This document shows positions 1 to 53,912 of a DNA stretch of 53,912 nucleotides, piece by piece. Positions within the stretch are counted from its first letter, which is position 1. Each line of letters begins with the position of its first letter. The position numbers and the translations under genes were made by a program. The notes below the pieces were generated by a model. It had not been told where the DNA came from. It did no database searches and saw only the letters and a list, made by a program, of their open reading frames with translations. Source of the stretch: Rhizaria sp. SCN 62-66 (Eukaryota); contig MEDY01000041.1 of the NCBI GenBank assembly GCA_001724265.1, positions 62,001 to 115,912 on the forward strand, in the 5' to 3' direction.

Positions 1-853
1 CCCGTCTCTGCATATCAGTCTGCAGCTCTGTGGTGTAGTCTTGGAGCGCATGTGCCAGCGGGTACTCGCGCTCGGTGTCGTCGTAGTGCCGGTAGCGGAT
101 GCAGGCACCATCGCGCGGCACGCACAGCTCCACGCCGTACACCACGGGCTCGCCGAACAGGTCCGCCGCGTGCAGGTCGCCCATGCGCACTGGCAGCGCC
201 ACGTGCTGCTGCGGCTGCGGCTGCGGGTGCTGCAGTTGTTGCTGCCGCCCCGGCTGTCTCTGCTGCTGCGGGTCGCCGGCGGCGGCGTAGGCGGGTGCGA
301 GGCGCGCGAGCTGCGCCAGCCGCTCCGTGAGCAGAAACATGAACGCGTCGCGCAGCGTGCTTTGGTCCCACTCGGCGAGGCTGGGCGGAAGCCATAGGCG
401 GATGCGCACACGTTGCAACAGGAAGTCGGGCGCGTCGCGCGCGGGTTCCGGCGCCAGCACCGAGGCCGGGGGCGCCAGGCCCAGCGGCCGCACGGCCACA
501 GTCGCGGGCAGCGGGCGCAGGAAGAGCAGCGGGAACAGGCGGGCGGCGGCCGCGGGGCTGAGGTACACCGTGTCGTCGCGGGGAGGCCCGTTTCCGTCGG
601 CGCAGGAGTAGCGGGCGGCGACGGCCGGGGGGAAGCGGGTCGACAGCAGAAACGGGCATTCAGGCGCCGTGGGGTAGTTAGGAAACTGGAGCGCAATAAG
701 CCAGTTGTCGCGCGCGTTGCAGCTAAGGCGGGTGGCGTCAGTGAGGTAGACTATTGCGTCGTCAGCTGCGTTGGCAGAGGCATCGGTGCCCCATGCTGCA
801 GGGTCGAGCACGCTCAGACGCAGCGGACGGGCGTCCCAGACTTGCGCTGACAT
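1..853 (-). CDS. Partial gene running off the left window edge; possible N-terminal (CDC48/PEX1/PEX6/AFG2-like) domain of an AAA+ ATPase
   Basis: Not in the ORF track because it has no stop. ATG at 853-851 opens a stop-free frame to base 1: MSAQVWDARPLRLSVLD...DDTVYLSPAAAARL...VRIRLWLP...LPVRMGDLHAADLFGEPVVYGVELC. Codons are GC3-rich and AT-rich DNA lies upstream. The 'PVRxGD...F..V' and 'VYLS....L' segments loosely resemble CDC48-type N domains. The gene is well supported; the product call is weak. Confidence 0.55.
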   Translation of the reverse strand, partial: MSAQVWDARPLRLSVLDPAAWGTDASANAADDAIVYLTDATRLSCNARDNWLIALQFPNYPTAPECPFLLSTRFPPAVAARYSCADGNGPPRDDTVYLSPAAAARLFPLLFLRPLPATVAVRPLGLAPPASVLAPEPARDAPDFLLQRVRIRLWLPPSLAEWDQSTLRDAFMFLLTERLAQLARLAPAYAAAGDPQQQRQPGRQQQLQHPQPQPQQHVALPVRMGDLHAADLFGEPVVYGVELCVPRDGACIRYRHYDDTEREYPLAHALQDYTTELQTDMQRR

Positions 854-3831
854 CGTGCACAGAGAGGCAAGATACGTAGCCCTCTGACAATGCACGTAGA
901 CTAGCGAACGGCACTCTGAGGCAAACCTGTGTTGTTTGAAATGGGTGAGAAAAGAGGTCGTTGAGGGATGAGACATCACTGGATTGTAGCAGCATTTCAA
1001 CAGCTCCGATGTAGCTATAAGAGCGCCCACAGAAGATAATCAATAAAGGACAAATATAAAAGCTGAATTTAAAACATGACCCGGCTAAAAATTAAGATAA
1101 ATCGGCCGGTGGCACGTCGATAGTATTAGTTTTCCAAGCTGGACTGCAAGCGCCAAGGGACGCCGCGAGCCCACCACAAACGCAGCGAGAGATACATTTC
1201 TTGTGATATCTTATTAATTTCAATGTTGAATGTAAGATTGAGCGAGTCAGCCGTTTAACTTTCACAATATATGTATTTTATTGTACAAAATACACGTGCC
1301 TGCATGACTACAATATGAGTACAGCGCGATATGTTCGATGTGAAAGAGGAGAGTATCAAGAAAGCATGAGGATGGGCTAGCCGATGATTTACTAGGAGCA
1401 TTTTTCGAGAAGATAAAGTTAATCTTTGAACAATTTGATTGATTATTAGATACGTTGGGAACATGTGGTTTTATTGAAACGGCTTAGTCTGTGATCGAAT
1501 GTGCTTTTGTCGCAGGATATCGCATGGAAGTTCCACGCACTTCGGAACCTGTCCCCGCCTCGTGTCACAAACGACGTTCGCATTTGCCCAGCATGCAGCA
1601 ATGCAACAGAGTTGTTACGACCTCCACAGTTTCCATGACACGTCTTGGTGGCACCTTAGGCAGTTTTCCCCTACCGAACCACCAGCCGACGCACTCGGCG
1701 CGGACCGGATACTTTGCACGGCCGCCGCCGTACCCTTGCTCGTGACTGTGCCCGTGACCGTGGCTATGGCTGCGGCTGTGACCGTAGCAGTGGTCGTGAG
1801 GGAACGCACCCTCACCTCCGGATGCGTTCGCAGTGTGGCTGTGTGGCCATGACTGAAGCAGTCTCCGTGACTACGGTGCCACGGTCACAGTCACGGTCAC
1901 GGCCAGATCCGTAGCTAAGTTAGGCAGAATCGAGTGCACACAGAGCAGGAATGAGATTGTGGACAAATTCAGATCGTGGCGTTTGTACACACAACATATA
2001 TGTTGTATTACGAATGCTCAAAAAGACATCAGATGATATTCAGTGTTGATGCATTGCGTTTATCTTTATCTTTCGTGCTACACTCTCAACCTCAGATTGA
2101 TTGGTCGTCCTGCCAATTGCGTTGATTCTTGCTTGCTGCATATGCGTGGTCATCTTAGAGTCAGTACACACATGCAACCCATATATAGCTACGAGATAGT
2201 GCAAAAAACATCAGCTCCAGTTGCCACACCAGGAACAATATGAGAACAGACTCACAACATCACACACAGTGAAGGTGAGGCCAACAAGTAGAGGATCGAG
2301 TAATTGCTAGAGATGGATTGACCTGAGCCGAGTCAGCAAACAACGGTGACGGCAACAATTTGAATGCACGCAGTACAAACAGACCAGGCAGCAAAAACAA
2401 GTTGTAAGACAGAAGGAAACACAGCGCACGAAACAACGAACAAGACAGAAAAAAAAGATAGAAAAGAAAACGCCAAAAACTAAACAGACAAGGCTTCACG
2501 TCCATACGTTTGCTTGTGAGTGAATACTTCGAAGGTGAGAGTATTCTGGATCATACGATATAAACATACTATTTTCAACCGTGCACCGGTGTGTGGGAGA
2601 GAAAGCGTGCGCTTATTGATAGATTGCAAGAAGGAACACCATACCTAGGTACTGCAGAAACGAACTGATAACGACTAAAATACACCAACTCTGAGCGGGA
2701 CGCCGCAGAGTTTTGCAAAAGAGCGAACCAAAAGCAACAAAAGTGGAAACACAGCTGAAAGTGGGACATACGCACACAGAAACAATGTAAACAACTGTTA
2801 TTCTGTTTGTTGTACTTTGCCGCGCGTGTAAGTAACACATCATCGTGTCTTCGTTCTTGTCGCAGTTGCTCTTGAGATAGTCATATTATCGTTGTTGGTG
2901 GCATAGACCGAGTTATGAAGAAAAGCAAGCATTAGCAAACGCACACAAACATCCAACACACAAACATATAAAAAAAGGCATTTGTGAGATAATGCCAACA
3001 TAACGACATGACAAGCGCGAGGCAAAAGGAGAAAAAAGACATAATTATCATCAGGCTTACGGAATTGCAAGTCATACCAACATAAGACGAGATACGACAA
3101 AAGCAACGACAAACTACACTACAACATTAGCACCAGCACACAAACAATTTTACGGTGTGTTGTAACCCAAATAAGCGCACAGTGGGACGTAAATAAAAGG
3201 AAATGACAAAATAAGAACAGAGAGAGGCGCAGCGCCACAAGGCACTACGATTGAGAAAAGAAAAAGGTGTGTTAAACATACATGAGACTGACATACATCG
3301 ACAAAAACAATAAGAAGACGGCATAAAATGAAACAGGCGTCAAAGATGCAGAGACCGAGAAGAGACGGACAATGAGCATAGTTGTGACGCTAAGACAGAG
3401 AGCGCACATTTTTGGTCATTATTAATGATTATAGTAATTGAAAAAACAAAAAATCATGAGATTCCAAATCATGGTAATGGATTTACCGATGCGTATCAGA
3501 TGAGAAGATCCTGTTTTGGAGGTTTGCGGGCTAAATGCGGTGTTGATGATGAATATATTCTGATTATCAAACACGGGGTGAATGTAACGAAGAAAGAAAG
3601 GAGTTGATAGTTTTGAATTATTGTTGTCCACGTGATGTTCATACACTTTCAGACATTTATCGCGGAACAGGAAGAGAAGAACCTAAGGAACACAGAAATC
3701 AGCTGATCAGCAACGCAAAGTCAACGGCAGTACAGAACATCACAAGCGCATCGTAATCTCCATGTTAAGGGTAGGGCGACTCCTGGGTGCAAATAGGAAT
3801 AGTACTTAGTGCAAACTGTGTAAGTACCTCT

Positions 3832-6800
3832 TTAGTATGACGGAGCGAGTCCATAGCCAAGACCATCATACTTATTGACACTGCTGTTGGTGCCATTACC
3901 GTTACCGTTGCCGTTGTTGTTGTTGTTATTGCTGTTGTTGTACGCCGCGCCAACAGACATCAGCGCGTTGTGCGGCAGTGACCCAGGCGCCGCCATCAGC
4001 TCCTGACTATGGCTCTGGTCATGATTTTGGCCCTGCGCGTGACCGAGGTTCTGACCGAGGCTTTGACCAAGGTTCTGATTGTGAGCTTGAACCTGGAACT
4101 GCGCAGACACGGGCATCGCCTGCTGCGACTGCGGGGTGAGATCCCCGAGCGAGTCGAGACTCATCGCCGTCGTCATTGCCACCGTTGTGCCGGTCCCCGT
4201 GGCCGTGCCCGCGGTCGTCAGCGCCGCGGCCCCGCCGCCCGCGGCGCCGGGGCCCAGCGTGGTCCCGGTCAGACTGGCGACCATGCTGCCCACGGCGCTG
4301 CCGGAGTGGTGCGCGGACGCCGCGCCCGGGGACAGCAGCGTGTGGTTGCGCACCACCGCGCCGCCGTTGACGCTGATCGGGGTCGTGTTGCTGTCGTTGT
4401 TGCTGTTGCTGTTGTAGCCGCCGAACAGCTGCTGCTGGTGCTGCTGTTGTTGTTGCTGCTGTAGAAGCTGTTGCTGCTGCAGCGAGGCGTTGGCATTGTG
4501 CGTATAAGCGTATAACCCAGCGACATTGTTATTGTTGTTGCCGCCGCTCATATTGACGCTGTTGCCGTTCATGCCAGCGCCCGTCACAGAGTGCCCGTGC
4601 TGCGACAGCGGCGTCAGCTGGTCCACGCCGTTGCCACCGCCGCCACCGCCGACAGCGAGGCCAGAGGCCACAGCAGCGCCGACCGCGCCGAAGCCGCCGA
4701 GGCCGCCGATGGTGAGGTCGCCGAGCGCGAGCTCAAGCTGACACTGCGCCTGCTGTTGCGACTGAGACTGATTCTGCGGCGACTGCTGCTGCTGCTGCTG
4801 CTGTTGTTGCTGATGCGAGTGCTGCGGCTTGGTGTAGACCTGCGGCTGCGAAGGCGTCTGCGACTGAGCGTGGAGCGAGCTGCCCAGGCTAAAGGCGTTG
4901 CCGAAGTAGCTGATGTGACCCAAGCTGAGGCTGTGCGCGTGACCGGGGGGACCGTGGGACTGACCGAGGGCGTGGGCAGCGCGGTGTGCCTGCGCCTGCG
5001 CCTGTGCCTGAGCGTGCGATTGTGAGTTCGAGAGTGCGTGTGCGTTGTTGCTGTTGATGTTGTTGATATTATTTGCGTTAGAGCCACTTGGGTTATTCAT
5101 AGCAAGCAGAGTGTTGTTACTGGTATTGCTCATGTTCGCGTTCGTGTGAGCATGAGTATTCTGATTGTTGACGGTTCCATTCAGGTGATTATTATTTCCG
5201 CTGATATTGTTATTATTATTTACAGTCATCATCGTCGAGTTCACGCGGCTACTCTGCTGCTGTTGCTGCTGCAGTTGGACCGCATGTGGGTTGAAGCCCT
5301 GACTCTGATTTTGGCTTTGGTTCTGGTTCTGGTTCTGGCCGTGTAAGTGCGTGTGGATGTGCGTGTGGCTATGCGCAGGCGAGTAGCTATGGAGCCCCCC
5401 GCCGTTGCTGCGGCCATTGGAGTGGCCGTGGCCATGACCGCTCATAGAGTTCATCCCGAGCCCCAGGCTCGAGTACCCACCAAGGCCGCTCACAGCGTTG
5501 CCGCCAATGGCATTCAGGCCAACGCCAGCGCCAGCAGCAATTGCCCCTGAGTCAACGGCACCGAGCCCGAGAAGCGGACTAGCGTTGCCGTTGTTGTTAT
5601 TGTTGCCGCTGTTGCCGTTGCCGTTGTTGTTGTTGCCCATGGCAGCGTTGTTGTTGCTGTTGCCGTTGATGTTCATGCCGTTGTTGTTGTTATTGTTGCC
5701 GTTGGTGACGTGCGTGACCCCGCTGGTGCTGATTGGCGGCGTGAGGCCCTGGCTGAGGGTGCTCCCGTGGCCGAGCCCCAGCCCCAGCGGACCGACCAGG
5801 TGACCGTGGGCTCCGCCGGCACCGGGCGAATGGCTGTGACCATGGCCGTGAGCGTGACCATGGGCGTGCGCGTGGCCCTGCGCGTGCGTGAGGTACAGGT
5901 TGTGCAGGTGGTGGCTGCTGCCGTGATTCATGGCGCCGAAGCCGTGCGCAAAAGCCGTCAGCGTGTCAGCCGAGTACTTGTGCCCGGCGCGTCCCGGGGG
6001 CCCGTTGTGCACCGGCGGCTGCCCCAGGCTGCGCAGCGTCAGCGTGTCGTTGGGGTACGCGCCCAGCCCCGCACCCGCGCCCGCAAAGCCGCCTGCGAGG
6101 CCGAGCGCGCCGACGTTGAGGCCGGGCAGCGCTCTGTGGCCGCCGCCGCCGCTGCCGTTGCTGCCTGTGCTTCCCGTGGCGATGTGGATCGCCGGGGGCG
6201 ACAACAGAACGCTGCCACGGTCGTTACCGTTGTTGTTGTTACTGTACGCAGCATTGTTCGCGGTATTGTTATTAATGTTGTTGTTGTTGTTGCTCTGGCC
6301 CAGAGCGGAGGCGGCGCGCGAGTGTGCCCCACCGGAGCCGACGCTGCTGCCGCTGGCGGCCACGCTGACGCCGCCGACCCCGCGCAGCGCGGTGCCAGTG
6401 CTCACCAGCGCCGCGCCAGCGGTGCCGTTGCTGTGGCCGTTGCTGTTGTAGTTGTTGGCGGGGCGGGCGACGTAGCCGGGGAAGCTGCTGCCTGGCTGAG
6501 CAAACGCTGCAAGCGAGGCGGCCTCGGCGGCGCCGCCGGTGGGGCCCTGGGCCTGGGCCGCGCCGGCGCTGCTGTGGTAGAACCCGAGCCGGCTGTGGCT
6601 GAGGTCCGCTGCGTTCACCGTGTTGGCCGCGACAGACTGACCGTGGTTGTGGCTGTGGGTCGGACTGGGGCACAGCGCGGGCGGCTGCGGCGACACCGAG
6701 AGGCGGCCAGCGGCGGTGATGCTGTTGCCGGCGTTGTTGCCGCTTTTCTGCTGCTGGAGCTGTTGGATCTGCTGGTGCTGCTGCTGGATCTGCTGCTGTT

Positions 6801-7143
6801 GCTGCTGCAGCTGCTCGGTGAGCGCTCGCAGCGCCAGCTCCGTCCCGGAGGCTTCGTGACTGGTGTTCAGGTTGCTGTTACCGTTGAGAGGGACCGCGAG
6901 GCTGAGGCTGAGGCGGGAGAGCGCGGGCGTGCCGTCGCGCGGCGGGGGCGACATAGTCGTGCTGATCACCCCAGAGGTGCCCAAAACGCCTGAGGCACCC
7001 ATGAGTGCCGACTGCGAGTTGACCAGAGCGCCGGGGCTCGCCGGGGCAGCCTGCCGGTGCAGCATCAGGCCGTGGCCGTGGCCGTGGCCGTGGCTCTGCA
7101 TCAGCGGCTGCGGACTATGCGAGTGACCGTGAGCAGAGTACGA

Positions 7144-7179
<36 letters not shown>

Positions 7180-7667
7180 GGATGAGAGGTTTTGAAGATA
7201 ATGAAGCAACATCTCTTTCTGCTGCTGCTGCTGCTGTTGGTGCTGCTGCGCCGCATGCGTATCGGGCATCGAGTTGCCACCTTGGGCCCAGCCATACCAG
7301 TTGCCGCCGCCGCTGCCAGCGCCGTTGAGGCCTGGGTGGGCGCCCACCGCGGGGCTCGCGCCGCCGGCAGCCGCGGCGGCGCTGCTGTTCGCGACAAGCG
7401 CGGCTGCCACGGCGGCCGCGGCAGCAGCGGCGTTGCTGTTGTTGTTGTTGTTGTTGTTGTTGTTGCTGCCGCCACTGCCACTGCCGGTCGGACCCATGAG
7501 CGGGTAAGCCTGTGCTTGCGCCTGGGCTTGGGCCTGCGCATGAGCCTGGGCCAGCGACTGCGAGTAAGCGTACGACTGAGCCGGCTGGCTCAGACCGGCG
7601 GCGGACAGGGCCGCGGCGGTCATCGCTGCCGCTGCGGCGACCGAGTCTTGAGAAGACTGACCGTAGC

Positions 7668-7717
<50 letters not shown>

Positions 7718-8595
7718 CCCTGCGACAACCCCAACAGCGGCATCGCGAGCGGGAACATCACCTCACCGTTGGCGCCGGCGCCAGAGATGTTGTTGTTGTT
7801 GTTGTTGTTGTTGGAGGCCGTTGCGGCGGAGGCGGAGAAGACCGAGGTCGCAGACAGGGCGGGTGACGCGCGGGGCAGGCCCGCGGCGGCGGCCGCGGCG
7901 GCCACGGCGGCCACCATCGCCGCCGCTGCCGAGGCCGCGTTTGCACCGGCGCCAGCACCAGCGGCATTCGCGCTATTGTTGCTGGTAGTCCCGTTGCCGT
8001 TGCCGTTGCCGTTGCCGTTGAGGGGTGCGGTGGCGGGCGAGCCGTGGGCCTGCGCCTGCGCGACGGACTGGGCGAGCGCGCGCGCCTTCATCTTCTGCCG
8101 GTCTTTCTTGGTGCGGCCGATGTGGGCCTCCTGCTGCGAGCGCAGCGGCCACTGTAGGGGATGCAGACACTGGCACTCTGGCGACGGGCACGAGATGCCG
8201 GCCAGACAGCGGTGCGCGCGGCCCGCGCCGTGCTTGAGCGCGCAGGCGTAGTCGCGGCAGTTAGCGCCCTTGACGCAGCGCTGTGCAGACATTGCGGCGG
8301 CCTGCGCGTGGAACGGCCACTCGCGCGGATGCAGGCGCATGCAGATCATGTTGGAGCACGCCAGGCCCTGAGCGCACTTCCACTTGCGGATCGGGGCGTG
8401 CACCAGCGCGCACTCGTACACCGAGCAGTCCTCGCGGTTCGCGCAGTCGCGACCGGAGGGGTGACGGAAGGTGCAGCGCTTGCCCTTGCATTCAAGGCCG
8501 AAACGGCAGAGCGGCTCCTCGCCCTTGGCGTAGTGGCGGAACTTGCAGGTGCCGGCCGCGAAGCCGGCGCAGGACAGGCCATTCATGCATGGCGG
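3832..8595 (-). CDS. Tandem CCCH zinc-finger protein (six fingers, Nab2/ZC3H14-type spacing) with a ~1,400-aa Q/N/H/G-rich prion-like tail; probable RNA-binding protein
   Basis: Five C-x5-C-x4-C-x3-H fingers (e.g. CRFGLECKGKRCTFRH) plus one C-x5-C-x7-C-x3-H lie at the N-terminus, followed by polyQ, polyN and (HG)n tracts. The stop is TAA at 3834-3832. The main exon starts after the acceptor ctctccAG (8596), with a likely intron at 8744-8596 (donor GTACGC). The first in-frame ATG is at 8586; the true 5' end is uncertain. Confidence 0.8.
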
Positions 8596-9974
8596 CTGGA
8601 GAGATATAATCAAAGCGGAATAATGAAAAAAGAAAGGGCGTTATGAACAAAGTCGCAATACATGCTGTGGCAATCTGATATGCGTAGTGACGGAGAGTGT
8701 GATGCAGGATCAAGGTGGTAAGATGACAAGAAAGGGTGGCGTACCGAGCGCTGCTCATCAATAGGAGGGGAGGGGCTGCAGTTGTCTCGCTGAAGCTCCT
8801 GCGGCTCCGCAAGCCCCCCGAGGGCGCCAGGCGGTGACTCGGATATTGTGACACAGCGGTCCGGCCGCAAGGCACGGTCACGGGGGCGAGGACAAGGGGC
8901 GTTGAGAGAGGAGAGCAGACTTGGGGCGGTGACACGGGTTAAGGCGACCGCTTAGTACAGAGCTGATTTAAGAACAAATACGCGACGAAAAGCGGTTAAC
9001 AACGACAAGTTAGATAAATTAATAGTTAAGGCATGTGATATCTTGGCAATATGTTGAAATTGAGTATTTTGGCGTGTCGATGTGGGTGGCACGCGGATGC
9101 CACGCTGCATAGAGTTCTGGCGACCCGAACTATATCTGACGATATGTACAGGTAGATCGCAGTTACAGACGTGTTCCTATTTAATTTATGATCCATAACC
9201 AATTCTAAAACAATGTCCAGTATCATATTCGCAGATGAATATCGTCTTCGCGTATTATGCAAAATTTTTGAAGGCTGCTGATAGGCATCTCAGAGCTAGC
9301 ATCGGTGCCGCTGACGCGGCCACCGTCCCCACTCCACGGCTATTTCTAGTCACAGACAGCGAGGATAAATGCAAATTTCAATGTTGCACGAATATAATGT
9401 AGGATATTAGCGAAAATGTTGTGTGAGCGCGCAATTTTGTTGTATAGGCTATATTTGTTGCTGTGTATTAAGTTGATAGGTCCAAGGCCCGCTCAGGCAA
9501 GCATTTATGCCATCGGTGCCGCTATAAAGCAGGATATTAATGCAATATAGAGAAACTAAGCCACCGATAAATAATGTGCGCGTATCGCGCACACAACCTA
9601 AACGATTGTTTGATCTCTTTCGGACTTAGCATTGGCCAGATAAAGCCTCCGTGCATCCTACTGGACGCGTCGCACACACATCGAAGCGCGATCAACATAC
9701 ACATATTGAAGGATGATTTTCAAATCAAAGCTATTGTTGAGCTATATATCACATTTCTAAATACAAATCCACATGTTGTCATGCAAAATCCGGGCGCCAA
9801 CGCCTCTAGTTGCCGTTTGACGTTCGCGACCAATACAAGCATCGGATTTACTGCGATGCTGCCACAGCCCCAGTCGCAGCCATCGCCCCGCTCATAGTCA
9901 TCAGCATTAAGCTGACACTCGCGCTGACACTGAGTTCTGCCTGCTCACCGTCGCCGCGACTCACGGTCACGTCA

Positions 9975-10838
9975 TCACCGCTTGCCCACGGTCCCTGCGG
10001 TGGGCAGCCTGCGCCTCGCCCCGCCTTTGCCCCCCTCAGCACCAGCGCCGCCCGCAACGCCGCTGCGCTCGACGGCGACGTAGATAAACACCACGGCCTT
10101 GGCGGTCTTCTTCCCCGCCACGGTGCCCGCGCTCGCGGCCTCGGTGCGCGCGACCATCCCCAGCCGCGTGAGACAGCTGAGGCACTCGTTGGTGAAGATC
10201 GTCGTGCCCCGCGTCAGCGCCACCGCGCCCGCCACCGTCACGCCGCCCGGGGCCGCCCCGGACGTCGCCGCAGCGCCGGGCGCGGGGGCGGCCTTGGCGG
10301 CGCGCGTGGCGGCGAGGATGCCCTCGTAGAGGCGGAAGAGCGCGTCGCGCGCGGCCGCGTCGGACTGGAACTTGGGCGGCAGCTTAGCCAGGTCGAAGTG
10401 CGCGGCGATTGCGGGCAGCTGCTGCGCGGCCGCGCCGCCAACGCCGCGCAGCCCGCGCACAAAGCGGCCCTGCTGGCCGTTTGCAGTGGCACTCGAGCCG
10501 GAGGCGTTGCTTGTGTTGTCTTGGTTGGCGGGCGCGGCGAGCGCTGCCAGCGCGGCGTTGATGTCCTCAATGCGGCGTAGCGCGGCCTCGCGCGCGGCGT
10601 TATGCGCGGCAGCCTCAGCAATGTGGCGCGCCTCGGTAAGCGCGTCGATATCGGCGAAGGCGTTGCAGCTGGTAACGACTTCCATGGAGCCCAGGAAGGT
10701 GCGGAAGTTGGCATTGAAGCGCGCGAGCTTGGTCGTGGTGACGCGAAGAGACTCAAGCTTGTCGGTAAAAACTTCAAGGTCAGCGCAAGTCTGATCCATC
10801 ACACGTTCGATTCCCGAAAGGGGCACTTCGAGCGACAT
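9975..10838 (-). CDS. DAM1: DASH/Dam1 outer-kinetochore complex subunit Dam1-like protein
   Basis: The N-terminal helix DLEVFTDKLESLRVTTTKLARFNANFRTFLGSMEVVTSCNAF matches the Dam1 signature (L..FNESF.SFLYGL.MNAFCVDF). The C-terminal KLPPKFQ...LFRLYEGIL...GVT...CLSCLTRLGMV segment looks winged-helix-like. ATG 10838, TGA stop, no intron. Confidence 0.7.
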   Translation of the reverse strand: MSLEVPLSGIERVMDQTCADLEVFTDKLESLRVTTTKLARFNANFRTFLGSMEVVTSCNAFADIDALTEARHIAEAAAHNAAREAALRRIEDINAALAALAAPANQDNTSNASGSSATANGQQGRFVRGLRGVGGAAAQQLPAIAAHFDLAKLPPKFQSDAAARDALFRLYEGILAATRAAKAAPAPGAAATSGAAPGGVTVAGAVALTRGTTIFTNECLSCLTRLGMVARTEAASAGTVAGKKTAKAVVFIYVAVERSGVAGGAGAEGGKGGARRRLPTAGTVGKR

Positions 10839-11553
10839 CGTAGTGACGGCTGGGGAGGTGTACACGTAGAGGGCGAGCTTTGCTAACGGCTCTCGATCAG
10901 ACGGAGTAAGAGTGGTAGTCGCTGACGATCCTTAAAGGTAGATTTTAGAAAAATAATATAATTGTATAAAATAAAGCATAAGATATAATCGAGAAATGAA
11001 GATCGCATTTTGAATCGACGAGTTAATATGCCTGAATGGGGGATGGCAGGTCGGGCAATGTGGCCCACTGAAGAGGATGAGGAGTAATCCTTTTAGTCCG
11101 TTCCTAAAAATCAAAAACAATTTCGGTTGGCGCTGGTCGTCGCTGTGGCCTCGACAATGCTCGCACTGAACCAAGACAGATATCGCCGAATCGAACGTAG
11201 CGAGATTATGTCTTAAAGTGTTTTGGCATTTATTTGCAACGAATTATCTACTAACATTTGGTATATTGCGTCAGCGTGCGCGTGTGGTGTCATTTAAGGT
11301 CTTTTTGAAGGACAGGCACATGACTCATCAAATAACGAGTGTTTCCGCTTTCTATCCGGCGGCATTCGTCATAACTTGCACTTTCCCAGATTATACGCAC
11401 GGTTTCTTGCGCTTACTATTATGATTGGCACTGTGGCCAAGTCTTTTCTCTTGTGCGTTTCATCTCACACCGCCCCGTCCCTCGTTTCCACTCTTTCCCC
11501 CATTTGCCATTACACTTTCTCAATCTTGCCGAACTTAGGCAACGCGAGACACA

Positions 11554-11869
11554 ATGGCTGTTTCCCCCGTCTTCATCATCTTTGTCTTCCTCCTCCTCGC
11601 TGGTCTTGGTGTCACCGCGTTCGCTATCAAGATGAACGCCGCCCGCGAGGCTGCCGGCCTCAACAAGGTACGCCAGGCCATGATTGCCTGATCTTCATTA
11701 GCAGCGCCCGTTCACCCACAAGTGCTCAAAACACACTATCTCACACATTGTCATGCTTTCCCCTTTTATGCCTTGCCCCTTTCTACAACAACAGCCTGCT
11801 AAGAAGCTTGGCAAGCGCCAGCGTGAGCGTGAGCGCCGTGAGAACGCCGCTGTCAACCTCCTCGAGTAA
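11554..11869 (+). CDS. 62-aa single-pass membrane microprotein with a basic tail (S1FA-like architecture)
   Basis: Exons 11554-11667 and 11795-11869; intron GTACGC...caacAG. Product: MAVSPVFIIFVFLLLAGLGVTAFAIKMNAAREAAGLNK|PAKKLGKRQRERERRENAAVNLLE*. Codons are strongly C/T-ending. The ORF track missed it. Confidence 0.75.
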
Positions 11870-12415
11870 GCATCTCAGCGAATGTCACTGTGCATTAGCG
11901 AGCATTTTGTGTCGCTCTCAAAATCACATCTATTTTACTTATAATTCTATCAACAACACCGATTCATACAGAAAACAGAACTTAAATCCAGCATCGCATG
12001 TCAAGTCGACCTCCAAATGCTATGATGAAGATTGTAATGATGATATGCGTATAAGATGCGTACACGATGACTTGTTGATCGATATAAACTCACCTATGTA
12101 AATATGTATCTGATGTGAGTTGTGAATGATTTGAATGAGTGACCAAATCGACGCTGCTGTGTGTACACGTGTACAAAAGCAGCTGTGTGATTTTTAGAAC
12201 TTTGGGCTACGCTTACGACGATTACTTAGATGAGAACAAGAAATAAAGACATATAACTAAGACATACAAAAGAAATGAAGATCACAATGACGCTACGCGC
12301 ATAGAGAAGCTAGACATCCGCATCAGTCAATCATGCAGCGTCCAAACCTTTACATGTAAGGTGCAGCGAAGTGACTGTGCTAAGTGTTGGACTTGAATTA
12401 GAGACTATGTCGCGC

Positions 12416-15035
12416 TTACTCCATCTTGGAGCGCTTGTCAGTGTGCTCGACGGCGGCCTCGTCCTCGGAGCCAGAGTGGTCGTTCATGTCGGACGCGCGC
12501 TCCTTGTCCTTCTTGTCCTTCTTGTCCTTCTTGTCCTTCTTTTCCTTCTTGTCCTTCTTCTCCTTCTTCTCTTTCTTCTCTTTCTTCTCCTTCTTGTCTT
12601 TCTTCTCCTTCTTGTCCTTCTTGTCCTTCTTATCCTTCTTCTTCTCCTTCTCCTCCTCCTCGCTCTCGTCGTCGCCGTCGTCGCCGTCGCTGGCGCTCTC
12701 GTCCTTCTCGGCGCCGCCGCCAGCCGCCTTCCAGGCCGCGACCTCGTCCGCGTACCGCAGCTTGTCCTGTGACGCCGCGGCCTCGAACGGCGCCTTGTCC
12801 TCGGCGCTCGCCTGCCCCCAAAGCGCGCCGATCTGCTTCGCCACCTCGGTGATGCTCAGCGACGGCTGCTCCGCGCGCACCTTGGGCCGCCGGTCCGCGG
12901 AGAAGAACATGAAGGCGCTCTGCGCGCGCTTCGGCTCGCCCTCCTTCTTGTTGCCCTTCTTCTTCCCCTTCTTGCCGCCCGCCGCAGCCTTCTTGGCGGC
13001 CGGCGCGCGCTTCGCCGCGGGCTTCTTCGCCGCGGCCTTCTTCTTGCGGCCGCCGTCGTCGCTGCCGTCGCCCTCGCCCTCGGAGCCCGAGCCGGAGCCG
13101 GAGCCGGAGCCCTCGGACTCGAAGTCGTCAGAGGACGACGACGAGTTGGCCTGCACAGTGTAACGTAACAGTAGGACAAACGAAGATACGAAAAGTGACA
13201 AGAGTGAGAATATGTCGGTAAAAATCACAGGGTGACGAACACATTTCAAAGAAAAACACCAAAATTGTCACATCACACCAAAATATGAAATTGAAGGAAA
13301 TACAAGTAGGAATACAGAGCGTCAAAGCGAGATGCTACGGTACCTCAAAGCTGGAGGCGTCCTCCTCGGATTCGGAGCCTTCGGCGGCGGCGGTGAGTTG
13401 TGCCAGCAGACTGCCCGCGCCGCCCTCGGCCGCGCGCTTGCGGCCCGCCGCCGTGGGGTCCTCGGCGGCCTCGAGCCCGAGCTTGCCGAGGCGCTGGCGC
13501 ATCGCGTTGGCGTTTTCGATGCGGATGTTCTTGCCCTCGAGGAACTTGAAGATGGCGTCGAAGGCGGTGTTGGGCACGGTGGAGAAGTCGAGCTGCGGCG
13601 TCGTCTTGTTCTTGAGCTTGAACACCAGGTCGAAGGAGGAGCTGGCGAAAGACGACTCGGCGCGCTTGAACGCCACCGAGATAACCTCGTCGTGGTAGAA
13701 GTGGAACACGGGCTTCTTGACGTAGAAGAACGAGTTGCCCAGGAAGAAAAGGATGCCGTCGTCGGCCTTGTAGGTCGCCTGCACGCCGACCTGCTGCGTC
13801 GGGTGCAGGTCCGCGAAGACCTTGGAGCCCTTGACGACGTTCTTCTTGATCACCGTGGAGAGCGCGTGCGGGATGATCACCTCGGGCGGGCCCTGCAGCG
13901 TGTCTTCGGCGAAGTTATCGTTGCCGAAGTGCGCCACGCGTGCCGCGGAGTCACCGCCGCCGAGCGGGACGGAGATGTCCGCGCCGCCCAGCGGCAGCTG
14001 CGCGATCAGGTACGGGTACGCAGTTTGACCCTGTGTGTGTGCGTGTGTGTGGCAACAAAGACGTGTACGACATTTGGGGTTATATGACAATGGAGATGTG
14101 AGGGTTTGCAAATCAAATTAGCATGCGGCATGATTAGTATGTAAGTACTCGTTGATCAAGAAAATCTTCATTCTACCTATCAAGCAGGGCCGCTGAAAGT
14201 CTTGTGTTTGAGGACTAATGCGCATGCGTACCTGACGGATGGGGGGCTCGACACCGATAATCATGATCTGCGCGTCCTCGTCGGGCTTGTCGAGGAGGAA
14301 AATGCGGGTAAAGTTGGCCACGGGGACCTTGTAGCTGAAGGTCGCCGTCGACATGCGGACGTGGTTGTAGAAGCACTGGAACGTGTACTTGCCGCGCGGC
14401 ACGAGCAGAGGCACCTCGAGCGTGCAGAGCGGCGTCTCGCCAGAGTCGACGTCGCCGGCGGACTGCAGCTGCTCGTTCAGCTGCTCGGCGGGCGTGGGCA
14501 CAATCATGCGGTCCTCCTCGTCGTAGTGGGGTTGGACGAAGAAGCGGAGCTCGGTGAGCTCCTCGACCTCCTCGGCGGCCTGGTCGTCGGTCACGAACTC
14601 AAGAGCGAGCTCCTTCTTGCCGTGCACGACGCTCTGCGCCACCGAGGCCAGCGGCACGTCGAAGAGCAGCTTGTCGTCCAAGGTAAGCGAGAGCAGCCCG
14701 GCGTTGATTGCGACCTCACCGTAGGACTTGCCGGAGGCGTCGAGCACGTTGTCCTTGACGGGCTTGTCGAGGGCCTGAATGATATCGCGCACCTCGGTCA
14801 TCGCCGTCGCGGGGAAGCCCGAAAAGCGGAGGTACGTGTTATCCTTTTGCTGAATCGTCATCACAAAGCCGCGATTCGAGTCGTGGAGCGCGAAGGCCGC
14901 GATTGAGGCGGGCTCCACAGTGATCTGCTTGCCGCGGTTGCCCACGAACACGACGCCCTGCGCGGCGTCGAACGTGAAGGCACCGGAGATCTGGCGGCCC
15001 TGGGCGAGGTATGCAATCGAGTCGTAGCTCGGCAT
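12416..15035 (-). CDS. SSRP1: FACT complex subunit SSRP1/Pob3 (~741 aa)
   Basis: Exons 15035-14232, 14030-13344 and 13150-12416, all introns GT-AG. Motifs: ELALEF...LTELRFFV, LLVPRGKY, PPIRQ|GQTAYPYL, YKADDGILFFL..SFFYVKKP, SFDL, an acidic region, and the HMG box PKRAQSAFMFFS...ITEVAKQIGALW. TAA stop. Confidence 0.95.
12500..12650 (-). repeat. Coding 9-nt tandem repeat encoding (KKD/KKE)n in the SSRP1 C-terminal tail
   Basis: Repeated tccttcttg/tccttcttc units on the + strand, translating to EKKKDKKDKKDKKEKK... Confidence 0.85.
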
Positions 15036-15457
15036 CTCTCTCTACATAGCACGGACGGGTGAAATCGACACAACAACCGGTCAACAGAAGGCACAGAGGT
15101 AGGAGATCGAGGCGTCAGAGAGAAGGTTTCCACGAAAGAATGCTGGGTGAGGCGAGAGTTTGTCATCGGGTCTGTGGACACACATCCTACTCTATGACGC
15201 AAAATATGATACACATTATACAAAAATTGTGTGCAGATTTAAGATAGTCCTATTACTAGGAATCTGACGTTGCACATGATGCTGGCCAAAGGGATCCACG
15301 ACACCATCTGTTGCGCGCGAATCCGAGCGAAGCTGTGGATCACAATTTTCGCGAACCCTCTCGGTTCCAACCACAGCCGATTGTGGGAGATTTCAAGCAG
15401 CGGGCCTGCCATAGCGTGATCGTCAATAGTTGAATTGAACATTGTTCGCGACTTAAC

Positions 15458-16174
15458 ATGTCGCAAATTAACGTGTTCTTATCAGCTACACTCGACCGGA
15501 TGCCGTGGAAGAATGGTGGAGGCGTGACTCGCCAAGTCGTTTGCCACCCGCCTGGCACCACCATCAACAACTTCGACTGGCGTATCAGCATCGCAGATAT
15601 CTCCTCCAGCGGCCCATTCTCTCTCTTCCCGGGCGTTAATCGTTCGCTGACACTGCTCTCCGGCCCTGGCGTGCAGCTCACCAGTGACGATGCGCACGGT
15701 GCTCCGGTGCATACCCTAGATTCGCTGCTCGCGCCTTACAGCTTCTCCGGCGACGTCCCGCTCTACTCCACCCTGATTCGCGATGGGGGACATTGCAGGG
15801 ACTTTAACGTGATGGTTCGCCGCACTATCGGCTCTCCACAAGTCTCGCTGTTTACTGCAAGCTCGGCTCACGCCGCTGCAGACGCTGAAGGCCGGGATAC
15901 TGTGACGTGGAAGTTGCCCCAGAACGGTGCCGTATTCGTCTGCGCAGGTCGCTGGCGTTTGACGGAGCCAGACGGCACGTGCCACTGTCTTTCCAAGCCC
16001 ATGGACGCGACTGCGACGAGCGCGAGCACAGCGGACGCCGGCGCTGACTCTAGCCTGTCTTCGACCCACGACGGCGCGCATTGGGCAGCGCTCGGGTCAG
16101 GCTACACGCTTGATGCTGCAAGCGAGGATGCTATGGCGCTCACAGTCACTATCGCCCCTGCTGTGAATGAATGA
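15458..16174 (+). CDS. hutD: HutD/Ves-family cupin protein (bacterial type)
   Basis: Signature motifs MPWKNGGGVTRQV, FDWRISIADI...GPFSLFPGVNRSLTLLSG and DFNVMVRR. Intronless, 238 aa, TGA stop, divergent from SSRP1. Confidence 0.9.
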   Translation: MSQINVFLSATLDRMPWKNGGGVTRQVVCHPPGTTINNFDWRISIADISSSGPFSLFPGVNRSLTLLSGPGVQLTSDDAHGAPVHTLDSLLAPYSFSGDVPLYSTLIRDGGHCRDFNVMVRRTIGSPQVSLFTASSAHAAADAEGRDTVTWKLPQNGAVFVCAGRWRLTEPDGTCHCLSKPMDATATSASTADAGADSSLSSTHDGAHWAALGSGYTLDAASEDAMALTVTIAPAVNE

Positions 16175-17150
16175 GCAGAATACTGGCATTGTGACTTGCC
16201 TTGTGCTTTCTTGCACAGAGGTAGTTAGTCGTGTATCCAAGAAGACTGTACTTCCGTTTTTTACCTTCAGGTTTGTTATCACCAGGCTTGAGTAGCACGC
16301 GTACGAATCTCTATAGGCCCACTATATCACATACCTAATCGAGTGATATTTTTCTACATGTTATTTAGTCCGTAACAAATTTGAATACATATACGTACAG
16401 TACGTACATCAATACATGTAACACATTATTGATCACATGATAGACTTTTGTATTCCACGCACAATTACATATAAACACAATACGAGAAACATATACAATG
16501 AATGTAAAAAGAACGAAACAGAAATACTTCGAAACAAAAAAACTAAATGAAGAAGCAAAATACACGAAACGAAATTAAGGAGAGATGACCACAGCAAAAC
16601 GAATACTACTCCGACCTGAACACGCGCGATTGCGATGAAGACGTACTGTTGTGAAATGCGAAACACAGTGCAATGGGGTCCATTGTAGTGGTGACAAAGA
16701 GCAGCGGTGGTACTTCTACAGGAGCTTATGTTCTTGCGAACCAATGTGGCGAGTTCTGTTGTGACTGAAAGTGAGAGTGAAGCTGCGGCAATAATGTACA
16801 AATAATGCAGCTTGCGCAACTAAACCTCACCGTGTGATTTAGACGTTAACTTTGGTTATGACGAAAAGGACGATCGAGAAATTGACTGGAGCGAAGCAGT
16901 ACAGTAGCAGTGCGGTAGCACTGTTGAGGCAGCTGCAACGCTTGGCTTACTGACTGTTACCGTAGCAGTACGGCAACAGTTTATCTCAATAGCCGCAAAT
17001 AGAGCCAATGAGGTTAAACAGCAACATCCAAACTTTCAGTCAGTCGGCCTAGCCAGCGCTTGTTCGCGTGCAATCAAAGGGCACGGATGAGGTGAACGGA
17101 GAGCAAGAGAGAGGAGAAAGGGCAACACACAAGTCCGTCAAGTCGCGACA

Positions 17151-17179
17151 GAGAGAGAGAGAGAGAGAGAAAAAAAAAA
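17151..17179. repeat. (GA)10 microsatellite followed by an A-run, in the probable 3' UTR of the kinase gene
   Basis: gagagagagagagagagaga aaaaaaaaa is directly visible. Confidence 0.8.
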
Positions 17180-17670
17180 GTGAAGGAATCGGAATAGCAC
17201 CGGGAATGTGCGACATTGAGCGACTTAGAGCAGCGAAGAAGAGACAACAAGCACAGGAAAGAGGAGAGCGCAAAACGGAAGAGTAGATCAGAGTGGCTAC
17301 GTGTATAAACACACAAACAATTTATAAACAGAAAAGAAGGGATAAACAAACGAGGATAGACATCAACAGAGAGGGATAAAACAGGACAAGAGGAACCAAC
17401 ATACAAATAGGAACAAAACAATGCAAGCATAAACAATCCATGAACCCAACACACAAACAAACAAGATGAGAGAACAGAAAGCAAATAATAAAGAGAGCAC
17501 ACCAAACAAATCCAGGAGCAACGAAGAAGGACTCAAATCTCACAAGGATGCGATCATCGACAATGACAGCATTGTCGACAACGATATTAACACAACGGAA
17601 GCAAGAATTCACAGGCGTTCAGGCACAATTATAGCATCAATAACATCATATGCAACACAAAAAATGCAGT

Positions 17671-20600
17671 TTACTGCTGCTGCTGTTGCTGCTGTTGTTG
17701 TTGTTGCTGCTGCTGTTGCTGCTGCTGGAACTGCTGCTGTTGTTGTTGGTGATACTGCTGCTGCTGCTGCTGCATCATCTGCTGCTGCTGGTACTGCTGC
17801 TGCTGCTGCATCTGGAGCGACATGTGCACGGGCGCCATGCCTCCCGCGGGCGGCAGTTGCGCGCCCGTCAGCGGCGACACGCCGAATCCGGCGCCCACCC
17901 CCCCCGCGCCCGCGCCCGCGCCAGCGTTGCTGCCGCCCGCGAAGAAGCCACCCGGCGCGGCGTGAGGCGTGGTCAGCGGCGTCAGACTGGGGTGGCCCGG
18001 CCGGTGCGGCGGCGTCTGCGGCGGCGCGAAGGCCCCCGGCACCGCGCTCTGCCCCTGCCCCTGCCCCTGCCCCTGCCCCTGCCCCTGCCCCTGCGGCTGG
18101 CCCTGGCCCTGCTGCTGGCCCTGCAGGAGCTGCTGCTGCGTCGGGTTGTTGTTGTGCATGGGCGGCAGCGGGCGGTGCTGCGCCGAGTTGGACGCGGTAG
18201 GCGTCCACGACGGCGGCGGCATCAGCCCCGCGCCCCCGCCGCCCGCCCCCGCGGGGCCCGTGTTCGCGGTCACGCTCGCGGGGCCTAGCAGCCCGGACCG
18301 CGCGCCCGAGGCGGCGACGCCCGTGTTGAGGTTCAACCCACCGCCGCCGACGCCGCCGCTGACGCTTGAGGCAGTCGAATGCGAGTGCGAGTGCGCGTGC
18401 GGGTGCGAGGGCGGCAGCCCCAGCGAGCCGGCCGGCGAGGCGCGAGAGTAGGCCGACAGCGAAGGCGACGCCGCGGGGCCCGCGCTGGGGGCGGCGCCGA
18501 CCGCGACGGGCATCATGCCGCCCGGGAACGCGCCGCTGCTGCTCGCGTTAGGCGCGTGGCCATGACCGCTGGCGTTGCCGTTGTTACTGTTGACGGGGAA
18601 GTCGGTGTCGTGCGAGTCCTGCATCGACACGGGCCCGCTCGTCAGCGGCGCAGCACCCGTGCCCGCAGTAGCGCCGCCATTGGCGCCGCCGTTGGGCGTC
18701 GCGGCCATGGGCGAGCCCGTCGCCGCCGCTGTAGCCGCGTCGCCGCTGGTGCTGGCGCTGGCGTTGGCGCTGCTGTCGTTCGCGGTCACCATGGGCGAGG
18801 ACGCGTCGCCGACCGAGGACAGCAGCGACACTGACTCACCGCCGGCACCCGCGCCCGCGCCCGCGACCGGGGTGGACACGGCCGCAGCGGTGGCTGCTGC
18901 TGCTGCTGCGACGGCGGCCTTCTGCGACTGGCGCTGCGCCTTCTGGTCGCGCATCGCGGCGAGGTTGGTGGAAAAGCTGCGCAGGTCGGTGATGATGCGC
19001 GCCTGGTTGGCGGTCTGCTGCTGTTGCTGCAGCACGGCCTGGTGCGCCTGCGCCTCACTCTGCCGCTGCGCCGCCTCCAGCCGGCTCTGCTGCTCCTGCC
19101 GCGCCACGTCCAGCGGGTCGAAGCTGTCGAGCGAGGCGCGCGTGAAGAACGGGTGCCTCGCCGCGACGTAGGGCGTCCACCGGCGCTCGGGATCCCACTG
19201 CAGCAGGCCCTGCAGCAGGTGGACGAACTTGACGCGCGTCGTGTGCTCCTTCTCGCGGACCTGCGGCGTGAGCGAGCGCTTGTACGGGTACAGGTGGATA
19301 ACATCGGCCAGCGCGTAGCCCTTGTGGTACTGCTTCATCGGCGCCGCCTCGGTCCGCGTCTCGGCTGCGTGCGCCACGGCAGACTTGAGCATGTACGACG
19401 AGACAGCGCCCTCAGCATCGTGCACGATCGGCGCGCCCGCGTGGTCCAGCTCGTACGTGTGCTGCGCGTGCCCGTGCGCGCTGTTCGCGGCGCCGCCCGC
19501 CGCGGCGGCCTGCGCCTGAGCCTGGGCCTGGGCCTGAGCCTGCGCTTGGGCTTGAGCCTGTTCGGATCGAAAAGAAAAGATAGCAGATTACAGTTTACAG
19601 AGCGTGAGACAGAATAAACAACAGCAACATTTTGACGCACAAATATTTGAAACGTGGGTGAGGCAGCAGCTATGTTGTTTGACGCGAGGCAACATACCTG
19701 CACAACGGCGGCGGCGTGCGCGTGGAGCTCGTGGTCGGGCACTGGGATCACGGTCCCGTCGGGCGCGACCGTAGGCACCGGCGGCGGCGGCATCTGCGCC
19801 AGCACCAGCGGCAGCGTCACTGGCACCGGCACGGGCGCGTTGGCGGCGCCGGGCGGGGCGGCGTCGCGGTGCAGCGCCGCGTTGGCCGCCGTGCGTGGCA
19901 CGAAGTACTGCGCGGCCGCCTTGGACTGGCGGATGATGCGGTCTGGGGGCAGCCCCACCGTGTTGACGATGCGTGCAACCTGTGGCGAGGAACAAAGAAC
20001 GAGGGAGAGTGGAGTGAGTGAGTGAAAGATGACGGAGCCGTAAATGCAAAGGTATTTGATTATTAATCACTGATTCATCCCTCTTGTTGTCAATATTATT
20101 CAATATTATAAAATGCAACGACTTAAGCGCACCTGGTTGTACTGCGAGGAGCCGGGGAAGAGCGGGAGCCCAAGGAAGAGCTCGGCCAGAATGCAGCCCA
20201 GCGACCACATGTCGATGGCGCAAGTGTAGGGGCAGCCGAGGAGCACCTCGGGGGAGCGGTAGAAGCGCGACTGGATGTACGAGTACACGGTCTGTGACTG
20301 TAGACACGCGGAGCCGAAGTCGATGACCTTGATGTCGGCCGAGGTGAGGCGGCACAGCAGCACGTTCTCGGGCTTGAGGTCGCAGTGGATGACCTGCGCC
20401 TCCTTGAGCGTCACCAGAGCGTCAAGCATCTGGCGGCCGAAGTTGCGGATCAGCTGCAGTGTCACGCCGCGGAACTGGTTCTGCTTGATAAGCTCGTACA
20501 GGTTCACGGAAAGCATCTCAAAGACGAGGCAGAGGTGGCCCTTGAAGGTGAAGTGGTCAGAGAGGCGCAGCAGGTGGCGCTTGTCTTCGGGATCGTGCAC

Positions 20601-21622
20601 CTGGTTCAGCAGGCGCAGCAGCTTGATCTCGACCCACGCCTGCGCACGCAGAGGACATACAGCAGTGAAAGAGTGATGAATTGGTGAGCGATCGATGCAA
20701 AGTAAAGACACAGAAAGAGATTTAGCCGTTGCTATGATTCATTGCGAGATGGATCGTGTTGCCGACGTACCTGGTTAGTATAGGCGGGCTTGTTCTTGAT
20801 GACCTTGACGGCGCGGATCTGCTTCGTCTCGCAGTCCTCGCACTTGACGACCTGGCCGAACGTGCCCTGCCCCAACAGCTCGAGCACGCGGTAGCTCTTG
20901 AAGCGTCCCGAGTCAGAGTACAGGATGTCGTTGACGCACATGACCAGGTTCGCGTTGGCGTTGTCATGCCCGTTGTTGCCCACGCGCGCCGAGGGCTCCG
21001 TCAGCACGCGCCGCGGGTTCGAGCTGCGGTGGTAGTCGAACTGCGGGTTGACCTTCTTGTACAGCGACACGATCTGCCGCGTCGCCTGCATCGTCAGCGG
21101 CGCGCTGGGGTCCAGCGCCTGCGCCTGGGCCTGCGCCTGGGACGACGCCGCGCCCGCGCCCGCCGCGCCGCGCCCGCCGGGGCCCGCGTTGGCGGCCGCG
21201 GCGCCGCCGGCGGGGGTACCAGCAGCCGCGGCGGCGGCGGCGGCGGCGTTGGCGGCGGTGGGGGCCGGGACGGCGCCGGAGGGCACAGGAACGCCGACGC
21301 TCTTGGGCACGATAAGGCGCGCGCGCTCCTCGCGCAGCGCGTCGACGTCGACGCCCGACGCGGCTAGGTCCTGAGGCGTCTGTGGCGACGGCGGCAGCCC
21401 CGTGCGGCGGCACGCGTTGGGGCGGAACTGGTGCGCCACGATGCGCGCGCGCCGCCCAGGGTCGGGGCCAAAGATCGCGAAGCGCTTCGGGCCGGCGGCC
21501 GCAGCCGCGGCCGCGGAGGACGAGGACGAGGACGAGGACGATGAAGAGGACGAAGGGGCAGCGGTGACTGTTGAAGCGACGGGGGCGGGCGCGGGGCCGC
21601 CGCCGGGAGCGAGGGTGGACAT
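17671..21622 (-). CDS. YAK1: DYRK-family dual-specificity protein kinase, Yak1 subfamily (~1,175 aa) with a polyQ C-terminus
   Basis: Exons 21622-20771, 20639-20133, 19979-19698 and 19557-17671. Motifs: NPRRVLTEPS, LGQGTFGQVVKC, AVKVIKNKPAY, NLYELIKQNQFRG, HCDLKPEN, DFGSA, YSYIQSRFYRSPE (YxY activation loop), LFLGLPLFPGSSQYNQ and WDPERRWTP..A.RHPF. TAA stop. Confidence 0.93.
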
Positions 21623-22810
21623 GGGGGTGTGTTACGGGAGAGAAGAAAGAGACGGAAGGGGAGAAAGCCCTTAGTCAGAAATGGGTGCGGCGGGCGGCGG
21701 ACGACAACGACGACAGCGACGACGACGACAAAGAGCTGAGTCTGGGTCGAGAGCGAGCGGCGAGGTGTGCCCGGGGGCCGGGGGAGGGTGCGCGACGACA
21801 AACGACGCTGTGTAGGGGATAAGGGAGAGCGAGGGGAGCTCTGGGGAGTGCTTCAGGCTGGCTGGCTGGCTGGCGGGCTGGCGCGGGCGCGGGCGCGGGC
21901 GAGCACTGGCAAGCACAAGCGGGACTGGGACTGACCGTGGATAGGCGGGCTGGACGGGCGAGCTGATTTGTCAGCTGTCTGAGTGTTCAGGGGACTGTTC
22001 TTCACAAAGAAAGAATAAACACAAATGTAAGAAGTGGATGAGATGTAGTAAATAGGTATACGAGATAATAGGACGAGTATAAGCGCGTGCGACAGCTTGG
22101 ACAGGACGGTCGAGAGGGAAGAATCAGGCGAGATTGTGTTGAAGGCTCCAGAGCGGACAAGTTAACTGAGAATAGCAATTGAACAGAACTGTACGGTATT
22201 AAACGTCGGTGACAACGTTAAATACAAACCGATGTCCACTTGTCTCGTCACAAATGCCACATAATCGCCTCAAATAGTGACTTGAGGGAGCAACAGGGCG
22301 CTTGTTGGAAGTTAGGACTAGCAATCGCAGGGCCTCAGAACCAACTGAGATCGCGATGTGAATATCCCATCCGGATGAATATCTCTCAATACACTGTTGC
22401 ATTCAAAACAACCTCCCAGCTCCGTCATCAGTGCCCGCAATTTACCGCCCCAAAACAATTCCCCCCTCTGACTGCGTCGTAACGAGAGACCGGGACGGCG
22501 GAGCAGCAAAGATCACAGCCGAGTTCCGAAAAATGTTTCCACCACAAACTGGTTTCTGGTCGGTCAGCTCAGTCATGACAGGTGAGGCGGAGATTCATTC
22601 ATTGAGCAAGCAAGAAAGTAAGCATCTTGGACTTGCTCTTCTTCTTCCGGACTGAATAAGAAATATTTCGACATGAAGACAACAATAGTAGACAAATATT
22701 ATATTTTTGCGCGCTAAAATCGACTTTCTCTGCGGTAAATAGCTCTCAACTTTCATTGGCTCGGATCTTCACTCGCCCACTCCTAATTGACCATCACTCT
22801 TCATAGCGCA

Positions 22811-24023
22811 ATGTCTACCCCTCAAGAGCAATCCCAGCTCGTCCGCGACAGCCTTATGGTCTTTGGCGGCACCGGCTACATTGGCAAAGTTGTCTGCAAG
22901 ACTGCTTTGGCGACTGGCTACGACGTACGTTCCTTTGGTTTCATCCCTTCGCATCTGCCACCACAAACAGTACTCAACAACCCCCCTCCAACGATGCATT
23001 GACGAGGACACACGCCAAGTTGAGCTTTATTTGACATATTTCTCCACATACTACGGGTACACAATCTTTGTTTATGTCTTCAACCACGTCTTTAACCCGT
23101 CTCTGCCGTTTTGTGTCCTTTTTGACTTAAACTGTAGGTGACCGTGGTCACTCGCAAGACCCCCGCTCCGGCCGCTCTCGAGCCCTGGCAGGAGCCCATC
23201 GCCTTCATCGAGGCTGATATCAACGACAGCAAACAGGACGACCGCTGGGTGCCCCAGATTGCCCGCCACAAGGGCGTTATCTCCTGCGTTGGCGCCTTTG
23301 CCACAACGCAGAAGGAGATGGAGCGTGTACGTTTCCTCACTTGAAGCTATAATACCACTTGCTGAGATATATGACACTCTATATCAAGTTTTACAATTCC
23401 GATTTTGGAAATATGTTATGGGTAATGATTTAGACAATATCATATTTGAAGTCTCGATAACTCGATCTCACCATTGTATCATCCGTTTGTGCACACTTGC
23501 ACTACTTCTTGCTTGTCACTTGTCGCTTGTCACTTGTTGCCTGCCGCTTCGCCGTGTCCAGATCAACGGCGCCGTCAACGAGCGCATCGTCTCTGCCGTG
23601 GCCGCGACCCCGTCGACCCGCTTCACCTTTGTCTCAGCGCACGCCTTTATCCTCCCCGGCCTGCTCCTCAACGGCTACTATGCCGGCAAGCACCGCGTCG
23701 AGACGGCCATCGAGCAGCAGCTCCCGGGCCGCGGCGTCGCGTTGCGCCCCTCCATGGTCTACGGCGTCCGCGGCGGCTTCGACTCGGGGCTCTTTGCGCG
23801 CCCCTGGGCGAAGCTGGCCAATGCGATCCCGCACGGCGAGACGGCGCGCAAGGTGCCCGGTTACGACATGCTCTGCGTACCGCCCGTGTCGGTGCAGAAC
23901 GTCGCCAACGCCGCCGTCGTCACCGCGGGCAAGGGCGCCGCGGACCCCCGTGTGCCCAAGGCCGGCCAGTCCCCGTTCATCGACGTGTTCGCCATCCAGG
24001 ACAACTTCGGCAGCACCGCGTAA
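22811..24023 (+). CDS. NAD(P)-binding Rossmann-fold atypical SDR/epimerase (Coq11/NDUFA9-like), ~254 aa
   Basis: Exons 22811-22924, 23138-23326 and 23562-24023. Motifs: VFGGTGYIGKVVCK, GVISCVGAF...MER|ING, FVSA, GYYAGKHRVE (YxxxK), LRPSMVYG and PPVSVQNVA. TAA stop. Confidence 0.88.
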
Positions 24024-24587
24024 GTGTGCACTAACCGGTACAGACAGTATCAAAGTGTTCAAATGTTCCTGTGTACAGAGTTTCAGTGATGCGAGTACGA
24101 GTATCGGCTGTGGTTTTGATTGTAGTGAGTGATTTCATACTTCAAAGACACAAGACCCATGGCTTGTGTCGATAGAGTATCTGTGACAATGTCTCATTAT
24201 TGTTGTGTAACAGTTACAACGTCGGCGTGAATATGTAAGTGTGTTTTGTATTGCTGGTTGAGACGCGTTATCACGTCAAAGCAGTGTTCTGTGTCCTTTA
24301 TGTGATCATATAATTTAAATGTAAACATGTGTGGTGAAAAAACAAACAAGTTGGAAGAAACCACGAGTTTCTGTTGCCTATGGCTACACCCCAACATATT
24401 TAATGGATGAATGGTACGTACAGTAAAAACCATTCTATCGCTGATTAACTAAGAATAATAACAATACAATGAATGCTATTGTTTCAATTTTGAACAAACT
24501 TTGGAGCTCAAAAAGAGATCCTTGCTTGTACAGCAGTATAGCTGTAGCTTGATGCGCCGTCAGACAGATCAAGGGACAAGATAGTTT

Positions 24588-27380
24588 TTACTTGTTCTCG
24601 TCGTCCTTCTTTGCACCGAATGAAAAGGGCTTTGTACCAATCGTGCTCGAGCCGGTGCCAAAGGCAGAGGCGGCGCCGAAGCCAGTGCTGAAAGCGGGTG
24701 CCGTACCAGAGCCAAAGGCCGCTGGTGCAGTGCTGGCATTGCCACCGAAGGAAAAGGGCTTAGGGGCACCGAAACCGAGCGAAGGAGTGGTCGCGGCACC
24801 GGCAGCAGGGGCGGCGGCGTCGGCATCAGCCGCGAGCTTCAGGGTGACACCGAAGAAGGGCTTGCCGCCCGCATCAGCAGCCGCGGCAGGCTTTGCACCG
24901 AAGCCGAACCCGGTCGAAGCAGGGACAGGGGCGGCGGCAGCATCGGCCGCAGCGAGCTTGGGGGCGGCGAAGCTGAAGGCAGGGGCAGGGGCGGACTTGT
25001 CAGTGGCGGCAGCGCCAAAGCCGGATGCGGGCTTGGGAGCGTCAGCGGCGCCGAATTTAGCCGCGCCAAACGAGAACCCACCAGCCGCAGGAGCAGTAGC
25101 AATGGCGGGCGTGGAGCCGAAGCCAAAGCCGGCGTTGGTCGAGTTCGCGGTCACGGTGACGGTATTGAAGCCAAACGAGAAGCCCGCGGGCTTGGGCACG
25201 TCAGCCGGCTTCGTCGTCGCCGCTGCGCTCGCGGTGACGGCGTCGACGGCGGCCTTGGGCGGCGACGGGGGGCTGGAGGAGATGTCGCCCTGGTCGTCAT
25301 CACCCTGCTCGTCGCCGTCGTTGCCTTCGTCCTGGTTGTCGTTGTCATCCTCAAAGTCGCCCTCGCCAGCGATCATGCTAGCGTCGCCCTCACCCTCATC
25401 CTCGCCATCGCCCTCGACGTCGTCGCCTTCAGTGGCAGCGGCAGCGTCACCCTCGACAGCGTCCTCGCCGTCGGCCTCATCCTGAGCAGCGTCAGCACCA
25501 GCCTCGGCATCGGCGTCGGCATCAACGTCGGCGTCAGCCTCAGCGTCGGAGGCTTCGATGCCAGCCTTGTCGCCGTTATTGCCGTCGTCGCTGTCGCTGT
25601 CGCCAAGAACAATCTCGGAGTCAGTGCCAGACTCGGAGCCAGAGCCGGCCTCGGAGTCAGAGGCCGCAGCGGAGGCATCCTTGGATGCGGCTTTAGAGCC
25701 AGCGCCCGAAGCCGCACTCTTCACGCTCTTGCCGTCGTCGTCATTGTCGCTCATGTCCTTGTCACGCTTCTTGTCAGCGTCGACGTCATCATCAACGTCA
25801 TCGTCATTGTTCTCGAGCTCGCCGTCACTACCGAACACATCAGCGCCCTGGTCATCGTCATCGTCGTCGTCCTCATCGGCGCCCTCGCCGAAGACGTCGC
25901 CCTCCATGTCGCCCTCCACTCCCCACATGCCACCTTCCAGAGCAGCGTCGCCTTCGTCGCCCTCGGCGGCGTCGGCGTCCTCGTCCTCGTCGGCGTCGTC
26001 CGAGCCGGCCTCGTCCTCCTCATCCGCGCCCTTGGCCACGGCCGCAGAGCGCGCGGCGGAGAAGTCGAAGCTCAGCTTGCTGCCCGTCGCGGACGTCGCC
26101 GTCGCGGCGCCGGCGCCGAACGAAAAGGCCGGCTTCGCGGCAGCCGCGCCGAATGAGAACGCCGGCTTGGAAGCAGGAGCAGCCTCAGAGGCAGCGCCGA
26201 AGGAGAGCGCGGGCTTCGCGGCGGGGGCAGTAGGAGCGGCAGCAGCAGCGCCGAATGAGAAAGCAGGCTTGGTTGCGGGGGCGGCAGTCTCAGTCGCCGA
26301 CGCCGAGGCAGGAGCCGCGGGCTTGGCACCGAAGCTAAAGGCGGGGGCAGCGGCAGCGGCGGGAGCAGCGGCCGGGGTGCCGAAGCTGAACGCGGGCTTA
26401 GCGGCGGGCTCCGCAGCCGCAGCTTCAGGGGCAGCCGCAGCAGCGGGCTTCACAGTCGCGAAGAAGCCGAAGGAAGGAGCAGCAGCCGCCGCAGCAGGGG
26501 TAGCAGCAGCTACGGTCGGCTCCGTAGGCTTAGCGGCACCGGAGCTGAAGACAGGCTTGCTCTCAGCAGCAGGAGCCGCAGCGGCGGCGGGGGCAGCGGG
26601 GGCAGCGGGGGCAGCAGCGGCGGGGGCCGCCGCCTTGAGGCCGAACGAGAAGACAGGACGTGGCTTCTCGGCGGCGGTCGAGGCCGCGGCGATGGCGGCG
26701 ACAGCGGCTTTCTCCGCCGCCAGGCGCTCCGCGACAACGCGCTCCGCCTCCGCCTGGGCATCCGCCTTGGCCTTGGCCTCAGCCTCGGCGACGTCCGCAG
26801 ACGCAGCAGCCTTGGCCGCGGCCGCGGCGCGGGCCTGGGCCTGCGCGAGTGCCGCGGCAACGGTGTCGGCCGCAGCAGCCACGAGGTCCTTGCCGGCTTT
26901 GTTGCTGGGGGCGGACACGTCCTCCTCCTCGCAGGCCTTGCCCTTAGCAGGAGCAGCGTCATTGGGAGCCGCAGCACCGCTCACATCGTCGACGTTGTCG
27001 TCGTCGCCGGCAGCGGGGAAGTTGAGCGACGCCATGATGTCACTGTCGGACATCGCGGCAAAGGAGCCGACACCGGCCGCAGCAGCAGCGGGGGCAGCAG
27101 CAGCGGGCGCCGCAGCGACAGCGGGCTTCGCGGCGCCAAAACTGAAGGCAGGCTTCGCAGCAGCAGCCTCCGGAGCAGCGGCAGCGGCAGCTGGCTTGGC
27201 GCCGAAACTGAAAGCCGGGGCGGCTGCAGCAGGCTCAGCGGCTGCAGCGGGCTTGGCACCAAAGCTGAACGCAGGAGCAGCGGCGGCAGCGGGCTTGGCG
27301 CCGAAGCTGAACGCGGGGGCAACAACCGGGGCAACGGTCTCAGCGGGCCTGGTGGCAGCAAAGCTGAACGCAGGCTTGGT
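24588..27380 (-). repeat. FG-repeat region (PAFSFG/GFGFG units) interrupted by a D/E-rich acidic block (~25300-26030)
   Basis: Roughly 25 FG/FxFG motifs with A/P/K spacers in the translation of the 24588..31694 ORF. Confidence 0.85.
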
Positions 27381-30300
27381 TTCGGCAGTGACAAGAGCAG
27401 CAGCAGCGACAGAAGCAGCTGCGGCAACCACAGGAACAACATCAGCGGCAGCGACAGAGCTCGCGACGGGCGCCGAGTCGGCCGAGATGTTGAGCGAGGC
27501 GTGCTTGACCTCGGTCTCGACCTCGGCCTCGAGCTTCTTGCCGCCCGCCGCGGCCGCCGCCGCCTCGCCCGCGCCCGCCGCGGCCGCGGCAACAAGCGCG
27601 GCGCCCTGCGGGAACATGCAGCAGTGCGCGAGGACGCCCGCGCGCAGCTCCGCGGCCCTGGCCAGGGCGGCGCGCGCGTCAGGATGCCCGTGCGCGGCGG
27701 CCGCGGTGGCGTCGGCGGCCACCGTGGCCAGCGCGGCGAGCAGGTGCTCCACCAGCGTCAGCGGCACCCACGCGCGCGCCTCGAGCTGCAGCGCCGAGAC
27801 CGCCGCGCCGTTGCCCGCACTTGTGCTGGCGCTGGCGGGGTTGGCGGGCATGAGCGCGCGCGCAAGCTCAGCCTCGGCCAGGTGCGCACGGACCGTGCGC
27901 AGCGTGCCGCAGGCTAGCGCCACGGCCTCGGGGATCATGTGGTACTTGACCAGCACGCGCACCAGCGGCTCCACGCCGAAGAAGGACCGCTCCGCGCGCC
28001 GCACCACGCTCCCCGCCGGGCCGCCCGTCGCCGCGGTTGCGGCCGCGGCCTTGAGCGCGTAGGCGGGCCCCGCGGTGGCCGAGGCCAGCACCCAGGCGGG
28101 CAGCTCGAGCGCGTCGTCGGCCGCGAGCACGGCCTCGGCCACGGTCGCGTAGTGCCGCGGGCCCCACAGCGCGCCGTCGGCCGCCACGCAGAGCTCGGTG
28201 GCGGCGCGCAGATGCGCCCACGCGGCGGCCGCGGCGCGGCGGTGCGCGGCGGCGCGGGCGAGCGCGGGCGACACGGCCGCCAGCGCGACCGGCGCCAGCG
28301 ACGGGTCGTGCTTGCTGCCCGCGAAGGCGAACGAGCCCGTCCGCGCGGCCGACACCGCGGGGCCACAGGGCGCGCCCACGCGCGGGTTGCCGCCGCCGCC
28401 GCGAGCCGTGAGCACGCCGAACGACAGCGGCGCCGGGACGCCTTGCTCCGCGGCGGCGGTGGCGGCGGGCACGGGGCCCGCGTGCGTGTGCGTGACGGCG
28501 AGCGGGGCCGCCGCGGCGGCGGCGCGCAGCGCGAGGGCCGCGGTGGCGCCGCGCGAGCTGACGGCGCGGAGCGCGGCGGGCACGGCCGTGAGCAGCGAAG
28601 ACGCGTGCAGCGCGGAGCGCGCGGCGAGGGCCGAGGGCGCAGGGGCCGCGACGCGGGCGGCGGCGGCGGGCGCGGCGGCGGCGGCCGAGGGCGCGGCGAG
28701 CTGGAGCGCCACACACGCGGTCGCAAAGGCGGCCAGCACGGCCGAGACGTCGGGTGCGGGCAGGCCCCAAGCGGCGGCGACGGGGCAGGCACTGCCAGCG
28801 AGCGCGGGCGCGGTCGCGCAGCGCGGCTGCAGCGCGGGCGCGGGGGCAAAGACGCGGAGCAGCGCCAGCGCGTCGGAAAAAAGGCCCGCGCGGACGAGGT
28901 GCGCGGCCACCGCGGCCACCGACAGCGGCACGGGCGCGGGCGAGCCGAGCGGCAGCACCGAGCCCGCTTGGGCGGTCGCGGCGCGCGCGAGCGCGGGCGC
29001 GGGGGCCGTGGGGTCGATGCCCGCGTCGAGCAGGCGCAGCTGCGCGGTGCAGAGCGCGACGCAACGCAGCAGGTGCGTGCGCGTCACGATGCGCAGCTGC
29101 GTCACCGTCCGCGTCCGCGCGCCGGCGCCGGCGCCGCTGTGCGCGCTGAGGGAGAGTCTGTGGCCGAGCTCTGCGGCGAGGTCCGCGGCGTCGGCGGCCG
29201 TGCGCGAGCGCTTGGAGGCGCCCGCGGCGACGGGACCCGCGCGCACCCACAGCTGCCGCTGCTGTGCGGCGTCGCCCGCGGCCGTGCCGGACGCGGCCTC
29301 ACCGTCCGAGTCATCGCTGTCCGAGAGCGCGAGCCCGAAGCGCGCGCGGCCCTTCTTGCCCGTCGACGGCGGCACCGCCGCGCCGCCGCGGCGCGGGGTC
29401 GCGCGGGTCGGCGTCGCGGCCGCGGCCGCCGATGCGGTGGACAGCACGAGGGCGCCGGAGCCGGCGCCAGCGCTGTGACGCAGCGCCGGCAGCGCGCCGG
29501 AAGCGTTCTTGCCATTGGTGACCTTGCTGCTGACGTCAGCGGGAGAGGGCAGCGTGCGCGTGACGGTCTGCTCGCACGACACCCAGTCGCAGGCCACGGC
29601 GTCAAGCGCGGCATCGGCGCCGGCGGCCGCGCGTGCGCGGGCGATGTCGAGCGCGCCCAGCGTGGCCGTGGCGGCGTCAGAGAGCGCCTGCACAATGGCG
29701 CGCAGCTGCCGCGCGCCGGCCGCCGCGGCGCCCGCGGGTGCGCGGGTGCGCGCGTCTGGCGCGGCGGCGGCGGCGGCGAGCGCGGCCTCGAGGCGCAGCG
29801 TCTGCTGCAGCATCGCCTTCGCGGCCATGCGCGGGTGCTCGCGCGTGAGGTACAGCGAGTACAGCACTTCCTCCGCCGTCAGCCGGCTGCCACCAGTCGC
29901 CTGCGGGGCGCGCGAGCCCGCCGCGGCGGCGGAGGCTGTGGCGGGGGCGCGGGAGTAGGCGAGCGCGACGTCGGCGGTCGCGGCGCGCGCCCAGAGCGCC
30001 TCCTCGAGCAGCGGCAGCAACGCGCGCCAGGGCTGCGCGAGCAGCGGCGCGATGGCGTTGTGGCTGTAGAGGTGGTCCGCGAAGCGCGCGACGAGCTGCC
30101 GCCGTAGGGCCGCGCTGCGCGCGCGCGCTGCGGCCGCGAAGGCCGTGTCGTACCAGGGCTCGGGGGTGAGCGCGCGCGCGTGGGCGTCATCGTCCTCGTC
30201 CTCCTCGTCAGTCTTGGCGCTGGCGTTGTTGCTGTTGCTGCTGCTGCTGCTGTCGGCGCGGAGGCGGAGGGCGAGGTTGAAGGTGTCGGCGCACAGAGCG

Positions 30301-33300
30301 TCGGCCACGGCGGCCGACACGAGCGGGAAGCGCGCTGACGCTGGGCCCGCGCTGGCGGCACCGTGCGCGTCGCCGTCGTTGCTGTCGAAGCCGGCGTCGG
30401 CGTCGGCTGCCTCGGCGGCGGCGTCGGGCCCGTCGGTGACCGCGAAGGCGAGCATGCGCACGAGCGAGAGCGCGTACCGCGTGCCGACCGCGCCGCTCGC
30501 ACCCGAGTGCGGCTGCGCGTTGGCGAGCAGCGCGGCGGCGCGGGCGAGCCTGGTGACCGCCTCGGCGGTCGCGGCGGCGGGCTGTGCGAGCAGCGCCGTC
30601 ACGGCGGCCAGGAAGCTGGCGTGCGCGGCGCGCGGCGCGCCCAGCGCGAGGTGGACGTGGCCCATGGCCTCGGCGAAGAGGGGCGCGGTGGCGAGCCCGC
30701 AGAGCGCGAGCAGCGTCGCGGCGTGTTGGTGCTGGCGCAGAAGCAGCAGCAGCAGCGCGAGCGCGCGCACGCGGGCCAAACCAACGCCCGCCGCGGCCGC
30801 CAGCGCCAGGTCCACGGGCGTGGCGCGCGCCAGCAGCAACGCCGCCGCCGCGGGGTTAGAGCCCGCGAGGGCCGCGGCGGAGATGTGCGCCGGCAGCAAC
30901 GACAGCGGGGACTCAGCGTCCGCGCTCAGGTCACTGGTGCTGACACCGCCGCTGCTGCTGTTGGCATCGTCGTTGTTGATGCCGACGTGGAGCGCGTCGG
31001 GTGCGGGCGCGGGGGACAGCGCAGCGAGCAGCGCAAACACGGCGTCCGTGACGGCGACGGCGGCGCCGCGCGAGGCGGCCGCGGACTTGGCGGCGGCCGC
31101 GGCGGCGGGGGATGCCGCGAGCAACGAGAGCAGCGAGTCATCGAGCGCGAGGGCCGCGCCCGCCTTGCTGAGGCCGAGTCCGAGGCCCGCGGCCACGGCG
31201 GGGTCCAGCGTCGGCGCCGGCAGCAGCGGGGCAGCGGTCGCAGCGCCAGAGCCCGCGCCGGCGACGGCCGGCAGCGGCAGCATCACAGCGGCCGAGGCCG
31301 AGGCAGACGCCGCGGCGGTCGCGGCGGCCGCGGCCGAGAGGGGGAAGTGCGCCGAGTACACGCCCGGGGCGACCTCGCTGGCGCGGCCGTGTGTCGCCGC
31401 GCCACTCTGAGCCGGGGCGGGAGCGGGCGCGAGCAGCGGAAGCGTAGCGAGCCAGCTGAGAACGCGGTAGGCGCGCAACAGGCGGGCCAGGCGCGGCAGC
31501 ACGGAGCGCGCGATGGCCGCCGACACCGAGGGCGCCTCGCCGGGCAGCGCCGCGGAGGCCGCGGCGGAGGCGTCAGGGTGCGCGGCCGCAGCCGTGAAGA
31601 ACAGGTACAGAGTGCGCGTCAGGCCGAGGTGCGCCGAGATGACCTGGAAATAGAACAAAGGGGAAAACATTATCAAAGGAAGCCATACATACATGAGTTA
31701 TGATTTCAAGCAAAATACAAATTCCCAATAAGCGAAATCATGACTCGTCGGCGTGCGATATATCATGAGAAGCATGGCGGCGTACCTGTCGGAAGGACTG
31801 CGCGACGAGCCTGGGCGCGAGCGCCACGGCGGCGGGGTGGCGCAGCCCGCGCTGGGAAGCGAGCGCCAGCGTCGCCGACAGCGGGGACGCCAGCGACGAC
31901 GGGTTGAGTGCCGCCAGCAGCAGGTCCGCGCCCTGGAGCGCGGCGCGCGGGGGCAGCGCGGCCAGCCACGCCTGCGCAGCCGAGGCCAGCGCGGCGCGGT
32001 GCGCGCGGTCCAGTCCGCCCGCCGCGGCCCCACTACCGGCGTGGCCAGAGGCGGCGGAGGGGGCGGCGGAGAGCGCGTGCAGCGCCCAGTCCGCGGCGGC
32101 CTCCCGAAGCGCGGCCTCGGAGAGCGGGTGCGACAGCGGCGGCAGCAGCAACCCGTCCCACGCGAACGCCGCGCCCGCGCCCGCGGCGCTAGTGCCGCGG
32201 AGGAGTTCGGCCTCGTGCGCACCAGAGCCGGCACCGGCGCCGTAGGGCACGAGCGCGTTGCTGCCGGCGCCGGCGCTGCTACTGCTGCTGTTGCTGCTGG
32301 CGTGGTGCATGTTCGCGATGAGCTCGGCGACCGCTGGCGCGATGCTGTCGGCGCCGAGGTCGCCGGACACTGCGCCCGCGAGCCCCGGCAGCGAGGTGGC
32401 GCGAGCAGTCACGGCGGCGGCGCGGACCGTGACGCACGCGGCGGCAACGAGCACCTGCATGGCGCTCTGCGCGGCGGCGGCGGCGGCGGCGGACCCGGGC
32501 CCCGCGCCTGCGAGCAGCGAAAGCGCGCGCGGCGCTGCGGCGGCGATGCCATGCGGCAGCGGTAAGCGCAGCAGTGGCGCTGCCGCGGGGACGGCGCCCG
32601 CGGCGGCGGCGACGAGCGCGGCGGGTGCGGGCAGCTGCGCGACGCCGGCGATGTACGCCGCCTCGAGTGGGGTTGCGGGCCGCAGGACCGAGATGGCGCG
32701 CGGGCGGATGAGCACAGGCGACGGCGAGGCGGACAGCGCGCCCAGCCCAAGGCAGACCGAGGCCGGGGCCGAGAAGAGCGGCTCAAGCGCCGCGCACGAG
32801 GCCAGGAAACGGAGCCACGCCCCCACGCGCGTCGCGGGCGACAGCGCGGCCCCGAGGCGCTGCCACTGCTGCTGCTGCTGCTGCTGACTGATGAGAGAGT
32901 CGTTGCCGGCGTAACCGAGGCGCGGCACGGCGTCGTTGTTGTCCGCGTCGCTCTCGCTGCCGTCCTCATCCTCATCTTCGTCCTCGTCGTCGTCGCCTTC
33001 GCCGGCAGCGGCGGCGGCGTCGGTCTCGAGGCCAAGCGCGGCGACCGCGGCGATGACAGCGAGTTTCAGCGCAGTCACCTCGGCAGCGACGAGCTCGCCC
33101 GTGCCCGCGCCCGCGCTCGCGGCGGCGGCTGCGGCGACAGCGACGGCGGAGGCCGCGGCGGCCGAGGCGGTGGCGGAGGCCGGGCACAATGTAGGCAGCA
33201 CGGTTGCGGGCGCGCCGGCCGCAGCGGCGCAGGCGTTGGCGGCCGCCAACACGGTCGCCGGCGAGAAGCGCGCGGGGAGGAAGACGCGGCTTAACATCGC

Positions 33301-35754
33301 GTCGTCGATGACGGCGGCGGCTGCGGCGGCGCTGGAGCGGTGCTGGGGGCTGCCCGCCGCAGCAGAGGCGTTGACGACGCCGTAGCTGCTGTACGCGAGC
33401 AGGCTCGCACCGCTGCTGGCGCTGCTGTCGAAGTGCACGGGGGTGGCCACAGCGGCGAGCGCGGCCGCTGCGGCCTCGGCGTCGTCGCGGCCCGTCACGA
33501 GCGCCTCAGCGTCGGCAGCGGTCAGCACCCGCTGCCACACGTTGCCGCCGCTGCCCGCAAAGCCGCCGCTGCTGTTGGCGGCGCGCGAGAAGGCGTCGTC
33601 GTGGGCCTGTGCGACCGTGAGCGCGCTCTGCGCGGCGGCCGCGGCCGAGGCGGCGGCTGCCGCGGGGGACGGATGGCGCCGGTCCTCCTCTGCATCGAGC
33701 ATGCCGCTCACAGTGCTGCTGCCGTTACTAGCGCTGTTGAAACCGAAGCCGCGAGCGCGGGCGGAGCGGCGCGCGGGCGTCGGCGGGTGCGCGGCCGCGG
33801 CTGTTGCGGCGGCGGCGGCGGCAGCGGCGGCCGAGGCCGATGCCGATGCCGAGACGGGCACGGGGTACGCCAGCGCCAGCGCAGCCGACGCGAGCCCCGC
33901 GCGCGGCAGCACGAGGCGCGGGAAGCCGCAGCCGGCGCGCGCGGCGCAGGGCGCGGGCACCAACAGCCTCAGCACCGACACACTGCTCGCGTTATGGCCA
34001 CTGCCACTTCCACTGCCACTGCCGCTATTGCTATTGGTGGCGCTAGCGTTGGTGTGCGCGAGCGACCAGCGCGCCCACACGACGCCGCCGCGCAGCGCCG
34101 TGTCGGCGAGCACGGCGGCGCCACCGCGGAGCCCCGGAGCGAAGGCAGACGCGCGCACTGCGTTGAGGTTGTCGGCCGCGGCGCAGACGGGCGCCAGCGC
34201 CACGCGCCCGCACGCCGACACCACCGTCGCGCCCGCAGAAGCAGATTGGTCGGCACTGCTGCTGCTGCTGCTGGCGGCCGTCGCAGCGACGGCGTTGGCG
34301 GCGTCCGCGCTGCTGTCAGACGCGAAGACAAAGTGCACCGCGTCGGCTGCGGCCGCCGTGGCGGCGTTGACGCCCGCGGCGGCGGCCTCGACGGCGGCTG
34401 CGGCCGCGACGGCGGCGGCGGCAGCGTTGGCGTCGGCGAGCGCGACGAAGGGCGCCTGCGCTGTGGAGAAGAGGTCGAAGTGGGGCGCCGCGTAGCCCGC
34501 GCGCGCGGTCGCGACCAGGAACGCGCCGGGCTCGTCAGACGCGGCCACGATGCGCGCCACCGCGGGCATGTCCGCGCTGGCGCAGGCGGTGGCGGCGGTG
34601 GTGTTGCTCTGCGCGAGAGAGCGGAGCGGGACGGTGATGACCACGCGCTGGGTGGCGATGCACCAGACACGGAGACGCGAGTCCGAGCAGGCGGCGAGCA
34701 AGAAGCGCGCGTCCGTAACCACGCCGTCCACAACCGCGCCGTGGGAGGGCATCGCGGCGATGGCCAGCACGCGGTACGCACCGACGGGACTCGCGGCAGA
34801 GGCGCTGACGGCGGAAACAGTGCCATTGTCGCTGTCGCCGCTACTGGCACCGCCCCAGAAGGAGGAGAGCAGCCCGCCGAGGCCCTTAATGGCGCCCGCA
34901 GCGACGGCGGCGGCCACGGAGGCCGCGGGCGCCGTCTCGACCAGCTCGATCTGCGGCAGTGGCACTGCAGCACTGGCAGTATTTGAAGCAGCAACAGCAG
35001 AGCCAGAGCGGGTGCTTCGGTGGCCGTGATGACTGTGACCGTGGGTGAGCGCGGGAGCGGGCGCGACGGGCTTGAGCGCGATGACGCCCGTGGCCGAGTC
35101 CGAGACGGCGACGGAGACGGTGCTCACGGCCGCGAGGCAGAAACGTGGGGCAGCCGAGGCCGCGGCGGCGGCGGCGGCGGCGGGCGCGAAGCCGGCCGCC
35201 GCGGCCGCAGAGCCCTGGGAGGGCGGGACGAAGGGCACGGACGTGAGCTGCGGCTCGACAATAAGCGACGACGTGCGCGCGTGCGCCTGCGTGTGCTGCG
35301 CGTACGCCGACTGCGCGGTGACGGAGAAGGCGCCGCCGCCGAGGCTGTGCTGGTGGTGGACGGCGGCGGAACGGCGGAAGTGTACGGGGTGCGCGAGCTC
35401 GATCCTGTGAAGCGTCATGTCGGCTGTGAGTGCAAAGAACACGACGCAGGGCTGCGCGGCCGAGGCCGAAGCGGCCGCGGGGTAGTGCTCGGCGACCGCG
35501 ACGGGGGCGATGAGCGCGGCGCCCAGGTCGATGGTGCGCGAGCCGTAGTTGCTCGGGTGGGAGGTTTGCACCTCGGAAAACGTGAGAGAAGAGTCCTCAA
35601 CACACCACACGAGCGAGACGGAGCTTTCGGTGCCGTCCTGGTTGTGGACGATGTGAGACGAGCCCGTGGAGGCATTGGCGGTGGCCAGGAACGGCAAGGG
35701 CAAGGCTGTGGCCTCGACCAGGCCGCACTCGCTGAGGCCTGACGCCGCGCTCAT
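24588..35754 (-). CDS. NUP160: Nucleoporin Nup160/Nup120 (Ala-expanded) with a C-terminal ~1,000-aa FxFG-repeat/acidic extension; ~3,670 aa
   Basis: Exons 35754-31786 and 31643-24588; intron GTACGC...ttccAG. Collinear Nup160-like motifs: LLAACSDSRLRVW (propeller), RVFLPARFSPATV, EVLYSLYLTREHPRMAAKAMLQQTLRL, LELPAWVL, LVRVLVKYHMIPEAVALA and AWVPLTLVEHLL. PAFSFG repeats follow, up to a TAA stop. Confidence 0.8.
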
Positions 35755-36311
35755 GATCTCGCAGCGGCAGGAACGACGGATTCAAGAGGCTGGAAAGATG
35801 GGAAGCGCCGAAAAAGTGTGTGCAGAAGCTAACAGTGTAAAGGAGGGGCGGCGCGGTGTGCGTGAGTGGAGTTGGGCGGGACGTTAGTCTGGGTGAGAAA
35901 GTGTGCGGCGCGAGGAAGTATAGAACGCTCATGAGGACATCTATAGGAAAAAAAACTATTAAATTAAACAGGCGTAGTAGCGAACTTATACAGCATATCG
36001 ATATATCTTAAACTCACAAAAAGGATCCCTCCCACTTTTGATTTTCCTATTACCCGCACCGGGGCGCTTCAGCCCACCACCCAACCGCCGTCCCAGTCCA
36101 GCTGGCAGACGGGTGGTCCAGCTGGTGACTGTGAGCGCGAAAGTTAAGCCGTACGATAGAATACGTCTCAATCCAAATAACTTGACCGACAACAGTGTAT
36201 TTCGATCGTTATATAGCATCAGTACGATATTCTCTAGATTACCCCTTAATTATATTCTCACAGATACCCGTCTTTGCCACCCTCTGACGTGATCCCTTGC
36301 CCAGTCGGACA

Positions 36312-36521
36312 ATGGCCCAGAACGCCAACCCGACCGTCTACGAGCGAGCTGGGGAGGAGCGCATGATTCTTGTTGATGACATCGACGACAATCCCGTGCC
36401 CTTCGTCCAGGTTCTCTTTGCCGAGCGCCCCGGCACCTCGTTTGCGCGCACTGTGCACCCCGCAGACCCTGCCTCTGTCACTGCTCCTGCTGCTGCCGCG
36501 AAGACGCCGCCTACTTCTGCG

Positions 36522-36558
<37 letters not shown>

Positions 36559-37826
36559 AAGAGGAGGCTGTCGCTGTCAGTTCTTGGATGCGCGACGATT
36601 CAACTCTCGGCGCTACTGCGCCCGCGCTGTCCGCCGCGGCCGCGCGCGTGCGCAAGCTCCGCCAGCTCCGCCGCGCCCTCATCGCCGACAGCAACAGCAA
36701 CAGCAACAGTGGCTGGTCGTGCCGCCCGCACTCGCGCACGCACGCCGGCGCCGCCATGAACGACAGCAACAGCACCGAGGGCGAGGATGGCGAGGATGTC
36801 CAGATCGCGAACACGCACGCTGAGTGCAGCAACTCCAACACTGCCAACGCTGCTGCTATTGGTAACGATGATGACGACGCCGGCGCAGACCCAGAGTACC
36901 CCTCCGAGGCCGCCTTCTTCGCCCCCGCCGCGGCCGCCGATCTCAGCGCCCCCCTGGTGGATTATGAGTTGCGGGATCCGCTGACTGCGGAGGAGGTGTT
37001 CGAGGTGGTGCGCCACATCCGGGACCCTGAGCACCCGCTCACGCTCGAGCAGCTGCGCGTCGTGGCCCTCCCGCTCATCACCGTCCACACACACGCGCGC
37101 TGCGTCGACGTGCGCTTTACGCCCACCATCCCGCACTGCTCCATGGCCACGCTCATCGGGCTCTGCCTGCGCGTCAAGCTGCTCCGCGCGCTGCCCGGCG
37201 ACCTCAAGGTCGACGTGACCATCACGCCTGGCACGCACGCGCAGGAGGACCAGGTCAACCGTCAGCTCAACGACAAGGAGCGCGTCGCCGCCGCGCTGGA
37301 CAACCCGTCGCTGTTCGAGAAGGTTGCACGCTGCATCGACGACACGGACCCCTTCCCCGCCGCAGTAGCCTCGCTCGCAGCTGACTCAGCGAACGCGCCC
37401 GCTGCCTCTGCCGGTGGCGAGGGCGAAGTGGGCGGCATCGACGCGTTCGCTGCGGCGTCGGTGCGGCACGACGAGGTGCTCTACGCACTCCTCAACGATA
37501 CCGCGCTCTTCTCTCGCAGTTCTCTTACCAGCAACAGCAACTACAACAGCAGCAGTGTGAGCGGTGCGGTTCCGGACGGCAATGACGCTGCTGTGAACTG
37601 CGTTGCGGTTGCGGGCGCCGCCAAGGGCCGCCTGGCTGCTGCTGCTGCGGCGCGGCGCGAGGCGCGGGCAGCCGCCGCCAGCGCCGCCGCCGCGGCCGTG
37701 CGGGCCGAGGCCGAGGCCGAGGCCGGACGCCGCCGCGCCGCCGAGGCCGCGGCCCGGGCGGGGGCCAGCGCGCTGGGCGCGCAGTCGGCCGCGCAGTGGG
37801 CTATTCTGCCCCCCGCCATGGGTTGA
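36312..37826 (+). CDS. CIAO2B: Cytosolic Fe-S assembly component CIA2/MIP18/FAM96B (AE7), with large insertions
   Basis: N-terminal NANPTVYE motif; core EEVFEVVRHIRDPEHPLTLEQLRVV, FTPTIPHCSMATLIGLCLRVKL and GTH..E..VNRQLNDKERVAAALDN. ATG 36312, TGA stop. Confidence 0.93.
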
Positions 37827-38349
37827 GCGGAGGTAGAGAGCGCGCGAGGGATGGCTCTTGTTAACGCAAGCCTTGTTGTTGTGAGATTTAAAAGTGAGTT
37901 GTTTTGATGCGGTTAATGTGAGATATTTAGTGAGTGATCGATGTATTCGTCTGTATCACAGGGCCACGTGAGCTAAAATGAAAACAAATACACCATAACG
38001 TGTTGATCTCGCGAGTTGTAAGTGTTCTAATAGGTTTGGAGGGTGATTTGTGGTAGGCTGTTTCTCGACTGACGGACGTTGCCAGACAAAATTGGACCGT
38101 GAAATATCGCCATGAAGAACTTCATGTACCAACGAATATAGCGGATCTTACATTTGAAAAAGATACACGAACGTGCTTTGTCATATCCGCGTTTATACAA
38201 TTTGTATATCTACTTGATTCACGGCGCTGTATCTCTTCTCGCATCTTCTCTCTCCACACTCTATCCACAACAGTCTCGTCCACCCTTTCCCCTAGCGCCC
38301 CACACCCGACAGACAGCTCCCGTCGCCCTGCCACCCATCTGCGCGCACG

Positions 38350-41300
38350 ATGGCGTACCGTCTGTACGTCGACACGCACTTCATGTGGGTGGTGCCGAAC
38401 GACGACCACCCGTACCACCACAGCGAGTTCGCGCCGGCGTTCCCCTTCTGCGAGCGCGACGCCGCCGCGCCCGCCGCCGTGCCGGGCCACTGGAACCACT
38501 CACAACACACGCTGCTGGTCGACCGTGTTACGCAGTCCGTGTTTGTGATTGATTCGGACACCGGCGACAGCCTGAACGCGCTCTGCCCGGCGTCGTTTGT
38601 GCCCGTCGAGGCGGAGCAGGAGGTGATGCGCTTCCCCTTGCCCTCCTCCACGGCTACGCACCGCCTCATCGAGGGGCTGGCGGGCGCCGTGTACCTCCTG
38701 CGCGGGCTACACCTCGTGCTTGTTACGCACGCGCGGCCCGTGGCCTCGGTGATGGGCCGCGCGGTTCTCGAGGTGCTGGCCACCGAGGTGCTGCCTGTGT
38801 CGGTCAACCAGCCCCTGCAGGATCTGAACCGCTCGCCGACGATCCTGCACGAGGAGTCGCAGTGCCTGCAGTCGCTGCAGCGCCACCTGGACAGCAACAC
38901 GCTGCTCTTTTCCCGCGACTACGACGTCTCGGTCACGCTCCAGAAGACCGCCGACTTCGCGACACTCCTCGCTGCGAACAGCAACAACGCCTCGAAGACC
39001 CAGTCCTCGGGTCAGAGCTCTGACACCTCCGCCAAGAGCTCCTTCGAGAGCGCCGCCGAGAGCTCTGCCCCCCCGCAGCTCCCCGCGCCTGCGCCGTGGT
39101 TGGCGTCCGTCCCCGCGTTCGCGTCGGAGCTGATCGGGCGCGCCGAGGACTGCTACTTCTACACGCGCGCGCACGCGGCGACGCTGCTTCACGCGCATCA
39201 GTGCTCCGTGGCGACGCTCAGCCCCGCCCTGCGCGCCGCCGCCGGGCTGCCCTCAGGCTTCCAGCTGACGCAGCCGCTGCACAGTCACCCTGCGTTCACG
39301 GCGCCCTCACTGGCCCGGACCGTGCCTGCGCTGCGGGCGCCCGCGCTGCCGTCGCGCGGGGACCCCAGCCTCGCGGCGCCGTTCATCCTCGTCCTTGTCA
39401 GCGGCACCGCCACCACGGCCACCTTTGCGTTGCCCAGCCCCGCTGCGCCCGCCGTGCCCCCCAACAGCGCGGGCCGCCGCCCTAGTGATGAGGCGGGGGG
39501 CTTGGTCCTGTCGGTAACGACGATCGCGCGCCGCAGTCGCTTCCGCACGGGCGGCCGGCTCGCGCAACGCGGCATCAACGCGCGCGGCCACGCGGGTGCG
39601 CAGGTCGAGACGGAGCAGATCGTCCAACTCTACGCCACCATCGACCACAAAAACAGCAACAGCAACAGCAACAGCAAGGCTCAGCTGCTGAAGCTGAGCG
39701 CGACCGAGGCCGAGACGGCGCGCGCTCTCAACGGCGGCGCACGCGTCCTGCCCCGCGCCCCCGCGCCGCGCCTGCTGCTCACCGCGATCTCCTCCTTCGT
39801 GATGCTGCGTGGCAGCGCGCCCGTGCCGTTTGCGCAGGCCCCCGCGATGCTCTTCGCCGGCGGCGCCTTCCGCTTCCCGATCATCGCGCCCGCGCCCGCG
39901 CCCGCGCCGTTCGCTGTCGCCGACTCGAACCAGCCGCAGTCGCAGCAAGAGGGCGCTGCGACGGGGCTGTCGCAAGTGCCGCCCGCGGCGCTGTCGGCGC
40001 TCGACGACGGCACTTTCGCGCCGCGCCTCATCGCCGCCCTCGCCGCCAGCCCGCGCGCGACCGCGGCGACGGTTTTCCCCGCGGCGCACCGCGGCGGCAG
40101 CGCGCTGGTCGGCGCCGTCACCGCGGGCGCACCCGCTCGCGCGCTGGCCGCCGTGGTCGCCGAGCTCGACCGCACCCGCGCCCGCGACCGTGAGCAGCTC
40201 AGCGGGGGTGACCGGGGGAATGACCGTGAGTAGGCGCAGCTGGACGGCAACGGGTGGTCGCGCGCACTGGTGGCGCCGGCCTCGTTGTGGCACCTGGACC
40301 AGCTGATCCGCACCTACCTCCCCCTCGCGCGCATCAACGCCACGCGCAACACCGCGTTCAGCAACAGCAGCAGCGGCGGCGGCTCTGCGTGGCCCTCGGC
40401 GCTGGCGCCCCCCGTGGCGGCCACGGCCGAGCCGCTGCTGCACGTGGTGTCCCTCTTCGCGGAGCGCGGGCCTGACTATCGCGCCCTTGCGGCCCGCTCC
40501 CAGGCCGCTGTCGCCGCGTTCAACTGGGCCTTCGCGTCGCAGGCGTCCTTCGCGCCCACGGCGGGCGTCTTCCCCGTCACGCCCGGCATGGTCCAGGCGG
40601 GCTTCTCCGCCACCTTTCACCCCGCCGACAACCCGGCGCCCGCCACGGGCCCTGACGGCGCCGCCGCGGGCGCAGTCGTCGCGGCCCCGGCGCCCGCGGA
40701 AGCGGACACGGCGTGGCTCGAAGACTGCGGCGCGGGCTTGATAGTCGCCACAGGTCCCGCGGGGTCGGTCCTTTACGCCGACCCCGCGCCCGCGCTCACC
40801 GCGGCCGGTCTGCCCCCGCGCGCCACCGCTGACGCCGCCGTGGCCGCGGCCGCGCGGCCAGCGCTCGCGCTCGCGGCGGCGACGCCCGTGATGTATCACG
40901 CGGTCCCCATCACCGACGCGCCCGGCGCGCTCCCCGCGGCCACCGAGCGTCTGGCCGCCATCGCGCGCCGCTGCGGCGTTTTCGCGGCCGCCTTCGTACC
41001 GCTCGACCGCGCGGTTACTATGGCCGAAGCGGGGGCGGCCGAGCGCGGCGGCTACCGCGCGCGCTGGCTCGCGCAGACGCCGCTGGGCGCCGCGCTGGCG
41101 CCCGCGGACGATGGGGGGGCTGGCGAGGCCGGTGGCGCCGTGTGCGGCGTGCTGGCGCGCGTCACTGTCCCGCTTACGGTCACCTCGCTGCGCCAGCGCG
41201 CCATGCAGGGCATCGCCGTCGGCAGCACCGTGCCCGTTGTCGCCCAGTCGCAGCCTCAGCAGTCGCAGTCTGCGAGCGAGGACGCGCCGGTCGCCGGCGC

Positions 41301-43134
41301 CGTGGTGGTCTCGCGGCAGCACGCCGTGATGCGCACGCACTGCATCGACTGCCTGGACCGCGCGGGCAAGGCGCAGGCCATCGCGCTCGCGGCTGCGGCC
41401 CCGCTGCAGCTCGTCGCGCTGGGTCTTGGCCCGACGCTCGCCCCCGGCGCAGTCGACCCCGCGCCCCGGCCTGCGGGCGCGCTGCCCGCGCCCGTGGTGC
41501 TATTCTCCCCGCTCCTCACGCCGCCGGAGTCAGACGTCGCTAACGCCGCTCACACCGGCGCTGCGCCGCAGTCCCAACAGTCAACGCTGTCGCTCCTGTC
41601 GCGGTTCACCGCCGACGGCTCCGCGTTCGACCCCAACAAGAGTGTGCTGGCGCCCTCGCCGCTGCTGCGGCCCTCCGCCGCCGCCGCCGCCGCCGGCCTG
41701 CTCCCCGCCCGCGGCGGCGACGGCGCGGGCGCGGGCGCGGGCGCGGGCGTGACGGCGTGGCGGCCGCTCGGGCCGCTGCTGCCGACGCTGCTGGAGCTGA
41801 CCAACGAGAGCAACGACCAGCTCGCGCTCATGGCCGCCGCGACGCCCGCGCTGTTCCCGCTGGCGCTGGCACCACCGCGCGCCTCGGCGCTGTCTGCGGC
41901 CGCTCACCGCGGGGACCTGCTGGCCGCGGCCTCGCTGACGGGCGCGACGCACTCGGCGCACCGCACGCACACGGCGCTGGTGCTGCCGTACAAGCCGTTG
42001 CAGGGCTCGGCGCGCGGCGAGGCGCCCGCGCAGCTCACGGCGCGCGCGCTCGCCGCCGCCGCCGACGCCGCCGCGGGCCGCCCCACCGCCGTGGCTGTGC
42101 CACCCGCGCTCGTTCGCTACGTGCGCGCGCACCCCGGCGCCGTTGCCGCGCCGCCCGCGCACCTGCCCATGTACCTCGCGTTGCAGATCGAGGCGATGCT
42201 GCCGCCGCCGCCGCTGCGCGCGCTGCTGCTGCGGCCCTGGGCGCTGCTGGGCTCCGTCGCAGCGGCCGCGCTTGCGCTGCCCGGCGCTATCACGAGCAAG
42301 CTCACGCCCGGCGCACTGCGCAGCGGGCTGGTGATGCTCGAGCGCAACAGCTTCGACCGCGCGTGGGCGGCGCGGCTCGGCGACGACGCGCGCCTCTTCC
42401 GCACCGCGTACCGCCCGCAGCGGCACCTGCTGTATCACTCGGGTGCGCAGATCGTGCGCGACCCCGACGCGCCCGCGGGCACACAGGCGCGCTTCATGAT
42501 CGAGCCGCTGCCGGACACGGCGCCGCGCGCGCCACACCCCGCCCTGTTGGCGCTCGCCGCGCTGGCCGCTGTCACCGCGGGGCTCGCCGCCGCGTTCTTC
42601 TCCGCGCACCTGGTGCCGATCCCCGCCGCGTTGACCGAGCTCGCGCCCGACTGGGTCCTCCTGCTGGTGCTGGGGCTGCTCCCGGTCAACCTGCCCACGG
42701 CCGACGCGCTCCACGCGGCGCTCTCCCGCGGCGCCCGCGCGCCTGTGCCCGCGTTCCGCGCGCTGCAGGACGTTACGGCGGGCTACGCGCAGCTGCGCGC
42801 GCGCCACGCGCCCGGCGCGCTGCCGCCGCTGCTGTGGCGCTGTGTCGTGCGCCAGTGGCCGCTGTGGCGCCACGCCGTGGTGCTTGTCCTGGGCACTGCG
42901 GTGCTCACAGCGCTCCTCGCGTGGTGGACGCGGCGCAGGCTCGTCGCCGTCAACGTCATCCCCTGGCGCGCGCTCTCGGACCCCGTGGACTTCGGCCCGC
43001 CGGCGTATGCTAAGCCGCATGTCCCGTCGGCGTCATCGTCGAGTGGCGCGAAGAACAACAGCAACCCCAGTGGTGACAAGAGCGAGAGTAGTGGCGGCAC
43101 TGCGGGTGGGAAGAAGGGACGCAAGGGCAAGTAA
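38350..43134 (+). CDS. SAC1: Divergent SAC1-like phosphoinositide phosphatase (~1,590 codons) interrupted by one in-frame TAG at 40231-40233; either a recoded gene or a pseudogene
   Basis: ORFs 38350-40233 and 40270-43134 are in the same frame, separated only by the TAG. The 5' half has GLAGAVYL...HLVLVT, LLFSRDYDVS.TLQ, ARRSRFRTGGRL.QRGI...G....VETEQIV and SSFVMLRGSAP. The 3' half has MRTHCIDCLDR, NDQLALMAAATPAL, C-terminal hydrophobic helices and a Lys-rich end. TAA stop. Confidence 0.8.
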
Positions 43135-43639
43135 TGTATATGATCAGACAGGGACGGCTTATCATCATGAAATAGCTCTGATGTGCTGAGTTGTGCTGTC
43201 TCTTAACAATTGTGTCGACGTGCTTTGTGAAGGTGCGTGCAAGAACTTAAAGGTTTTATTGTTGAATACATGTAGATTCTGAATCAGTCATCAACGCACG
43301 TGACATGGTAATCATACCCTTGTCACTTTTAACTTGTTGTATAGAATACAATGATAATTTTCAGGCAAATCTATGACCATTTGAAGTTGACAAGTGTCTC
43401 TGTACCACAAACGAGTTTTGGAGGGGTTGGCCCTCCAAAGCCTCGTAGCCAATTTTTTTTAGCGATGTACAATGCACCAAAAAGACGGTTGATCAGGATA
43501 AATACAAAGGATTATAATATATGCACGTAGGATACAGCCATTTCTGTTATAATTTCTGATGCATACAACGACACACTTACTTAATAGCTTACTTTTATCC
43601 CGATATTTCTGCACCCCCCAGATATCTGCTTCGCTCAGA

Positions 43640-45253
43640 ATGACAGATACGTCGTTGCGCCTGCAAGCTGCACTCGCTCCGATTTTGGCAAAGTCAGTAG
43701 ACCTCAAAGACCTAGTTGAGTTACGGACTGCTGTGCGCCGGGATAACCCGTCCTTGTTTAACACATTGCGTGAGAGCGATGCCGTTCCTCTCCTCTTGCA
43801 ATCACTTGAAACGCTTTTCGCTGAAGATGTCGACGGAGATTTATCTGCTATCGAGCGTGAGCAACGTCTTAACGTCGTCGTTCACATCATCACAAGTTTA
43901 CCATACCCCGACCGCGCAAAGTTGCTCTCTGACAGCAACGCTCTTGCGACGCTCTCAGGCCTGCTTGGCCGCGTTGCCAGCGCGAGCACTGCGGCCTCAG
44001 TCATCGAGACTCTCCAGGAGATCTCCGGACTCTCCATCGACACTTCGGGACCGCTGCTCAAGACTGAAAGGGACCGTACCATTGGTTACTTGCTCGCATG
44101 CGTGCAGAATGCCACCCAGTTACAGCGCTGGGACCAACAACAAGTGGAGGATACGCCTGTACGTATGACCCACGATGACATCGTCATCAACATCTGCGGC
44201 ATTGTCGCTGATCTCTGTGATCGCGATGCACAGAAGCCCTCTTACGCCGTTGTCTCTGTAGCGGTGCCACTGTTGCGTGCCGTACTGAAGCACAACAACG
44301 CCAACAACCCGCGTCACCACGCGGCCAGGCTGCGTGTGTTCAAGGCGCTACTCGCTCTATTTAAGTGCGGCCTGAGCGACTCAACAGGGAACAGCGACGT
44401 TGACTCTGAGAGTGGCGACACTGCTCGCGCTTGCAGCGACCTGTCGGACTTTGCAGCGAGTGCCGACTTCGAGCCGTTGTTCGAGCTGTCGGCCGACAGC
44501 GCTCTGTACTACCTGCACCAGTATCTCACTGCTTTCGACGACGCCACCGTTGCGCGCGTCTTCACTGCAGCTCGTTTGACACGCATTAACAACTCACTTA
44601 CGAATGCGTTTGACACCTCTTTGCTTCAGCAGGAGCAGCTGCCGTCGCTACTGGCGTCCCTGCTAGCCCACTTCCCCGCTTTCAGCCAACGCGTCATCGT
44701 GAATAACGGCCTGGCGCGCATGATGCTTGAGACAAACAAGGTGTTGCGTCTGCAGAAGTCCTATTCACCAACGACGTTTCCGCACATGCGTAGCGCTGTG
44801 CTTCTCTTAGACACTCTGCTCGCGAATGTGTCCGACGTCAAGAGCGCGGCAAAGCTGTTTCACAGTTTTGGCGGAGTGCAGTTCTGCTGCGAGCTGCTGC
44901 GGCTGTATGCGACTCGGTCACAAAACAGCAACGAACCGGGCGTGGCAACGGCTACTTCCGCCGCTGAGGTCACAACGGCTGTTGCGAGACTGCTGCGTGT
45001 GATTCGCGTCATGATCGCGAGCGACGACACATCCCGGCAGCCCTCCGTGGTCAGCAGCGACGCGACCCCCCGGAACCTATTTGTGGCGACATTGCTCGAG
45101 CATGACGGAACGAACGTGTTCGAGCTGCTGCGCGGCGACGGCTCCATGCAGGAAGGCGGTCTTGCGCTGCCAGAGCTCAAGCAGCTTCGCACGCTGTTAC
45201 TGGATATGCAGGTGATCCCAGTTGTCGTGCCACCGACGCCGACCCACGACTAA
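43640..45253 (+). CDS. ARM/HEAT-repeat helical protein, possibly a highly diverged importin-alpha paralog
   Basis: Intronless, Leu-rich 537-aa ORF from ATG 43640 to a TAA stop. Segments LRESDAVPLLLQSL, NICGIVADLCDRDAQKPSYAVVSVAVPLLRAVL, QRVIVNNGL, GGVQFCCELL and NLFVATLLEHDGTNVFELL echo importin-alpha ARM repeats in the correct order. Confidence 0.6.
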   Translation: MTDTSLRLQAALAPILAKSVDLKDLVELRTAVRRDNPSLFNTLRESDAVPLLLQSLETLFAEDVDGDLSAIEREQRLNVVVHIITSLPYPDRAKLLSDSNALATLSGLLGRVASASTAASVIETLQEISGLSIDTSGPLLKTERDRTIGYLLACVQNATQLQRWDQQQVEDTPVRMTHDDIVINICGIVADLCDRDAQKPSYAVVSVAVPLLRAVLKHNNANNPRHHAARLRVFKALLALFKCGLSDSTGNSDVDSESGDTARACSDLSDFAASADFEPLFELSADSALYYLHQYLTAFDDATVARVFTAARLTRINNSLTNAFDTSLLQQEQLPSLLASLLAHFPAFSQRVIVNNGLARMMLETNKVLRLQKSYSPTTFPHMRSAVLLLDTLLANVSDVKSAAKLFHSFGGVQFCCELLRLYATRSQNSNEPGVATATSAAEVTTAVARLLRVIRVMIASDDTSRQPSVVSSDATPRNLFVATLLEHDGTNVFELLRGDGSMQEGGLALPELKQLRTLLLDMQVIPVVVPPTPTHD

Positions 45254-45606
45254 GATGCAGTCTATGGCTGATTTCAACACGCGGTCGTACATCAATTCTG
45301 TGATTCAGCAGACGCTCGCGCTAAAAAGAGACTGAATTATCTACTTCACGCGGTTGTTGTCAAAGTTGTAAACATGATTATGACTAAAATGCTACGAGTT
45401 CTTTTTGCTTCAAAACACATTTTTGTAACATTGATCAACAATACGACATGCATTGGGAGTGTTTTGACAACTTGAAAGTGTATTGAGATTCAAGAGTCAT
45501 CATTGAAAGAGTCATCATTGACTCTTGCGCACTGGTTTGTAACTCATGCAGTCAGATTCATGCGAGTGCTCACGCGGCAGTCAGCCGCGACGACGTCACA
45601 AACGAC

Positions 45607-45939
45607 TTAGAACCCGCGGCGCATGAGGGGCACGCCGTTGAAGGCGAGAGTGCCCTGCGGAACACCCTGGGGAATAGCTTGCGGGATGCCCTGAGGAATC
45701 GCCTGGGGGATCGCAATGCCCTGGTCCTGCAGCTGCGGCGCAAACTGGAGCTGGCCCTGGGCCTGAGGGAACTGCGCAATCTGCTGGATGGGGGCCTGTC
45801 CCTGGACGCCGCCGCCGTAGCCGCCGTAGCCACCGTAGCCGCCGCCGCCAGCACCGAAGCCGCCGCTGAAGCCGCCGCCGCAGTACTGCGAGAAGGCGAC
45901 ACCAACAAGGGCAAGAAGAGCGAGAAGAGTGACCTTCAT
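45607..45939 (-). CDS. Small secreted Gly/Tyr-rich and Gln/Pro-repeat protein (110 aa)
   Basis: Signal peptide MKVTLLALLALVGVAFS, then GGGF/GGYGG repeats and (IPQA/IPQG)n. Strong codon bias; TAA stop. Confidence 0.8.
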   Translation of the reverse strand: MKVTLLALLALVGVAFSQYCGGGFSGGFGAGGGGYGGYGGYGGGVQGQAPIQQIAQFPQAQGQLQFAPQLQDQGIAIPQAIPQGIPQAIPQGVPQGTLAFNGVPLMRRGF

Positions 45940-46668
45940 GTCGAACTTAAACTAAAGAAGATACAGACACAAAACAAGCAAAACACAATTTTTTGAGCTT
46001 AGTGTTCAACGAATGCAGAAATGTTTGTTGCTTTGAGCTTGGGAAACTTAAAGAAATAAAGCTTTTGCTCACAATTTGATCGAGACGTGCTTTAGCTGTC
46101 GAAAGAAAATACAATTATTTGCAACCGTTTTGCACCAAATTTGCACGCAGTGCAGCATTTCAACAATCTTTTGCTTTTCGTTCACTGTGGTCAAGCTTGA
46201 CCGGCGGCCTACTTTTGAAGGAGCCTCACTTTGTGAAAATCGTGTCTACCAACTTGAAGTTTCATCAATATCAGAATCAGTCATGAATTCTATGCATATC
46301 GAAGTTTTTTTCCGCGTAGTTTGCAAACACGAAGTATACTCCGCTGCAAACAAGCTCAAAACCCAACGTAGTATCCATTGAACGCAACTTGAAGTTCCGA
46401 ACATTGTTTGTGGTGCTGCAAGAAAATCGCATGTGGACCTTCGCAGATCAGCGTAGATGCATCCTAAACAATATATACCGTACTATGAAACACGGATGCA
46501 GTCTAACCAGCAGTTTATATGACTTGAGCACAATGTCGCTTTTCAGTAAAGTCGTTCGGCATATTCAAGTGCGGCTTAACTTTCAGCGCGACCTCCTTTG
46601 ACACCGCCGTCTTGACTCTCGCCTCGTTTAAAGCTGACTTTGATGAATGCTTTTTTCAAGCTTGATCA

Positions 46669-47902
46669 ATGAAGACAACGCTGTTTCTTGTTGCTCTTGC
46701 AACAATTTGCCTTGCAACTACTGCAAACGCCGCATCGGCGGACGACTTTAAGGTATGTCTTTACATTTTGTAGCCCTGACCACCACAAACTTCAAGTCAG
46801 ACCACCATGACTTAAACCTCACTATATTGCACTTCTACATCATCCCAAATCGTGCCTCTAATAAATGCACTAGCCTACCGTTGACTCTGCCATCTCCGCG
46901 GCTGTTGGTGACGACGTCAAGCTTTCTACGGAAGGTTTCATTCCTGCTGAGTCTGGCGACGCGATCCCCGAGTCCGACATTGCTCTCGCCCTATTCGACT
47001 CGGACATCAAGATCATCGATGACGACAACAAGGACGTAGTTGCTGAGACTTTCGACCGGGATTACGACTTTTCGCTCAACTACGACCCCCACGACGCTGA
47101 TGACAGCGAGAAGTCGGAGGCTGAGTCTGAGGAAAACAACGAGGACACTGTGGCGACAGTGTTTGATGAGGAGCATTCGTTCTCCCCTTTCCGCAACGAC
47201 GACTACAACAACGATGTCGATGTAAACGACAACGCCAAGCTTGCGCCGCTCTCCTGCCAGCACCGTTGCGCCGTCAAGCGCACTATCGCGGCCATCGCCC
47301 GCCGCGCCCGCTGCGCCACGCGCTGCCGCCGGTGCGCTAAGCGCTGCTCCCGCCACTGCGCCGCCGTGCGCGCCGCGGTTGCCACCGGCGAGCCCCTGCA
47401 GAGCTCGGCTGCGTTCATCGAGGCCAGCGTCCGCCCTGACGGCGCCGTCGTCACGCGCGCCTTCTGGCCCGCCTCCGAGCTCGGCCTCGGTGGCGAGCGC
47501 GACGACACGACCGACAGCGACAACAGCGAGTTCCCCGTCGAGTACAGCGACGACGCCAAGCTGCCTGACGACGGCGCACCGGGCCGCTCCGCGCGCGCAA
47601 TGTTCTTTCCGGGTTTCGGCTTTGGCGGCTTCGGCGGCGGCTTCGGCGGTGGGCTCGCCGGCGGCATCAGCATCGGTCCCCTCACCATCGGCGGAGTCAT
47701 CGGCGGTGGCGCAGTTGCGGGCGGCGGCATCGGGGGACCTATCTACGACAAGTATGGCGGGCAGCTCCAGGGCCCGCCCCCGCCGCAGTACGGCGGCCCC
47801 CAATTCGGGGGCCCCCAGTTCGGCGGCCCCCAGTTCGGCGGCCCCCAGTTCGGTGGTCCGCAGTATGGCGGCCCCCAGTTCGGCGGCCCTGGTTTCTTTT
47901 AA
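46669..47902 (+). CDS. Secreted modular protein (~370 aa): signal peptide, acidic region, basic Cys-rich motif, Gly-rich and (QF/YGGP)7 tail
   Basis: Exon 46669-46752 encodes MKTTLFLVALATICLATTANAASADDFK. Intron 46753-46873 (GTATGT...cactAG). Exon 46874-47902 is in frame with the 47150 ORF. TAA stop. Confidence 0.85.
47786..47890 (+). repeat. Seven 15-nt coding repeats encoding Q(Y/F)GGP
   Basis: cagtacggcggcccc / cagttcggcggcccc units with synonymous variation. Confidence 0.9.
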
Positions 47903-48451
47903 GGTACATTATGAGAGCCCCGCCTTTAGCGATACACTTGTCATGCGTTGCGGATTCTAAGTCGCTCGCGTCTTTGCCGCGACTGGAGGCCATTTGGACA
48001 CTCGTATGCATCCGACTGCATGCGTGACAGAAACATGTGTAAGAGTGAACTCTTGAACTCCAATAAAACTTTCTTGTTTTCTTCAAATCACGGATAGCAA
48101 ATCAAATCAGTTGAAAACTGTATTTCAGGGGCTGGTTGAAACAAATTTAGCATCATCACAACAAAACGAAAGAAAGCTATACATATGTACGTACATAAGA
48201 AAAATGGATGGATAAAACATGTGCATGCAGTGCATGTGACACCACGAATGAACAACAATCAGGAGGATAAAAAGAAAGAGTAAGATAGGATAAAGAAGAG
48301 ATTGAATATGAAACGAAAAGAAGAAATATATGACTAATATAACTAAAAAACAAAGATGCAAACAACTCTGGTTTGTGAGACTGACTGCAAGGCATCGCGA
48401 CTTGTTTGATCCCACAGTGCCAGTCAGCACATTAAAGTTGACGTATTGCGT

Positions 48452-51400
48452 TTACGTCCTGCGGAGGATCTCGGCGATCGACCGGCGCACAAAGCCGTGC
48501 GCGGGCATGACGGAGGCAACCACCGCGACGGCGATCGCGAGGCCAAACTGCACGAAGTAGAGTGTGAAGGGAAACTCCATCTTGAACCGGACTTCGGTGA
48601 ACAGATTGAACTGCAGCGTGAGCGACACGGCGATGACGAGCCCGATGGTGGTGCCGAGGATAATGCAGGCGAGCACGAGCGCGAGCGCCTCGTAGACGTA
48701 GATGAGTACGACCTGCTTGGCGTTAAGTCCGACTGCACGCAGCACGCCGAATTCCCACGCGTTCTCCTGCACGTTTGCGGTGAAGGAGAGCCAGAGGATG
48801 AGGAAGCAGAGCAGCATGGCGAGCACGCCGACGACGACGAAGAAGACGTTGAGCATGTTGAGCGCGAAGTCGGTCGACTCAATCAGCGACTCGGTGTCGG
48901 TGACGGTGACGTCGTCGCTCGTGAAGAAAGCGCGTAGCCCGGCCACCAGGTCGTCGCGCTGCCCGCTCGTCGCGGAAGACTTGACGTTGAGCATGAGGCG
49001 TTCCTTGGGGACGGCAGTGAAGGGCTCGCCGTCGGTGCCCACGGCGTCGTTGAGCAGCCGCAGGAACTGGTCCTCGCGGATGAGCGCGGAGCCCGTGTTG
49101 GCGACCGTGGGGTAGGAGGAGAAGAAGAACCCAGGCACGTGCCGCGCCATGCCGCGCACCTTACTGAAGTACATGCGGTCGTACTTTACGATCCGCGTGC
49201 CGGGCAACACGGCGCGCACGCGGATGCCCGCCGCGGTCTCGGTGTCGATGGAGACAACAAGGCGGAGACCTTCACTGCAGACGGCGTCGATGTAGTCGCC
49301 GTAGGTCGCGTTGAGCAGCGCGTTGCGCTCCTCGGTGGCGACGGCGAGCGCATCTGTGTGCACGTCCGTTACGGCCAGCGCGGTGAGCCCCGTGGAGAAA
49401 GTCGTCGGGACCGGGGCGCCGAGCCGCTCCATGGGCAGCACGGCCTCGCCGGCCTGGGTGAAGAGCCCTACCACGGCGGGATCGCCGCCCGTGTTGGCCT
49501 CGACGTCCTCGTAGTAGTCGTTGTAGATGGCGCGGTAGTACGACTCCTGGACGCCGTAGATGCGCTGCCGCTGCTGCGGCGTGTCGGCCAGGTTGTTGAA
49601 GCGCGTCCACTGCACATGTCCCGTTTGCGCGAGTCGGAACGACACGAAAGAGTACGCTGTGAGCACGCCGTCCGCGGCGCCCGCCTCGGTCAGTGCAACC
49701 TGCGCGTCCAGGAACGGCTTCATGCCCGCCTCGTTGAGCTGCTCCGCCAGGGAAGGAGCCTTGACGACAATGGGCGCGCCGATGAGGATCTTCATGTTGT
49801 CGGCCAGTGATGTGCCCTGGAGCGCGAACATGACGCCCGCGAAGACGATGAAGGCGAGCGCGATGGTGAACATCTGCGCCGTCTTGGCGTTGCGCGGGCG
49901 GTGCGCCGAGAGCGACTTGGACACGAGCGCGTTGAGGTTAGAGTGGAAGGGTCGCATGAGCACCCAGAGGATGCCGCGCTCGAGGAAGGGCTGGATGATC
50001 TGCGCCAACAGAGCGAGCCCGAGCAGCATGGAGAGCAGGATGGCCATGAGGAGGCCGAGGAACATGGGGATGTTGGAGTTGAGGAAGGAGAGCGGGATGA
50101 GGTAGAAGGTGATGAAGCCGATCGACACGAGCAGCAGCGAGATGGCCGTCTGCCACAGATCGAGCCCCAGGTCAGCGAGGCGCACGACGGTGACGGTGAC
50201 TTCGCTGACGACGTGGTGGTAGACGTCGAGCGAGTCGCGCAGTGTCTTGGACAGCGCGCGCATAATGGGCACCGTGTTGGCGGCCAGCGGCATCACGATA
50301 CCCACGACCGTGGCCACAATGGCCGCAGTGGCCGACATGCGGTAGTCGGGCGACACATCGGCGAAGCCTGTGATGAGGTCGGTGATCGGGATCGAGACCA
50401 GGAACGCCACGAAGAGGCCTGTGCCGACGCCGAGCACGGAGAAGAGGAAAGCCTTGGTGAGCAGGATCTGCAGCAGGTTGCTCTTGCGCATGCCCAGCGC
50501 GCGCAGCATGCCGTACTCGTACGTCTTGGTCTCGACGTCGTTGAGCAGCAGCGAGAAGACAAGCAGTGCGCCCAAGAACACGATGAGCGCGATGACGGCG
50601 TTGAAAATGTTGTCGAGGAAGTAGCGGATGTAGAGCGTGCCGCGCACGACCTCGAGCAGCGGCAGCAGGAAGCGCGCGGGGTACGTCACGCCCACATGCT
50701 CGGCGACAGTGTTGGTGAACTCAACGAAGGCGCGGTCCAGCGCCAGCGCGGGTTCCAGGTACACGGCCTGGCGCCCCGTCATCTGCACCGCGGCCGTGGG
50801 CGCGACGGCTGAGGCCGAGAGCGAGTCGATGAGGGCCACGGCAACGGCGATCTGCACCGGCACTAAGACCTCTGGCACGCCCGCGAGGACGAGGATTTGC
50901 GACAGCGACACGCGCACCGTGATCAAGGGCAGCGTCACAGGCAGCGGCGCAATCTGCAGTGGGTCGCCGCCGGGCGTCGTGAGGTCCGTGTTGTTGACGA
51001 AGAGCGAGAGGTCAGCGCTGCCGGGCGAGGACGTGACGTCGAACTCGCTCTGCAGCGCCATCTTGAGCGTCGACTTGACTGGGTCAAGCATGTTCTCGGC
51101 CTCCATCATGGCGACTGCGCCGACGTTCTCGGCGAACTTGCCGTCAGGCGAGCCTAGCACGGCGCCCACCGTCACGGGCTCCAGCACGCGCGCCGCGCCC
51201 AGGACCACTGGCAGCGCGAAGGTCACGAGCTGGCCCTGCGTGGTGGCGCTTGACCCCGCCGTGGCGATGGCGGCCGCGAAAGAGCTGTCGGTGGCGTCGG
51301 TGTCGACGCTCCACGCGCCCGTGGAGGCGTTCTTGGCAAACGGGAAAGCCACGGTCGCGGTGTCTGAGTCGGGGAAGAGCCGCGGCACCGCGCGCGACAG

Positions 51401-53335
51401 CGATACAGATCCGCCGTTGGGGTAGCGCACCGTAAAGGGTGGCGCGAGCGCGGCGGTGGTGATGTCGTTGAGCTGCCGCAGCGTGAGCGTGAGCGTGAAG
51501 GAGTCAGTGGCGTCGAGCGCGGCCGCCGTCTCGGGCGACTGCTGCTGCAGCTCGGCGATCGTGTACTGCGCGGCGGCCTGGATGCCCAGCGACTGCGAGA
51601 AGGTGAACCCCGCGGGCACGGTGCCGTTGGTAAATAGCGGCGTGGTGTAGACCCTGGCCCAGTCAACGGCGGGCAGCAGCTGCGTGAGCAGCGCCTGCGT
51701 CTGCGCGTCGCTCATGTTGGTCCAGTCGACGTCGCCGCCCGCGCTGTCGCCGCCTGCGAGCTGCGCGAGCAGACGCAGCGGGTCGACGGCCAAGATCACC
51801 TCGGCGCCGACCGCGGCCGCGGGGTCCGAGTCGGGCGGACCCGCCAGCTGCAGCTGCTTGACGATGGCGCGCGAGAGGTAGACCTCGCCCGCGGGGATCG
51901 GCGGTCGCGTCCACGTGCGGCCCAGCCCCAGCTGCGCCTCGCGTGTGCTGTTTATGCCCAGCAGGATCACGTTGGCCGTCTCGAGCGGCGACGCGCCCGA
52001 GTCGGGCTCGCGCTTGACCTGCCCCAGCAGCAGCCAGCGGCCCGTGGCGCCGCGGATCCCGGGGACGGTGTCGGTGCCCAGCGCAGTGGTGAAAAGCTCC
52101 TGGTCGATGAGCGGCAGCGGCGACGGATAGACCACGGCGGCCTCGGCAATGCCCGCGCCCGGGTACGCGATGAGGTCCGTCTCGCCCGCCTGGATCTCGG
52201 ACAGGCGGTAGAAGATGAGCGGCGACTGCACGACGGCGTTGACGAGGATGGCGATGAAGAGCACGACAATAAAGACGACGAACCAGCCCAGCGCGTAGGA
52301 CCGCGGCTGCCGGCGGACCTCGCCGAAGAGGTAGAGCAGTGACGCCACCTGCTGCCGCCACAGCCGCGTGAGAGTGCGCCCGCAGCCCGCCAGACAGCCC
52401 TCGTCCTTGCCGTCGCTCGCACTGCCACCGCCGTCCTCGTCGTCGTCGTCGTCGTAGGCGGGCTCCGCGCGGTAAGTATCGGGCTTACTGCTGCTGCTGT
52501 TGTTGTTGCCGTTGATGTCTGGAAGAGTGACGGCGTCCGCCTTGTCCGTGACTGGCGCAGGGAAGAAGCCCTTCGAGTTGGCCCTCCTGCTGTCGATGGC
52601 AGCAGCGCCCCCGGTCTCTCCGTCGGCGTCAGCGTCGTCATCATCGTCGTCGTCGTCGTTGTAGAGCACGGCGTCCTTGTTCACGTGGCCCACGCCGACC
52701 AGGTCCGCGCCGGATCTCGAGCTCGAGCGCACGGCACCGCCACCGCCCGCACCACTGCTCAGTGCGGCGGCGGCATTGTTCTGAGGGCGTGTCTTGCGGT
52801 TGCGGAGGCTGTTCGGGTTGATGGGTTCGTGGCGCATCCACATAATGCTGTTCGCGGGGCCCTTTGCGACGCCACTGCTCGTGAATAGGGCGTCGCTGCT
52901 CGAGCTGGGCTGGATCGACAAGACGGCGTCGCCCTGCTGTTGCTGCTGCAGCGGCCGCTGCTGCTGCTGCTGCAGCAGCGACTGCGACTGCGAAGGCGCT
53001 AGACCGACGGCCGATGCCCCCGAGAGGCCCAGCCACGCTCGCAGAGCGGGGTCGGCCTCGGCGCTGGCTGCAGTCGTCACAGCATCAGCGGAGGCCGCAG
53101 CGGAAGCGGAGGTGGCCGCGTTTGTGGTGCTCGTGGTGCGTTTGGTGCGGGACGTAGACAGCTCGAGCTCGGTGCTGGAGTCGTCGCGCACGGTCTGCAA
53201 CGCCGCGGGGAGACCGAGAAATTGCGCGCGGTCGTCGCCGGGGGCAGGGACCGAGGCTGAGAATTGGCCGGAGGCGACCGGAGAGATCCTGGGAAGGCTG
53301 TGGCTGCCTCTACCGCCTTCTTCTGTGCTGCTCAT
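48452..53335 (-). CDS. FtsX/MacB-family (type VII ABC) permease with two FtsX domains, no ATPase domain
   Basis: Intronless ORF of ~1,627 aa from ATG 53335. Two FtsX signatures: LLLNDVETKTYEYGMLRALGM and FTANVQENAWEFGVLRAVGL. It has multiple TM helices, large extracytoplasmic loops and a disordered N-terminus. TAA stop. Confidence 0.88.
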   Translation of the reverse strand: MSSTEEGGRGSHSLPRISPVASGQFSASVPAPGDDRAQFLGLPAALQTVRDDSSTELELSTSRTKRTTSTTNAATSASAAASADAVTTAASAEADPALRAWLGLSGASAVGLAPSQSQSLLQQQQQRPLQQQQQGDAVLSIQPSSSSDALFTSSGVAKGPANSIMWMRHEPINPNSLRNRKTRPQNNAAAALSSGAGGGGAVRSSSRSGADLVGVGHVNKDAVLYNDDDDDDDDADADGETGGAAAIDSRRANSKGFFPAPVTDKADAVTLPDINGNNNSSSSKPDTYRAEPAYDDDDDEDGGGSASDGKDEGCLAGCGRTLTRLWRQQVASLLYLFGEVRRQPRSYALGWFVVFIVVLFIAILVNAVVQSPLIFYRLSEIQAGETDLIAYPGAGIAEAAVVYPSPLPLIDQELFTTALGTDTVPGIRGATGRWLLLGQVKREPDSGASPLETANVILLGINSTREAQLGLGRTWTRPPIPAGEVYLSRAIVKQLQLAGPPDSDPAAAVGAEVILAVDPLRLLAQLAGGDSAGGDVDWTNMSDAQTQALLTQLLPAVDWARVYTTPLFTNGTVPAGFTFSQSLGIQAAAQYTIAELQQQSPETAAALDATDSFTLTLTLRQLNDITTAALAPPFTVRYPNGGSVSLSRAVPRLFPDSDTATVAFPFAKNASTGAWSVDTDATDSSFAAAIATAGSSATTQGQLVTFALPVVLGAARVLEPVTVGAVLGSPDGKFAENVGAVAMMEAENMLDPVKSTLKMALQSEFDVTSSPGSADLSLFVNNTDLTTPGGDPLQIAPLPVTLPLITVRVSLSQILVLAGVPEVLVPVQIAVAVALIDSLSASAVAPTAAVQMTGRQAVYLEPALALDRAFVEFTNTVAEHVGVTYPARFLLPLLEVVRGTLYIRYFLDNIFNAVIALIVFLGALLVFSLLLNDVETKTYEYGMLRALGMRKSNLLQILLTKAFLFSVLGVGTGLFVAFLVSIPITDLITGFADVSPDYRMSATAAIVATVVGIVMPLAANTVPIMRALSKTLRDSLDVYHHVVSEVTVTVVRLADLGLDLWQTAISLLLVSIGFITFYLIPLSFLNSNIPMFLGLLMAILLSMLLGLALLAQIIQPFLERGILWVLMRPFHSNLNALVSKSLSAHRPRNAKTAQMFTIALAFIVFAGVMFALQGTSLADNMKILIGAPIVVKAPSLAEQLNEAGMKPFLDAQVALTEAGAADGVLTAYSFVSFRLAQTGHVQWTRFNNLADTPQQRQRIYGVQESYYRAIYNDYYEDVEANTGGDPAVVGLFTQAGEAVLPMERLGAPVPTTFSTGLTALAVTDVHTDALAVATEERNALLNATYGDYIDAVCSEGLRLVVSIDTETAAGIRVRAVLPGTRIVKYDRMYFSKVRGMARHVPGFFFSSYPTVANTGSALIREDQFLRLLNDAVGTDGEPFTAVPKERLMLNVKSSATSGQRDDLVAGLRAFFTSDDVTVTDTESLIESTDFALNMLNVFFVVVGVLAMLLCFLILWLSFTANVQENAWEFGVLRAVGLNAKQVVLIYVYEALALVLACIILGTTIGLVIAVSLTLQFNLFTEVRFKMEFPFTLYFVQFGLAIAVAVVASVMPAHGFVRRSIAEILRRT

Positions 53336-53912
53336 TCTCGAGACAGGAGAAAAGTGAAGAAGCAAGTCCAAGACGTGGAGTTCTGTTGCTGTAGTAAAAA
53401 GCTATGGGCGCACAAATAGAATTGGGGAAGTGAGTGCGGGGAGTGTCAAGAGAGACCGGAATCGACGCGCGATGATACAGATCTGAGAGGGCACCGGGCT
53501 TCCTAACAGCGCGCATACCGCCTTAAATAAAACGCATACGGCCATTTCAAAAGCGAATCAGTATTATATAGTAGCGATAAAACGCCATACTAGAATGGCT
53601 CGGCTGTTTGACGACGGTATATGAACTTTCGAATATGTCGCCCACGTCTCCAACACCCTCGAATCAGTTGGGCTGCTTGTCACAGGGGGGTCACAAATTG
53701 GGCCGATTGCTGTTATTGACGAAATCTTGATAAATATGTCGTAAAACTGTGTTTGAGTTCGTGCACAACATTCTAATTGCTAATACACACATTATACTTT
53801 ACTGTCTTATTTCGAGGACGTTAGTATGCGGAGATCTGATCAATTTAGCTGTTTTCCCAGTCACTTTTTCACAGTGGTCTTCGGTCAAAACACCGGTTTG
53901 CCCACCAATTTG

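Follow-up and report, generated by a model that had tools for sequence, protein, structure and literature searches.

A probable Nup160-type scaffold nucleoporin continued in one reading frame by an Nsp1-like FG-repeat tail

On the minus strand of the window (the whole 53,912-nt stretch of DNA analysed) a two-exon gene runs from an ATG at 35754 to a stop at 24590-24588, and its spliced product of 3,674 aa is probably a single nucleoporin in which an expanded, Ala-rich Nup160/Nup120 orthologue, with a beta-propeller and then an alpha-solenoid, is covalently joined to a disordered FG tail of ~1,000 aa. The simplest reading is that the outer-ring scaffold carries an FG domain tethered directly to it, since Nup160 profiles and Nsp1-type FG repeats occur in one exon and the junction is confirmed by a DNA contig. 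The fused frame would give one mRNA and one protein, whose scaffold part would be built into the outer rings, i.e. the Y complex. The Y complex's hub, as described in PMC7710722, consists of the C-terminal domains of Nup120 and Nup85 with Nup145C-Sec13; because the C-terminal region thus lies at the hub, each copy of Nup160 would have an FG tail reaching out of the ring in the direction of the channel. At that site its FSFG motifs would engage transport receptors, like the Nsp1 repeats, and a long acidic block would serve as an extended, non-cohesive spacer separating two FG zones. In this uncultured wastewater eukaryote, one giant protein appears in this way to unite a pore-ring scaffold with a receptor-binding tail, functions normally found on separate pore proteins.

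Exon 1 (31786..35754, minus strand as are all features of the gene), for which both the ATG and the donor site were located, encodes 1,323 aa that are Ala-rich and represent a putative, much expanded beta-propeller region of the Nup120/160 type. It is joined in phase 0 to the frame of exon 2 via the sole intron of the gene (31644..31785; GT..AG, 142 nt, AT-rich), which is present in a DNA-type contig of run X5 with 4 strain differences. The exon 2 frame is a single stop-free frame of 2,369 codons (24588..31697); its first part (27606..31643) encodes an Ala/Leu-rich, apparently helical body of ~1,346 aa, and the ~1,000-aa tail of low hydrophobicity follows in the same exon without an intervening stop. 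The TAA (24588..24590) adjoins an AT-rich 3' region (24021-24640, below 45% GC), and both are reached only past the tail. In 60-nt windows the GC content of the gene drops below 50% only near the intron (window starts 31618-31718) and where the stop codon falls, in the first window (24588); 38 segments below 45% GC occur in the whole window, largely between long ORFs, and the one inside the gene lies at the stop codon. Across the junction (27300-27750) GC is always at least 56% in 50-nt windows. The earlier note, made from the sequence by eye, had described a Nup160-like part running into an FG tail in one frame, interrupted by neither a stop nor an AT-rich gap, and this description is confirmed by the continuous frame as well as by the profile matches and FG enrichment given below.

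Two same-strand neighbours merged by mis-assembly, or a sequence error that deleted a stop and an intergenic spacer, are the artefacts to be considered here, as the source is a metagenome assembly and an abrupt compositional break at 27458 could resemble a chimeric join. However, a 1,476-nt Logan contig assembled independently from another sample (X2) spans 27210-28644 with 0 differences (X3 contains the same contig piece and seems to duplicate the X2 data), no spacer interrupts the in-frame coding sequence around the break, and the first FSFG repeats lack a separate start codon. The first in-frame Met of the tail comes only after four FSFG repeats, and translation must therefore begin upstream of the tail. 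An artefact is very improbable.

The first ~2,670 aa show collinear matches to three Pfam models specific for Nup160/Nup120, in the correct order, where the earlier note had left open that no Nup160 profile might be found. PF11715 matches the whole exon 1 ORF with E = 2.1e-7 and 30.4 bits (cut-off 30), and is the one model of the three to pass its curated cut-off, by 0.4 bits. Its best blade match (34507..34788, profile positions 183-251) scores 25 bits, and generic models score lower in the same 160-aa pieces (WD40_Gbeta 14, Hira 13-14 and WD40 12-13 bits). The profile's end is matched weakly at 32662..32820 (positions 443-491, E = 0.17); this second match is collinear with the stronger one, non-significant alone and absent from the scan of 160-aa pieces. 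PF23345 (NUP160_helical) has a sub-threshold match at 31413..31523 (profile positions 160-197; E = 0.12 and 0.042, 12-13.5 bits, cut-off 27.5), and PF23354 (NUP160/120 middle TPR) matches at 29772..29870 (profile positions 213-245; best E = 3.4e-5, 23.8 bits, cut-off 27.2), likewise below its cut-off. Because this last profile-supported Nup160 feature ends at 29772, the boundary between body and tail is compositional and not motif-based: the claim that Nup160-like motifs end near 27650 is not strictly borne out, although body-type composition and low-confidence predicted helices do extend to ~27606.

The body is about twice the usual length of Nup160/Nup120, through Ala-rich inserts, and 21% of its residues are hydrophobic vs 5-9% in the tail. 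A single-sequence AlphaFold2 model of the exon 2 body is all helix with disordered inserts, at low confidence (pLDDT 42), and both AlphaFold2 models (pLDDT 42 and 34) are too poor for use as folds. Single-sequence PDB searches returned no Nup160 or Nup120 chain, and no homologues or relatives of the protein were found in any collection searched. The body might instead belong to another large family with a beta-propeller and an alpha-solenoid (e.g. RAB3GAP2-like), or to a lineage-specific protein with an FG-like tail. A language-model look-alike search (Atlas) places exon 1 nearest to RAB3GAP2_N clusters (scores 0.90-0.91, 184-189 of 256 features shared), the narrow PF11715 margin comes from essentially one or two WD-like blades, and the final ~750 aa of the body, the expected place of the hub-binding domain, have zero Pfam profile matches. 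This assignment is nevertheless improbable: neither RAB3GAP2_N nor RAB3GAP2_C matches at E <= 10 in the 50 sequences scanned, three different Nup160-specific models fall in the right order, none of 10 wrong-frame or antisense control ORFs from the same DNA matches any Pfam family at E <= 10, and an Nsp1-type FSFG tail makes sense on a nucleoporin.

The last 959 aa contain 29 FG dipeptides, 16 of them in F-x-F-G, a five-fold enrichment over 5,000 shuffles of the same residues (mean 5.4, SD 2.2, maximum 15). The two FSFG blocks account for 12 FG and a terminal GFG/FSFG block for 15, while the acidic block contributes 2 incidental ones; the earlier count of roughly 25 repeats was therefore right. 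The first FSFG block (27111..27461) comprises one FSFA and four PAFSFGA(K/A) repeats, 14-22 aa apart, and in a PDB search three of its four matches are yeast FG-Nups (Nsp1 chains 7n85_A, E = 2.2e-42, and 1o6o_D, E = 1.1e-11; Nup1, E = 2.5e-4). It is followed by an FG-free stretch of 150 aa (26661..27110), which, read by eye, is acidic and then Ala/Glu/Lys-rich and matches no Pfam family, and by the second FSFG block (26043..26660), with eight FG motifs, mostly KPAFSFG, that again matches Nsp1 (E = 6.2e-32). The long acidic block that had been noticed by eye corresponds to aa 3191-3460 (25233..26042; 270 aa, 39% D+E, net charge -93, no Pfam family), and the terminal block (24591..25232) carries 15 FG motifs (GFGFG, FSFG, AFG) with Gly/Ser/Thr/Ala spacers. 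These sequence features support the assignment of the tail as a genuine FG domain of the Nsp1 FSFG type.

Neutral low-complexity growth, in which the 3' end would have expanded by drift and would play no part in transport, would account for the tail differently. Extreme low-complexity runs do occur in neighbouring ORFs (poly-A, poly-Q, poly-N and His-Gly in this proteome), a PDB search with the terminal FG block gave no nucleoporin, and of 7 strain differences in the tail 3 are synonymous and 4 non-synonymous, one of the latter lying within an FSFG motif; in this small sample there is no sign of strong constraint. Against such drift, the context KPAFSFGA recurs ~10 times with varied codons, the Ser of FSFG is encoded by both AGY and TCN, and repeats at the DNA level are merely 79-86% alike; this mixture of Ser codon families and the divergence of the DNA repeats indicate that the FG repeats are maintained at the protein level and are not a recent expansion. 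Together with the excess of FG over shuffles, and with a periodicity and motif that match Nsp1, these findings make a neutral origin improbable as well.

Codon usage changes abruptly along the frame. A single change point fits best at codon 2718 (27458), with which sliding windows concur; it lies 27 codons ahead of the first FSF motif (at 27380 by PDB alignment) and just past a 48-aa Ala/Gly/charged linker (27462..27605) whose codons are still of body type. There, third-position T rises from 6.7% to 26.4%. Ala GCT accounts for 46/822 Ala codons in the body (6%) vs 116/314 in the tail (37%; chi-square p = 5e-41), and Pro CCT for 5/167 (3%) vs 26/74 (35%; p = 2e-11), so that the shift toward GCT/CCT previously seen by eye is borne out. 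The GCT share of the tail exceeds the 0-21% found in 11 other ORFs of the window, and codon usage beyond that range could reflect separate expression or separate evolution. The separate origin that had been proposed for the tail fits the abrupt break, yet the break is no proof of it; most simply, it may be read as a trace left by the joining of a Nup160 gene to an FG-coding sequence.

The same break, as a mark of two modules, also fits one gene with two products, in which case the fused frame would be either a precursor or just one isoform of two, and the FG part would not be permanently tethered. Alternative 3' end formation or splicing could yield a tail-less Nup160, or the protein could be cleaved post-translationally, as is Nup98-Nup96; in Nup98-96/Nup145 (TbNup158) there is precedent for an FG-Nup and a Y-Nup from one frame. 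A polyA metatranscriptome (X4), whose RNA library may contain DNA too, provides two contigs on the tail (25113-25388 and 27015-27437) and six listed contig pieces on the body, and none of those listed bridges 27437-27815. However, the junction pieces and the tail contain no Pfam family at E <= 10, hence no Nup98-type autoproteolytic domain, and no segment near the junction is AT-rich or resembles an intron or a 3' UTR. Two products are therefore unlikely, if less so than the other alternatives. The reading first suggested, an outer-ring scaffold with an FG domain attached to it, agrees with the single exon, the profiles, the Nsp1-type repeats and the DNA contig, and lacks a bridging RNA contig and a match in the C-terminal hub region.

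Compared with Nup160 of vertebrates and plants and Nup120 of fungi, which form an arm of the Y (Nup107-160/Nup84) complex, the protein shares a beta-propeller followed by alpha-helical domains and the order PF11715, PF23345, PF23354, but differs in its FG tail and in having no C-terminal domain match. The Nup160 composites named in the relevant part of Katsani 2014 are only with RAD51 and CcmE, and none has FG repeats (PMC3983603). With the FxFG domain of yeast Nsp1 the tail shares the core KPAFSFGAKP and a similar spacing, 11-26 aa within blocks vs ~19 aa in the Nsp1 alignments; spacers are Ala/Pro-rich here vs Lys/Asp/Glu/Asn-rich in Nsp1, the FG domain is C-terminal to the scaffold whereas in Nsp1 it is N-terminal to a coiled coil, and no Pfam match to Nsp1_C occurs in the tail. 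The likeness is one of repeat to repeat, which does not by itself mean common descent.

The architecture had been called unusual, and this holds in part: a literature search found FG domains on other scaffold nucleoporins and none on Nup160. The Nup98-Nup96/Nup145/TbNup158 precursor likewise joins a Y-complex scaffold protein and an FG domain in one frame, but there the FG domain lies at the N-terminus, belongs to the GLFG type and is freed by an autoproteolytic domain, whereas here the partner is Nup160 and the repeats are C-terminal and FSFG. Tetrahymena Nup308, described as a Nup205 orthologue whose N-terminus bears a 570-aa GLFG domain, was shown at pores, and in its authors' proposal it makes up for a poor Nup62 (PMC5450191); it too is a large scaffold Nup with an acquired FG domain, but belongs to the inner ring (Nup93 complex) and carries GLFG repeats at the N-terminus. 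The nearest published analogue is Naegleria gruberi 'Nup153' (GI:290983204), listed as supplementary case 15 with FG repeats at 1-580 and a Nup75/Nup85 domain at 601-1192, which its authors rated as low-support and left without further study (PMC3983603); it also combines a Y-complex arm protein with FG repeats, but the arm is the other, short one (Nup85/75) and the FG part is N-terminal. The basket nucleoporins Nup153 and Nup1 likewise display FxFG repeats from the outer ring, consistent with the Nup1 match noted above, although neither the Nup153 N-terminal region nor a RanBP2-type zinc finger has a Pfam match in the tail. Vertebrate Nup153 is reported to be targeted to the pore through binding of the Nup160 complex (PMC2150853), so that the FG part would be anchored covalently in the protein proposed here and by binding in Nup153.

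The gene lies on the reverse strand and occupies two frames. A frame of 2,369 codons free of stops (24588..31697, from an ORF scan) is directly preceded upstream by another, of 1,347 codons (31738..35781), and the two join in phase 0 across an AT-rich intron of 142 nt whose GT donor follows 31786 and whose AG acceptor precedes 31643; the product spliced from the ATG at 35754 has 3,674 residues. In 60-nt windows GC falls below 50% within the gene only around this intron and in the first window, at the stop codon, and the 38 segments below 45% GC over the whole window lie largely between long ORFs, the intron being the only one inside the gene. At 27300-27750, where the body (the first ~2,670 residues, Nup160/Nup120-like) meets the tail (the last ~1,000), GC in 50-nt windows is always at least 56%; with the single frame, this bears out the claim of the earlier note that neither a stop nor an AT-rich gap separates the body from the FG repeats. 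Past the TAA stop at 24590-24588 comes an AT-rich region of 600 nt. On these grounds the DNA looks like a single gene whose end follows the FG tail. The first in-frame Met within the tail is located downstream of four FSFG repeats, and a separate FG protein would therefore need a start inside the Nup160 coding region. On balance, the locus probably encodes a single Nup160-FG protein.

The window derives from a metagenome, and its sequence is found in bioreactor, wastewater and activated-sludge runs of several studies. A separately assembled 1,476-nt contig of another sample (public run X2) covers 27210-28644 with no differences; the junction is thus not peculiar to this assembly, which speaks against a mis-assembly. 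The pieces from X2 and a further run, X3, are identical and look like the same data, and were therefore counted as one data set. In the polyA metatranscriptome X4, contigs fall on the tail (25113-25388 and 27015-27437) and on the body (six among the pieces listed, between 30733 and 34955), and the bins of zero depth (22984-23467, 23952-24435, 35568-36051 and 36052-36535) are mostly non-coding flank. None of the X4 pieces listed bridges 27437-27815 or covers the intron, gaps that are not evidence either way; because of this, and because the X4 RNA library may contain DNA, one transcript spanning body and tail is plausible at most. The X4 and X5 runs, from a different study, represent a slightly different strain, in which a 538-nt contig (31326-31863) carries 8 differences, 4 of them inside the 142-nt intron. 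Strain differences affect 25 coding sites, some of them perhaps repeat misplacement, and are too few to measure selection. In one RNA-library contig an FSFG motif shows two non-synonymous differences side by side (26248, 26252), which may stem from a misplaced copy of the repeat.

A linker of 48 residues (27605-27462) lies ahead of the change in protein character. It is followed, on the same strand, by FG block 1a (residues 2718-2834; 27461-27111; 4 FG), a middle stretch with no FG (residues 2835-2984; 27110-26661), FG block 1b (residues 2985-3190; 26660-26043; 8 FG), an acidic block of 270 residues (3191-3460; 26042-25233; 39% D+E, net charge -93) and FG block 2 (residues 3461-3674; 25232-24591; 15 FG). 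The last 959 residues contain 29 FG dipeptides (16 as FxFG), against an expectation of 5.4 ± 2.2 and a maximum of 15 in 5,000 shuffles of the same residues. Half of the Phe residues of the tail have Gly directly after them, and hydrophobic residues (LIVMWY) drop from 21% in the body to 5-9% in the tail. Motif number, length, hydrophobic-poor composition and low complexity are those of an FxFG-class FG domain, and the FG-repeat tail with a long acidic block that had been read from the DNA by eye is indeed present. The motif recurs in the setting KPAFSFGA(K), with codons that differ among copies and Ser specified by both AGY and TCN, and DNA-level tandem repeats (Tandem Repeats Finder) are few and 79-86% alike, a pattern from which the motif seems to be maintained at the protein level rather than recently copied.

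Searched against all PDB chains, block 1a matches yeast Nsp1 (E = 2.2e-42), a second Nsp1 chain (1o6o_D, 1.1e-11) and Nup1 (2.5e-4), the sole further match having E = 1.4; block 1b matches Nsp1 (E = 6.2e-32), and block 2 has no nucleoporin match in the PDB. The tail and yeast Nsp1 have in common a KPAFSFGAKP core at similar spacing, whereas the spacers are Ala/Pro here and charged in Nsp1. FSFG repeats of Nsp1 are receptor-binding units, and the repeats of the tail, which share their core, may by this motif identity also bind nuclear transport receptors. No Pfam folded domain occurs anywhere in the tail. Three known kinds of FG protein were considered and set aside. A precursor of the Nup98-Nup96 type is disfavored by absence of the autoproteolytic Nup98 domain and of any Pfam family with E <= 10 in the junction pieces or the tail. 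For the Nsp1/Nup62 group, the Nsp1 match is confined to the repeat region, and the Nsp1_C coiled-coil anchor was not found in the tail by Pfam. For Nup153, Pfam detects in the tail neither the N-terminal pore-targeting region nor RanBP2-type zinc fingers.

The shift of Ala and Pro codons toward GCT and CCT, which had been noticed by eye, proves to be strong: in the body GCT accounts for 46 of 822 Ala codons, against 116 of 314 for the tail (p = 5e-41), and CCT for 5 of 167 Pro codons, against 26 of 74 for the tail (p = 2e-11). GC3 decreases from 0.905 in the body to 0.713 in the tail, mainly by a change from G-ending to T-ending codons. The best single change point is codon 2718 (position 27458), where the transition is abrupt and T3 rises from 6.7% to 26.4%; in 11 other ORFs of the window GCT ranges from 0 to 21%. 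The break is not an effect of poly-Ala or low-complexity sequence, as Ala runs have GCT at 8 of 247 positions in the body versus 67 of 141 in the tail, nor is it an ordinary effect of gene ends, as other ORFs of the window display short GC3 dips only. These codon data fit a fusion joint between sequences that differ in history or in selection regime.

Profile matches make it very probable that the body is Nup160. On the exon-1 ORF (exon 1, 31786..35754) Pfam reports PF11715 (Beta-prop_Nup120_160) at E = 2.1e-7 and 30.4 bits, a thin margin over the curated cut-off of 30, matched only at profile positions 180-251 and 443-491. The protein is ~30% alanine and the HMMER bias correction is harsh, and the Pfam scan was therefore repeated in pieces of 350 and 160 residues. 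PF11715 positions 180-251 then fall on residues 323-416 (best E 9e-6, 25 bits; cut-off 30) and positions 443-491 on residues ~979-1031 (E 0.17, 10.9 bits; cut-off 30; not recovered in 160-residue pieces), PF23345 (NUP160_helical) positions 160-197 on exon-2 residues 41-78 (E 0.042, 13.5 bits; cut-off 27.5), and PF23354 (NUP160/120 middle TPR) positions 213-245 on exon-2 residues 592-624 (E 3.4e-5, 23.8 bits; cut-off 27.2). The Nup160-family models are collinear along the protein in the expected order; PF23345 and PF23354 are both below their cut-offs, and PF11715 is the one model above its own, barely. Generic propeller models hit the same blade far below PF11715 (WD40_Gbeta 14, Hira 13-14 and WD40 12-13 bits), and ten control ORFs of 213-858 residues from wrong frames or the antisense strand of the same DNA give no Pfam match at E <= 10.

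Exon-2 residues 720-1400 have no Pfam match in either piece size, and neither have the last ~750 residues ahead of the tail; the helical C-terminal domain by which Nup160 joins Nup85 and Nup96/Nup145C at the Y hub would be expected there. Predicted with AlphaFold2 without an alignment, the part encoded by 27444-29966 is helical at low confidence (pLDDT 42); look-alikes of the helical part in the Atlas, all scoring below 0.9, are generic solenoids of Vps16, Vps41, Nucleoporin_C and IFT type; residues 1-1040 of exon 1 are likewise of low confidence (pLDDT 34). The claim that Nup160-like motifs end near 27650 survives as a compositional boundary, with body-type composition and low-confidence helices reaching ~27606, but no motif match is found there. 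Exon 1 lies nearest to RAB3GAP2_N clusters in a language-model look-alike search; this score of 0.90-0.91 is the sole point in favor of a RAB3GAP2 protein, and RAB3GAP2_N and RAB3GAP2_C are absent from every Pfam scan at E <= 10. Single-sequence PDB searches with the body return no Nup160 or Nup120, only chance or generic WD40 (G-beta) matches at E ~0.2 or worse. Exhaustive phmmer with exon 1 against 1.84 billion representatives gave 0 matches; a word-indexed search with residues 560-1420 and 1150-1345 of P0001 found no homologue, each list having filled with ~8,000 Ala-rich candidates, and two scans of metagenome contigs, one using the C-terminal region and the other the propeller, found none either.

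Taking the body as Nup160, a position for the tail can be proposed. In the part of a structural account drawn on here, the Y complex's hub comprises the C-terminal domains of Nup120 and Nup85 with Nup145C-Sec13 (PMC7710722); a tail on the Nup160 C-terminus would therefore leave each Y at its hub, and ~1,000 disordered residues would by our own estimate be long enough for it to reach the channel. The acidic block would most likely act as an extended, non-cohesive spacer. The vertebrate FxFG protein Nup153 is described, in the section consulted, as being directed to the pore through its binding to the Nup160 complex (PMC2150853), an arrangement of a kind that a covalent Nup160-FxFG protein would hard-wire. 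It is a rather unlikely reading that in this lineage the Y complex of the outer ring counts as an FG-Nup in its own right, every Nup160 copy on both pore faces carrying an Nsp1-type FSFG domain and a strongly acidic spacer in place of a separately docked peripheral FxFG Nup of the Nup153/Nup1 kind; if the Y complex were such an FG-Nup, the gene would be a 'Rosetta-stone' fusion recording the contact of Nup153 with the Nup160 complex.

Several precedents bear on this proposal. Katsani 2014 compiled 2,962 Y-Nup sequences, and the portions of that report used here give RAD51 and CcmE as the only Nup160 composites and mention a Naegleria gruberi protein, rated a low-support case, in which FG repeats (1-580) stand ahead of a Nup75 domain (PMC3983603). 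Tetrahymena Nup308 is, in the excerpt used, a Nup205 orthologue that bears a GLFG domain at its N-terminus, for which the authors suggest compensation for a repeat-poor Nup62 (PMC5450191). The classical frames that combine FG repeats with a Y-Nup are Nup98-96, Nup145 and TbNup158, and TbNup152, TtNup160 and the yeast, vertebrate and plant proteins are presented as propeller-solenoid proteins with FG repeats unmentioned in the pertinent passages (PMC4758718). An FG domain on a scaffold Nup is thus already known, and a full-text literature search, not an exhaustive one, found no Nup160 or Nup120 with FG repeats. The proposal of the earlier note that an FG domain is tethered directly to the outer-ring scaffold agrees with the Nup160-family profiles, the Nsp1-type FG tail and the one frame, but the precedents temper its description as unusual.

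The manner in which FG domains are anchored, and the extent to which it can be rewired, are of central importance for models of the permeability barrier and of how the pore evolved. In described cases the carriers of FG domains are dedicated adaptor Nups; a small number of exceptions (Nup98-96, Tetrahymena Nup308 and the Naegleria Nup75 protein) serve as evidence that scaffold and barrier are recombinable. A Nup160 with a C-terminal FSFG tail, if true, would bring the Y's second short arm among these exceptions, would place FG repeats at a fixed and structurally known position, the Y hub, in both rings, and would let one see in a natural setting whether FxFG function depends on position along the pore axis.

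The source is an uncultured eukaryote of wastewater-type reactors. Its GC3 is ~0.9, its introns and spacers are AT-rich, and it has proteins with extreme poly-Q, poly-N and poly-A runs. Over the whole window coding GC3 is 0.80-0.93 and coding GC reaches 0.84, against 0.32-0.45 GC in introns and spacers, and because of this extreme compositional contrast many spurious ORFs of 100-850 residues occur in wrong frames or antisense to real genes. Rfam finds nothing in the window. An SSRP1/Pob3-type FACT subunit with an HMG box (12419-15041, reverse strand; Pfam POB3_N, SSrecog, PH1_SSRP1, Rtt106-like and HMG_box) is split by short AT-rich introns; the best database relative of its N-terminal exon, the one match, is 24% identical, and thus no close relative of the organism is present in that collection. 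A 1,602-residue ORF without a Pfam family (3835-8640, reverse strand) starts with about five Cys/His-rich units that by eye resemble CCCH-type zinc-finger motifs and continues as ~1,400 residues of poly-Q, poly-N, (AQ)n, (GN)n and His-Gly runs, with local GC3 dips to 0.61. A 342-residue ORF, also without a Pfam family (46874-47899, forward strand), has an acidic N-terminal half and C-terminal Gly/Phe repeats (FPGFGFGGFGGGFGGG, then seven PQFGG/PQYGG units; 9 FG in total), and its codon usage is the closest to that of the tail within the window (GCT 21%, CCT 27%, GC3 0.80). A 1,649-residue ORF of this eukaryotic contig (48455-53401, reverse strand) contains an FtsX-like permease C-terminal domain (PF02687, E = 3.7e-27, two stretches), whose best-known carriers are the permeases of bacterial ABC transporters.

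Follow-up and report, generated by a model that had tools for sequence, protein, structure and literature searches.

A gene for a SAC1-like protein in Rhizaria sp. SCN 62-66 is interrupted by a single in-frame TAG, which raises the question of whether UAG still terminates translation in this organism or is read as an amino acid. The gene lies in a window of 53,912 nucleotides (contig MEDY01000041.1, positions 62,001 to 115,912 of the forward strand), which is the whole stretch of DNA analysed here. The original prediction proposed that UAG may be a rare sense or read-through codon, leaned toward Gln, and considered a nonsense allele or a base-call error to be at least as likely. Based on genome-wide sequence comparisons, we propose, with a probability of about 0.8, that in this nuclear code UAG is a sense codon, most likely specifying Glu, whereas UAA and UGA are stops. 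The features of the locus, all on the forward strand, are as follows:

38350..43134, + strand, SAC1/FIG4-family phosphoinositide phosphatase-like gene, a single exon of 1,594 codons with TAG taken as sense, ending in TAA
39376..39849, + strand, stretch with SacI homology, 5' to the TAG (Pfam Syja_N, residues 343-500, E 3.1e-25)
40186..40197, + strand, 12-nt direct repeat, copy 1, with CAG at its end
40222..40233, + strand, 12-nt direct repeat, copy 2, with TAG at its end, a putative C>T change from CAG
40231..40233, + strand, codon 628, an in-frame TAG whose meaning, most likely Glu, is drawn from genome-wide evidence and not from the site itself
41332..41364, + strand, CX5R catalytic motif (SAC domain), 3' to the TAG
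43132..43134, + strand, terminal TAA of the SAC1-like gene

The TAG is the sole stop within the frame and, as originally described, is flanked by SAC motifs, with the Syja_N match on one side and CX5R on the other; the same single homologous proteins align to stretches both upstream and downstream of it. With respect to the CX5R(T/S) signature of the SacI domain, CX5R was found but is followed by Ala, and the product is, judging from its sequence, a putative phosphatase. One public protein set has this gene split in two pieces. The residue encoded at codon 628 was not read from the SAC1 site: across the SAC family, this region of the domain has a conserved Glu (106/113), and global alignment to the ortholog P0375 places the TAG beside it, but local alignment yields another register, in which no residue is preferred, and the family profile does not align at the TAG.

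In the window, no gene ends in TAG, as previously noted, but the count of complete genes of at least 100 codons (12,584 codons in total in our gene model) is 13, with 10 ending in TAA and 3 in TGA, rather than 14 (11 and 3). To the genome at large we applied a self-trained symmetric gene model, which treats the 3 stops alike and covered 654 kb, or ~2% of the genome. At a penalty of -6.5, the model placed 19 TAG, 1 TGA, and 0 TAA codons inside genes (~168,000 codons); across 6 penalties, internal TAG ranged from 14 to 27, TGA from 1 to 3, and TAA from 0 to 3, with no internal TAA at 5 of the 6. Gene ends (n = 141) comprised 77 TAA, the commonest stop, 56 TGA, and 8 TAG; 5 of the 8 apparent TAG ends continue as a coding frame, 1 leads into a UCH domain, and 1 lies behind the lone internal TGA, leaving a single one without another explanation. 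In the modelled sequence, genes therefore hardly ever end in TAG and the internal stops are almost all TAG, so that the TAG of the SAC1-like gene is one case of a genome-wide pattern.

At further loci, the predicted internal stops were TAG in 13 of 13 cases, and scans of protein families recovered 20 lone-TAG matches, 9 exonic and 11 at intron ends. Exonic TAG was not found among the matches to DEAD (43), AAA (22), WD40 (149), kinesin (54), SMC (13), DHC_N2 (13), ABC (20), SNF2 (25), dynein AAA_6 (18), myosin (6), and HSP90 (5), with 8 mixed-stop matches taken as intron-spanning. Of 28 stretches surrounding TAG sites, 4 matched a Pfam family, in no case across the TAG, and a pattern of the kinase APE motif with TAG as its last codon matched 30 times versus 36 in the control, with no kinases among the 9 matches inspected. 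UAG is the rarest codon, accounting for 0.016% of codons (~1 in 6,000) and equivalent to ~0.4% of Glu codons. Extrapolated to the 34.9-Mb assembly, about 1,400 TAG sites would be expected. The 27 UAGs in 135 genes are skewed toward 5' ends (16/27 lie in the first quarter of the gene) and prefer low-GC3 genes; the coding DNA is GC-rich.

A candidate tRNA for UAG, of the kind that the original prediction suggested looking for, was recovered as a single intact gene with a CUA anticodon (G000:C84:76008-76080, minus strand) among 18 pattern matches. It scored 58 bits against Rfam, with RF00005 as the sole family matched, and its match scores, out of 73, were 47 to tRNA-Glu(CUC), 38 to tRNA-Glu(UUC), 37 to tRNA-His and tRNA-Asp, and 31 and 25 to the tRNAs-Gln. 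Its first 5 acceptor pairs are those of both Glu tRNAs, whereas the Gln tRNAs begin with G1-C72. The architecture of this tRNA speaks against pyrrolysine decoding: the Pyl label given by ARAGORN reflects the anticodon alone, and the gene has a standard tRNA fold, its anticodon stem being 5 pairs long, with RF00005 as its only match. No tRNA with a UUA anticodon was found among 6 and 6 pattern matches, a search that intron-containing or deviant tRNAs could escape.

The genome yielded a single eRF1 gene and one pelota-like gene, and eRF1 itself carries an in-frame TAG (G000:C63:103463-103465), at codon 111 in exon 2 of 4 (human position 107), identical in a second assembly. Of 117 homologs, 106 have E in this column, 10 have D, and 1 has V; none has Gln, which occurs once among 12 other loci listed. 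The closest relative, P0005 (84% identical), has Val there, and the protein deviates at 28 of 168 well-conserved columns, so that conservation predicts less than usual in this case. The N domain of this eRF1 is altered (T32S, M34V, G57S, T58K, L124M, L126M, and K130Q); T32S, G57S, T58K, and L126M affect its stop-reading motifs, and T32S, G57S, and L124M fall at columns invariant in the 117 homologs, whereas E55, NIKS, L69, S70, and YxCxxxF are retained. The G of UAG is bonded by Thr32 of eRF1, a position that is changed to Gly in Iotanema (T32G; PMC5304391); none of the eRF1 substitutions looked for appears in PMC12440015. In metagenomes, relatives of this eRF1 were found at 32 loci, of which 1 is an identical copy and the others are too distant to assess conservation of the TAG.

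Which amino acid UAG specifies was approached through the 10 exonic TAG sites located within Pfam domains. Summed profile scores were highest for E (994.5), followed by Q (990.7), K (990.4), D (987.0), Y (980.0), and L (978.3), a lead for Glu of 3.8 bits over Gln (mostly from 3 sites), 4.1 over Lys, and 14-16 over Tyr and Leu. Only 2 of these 10 sites, a small sample, are well conserved, and both are Glu columns. At the kinase hinge site L215, Glu outscores Gln by 2.4 bits and the genome's own kinases (16 aligned) have E in 11, D in 4, P in 1, and Gln in none; the best solved match, KSR2, has Ser at the TAG site, and RAF kinases have Gln at this position. At site L208, Leu, Tyr, Lys, and Gln all outscore Glu. 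A classifier of flanking sequence put Glu in 15th place of 20 when given 25 TAG sites and in 16th place when given 26, His, Tyr, and Arg being on top; its failure extends to the rare codons ATA and AGA, so that it has little power here, and we set it aside as a weak test of the residue, its result counting against the Glu reading.

The main rival, in which UAG is read as Gln through charging of the CUA tRNA by GlnRS or through a near-cognate tRNA-Gln, is unlikely on this evidence. It draws on the second place of Gln in the Pfam sum, on a ubiquitin-like copy with TAG where the genome's own ubiquitins carry Gln, and on the flank score, whose E minus Q value for TAG (-4.3, versus +13 for GAG and -20.5 for CAG) tilts slightly to Gln. 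The local repeat around the window TAG is present as reported, with copies alike at 11 of 12 positions and TAG set opposite CAG; CAG is probably the ancestor of this TAG, but such an origin is silent on its present meaning. UAG-only Gln codes do exist (PMC5304391, PMC11687900), and in Escherichia coli, where the Gln determinants include U1-A72, G73, and U35, amber tRNAs frequently receive Gln (PMC9976931); the same review leaves the eukaryotic Glu and Gln identity sets blank in its table. Against Gln stand the closer affinity of the CUA tRNA to tRNA-Glu(CUC) than to either tRNA-Gln and the absence of Gln from the TAG columns of the eRF1 homologs and of the organism's own kinases; the earlier lean toward Gln consequently gives way to Glu, to whose tRNA the CUA tRNA is closest and whose columns hold the 2 best-conserved sites.

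Alternatively, readthrough of UAG might insert some other residue, or several (Lys, Asp, Tyr, or those of near-cognate tRNAs), the CUA tRNA not being the main decoder. The narrow deficit of Lys, the top ranks of His, Tyr, and Arg in the flank classifier, and the 26 of 73 positions at which the CUA tRNA differs from tRNA-Glu(CUC) would fit this scenario, but Tyr and Leu score far below Glu, the cognate tRNA is intact with a normal Rfam score, and both well-conserved sites are Glu columns, leaving it with a slim chance.

Very little favors the standard code, under which the TAGs would be nonsense alleles, pseudogenes, or base-call errors. TAG is very rare, some genes contain several, and its flanks resemble, by our estimate, a mix of codons one step from TAG, as expected from nonsense mutation. 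However, nonsense mutation is expected to produce TAG in 67-69% of cases, that is, TAA or TGA in about one-third, whereas all 26 stops in the clean set, which leaves out the one doubtful TGA, are TAG (P 2-7e-5), and exonic TAA or TGA was seen in 0 of 11 family-scan matches among those checked. TAG is also scarce at gene ends, a CUA tRNA is present, and the only eRF1 found would be cut upstream of its GGQ motif. X3 and L107 show the same TAGs; at the window site, the contig of run X3 covers 39327-41499 with 0 differing letters, so that a base-calling error in a single run is excluded, with the proviso that X3 is possibly the X2 data set and that X2 is from the same study as X1, the possible source run, which limits independence. 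A contig of run X4, from a different study, covers 40161-40341 with 1 difference, its position unlisted. A sense or read-through UAG is thus far likelier than a nonsense allele or error, which the original prediction had rated too high.

Removal of the TAGs from mRNA by cryptic splicing or RNA editing is just as hard to sustain. The claim that no splice near the TAG keeps the frame holds only in part: in-frame GT-AG pairs that would take out the codon exist farther out (76 within 400 nt). The 5 pairs of up to 120 nt score at most 1.8, under the 1st percentile of predicted introns (2.3), and the better-scoring pairs span 351-567 nt of sequence with 75% GC, above the 32-60% GC of predicted introns. 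In our gene model, the SAC1-like gene stays a single exon at stop penalties to -20, and a weak 78-nt intron is picked only at -30. Among the contigs listed for the RNA run X5 and for run X7, none extends over the codon at 40231; in eRF1 and the kinases, the gap-free alignment to homologs of the residues on either side of the TAGs leaves no space for an intron, and neither process would explain the CUA tRNA or the missing TAG ends. Programmed, gene-specific readthrough was rejected, with no leaky context (the base after internal TAG is C in 10, G in 10, T in 3, and A in 3) or downstream structure seen (the 100 nt past 40233 have a poorer fold than their shuffled versions, z +1.67) and with TAG not being a normal stop.

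The lineage of the organism was approached with single genes. In a quick one-gene tree, one myosin fell in a clade of 21 rows (SH-aLRT 95), in which each of the 6 members with a name is a cercozoan, and the organism is probably a cercozoan too; eRF1 and HSP90 had no close match bearing an organism name. A relative about 82% identical shows in runs X4 and X5. The only 18S rRNA found is heterolobosean-like, probably from another organism, and was dropped as a marker. Runs X6-X10 contained small shares and gave no evidence of habitat.

The reassignment of UAG to Glu could have begun with a copy of tRNA-Glu(CUC) that acquired C36>A and retained Glu charging, while T32S, perhaps with G57S, would loosen the hold of eRF1 on the third-position G of UAG. 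Dropped as a terminator, UAG would then re-enter genes by point mutation of neighboring codons (CAG, GAG, TCG, TAC, and others) where Glu is tolerated, and its decoding may be inefficient, which would keep it the rarest codon of the genome. The SAC1-like gene would accordingly encode one 1,594-residue protein with Glu628. The rarity and 5' skew of UAG suggest weak or incomplete reassignment. A more specific version is tentative and rather doubtful: eRF1 and the single tRNA-Glu(CUA) would still compete at UAG, a living ambiguous intermediate in which partial stopping would account for the rarity, the 5' skew, and the low-GC3 bias, and in which eRF1 would regulate itself as a counterpart of RF2, more eRF1 causing more premature stops at its own codon 111 and decay of its own mRNA.

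The meanings of UAA and UAG are nearly always shared. In the literature searched, the UAG-only codes specify Gln, Leu, or Ser, and none assigns UAG to Glu while stopping at UAA and UGA; if correct, this code would represent a new variant and, within that literature, the second non-standard nuclear code of Rhizaria, with another amino acid than the first. The co-occurrence of the codon pattern, a candidate tRNA, and eRF1 changes in one genome makes the proposed role of Thr32 in UAG reading directly testable, and a GC-rich genome with a near-unused, 5'-skewed reassigned codon is a good test of codon capture versus an ambiguous intermediate. At ~1 UAG in 6,000 codons, screens of conserved columns would probably miss this code, and such codes may be under-counted. 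Standard gene calling splits about 1 in 6 genes of this organism (22/135).

Bacterial RF2 is autoregulated by frameshifting at an internal UGA. The feedback proposed here would resemble that of RF2 and of plant eRF1-1 in tying expression of a release-factor mRNA to termination efficiency, but plant eRF1-1 relies on terminal-stop readthrough and NMD (PMC5397192), whereas here the UAG is internal, in exon 2 of 4. UAG is read as Gln or Leu in Iotanema spirale and phyllopharyngean ciliates and as Ser in Scotinosphaera (PMC5304391, PMC11687900, PMC8271138); as is proposed here, UAG is split from UAA and the CUA suppressor tRNA descends from tRNAs for the newly assigned amino acid, and Thr32 of eRF1 is changed in Iotanema (PMC5304391), but these codes differ in amino acid and lineage, and the UAG = Gln ciliates use UAG for 18.5-31.8% of their Gln codons, against ~0.4% of Glu codons here. 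Oligohymenophorea sp. PL0344 also reads UAG as Glu, through a tRNA-Sup(CUA) nearest to tRNA-Glu, but has UAA as Lys, UGA as the sole stop, and 10 CUA tRNA genes (PMC10553269), whereas the present genome has UAA as its main stop and yielded a single CUA gene and no UUA tRNA. In peritrichs and Blastocrithidia, a tRNA-Glu(CUA) reads UAG, as proposed here, but UAA is reassigned too (UAR = Glu; PMC11687900, PMC12153298), a coupled code that we rejected here, with no internal TAA at 5 of 6 penalties and TAA the commonest stop. Blastocrithidia genomes have lost GC and use UAG for 1.4-1.7% of codons, in contrast to the GC-rich coding DNA and 0.016% here, and their highly expressed genes avoid the reassigned codons (PMC12153298). 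Closest in setting is the rhizarian exLh (Sainouroidea), a cercozoan nuclear code that, as proposed here, has UAG as sense and UAA and UGA as stops (PMC5304391). However, exLh assigns UAG to Leu, which is 16 bits behind Glu here, uses it 384 times in 71 genes, against 27 times in 135 genes here, and has L69A in an eRF1 with intact motifs, whereas the present eRF1 retains L69 and carries T32S, G57S, and T58K; and its CUA tRNA was only predicted, whereas here the gene was found (PMC5304391).

The TAG at 40231 is real and reflects, at this locus, a reassignment of UAG across the genome, most likely to Glu. It is the single stop in the SAC1-like frame:

window 38350-43134: SAC1-like frame, 1,594 codons with one internal TAG (frame reading)
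window 40231-40233: in-frame TAG, codon 628 (frame reading)

The SacI homology domain match corresponds to the N-terminal part of the frame; the TAG precedes the catalytic CX5R motif by 367 codons. The SAC ortholog P0375 carries both parts in one chain (aligned at residues 1-513, 965-1026, and 1323-1574), and the four other homologs compared also match both before and after the TAG; in the public protein set, the gene is split into pieces of 627 and 954 residues. In the catalytic motif (window 41332-41364), His replaces the usual Asn before Cys and Ala the usual Thr after Arg, which may alter the activity of the enzyme.

A contig from sequencing run X3 shows no difference over window 39327-41499, TAG included, support of limited independence, since X3 is possibly a copy of X2, and the study that produced X2 also produced the possible source run. 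A contig from X4, a run of another study, spans the TAG with one difference, its place in the contig not being listed; among the pieces listed for the RNA run X5, none covers the TAG. Besides a strain approximately 99.6% identical, X4 and X5 contain contigs approximately 82% identical to window 38348-38892, apparently from a sister species. Removal of the TAG by splicing is unlikely from the sequence, as originally predicted, but not for want of in-frame GT-AG pairs, 76 of which occur within 400 nt: among these, short pairs fall under the 1st percentile of scores for predicted introns, and long pairs enclose sequence too rich in GC for an intron. Folding revealed nothing notable in the RNA after the TAG.

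Stop usage was assessed with a self-written, self-trained gene model that charges the same cost for each of the three stops, internally and terminally. It was run on approximately 2% of the genome, 654 kb made up of the window plus the initial 200 kb each of contigs C1, C4, and C42. At an internal-stop penalty of -6.5, internal stops comprised 19 TAG, 1 TGA, and 0 TAA (14-27, 1-3, and 0-3, respectively, across 6 penalties), and the 141 genes ended in TAA (77), TGA (56), or TAG (8). The coding frame continues beyond 5 of the 8 apparent TAG ends; another frame passes a second TAG and then enters a UCH domain, one sits behind the lone internal TGA, which is probably the true end of its gene, and one, near C1 186289, may genuinely terminate its gene. 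With TAG forced to sense, 27 TAGs fell in 22 of 135 genes (168,511 codons), so that the TAG of the window, originally seen as a single case, is one of many, yet the codon stays rare. The open frame following these TAGs has a median of 795 codons, a partly circular figure since the sites were picked by a coding model, compared with 17 for terminal TAA and 12.5 for terminal TGA. The original prediction held a nonsense allele or base-call error to be at least as likely as recoding, which the X3 contig and the genome-wide pattern contradict: codon usage predicts 67%-69% TAG among nonsense mutations, whereas 26 of 26 were TAG (P 2-7e-5). Whole-genome family scans, independent of the gene model, turned up a lone TAG in 20 matches (in an exon in 9, at an intron end in 11), whereas all 11 TAA/TGA checked in such matches lay outside predicted exons; exonic TAG was absent from most families scanned. 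We put the probability that UAG is read as sense at roughly 0.94, upholding the proposal of a rare sense or read-through codon.

TAGs cluster in places, with 4 in one UCH gene and 4 in one 6,682-codon gene (G000:C42:24259-32696; C1:141801 onwards). At window 24588-35754 (minus strand), the model fuses two long frames into one gene of 3,674 codons and two exons with a Nup120/160 propeller match.

Searches for decoding components, as had been suggested, recovered both a CUA-anticodon tRNA and an altered eRF1:

G000:C84:76008-76080 (L038:1489-1561), minus strand: tRNA-CUA, intergenic, followed by a T run
G000:C63: eRF1 gene, four exons (domain-2 scan)
G000:C63:103463-103465 (L003:1981-1983), minus strand: in-frame TAG of eRF1, exon 2 of 4, codon 111, upstream of the GGQ motif

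The tRNA, the only one with CUA among 18 pattern matches, has an Rfam score of 58 bits (50-70 for 63 other tRNA matches). In comparisons with 24 other tRNA types from the same genome, one example per type, it matches Glu(CUC) at 47 of 73 positions, Glu(UUC) at 38, His and Asp at 37 each, and two Gln tRNAs at 31 and 25; its first five acceptor pairs are common to both Glu tRNAs and its T stem to Glu(CUC). It carries A36-A37-A38, whereas position 38 is C in both Glu tRNAs; the A36-A37-A38 pattern is needed for A37 isopentenylation and is typical of efficient amber suppressors. Pattern searches found no UUA-anticodon tRNA in an incomplete inventory (63 of 506 candidates scored).

Besides the single eRF1 gene, the domain-2 scan of the genome returned one pelota-like gene. 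The eRF1 TAG, present as the same bases in a second assembly, corresponds to human position 107, where 117 homologs have Glu (106), Asp (10), or Val (1), the last in the closest relative (P0005, 84% identical). Autoregulatory feedback through this TAG is possible but not favoured, because a gene of 441 codons would carry a TAG with 7% probability at the genome-wide rate and Val occupies the position in the closest relative. The protein carries T32S, G57S, and L124M at columns invariant across the homologs, together with M34V, T58K, F114V, L126M, and K130Q, and retains E55, NIKS, L69, S70, and YxCxxxF; the closest relative has M34V, T58K, F114V, and L126M in common but retains T32, G57, and L124. 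Not every change need matter, because the protein is fast-evolving, departing from 28 of 168 conserved columns. In published work, the G at the third position of UAG is bonded by Thr32, a residue altered in Iotanema (PMC5304391), and L126 influences stop discrimination (PMC4482090).

Pfam profiles at ten exonic TAGs in recognisable domains gave summed scores of 994.5 bits for Glu, 990.7 for Gln, 990.4 for Lys, 987.0 for Asp, 980.0 for Tyr, and 978.3 for Leu, rejecting the last; Ser and Trp, evaluated at 7 of these sites, lie 9.8 and 21.5 bits below Glu. The profiles' preference for Glu over Gln is modest; most of it comes from eRF1 and two kinase sites, one of them a hinge site (2.4 bits). At the hinge column, 16 of the genome's own kinases have Glu (11), Asp (4), or Pro (1). 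Against Glu, KSR2 has Ser at this site and RAF kinases have Gln, a ubiquitin-like copy carries TAG at a position that is Gln in the genome's own ubiquitins, one UCH site favours Leu, and a classifier guessing residues from their flanks ranks Glu 15th-16th of 20, although it fails for ATA and AGA as well. Its Glu minus Gln value (-4.3) resembles that of a mixture of TAG's one-step neighbours (approximately -4, by our estimate), which suggests that TAG would arise by mutation from any neighbour codon and survive at positions that tolerate the new residue. The CAG/TAG repeat in the window fits such an origin, but the lean toward Gln originally read from it is opposed by both the profile sums and the tRNA comparison; alignments to SAC homologs favour no residue decisively at the window's own TAG. 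Profiles and tRNA together make Glu the probable meaning of UAG.

The ubiquitin-like copy (L097:1501-2091, G000:C681) lies in AT-rich DNA, is fused to a C-terminal part of unrelated sequence, and may be a mobile-element capture or pseudogene. Ubiquitin genes L095, L096, L098, L099, and L102 are single units, some in tandem, extended by two residues at the N terminus and by a short tail beyond the di-glycine; no polyubiquitin was seen among the 8 loci examined.

TAG is the rarest codon (26, versus 71 ATA and 101 AGA; approximately 0.4% of Glu codons) and is commoner in low-GC3 genes (17, 4, and 6 by third of codons, from low to high GC3). It is skewed 5', with 16 of 27 in the first gene quarter versus 18%-31% for eight control codons (P 1.6e-4), a skew that start-site errors could inflate but that persists without three sites of weak upstream signal (13/24, P 0.002) and beyond codon 100 (P 0.015). 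Inefficient UAG decoding, with or without residual termination, would be the simplest cause of both rarity and skew.

The only 18S gene found (L074:1501-5945, G000:C706) is AT-rich and has, by eye, four apparent group I introns, of which the first contains a frame resembling a His-Cys-type endonuclease. Its extra hairpin after helix 17 resembles helix 17_1, a mark of tetramitian Heterolobosea (PMC12328842); the gene was rejected as a lineage marker, being probably an assembly contaminant from another organism. Five myosin genes were found (L160-L165), none of them resembling myosin II; three are class IV-like and have WW domains. For one class IV-like myosin, the top named matches come from Rhizaria, and in a quick tree (38 rows) it joins a clade (SH-aLRT 95) with 6 named members, all cercozoans, so that this one gene points to a cercozoan.

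The heterolobosean Dactylomonas reportedly reads UAG as Gln while keeping UAA as a stop. The literature describes the same code in Iotanema and some ciliates (PMC5304391, PMC11687900), and, again with UAA as a stop, UAG as Leu in the rhizarian exLh and some ciliates (PMC5304391, PMC11687900) and as Ser in Scotinosphaera (PMC8271138). UAG as Glu is described solely where UAA is sense too, as Lys (PMC10553269) or, in peritrichs and Blastocrithidia, as Glu (PMC11687900, PMC12153298). If true, UAG as Glu with UAA and UGA as stops would be a code variant without earlier report in the literature searched, subscription papers being mostly outside its scope. It would differ from the code of exLh, since the profiles here rule out Leu, and from the UAG-to-Glu codes above, in which UAA is reassigned too, whereas here both UAA and UGA stay stops.
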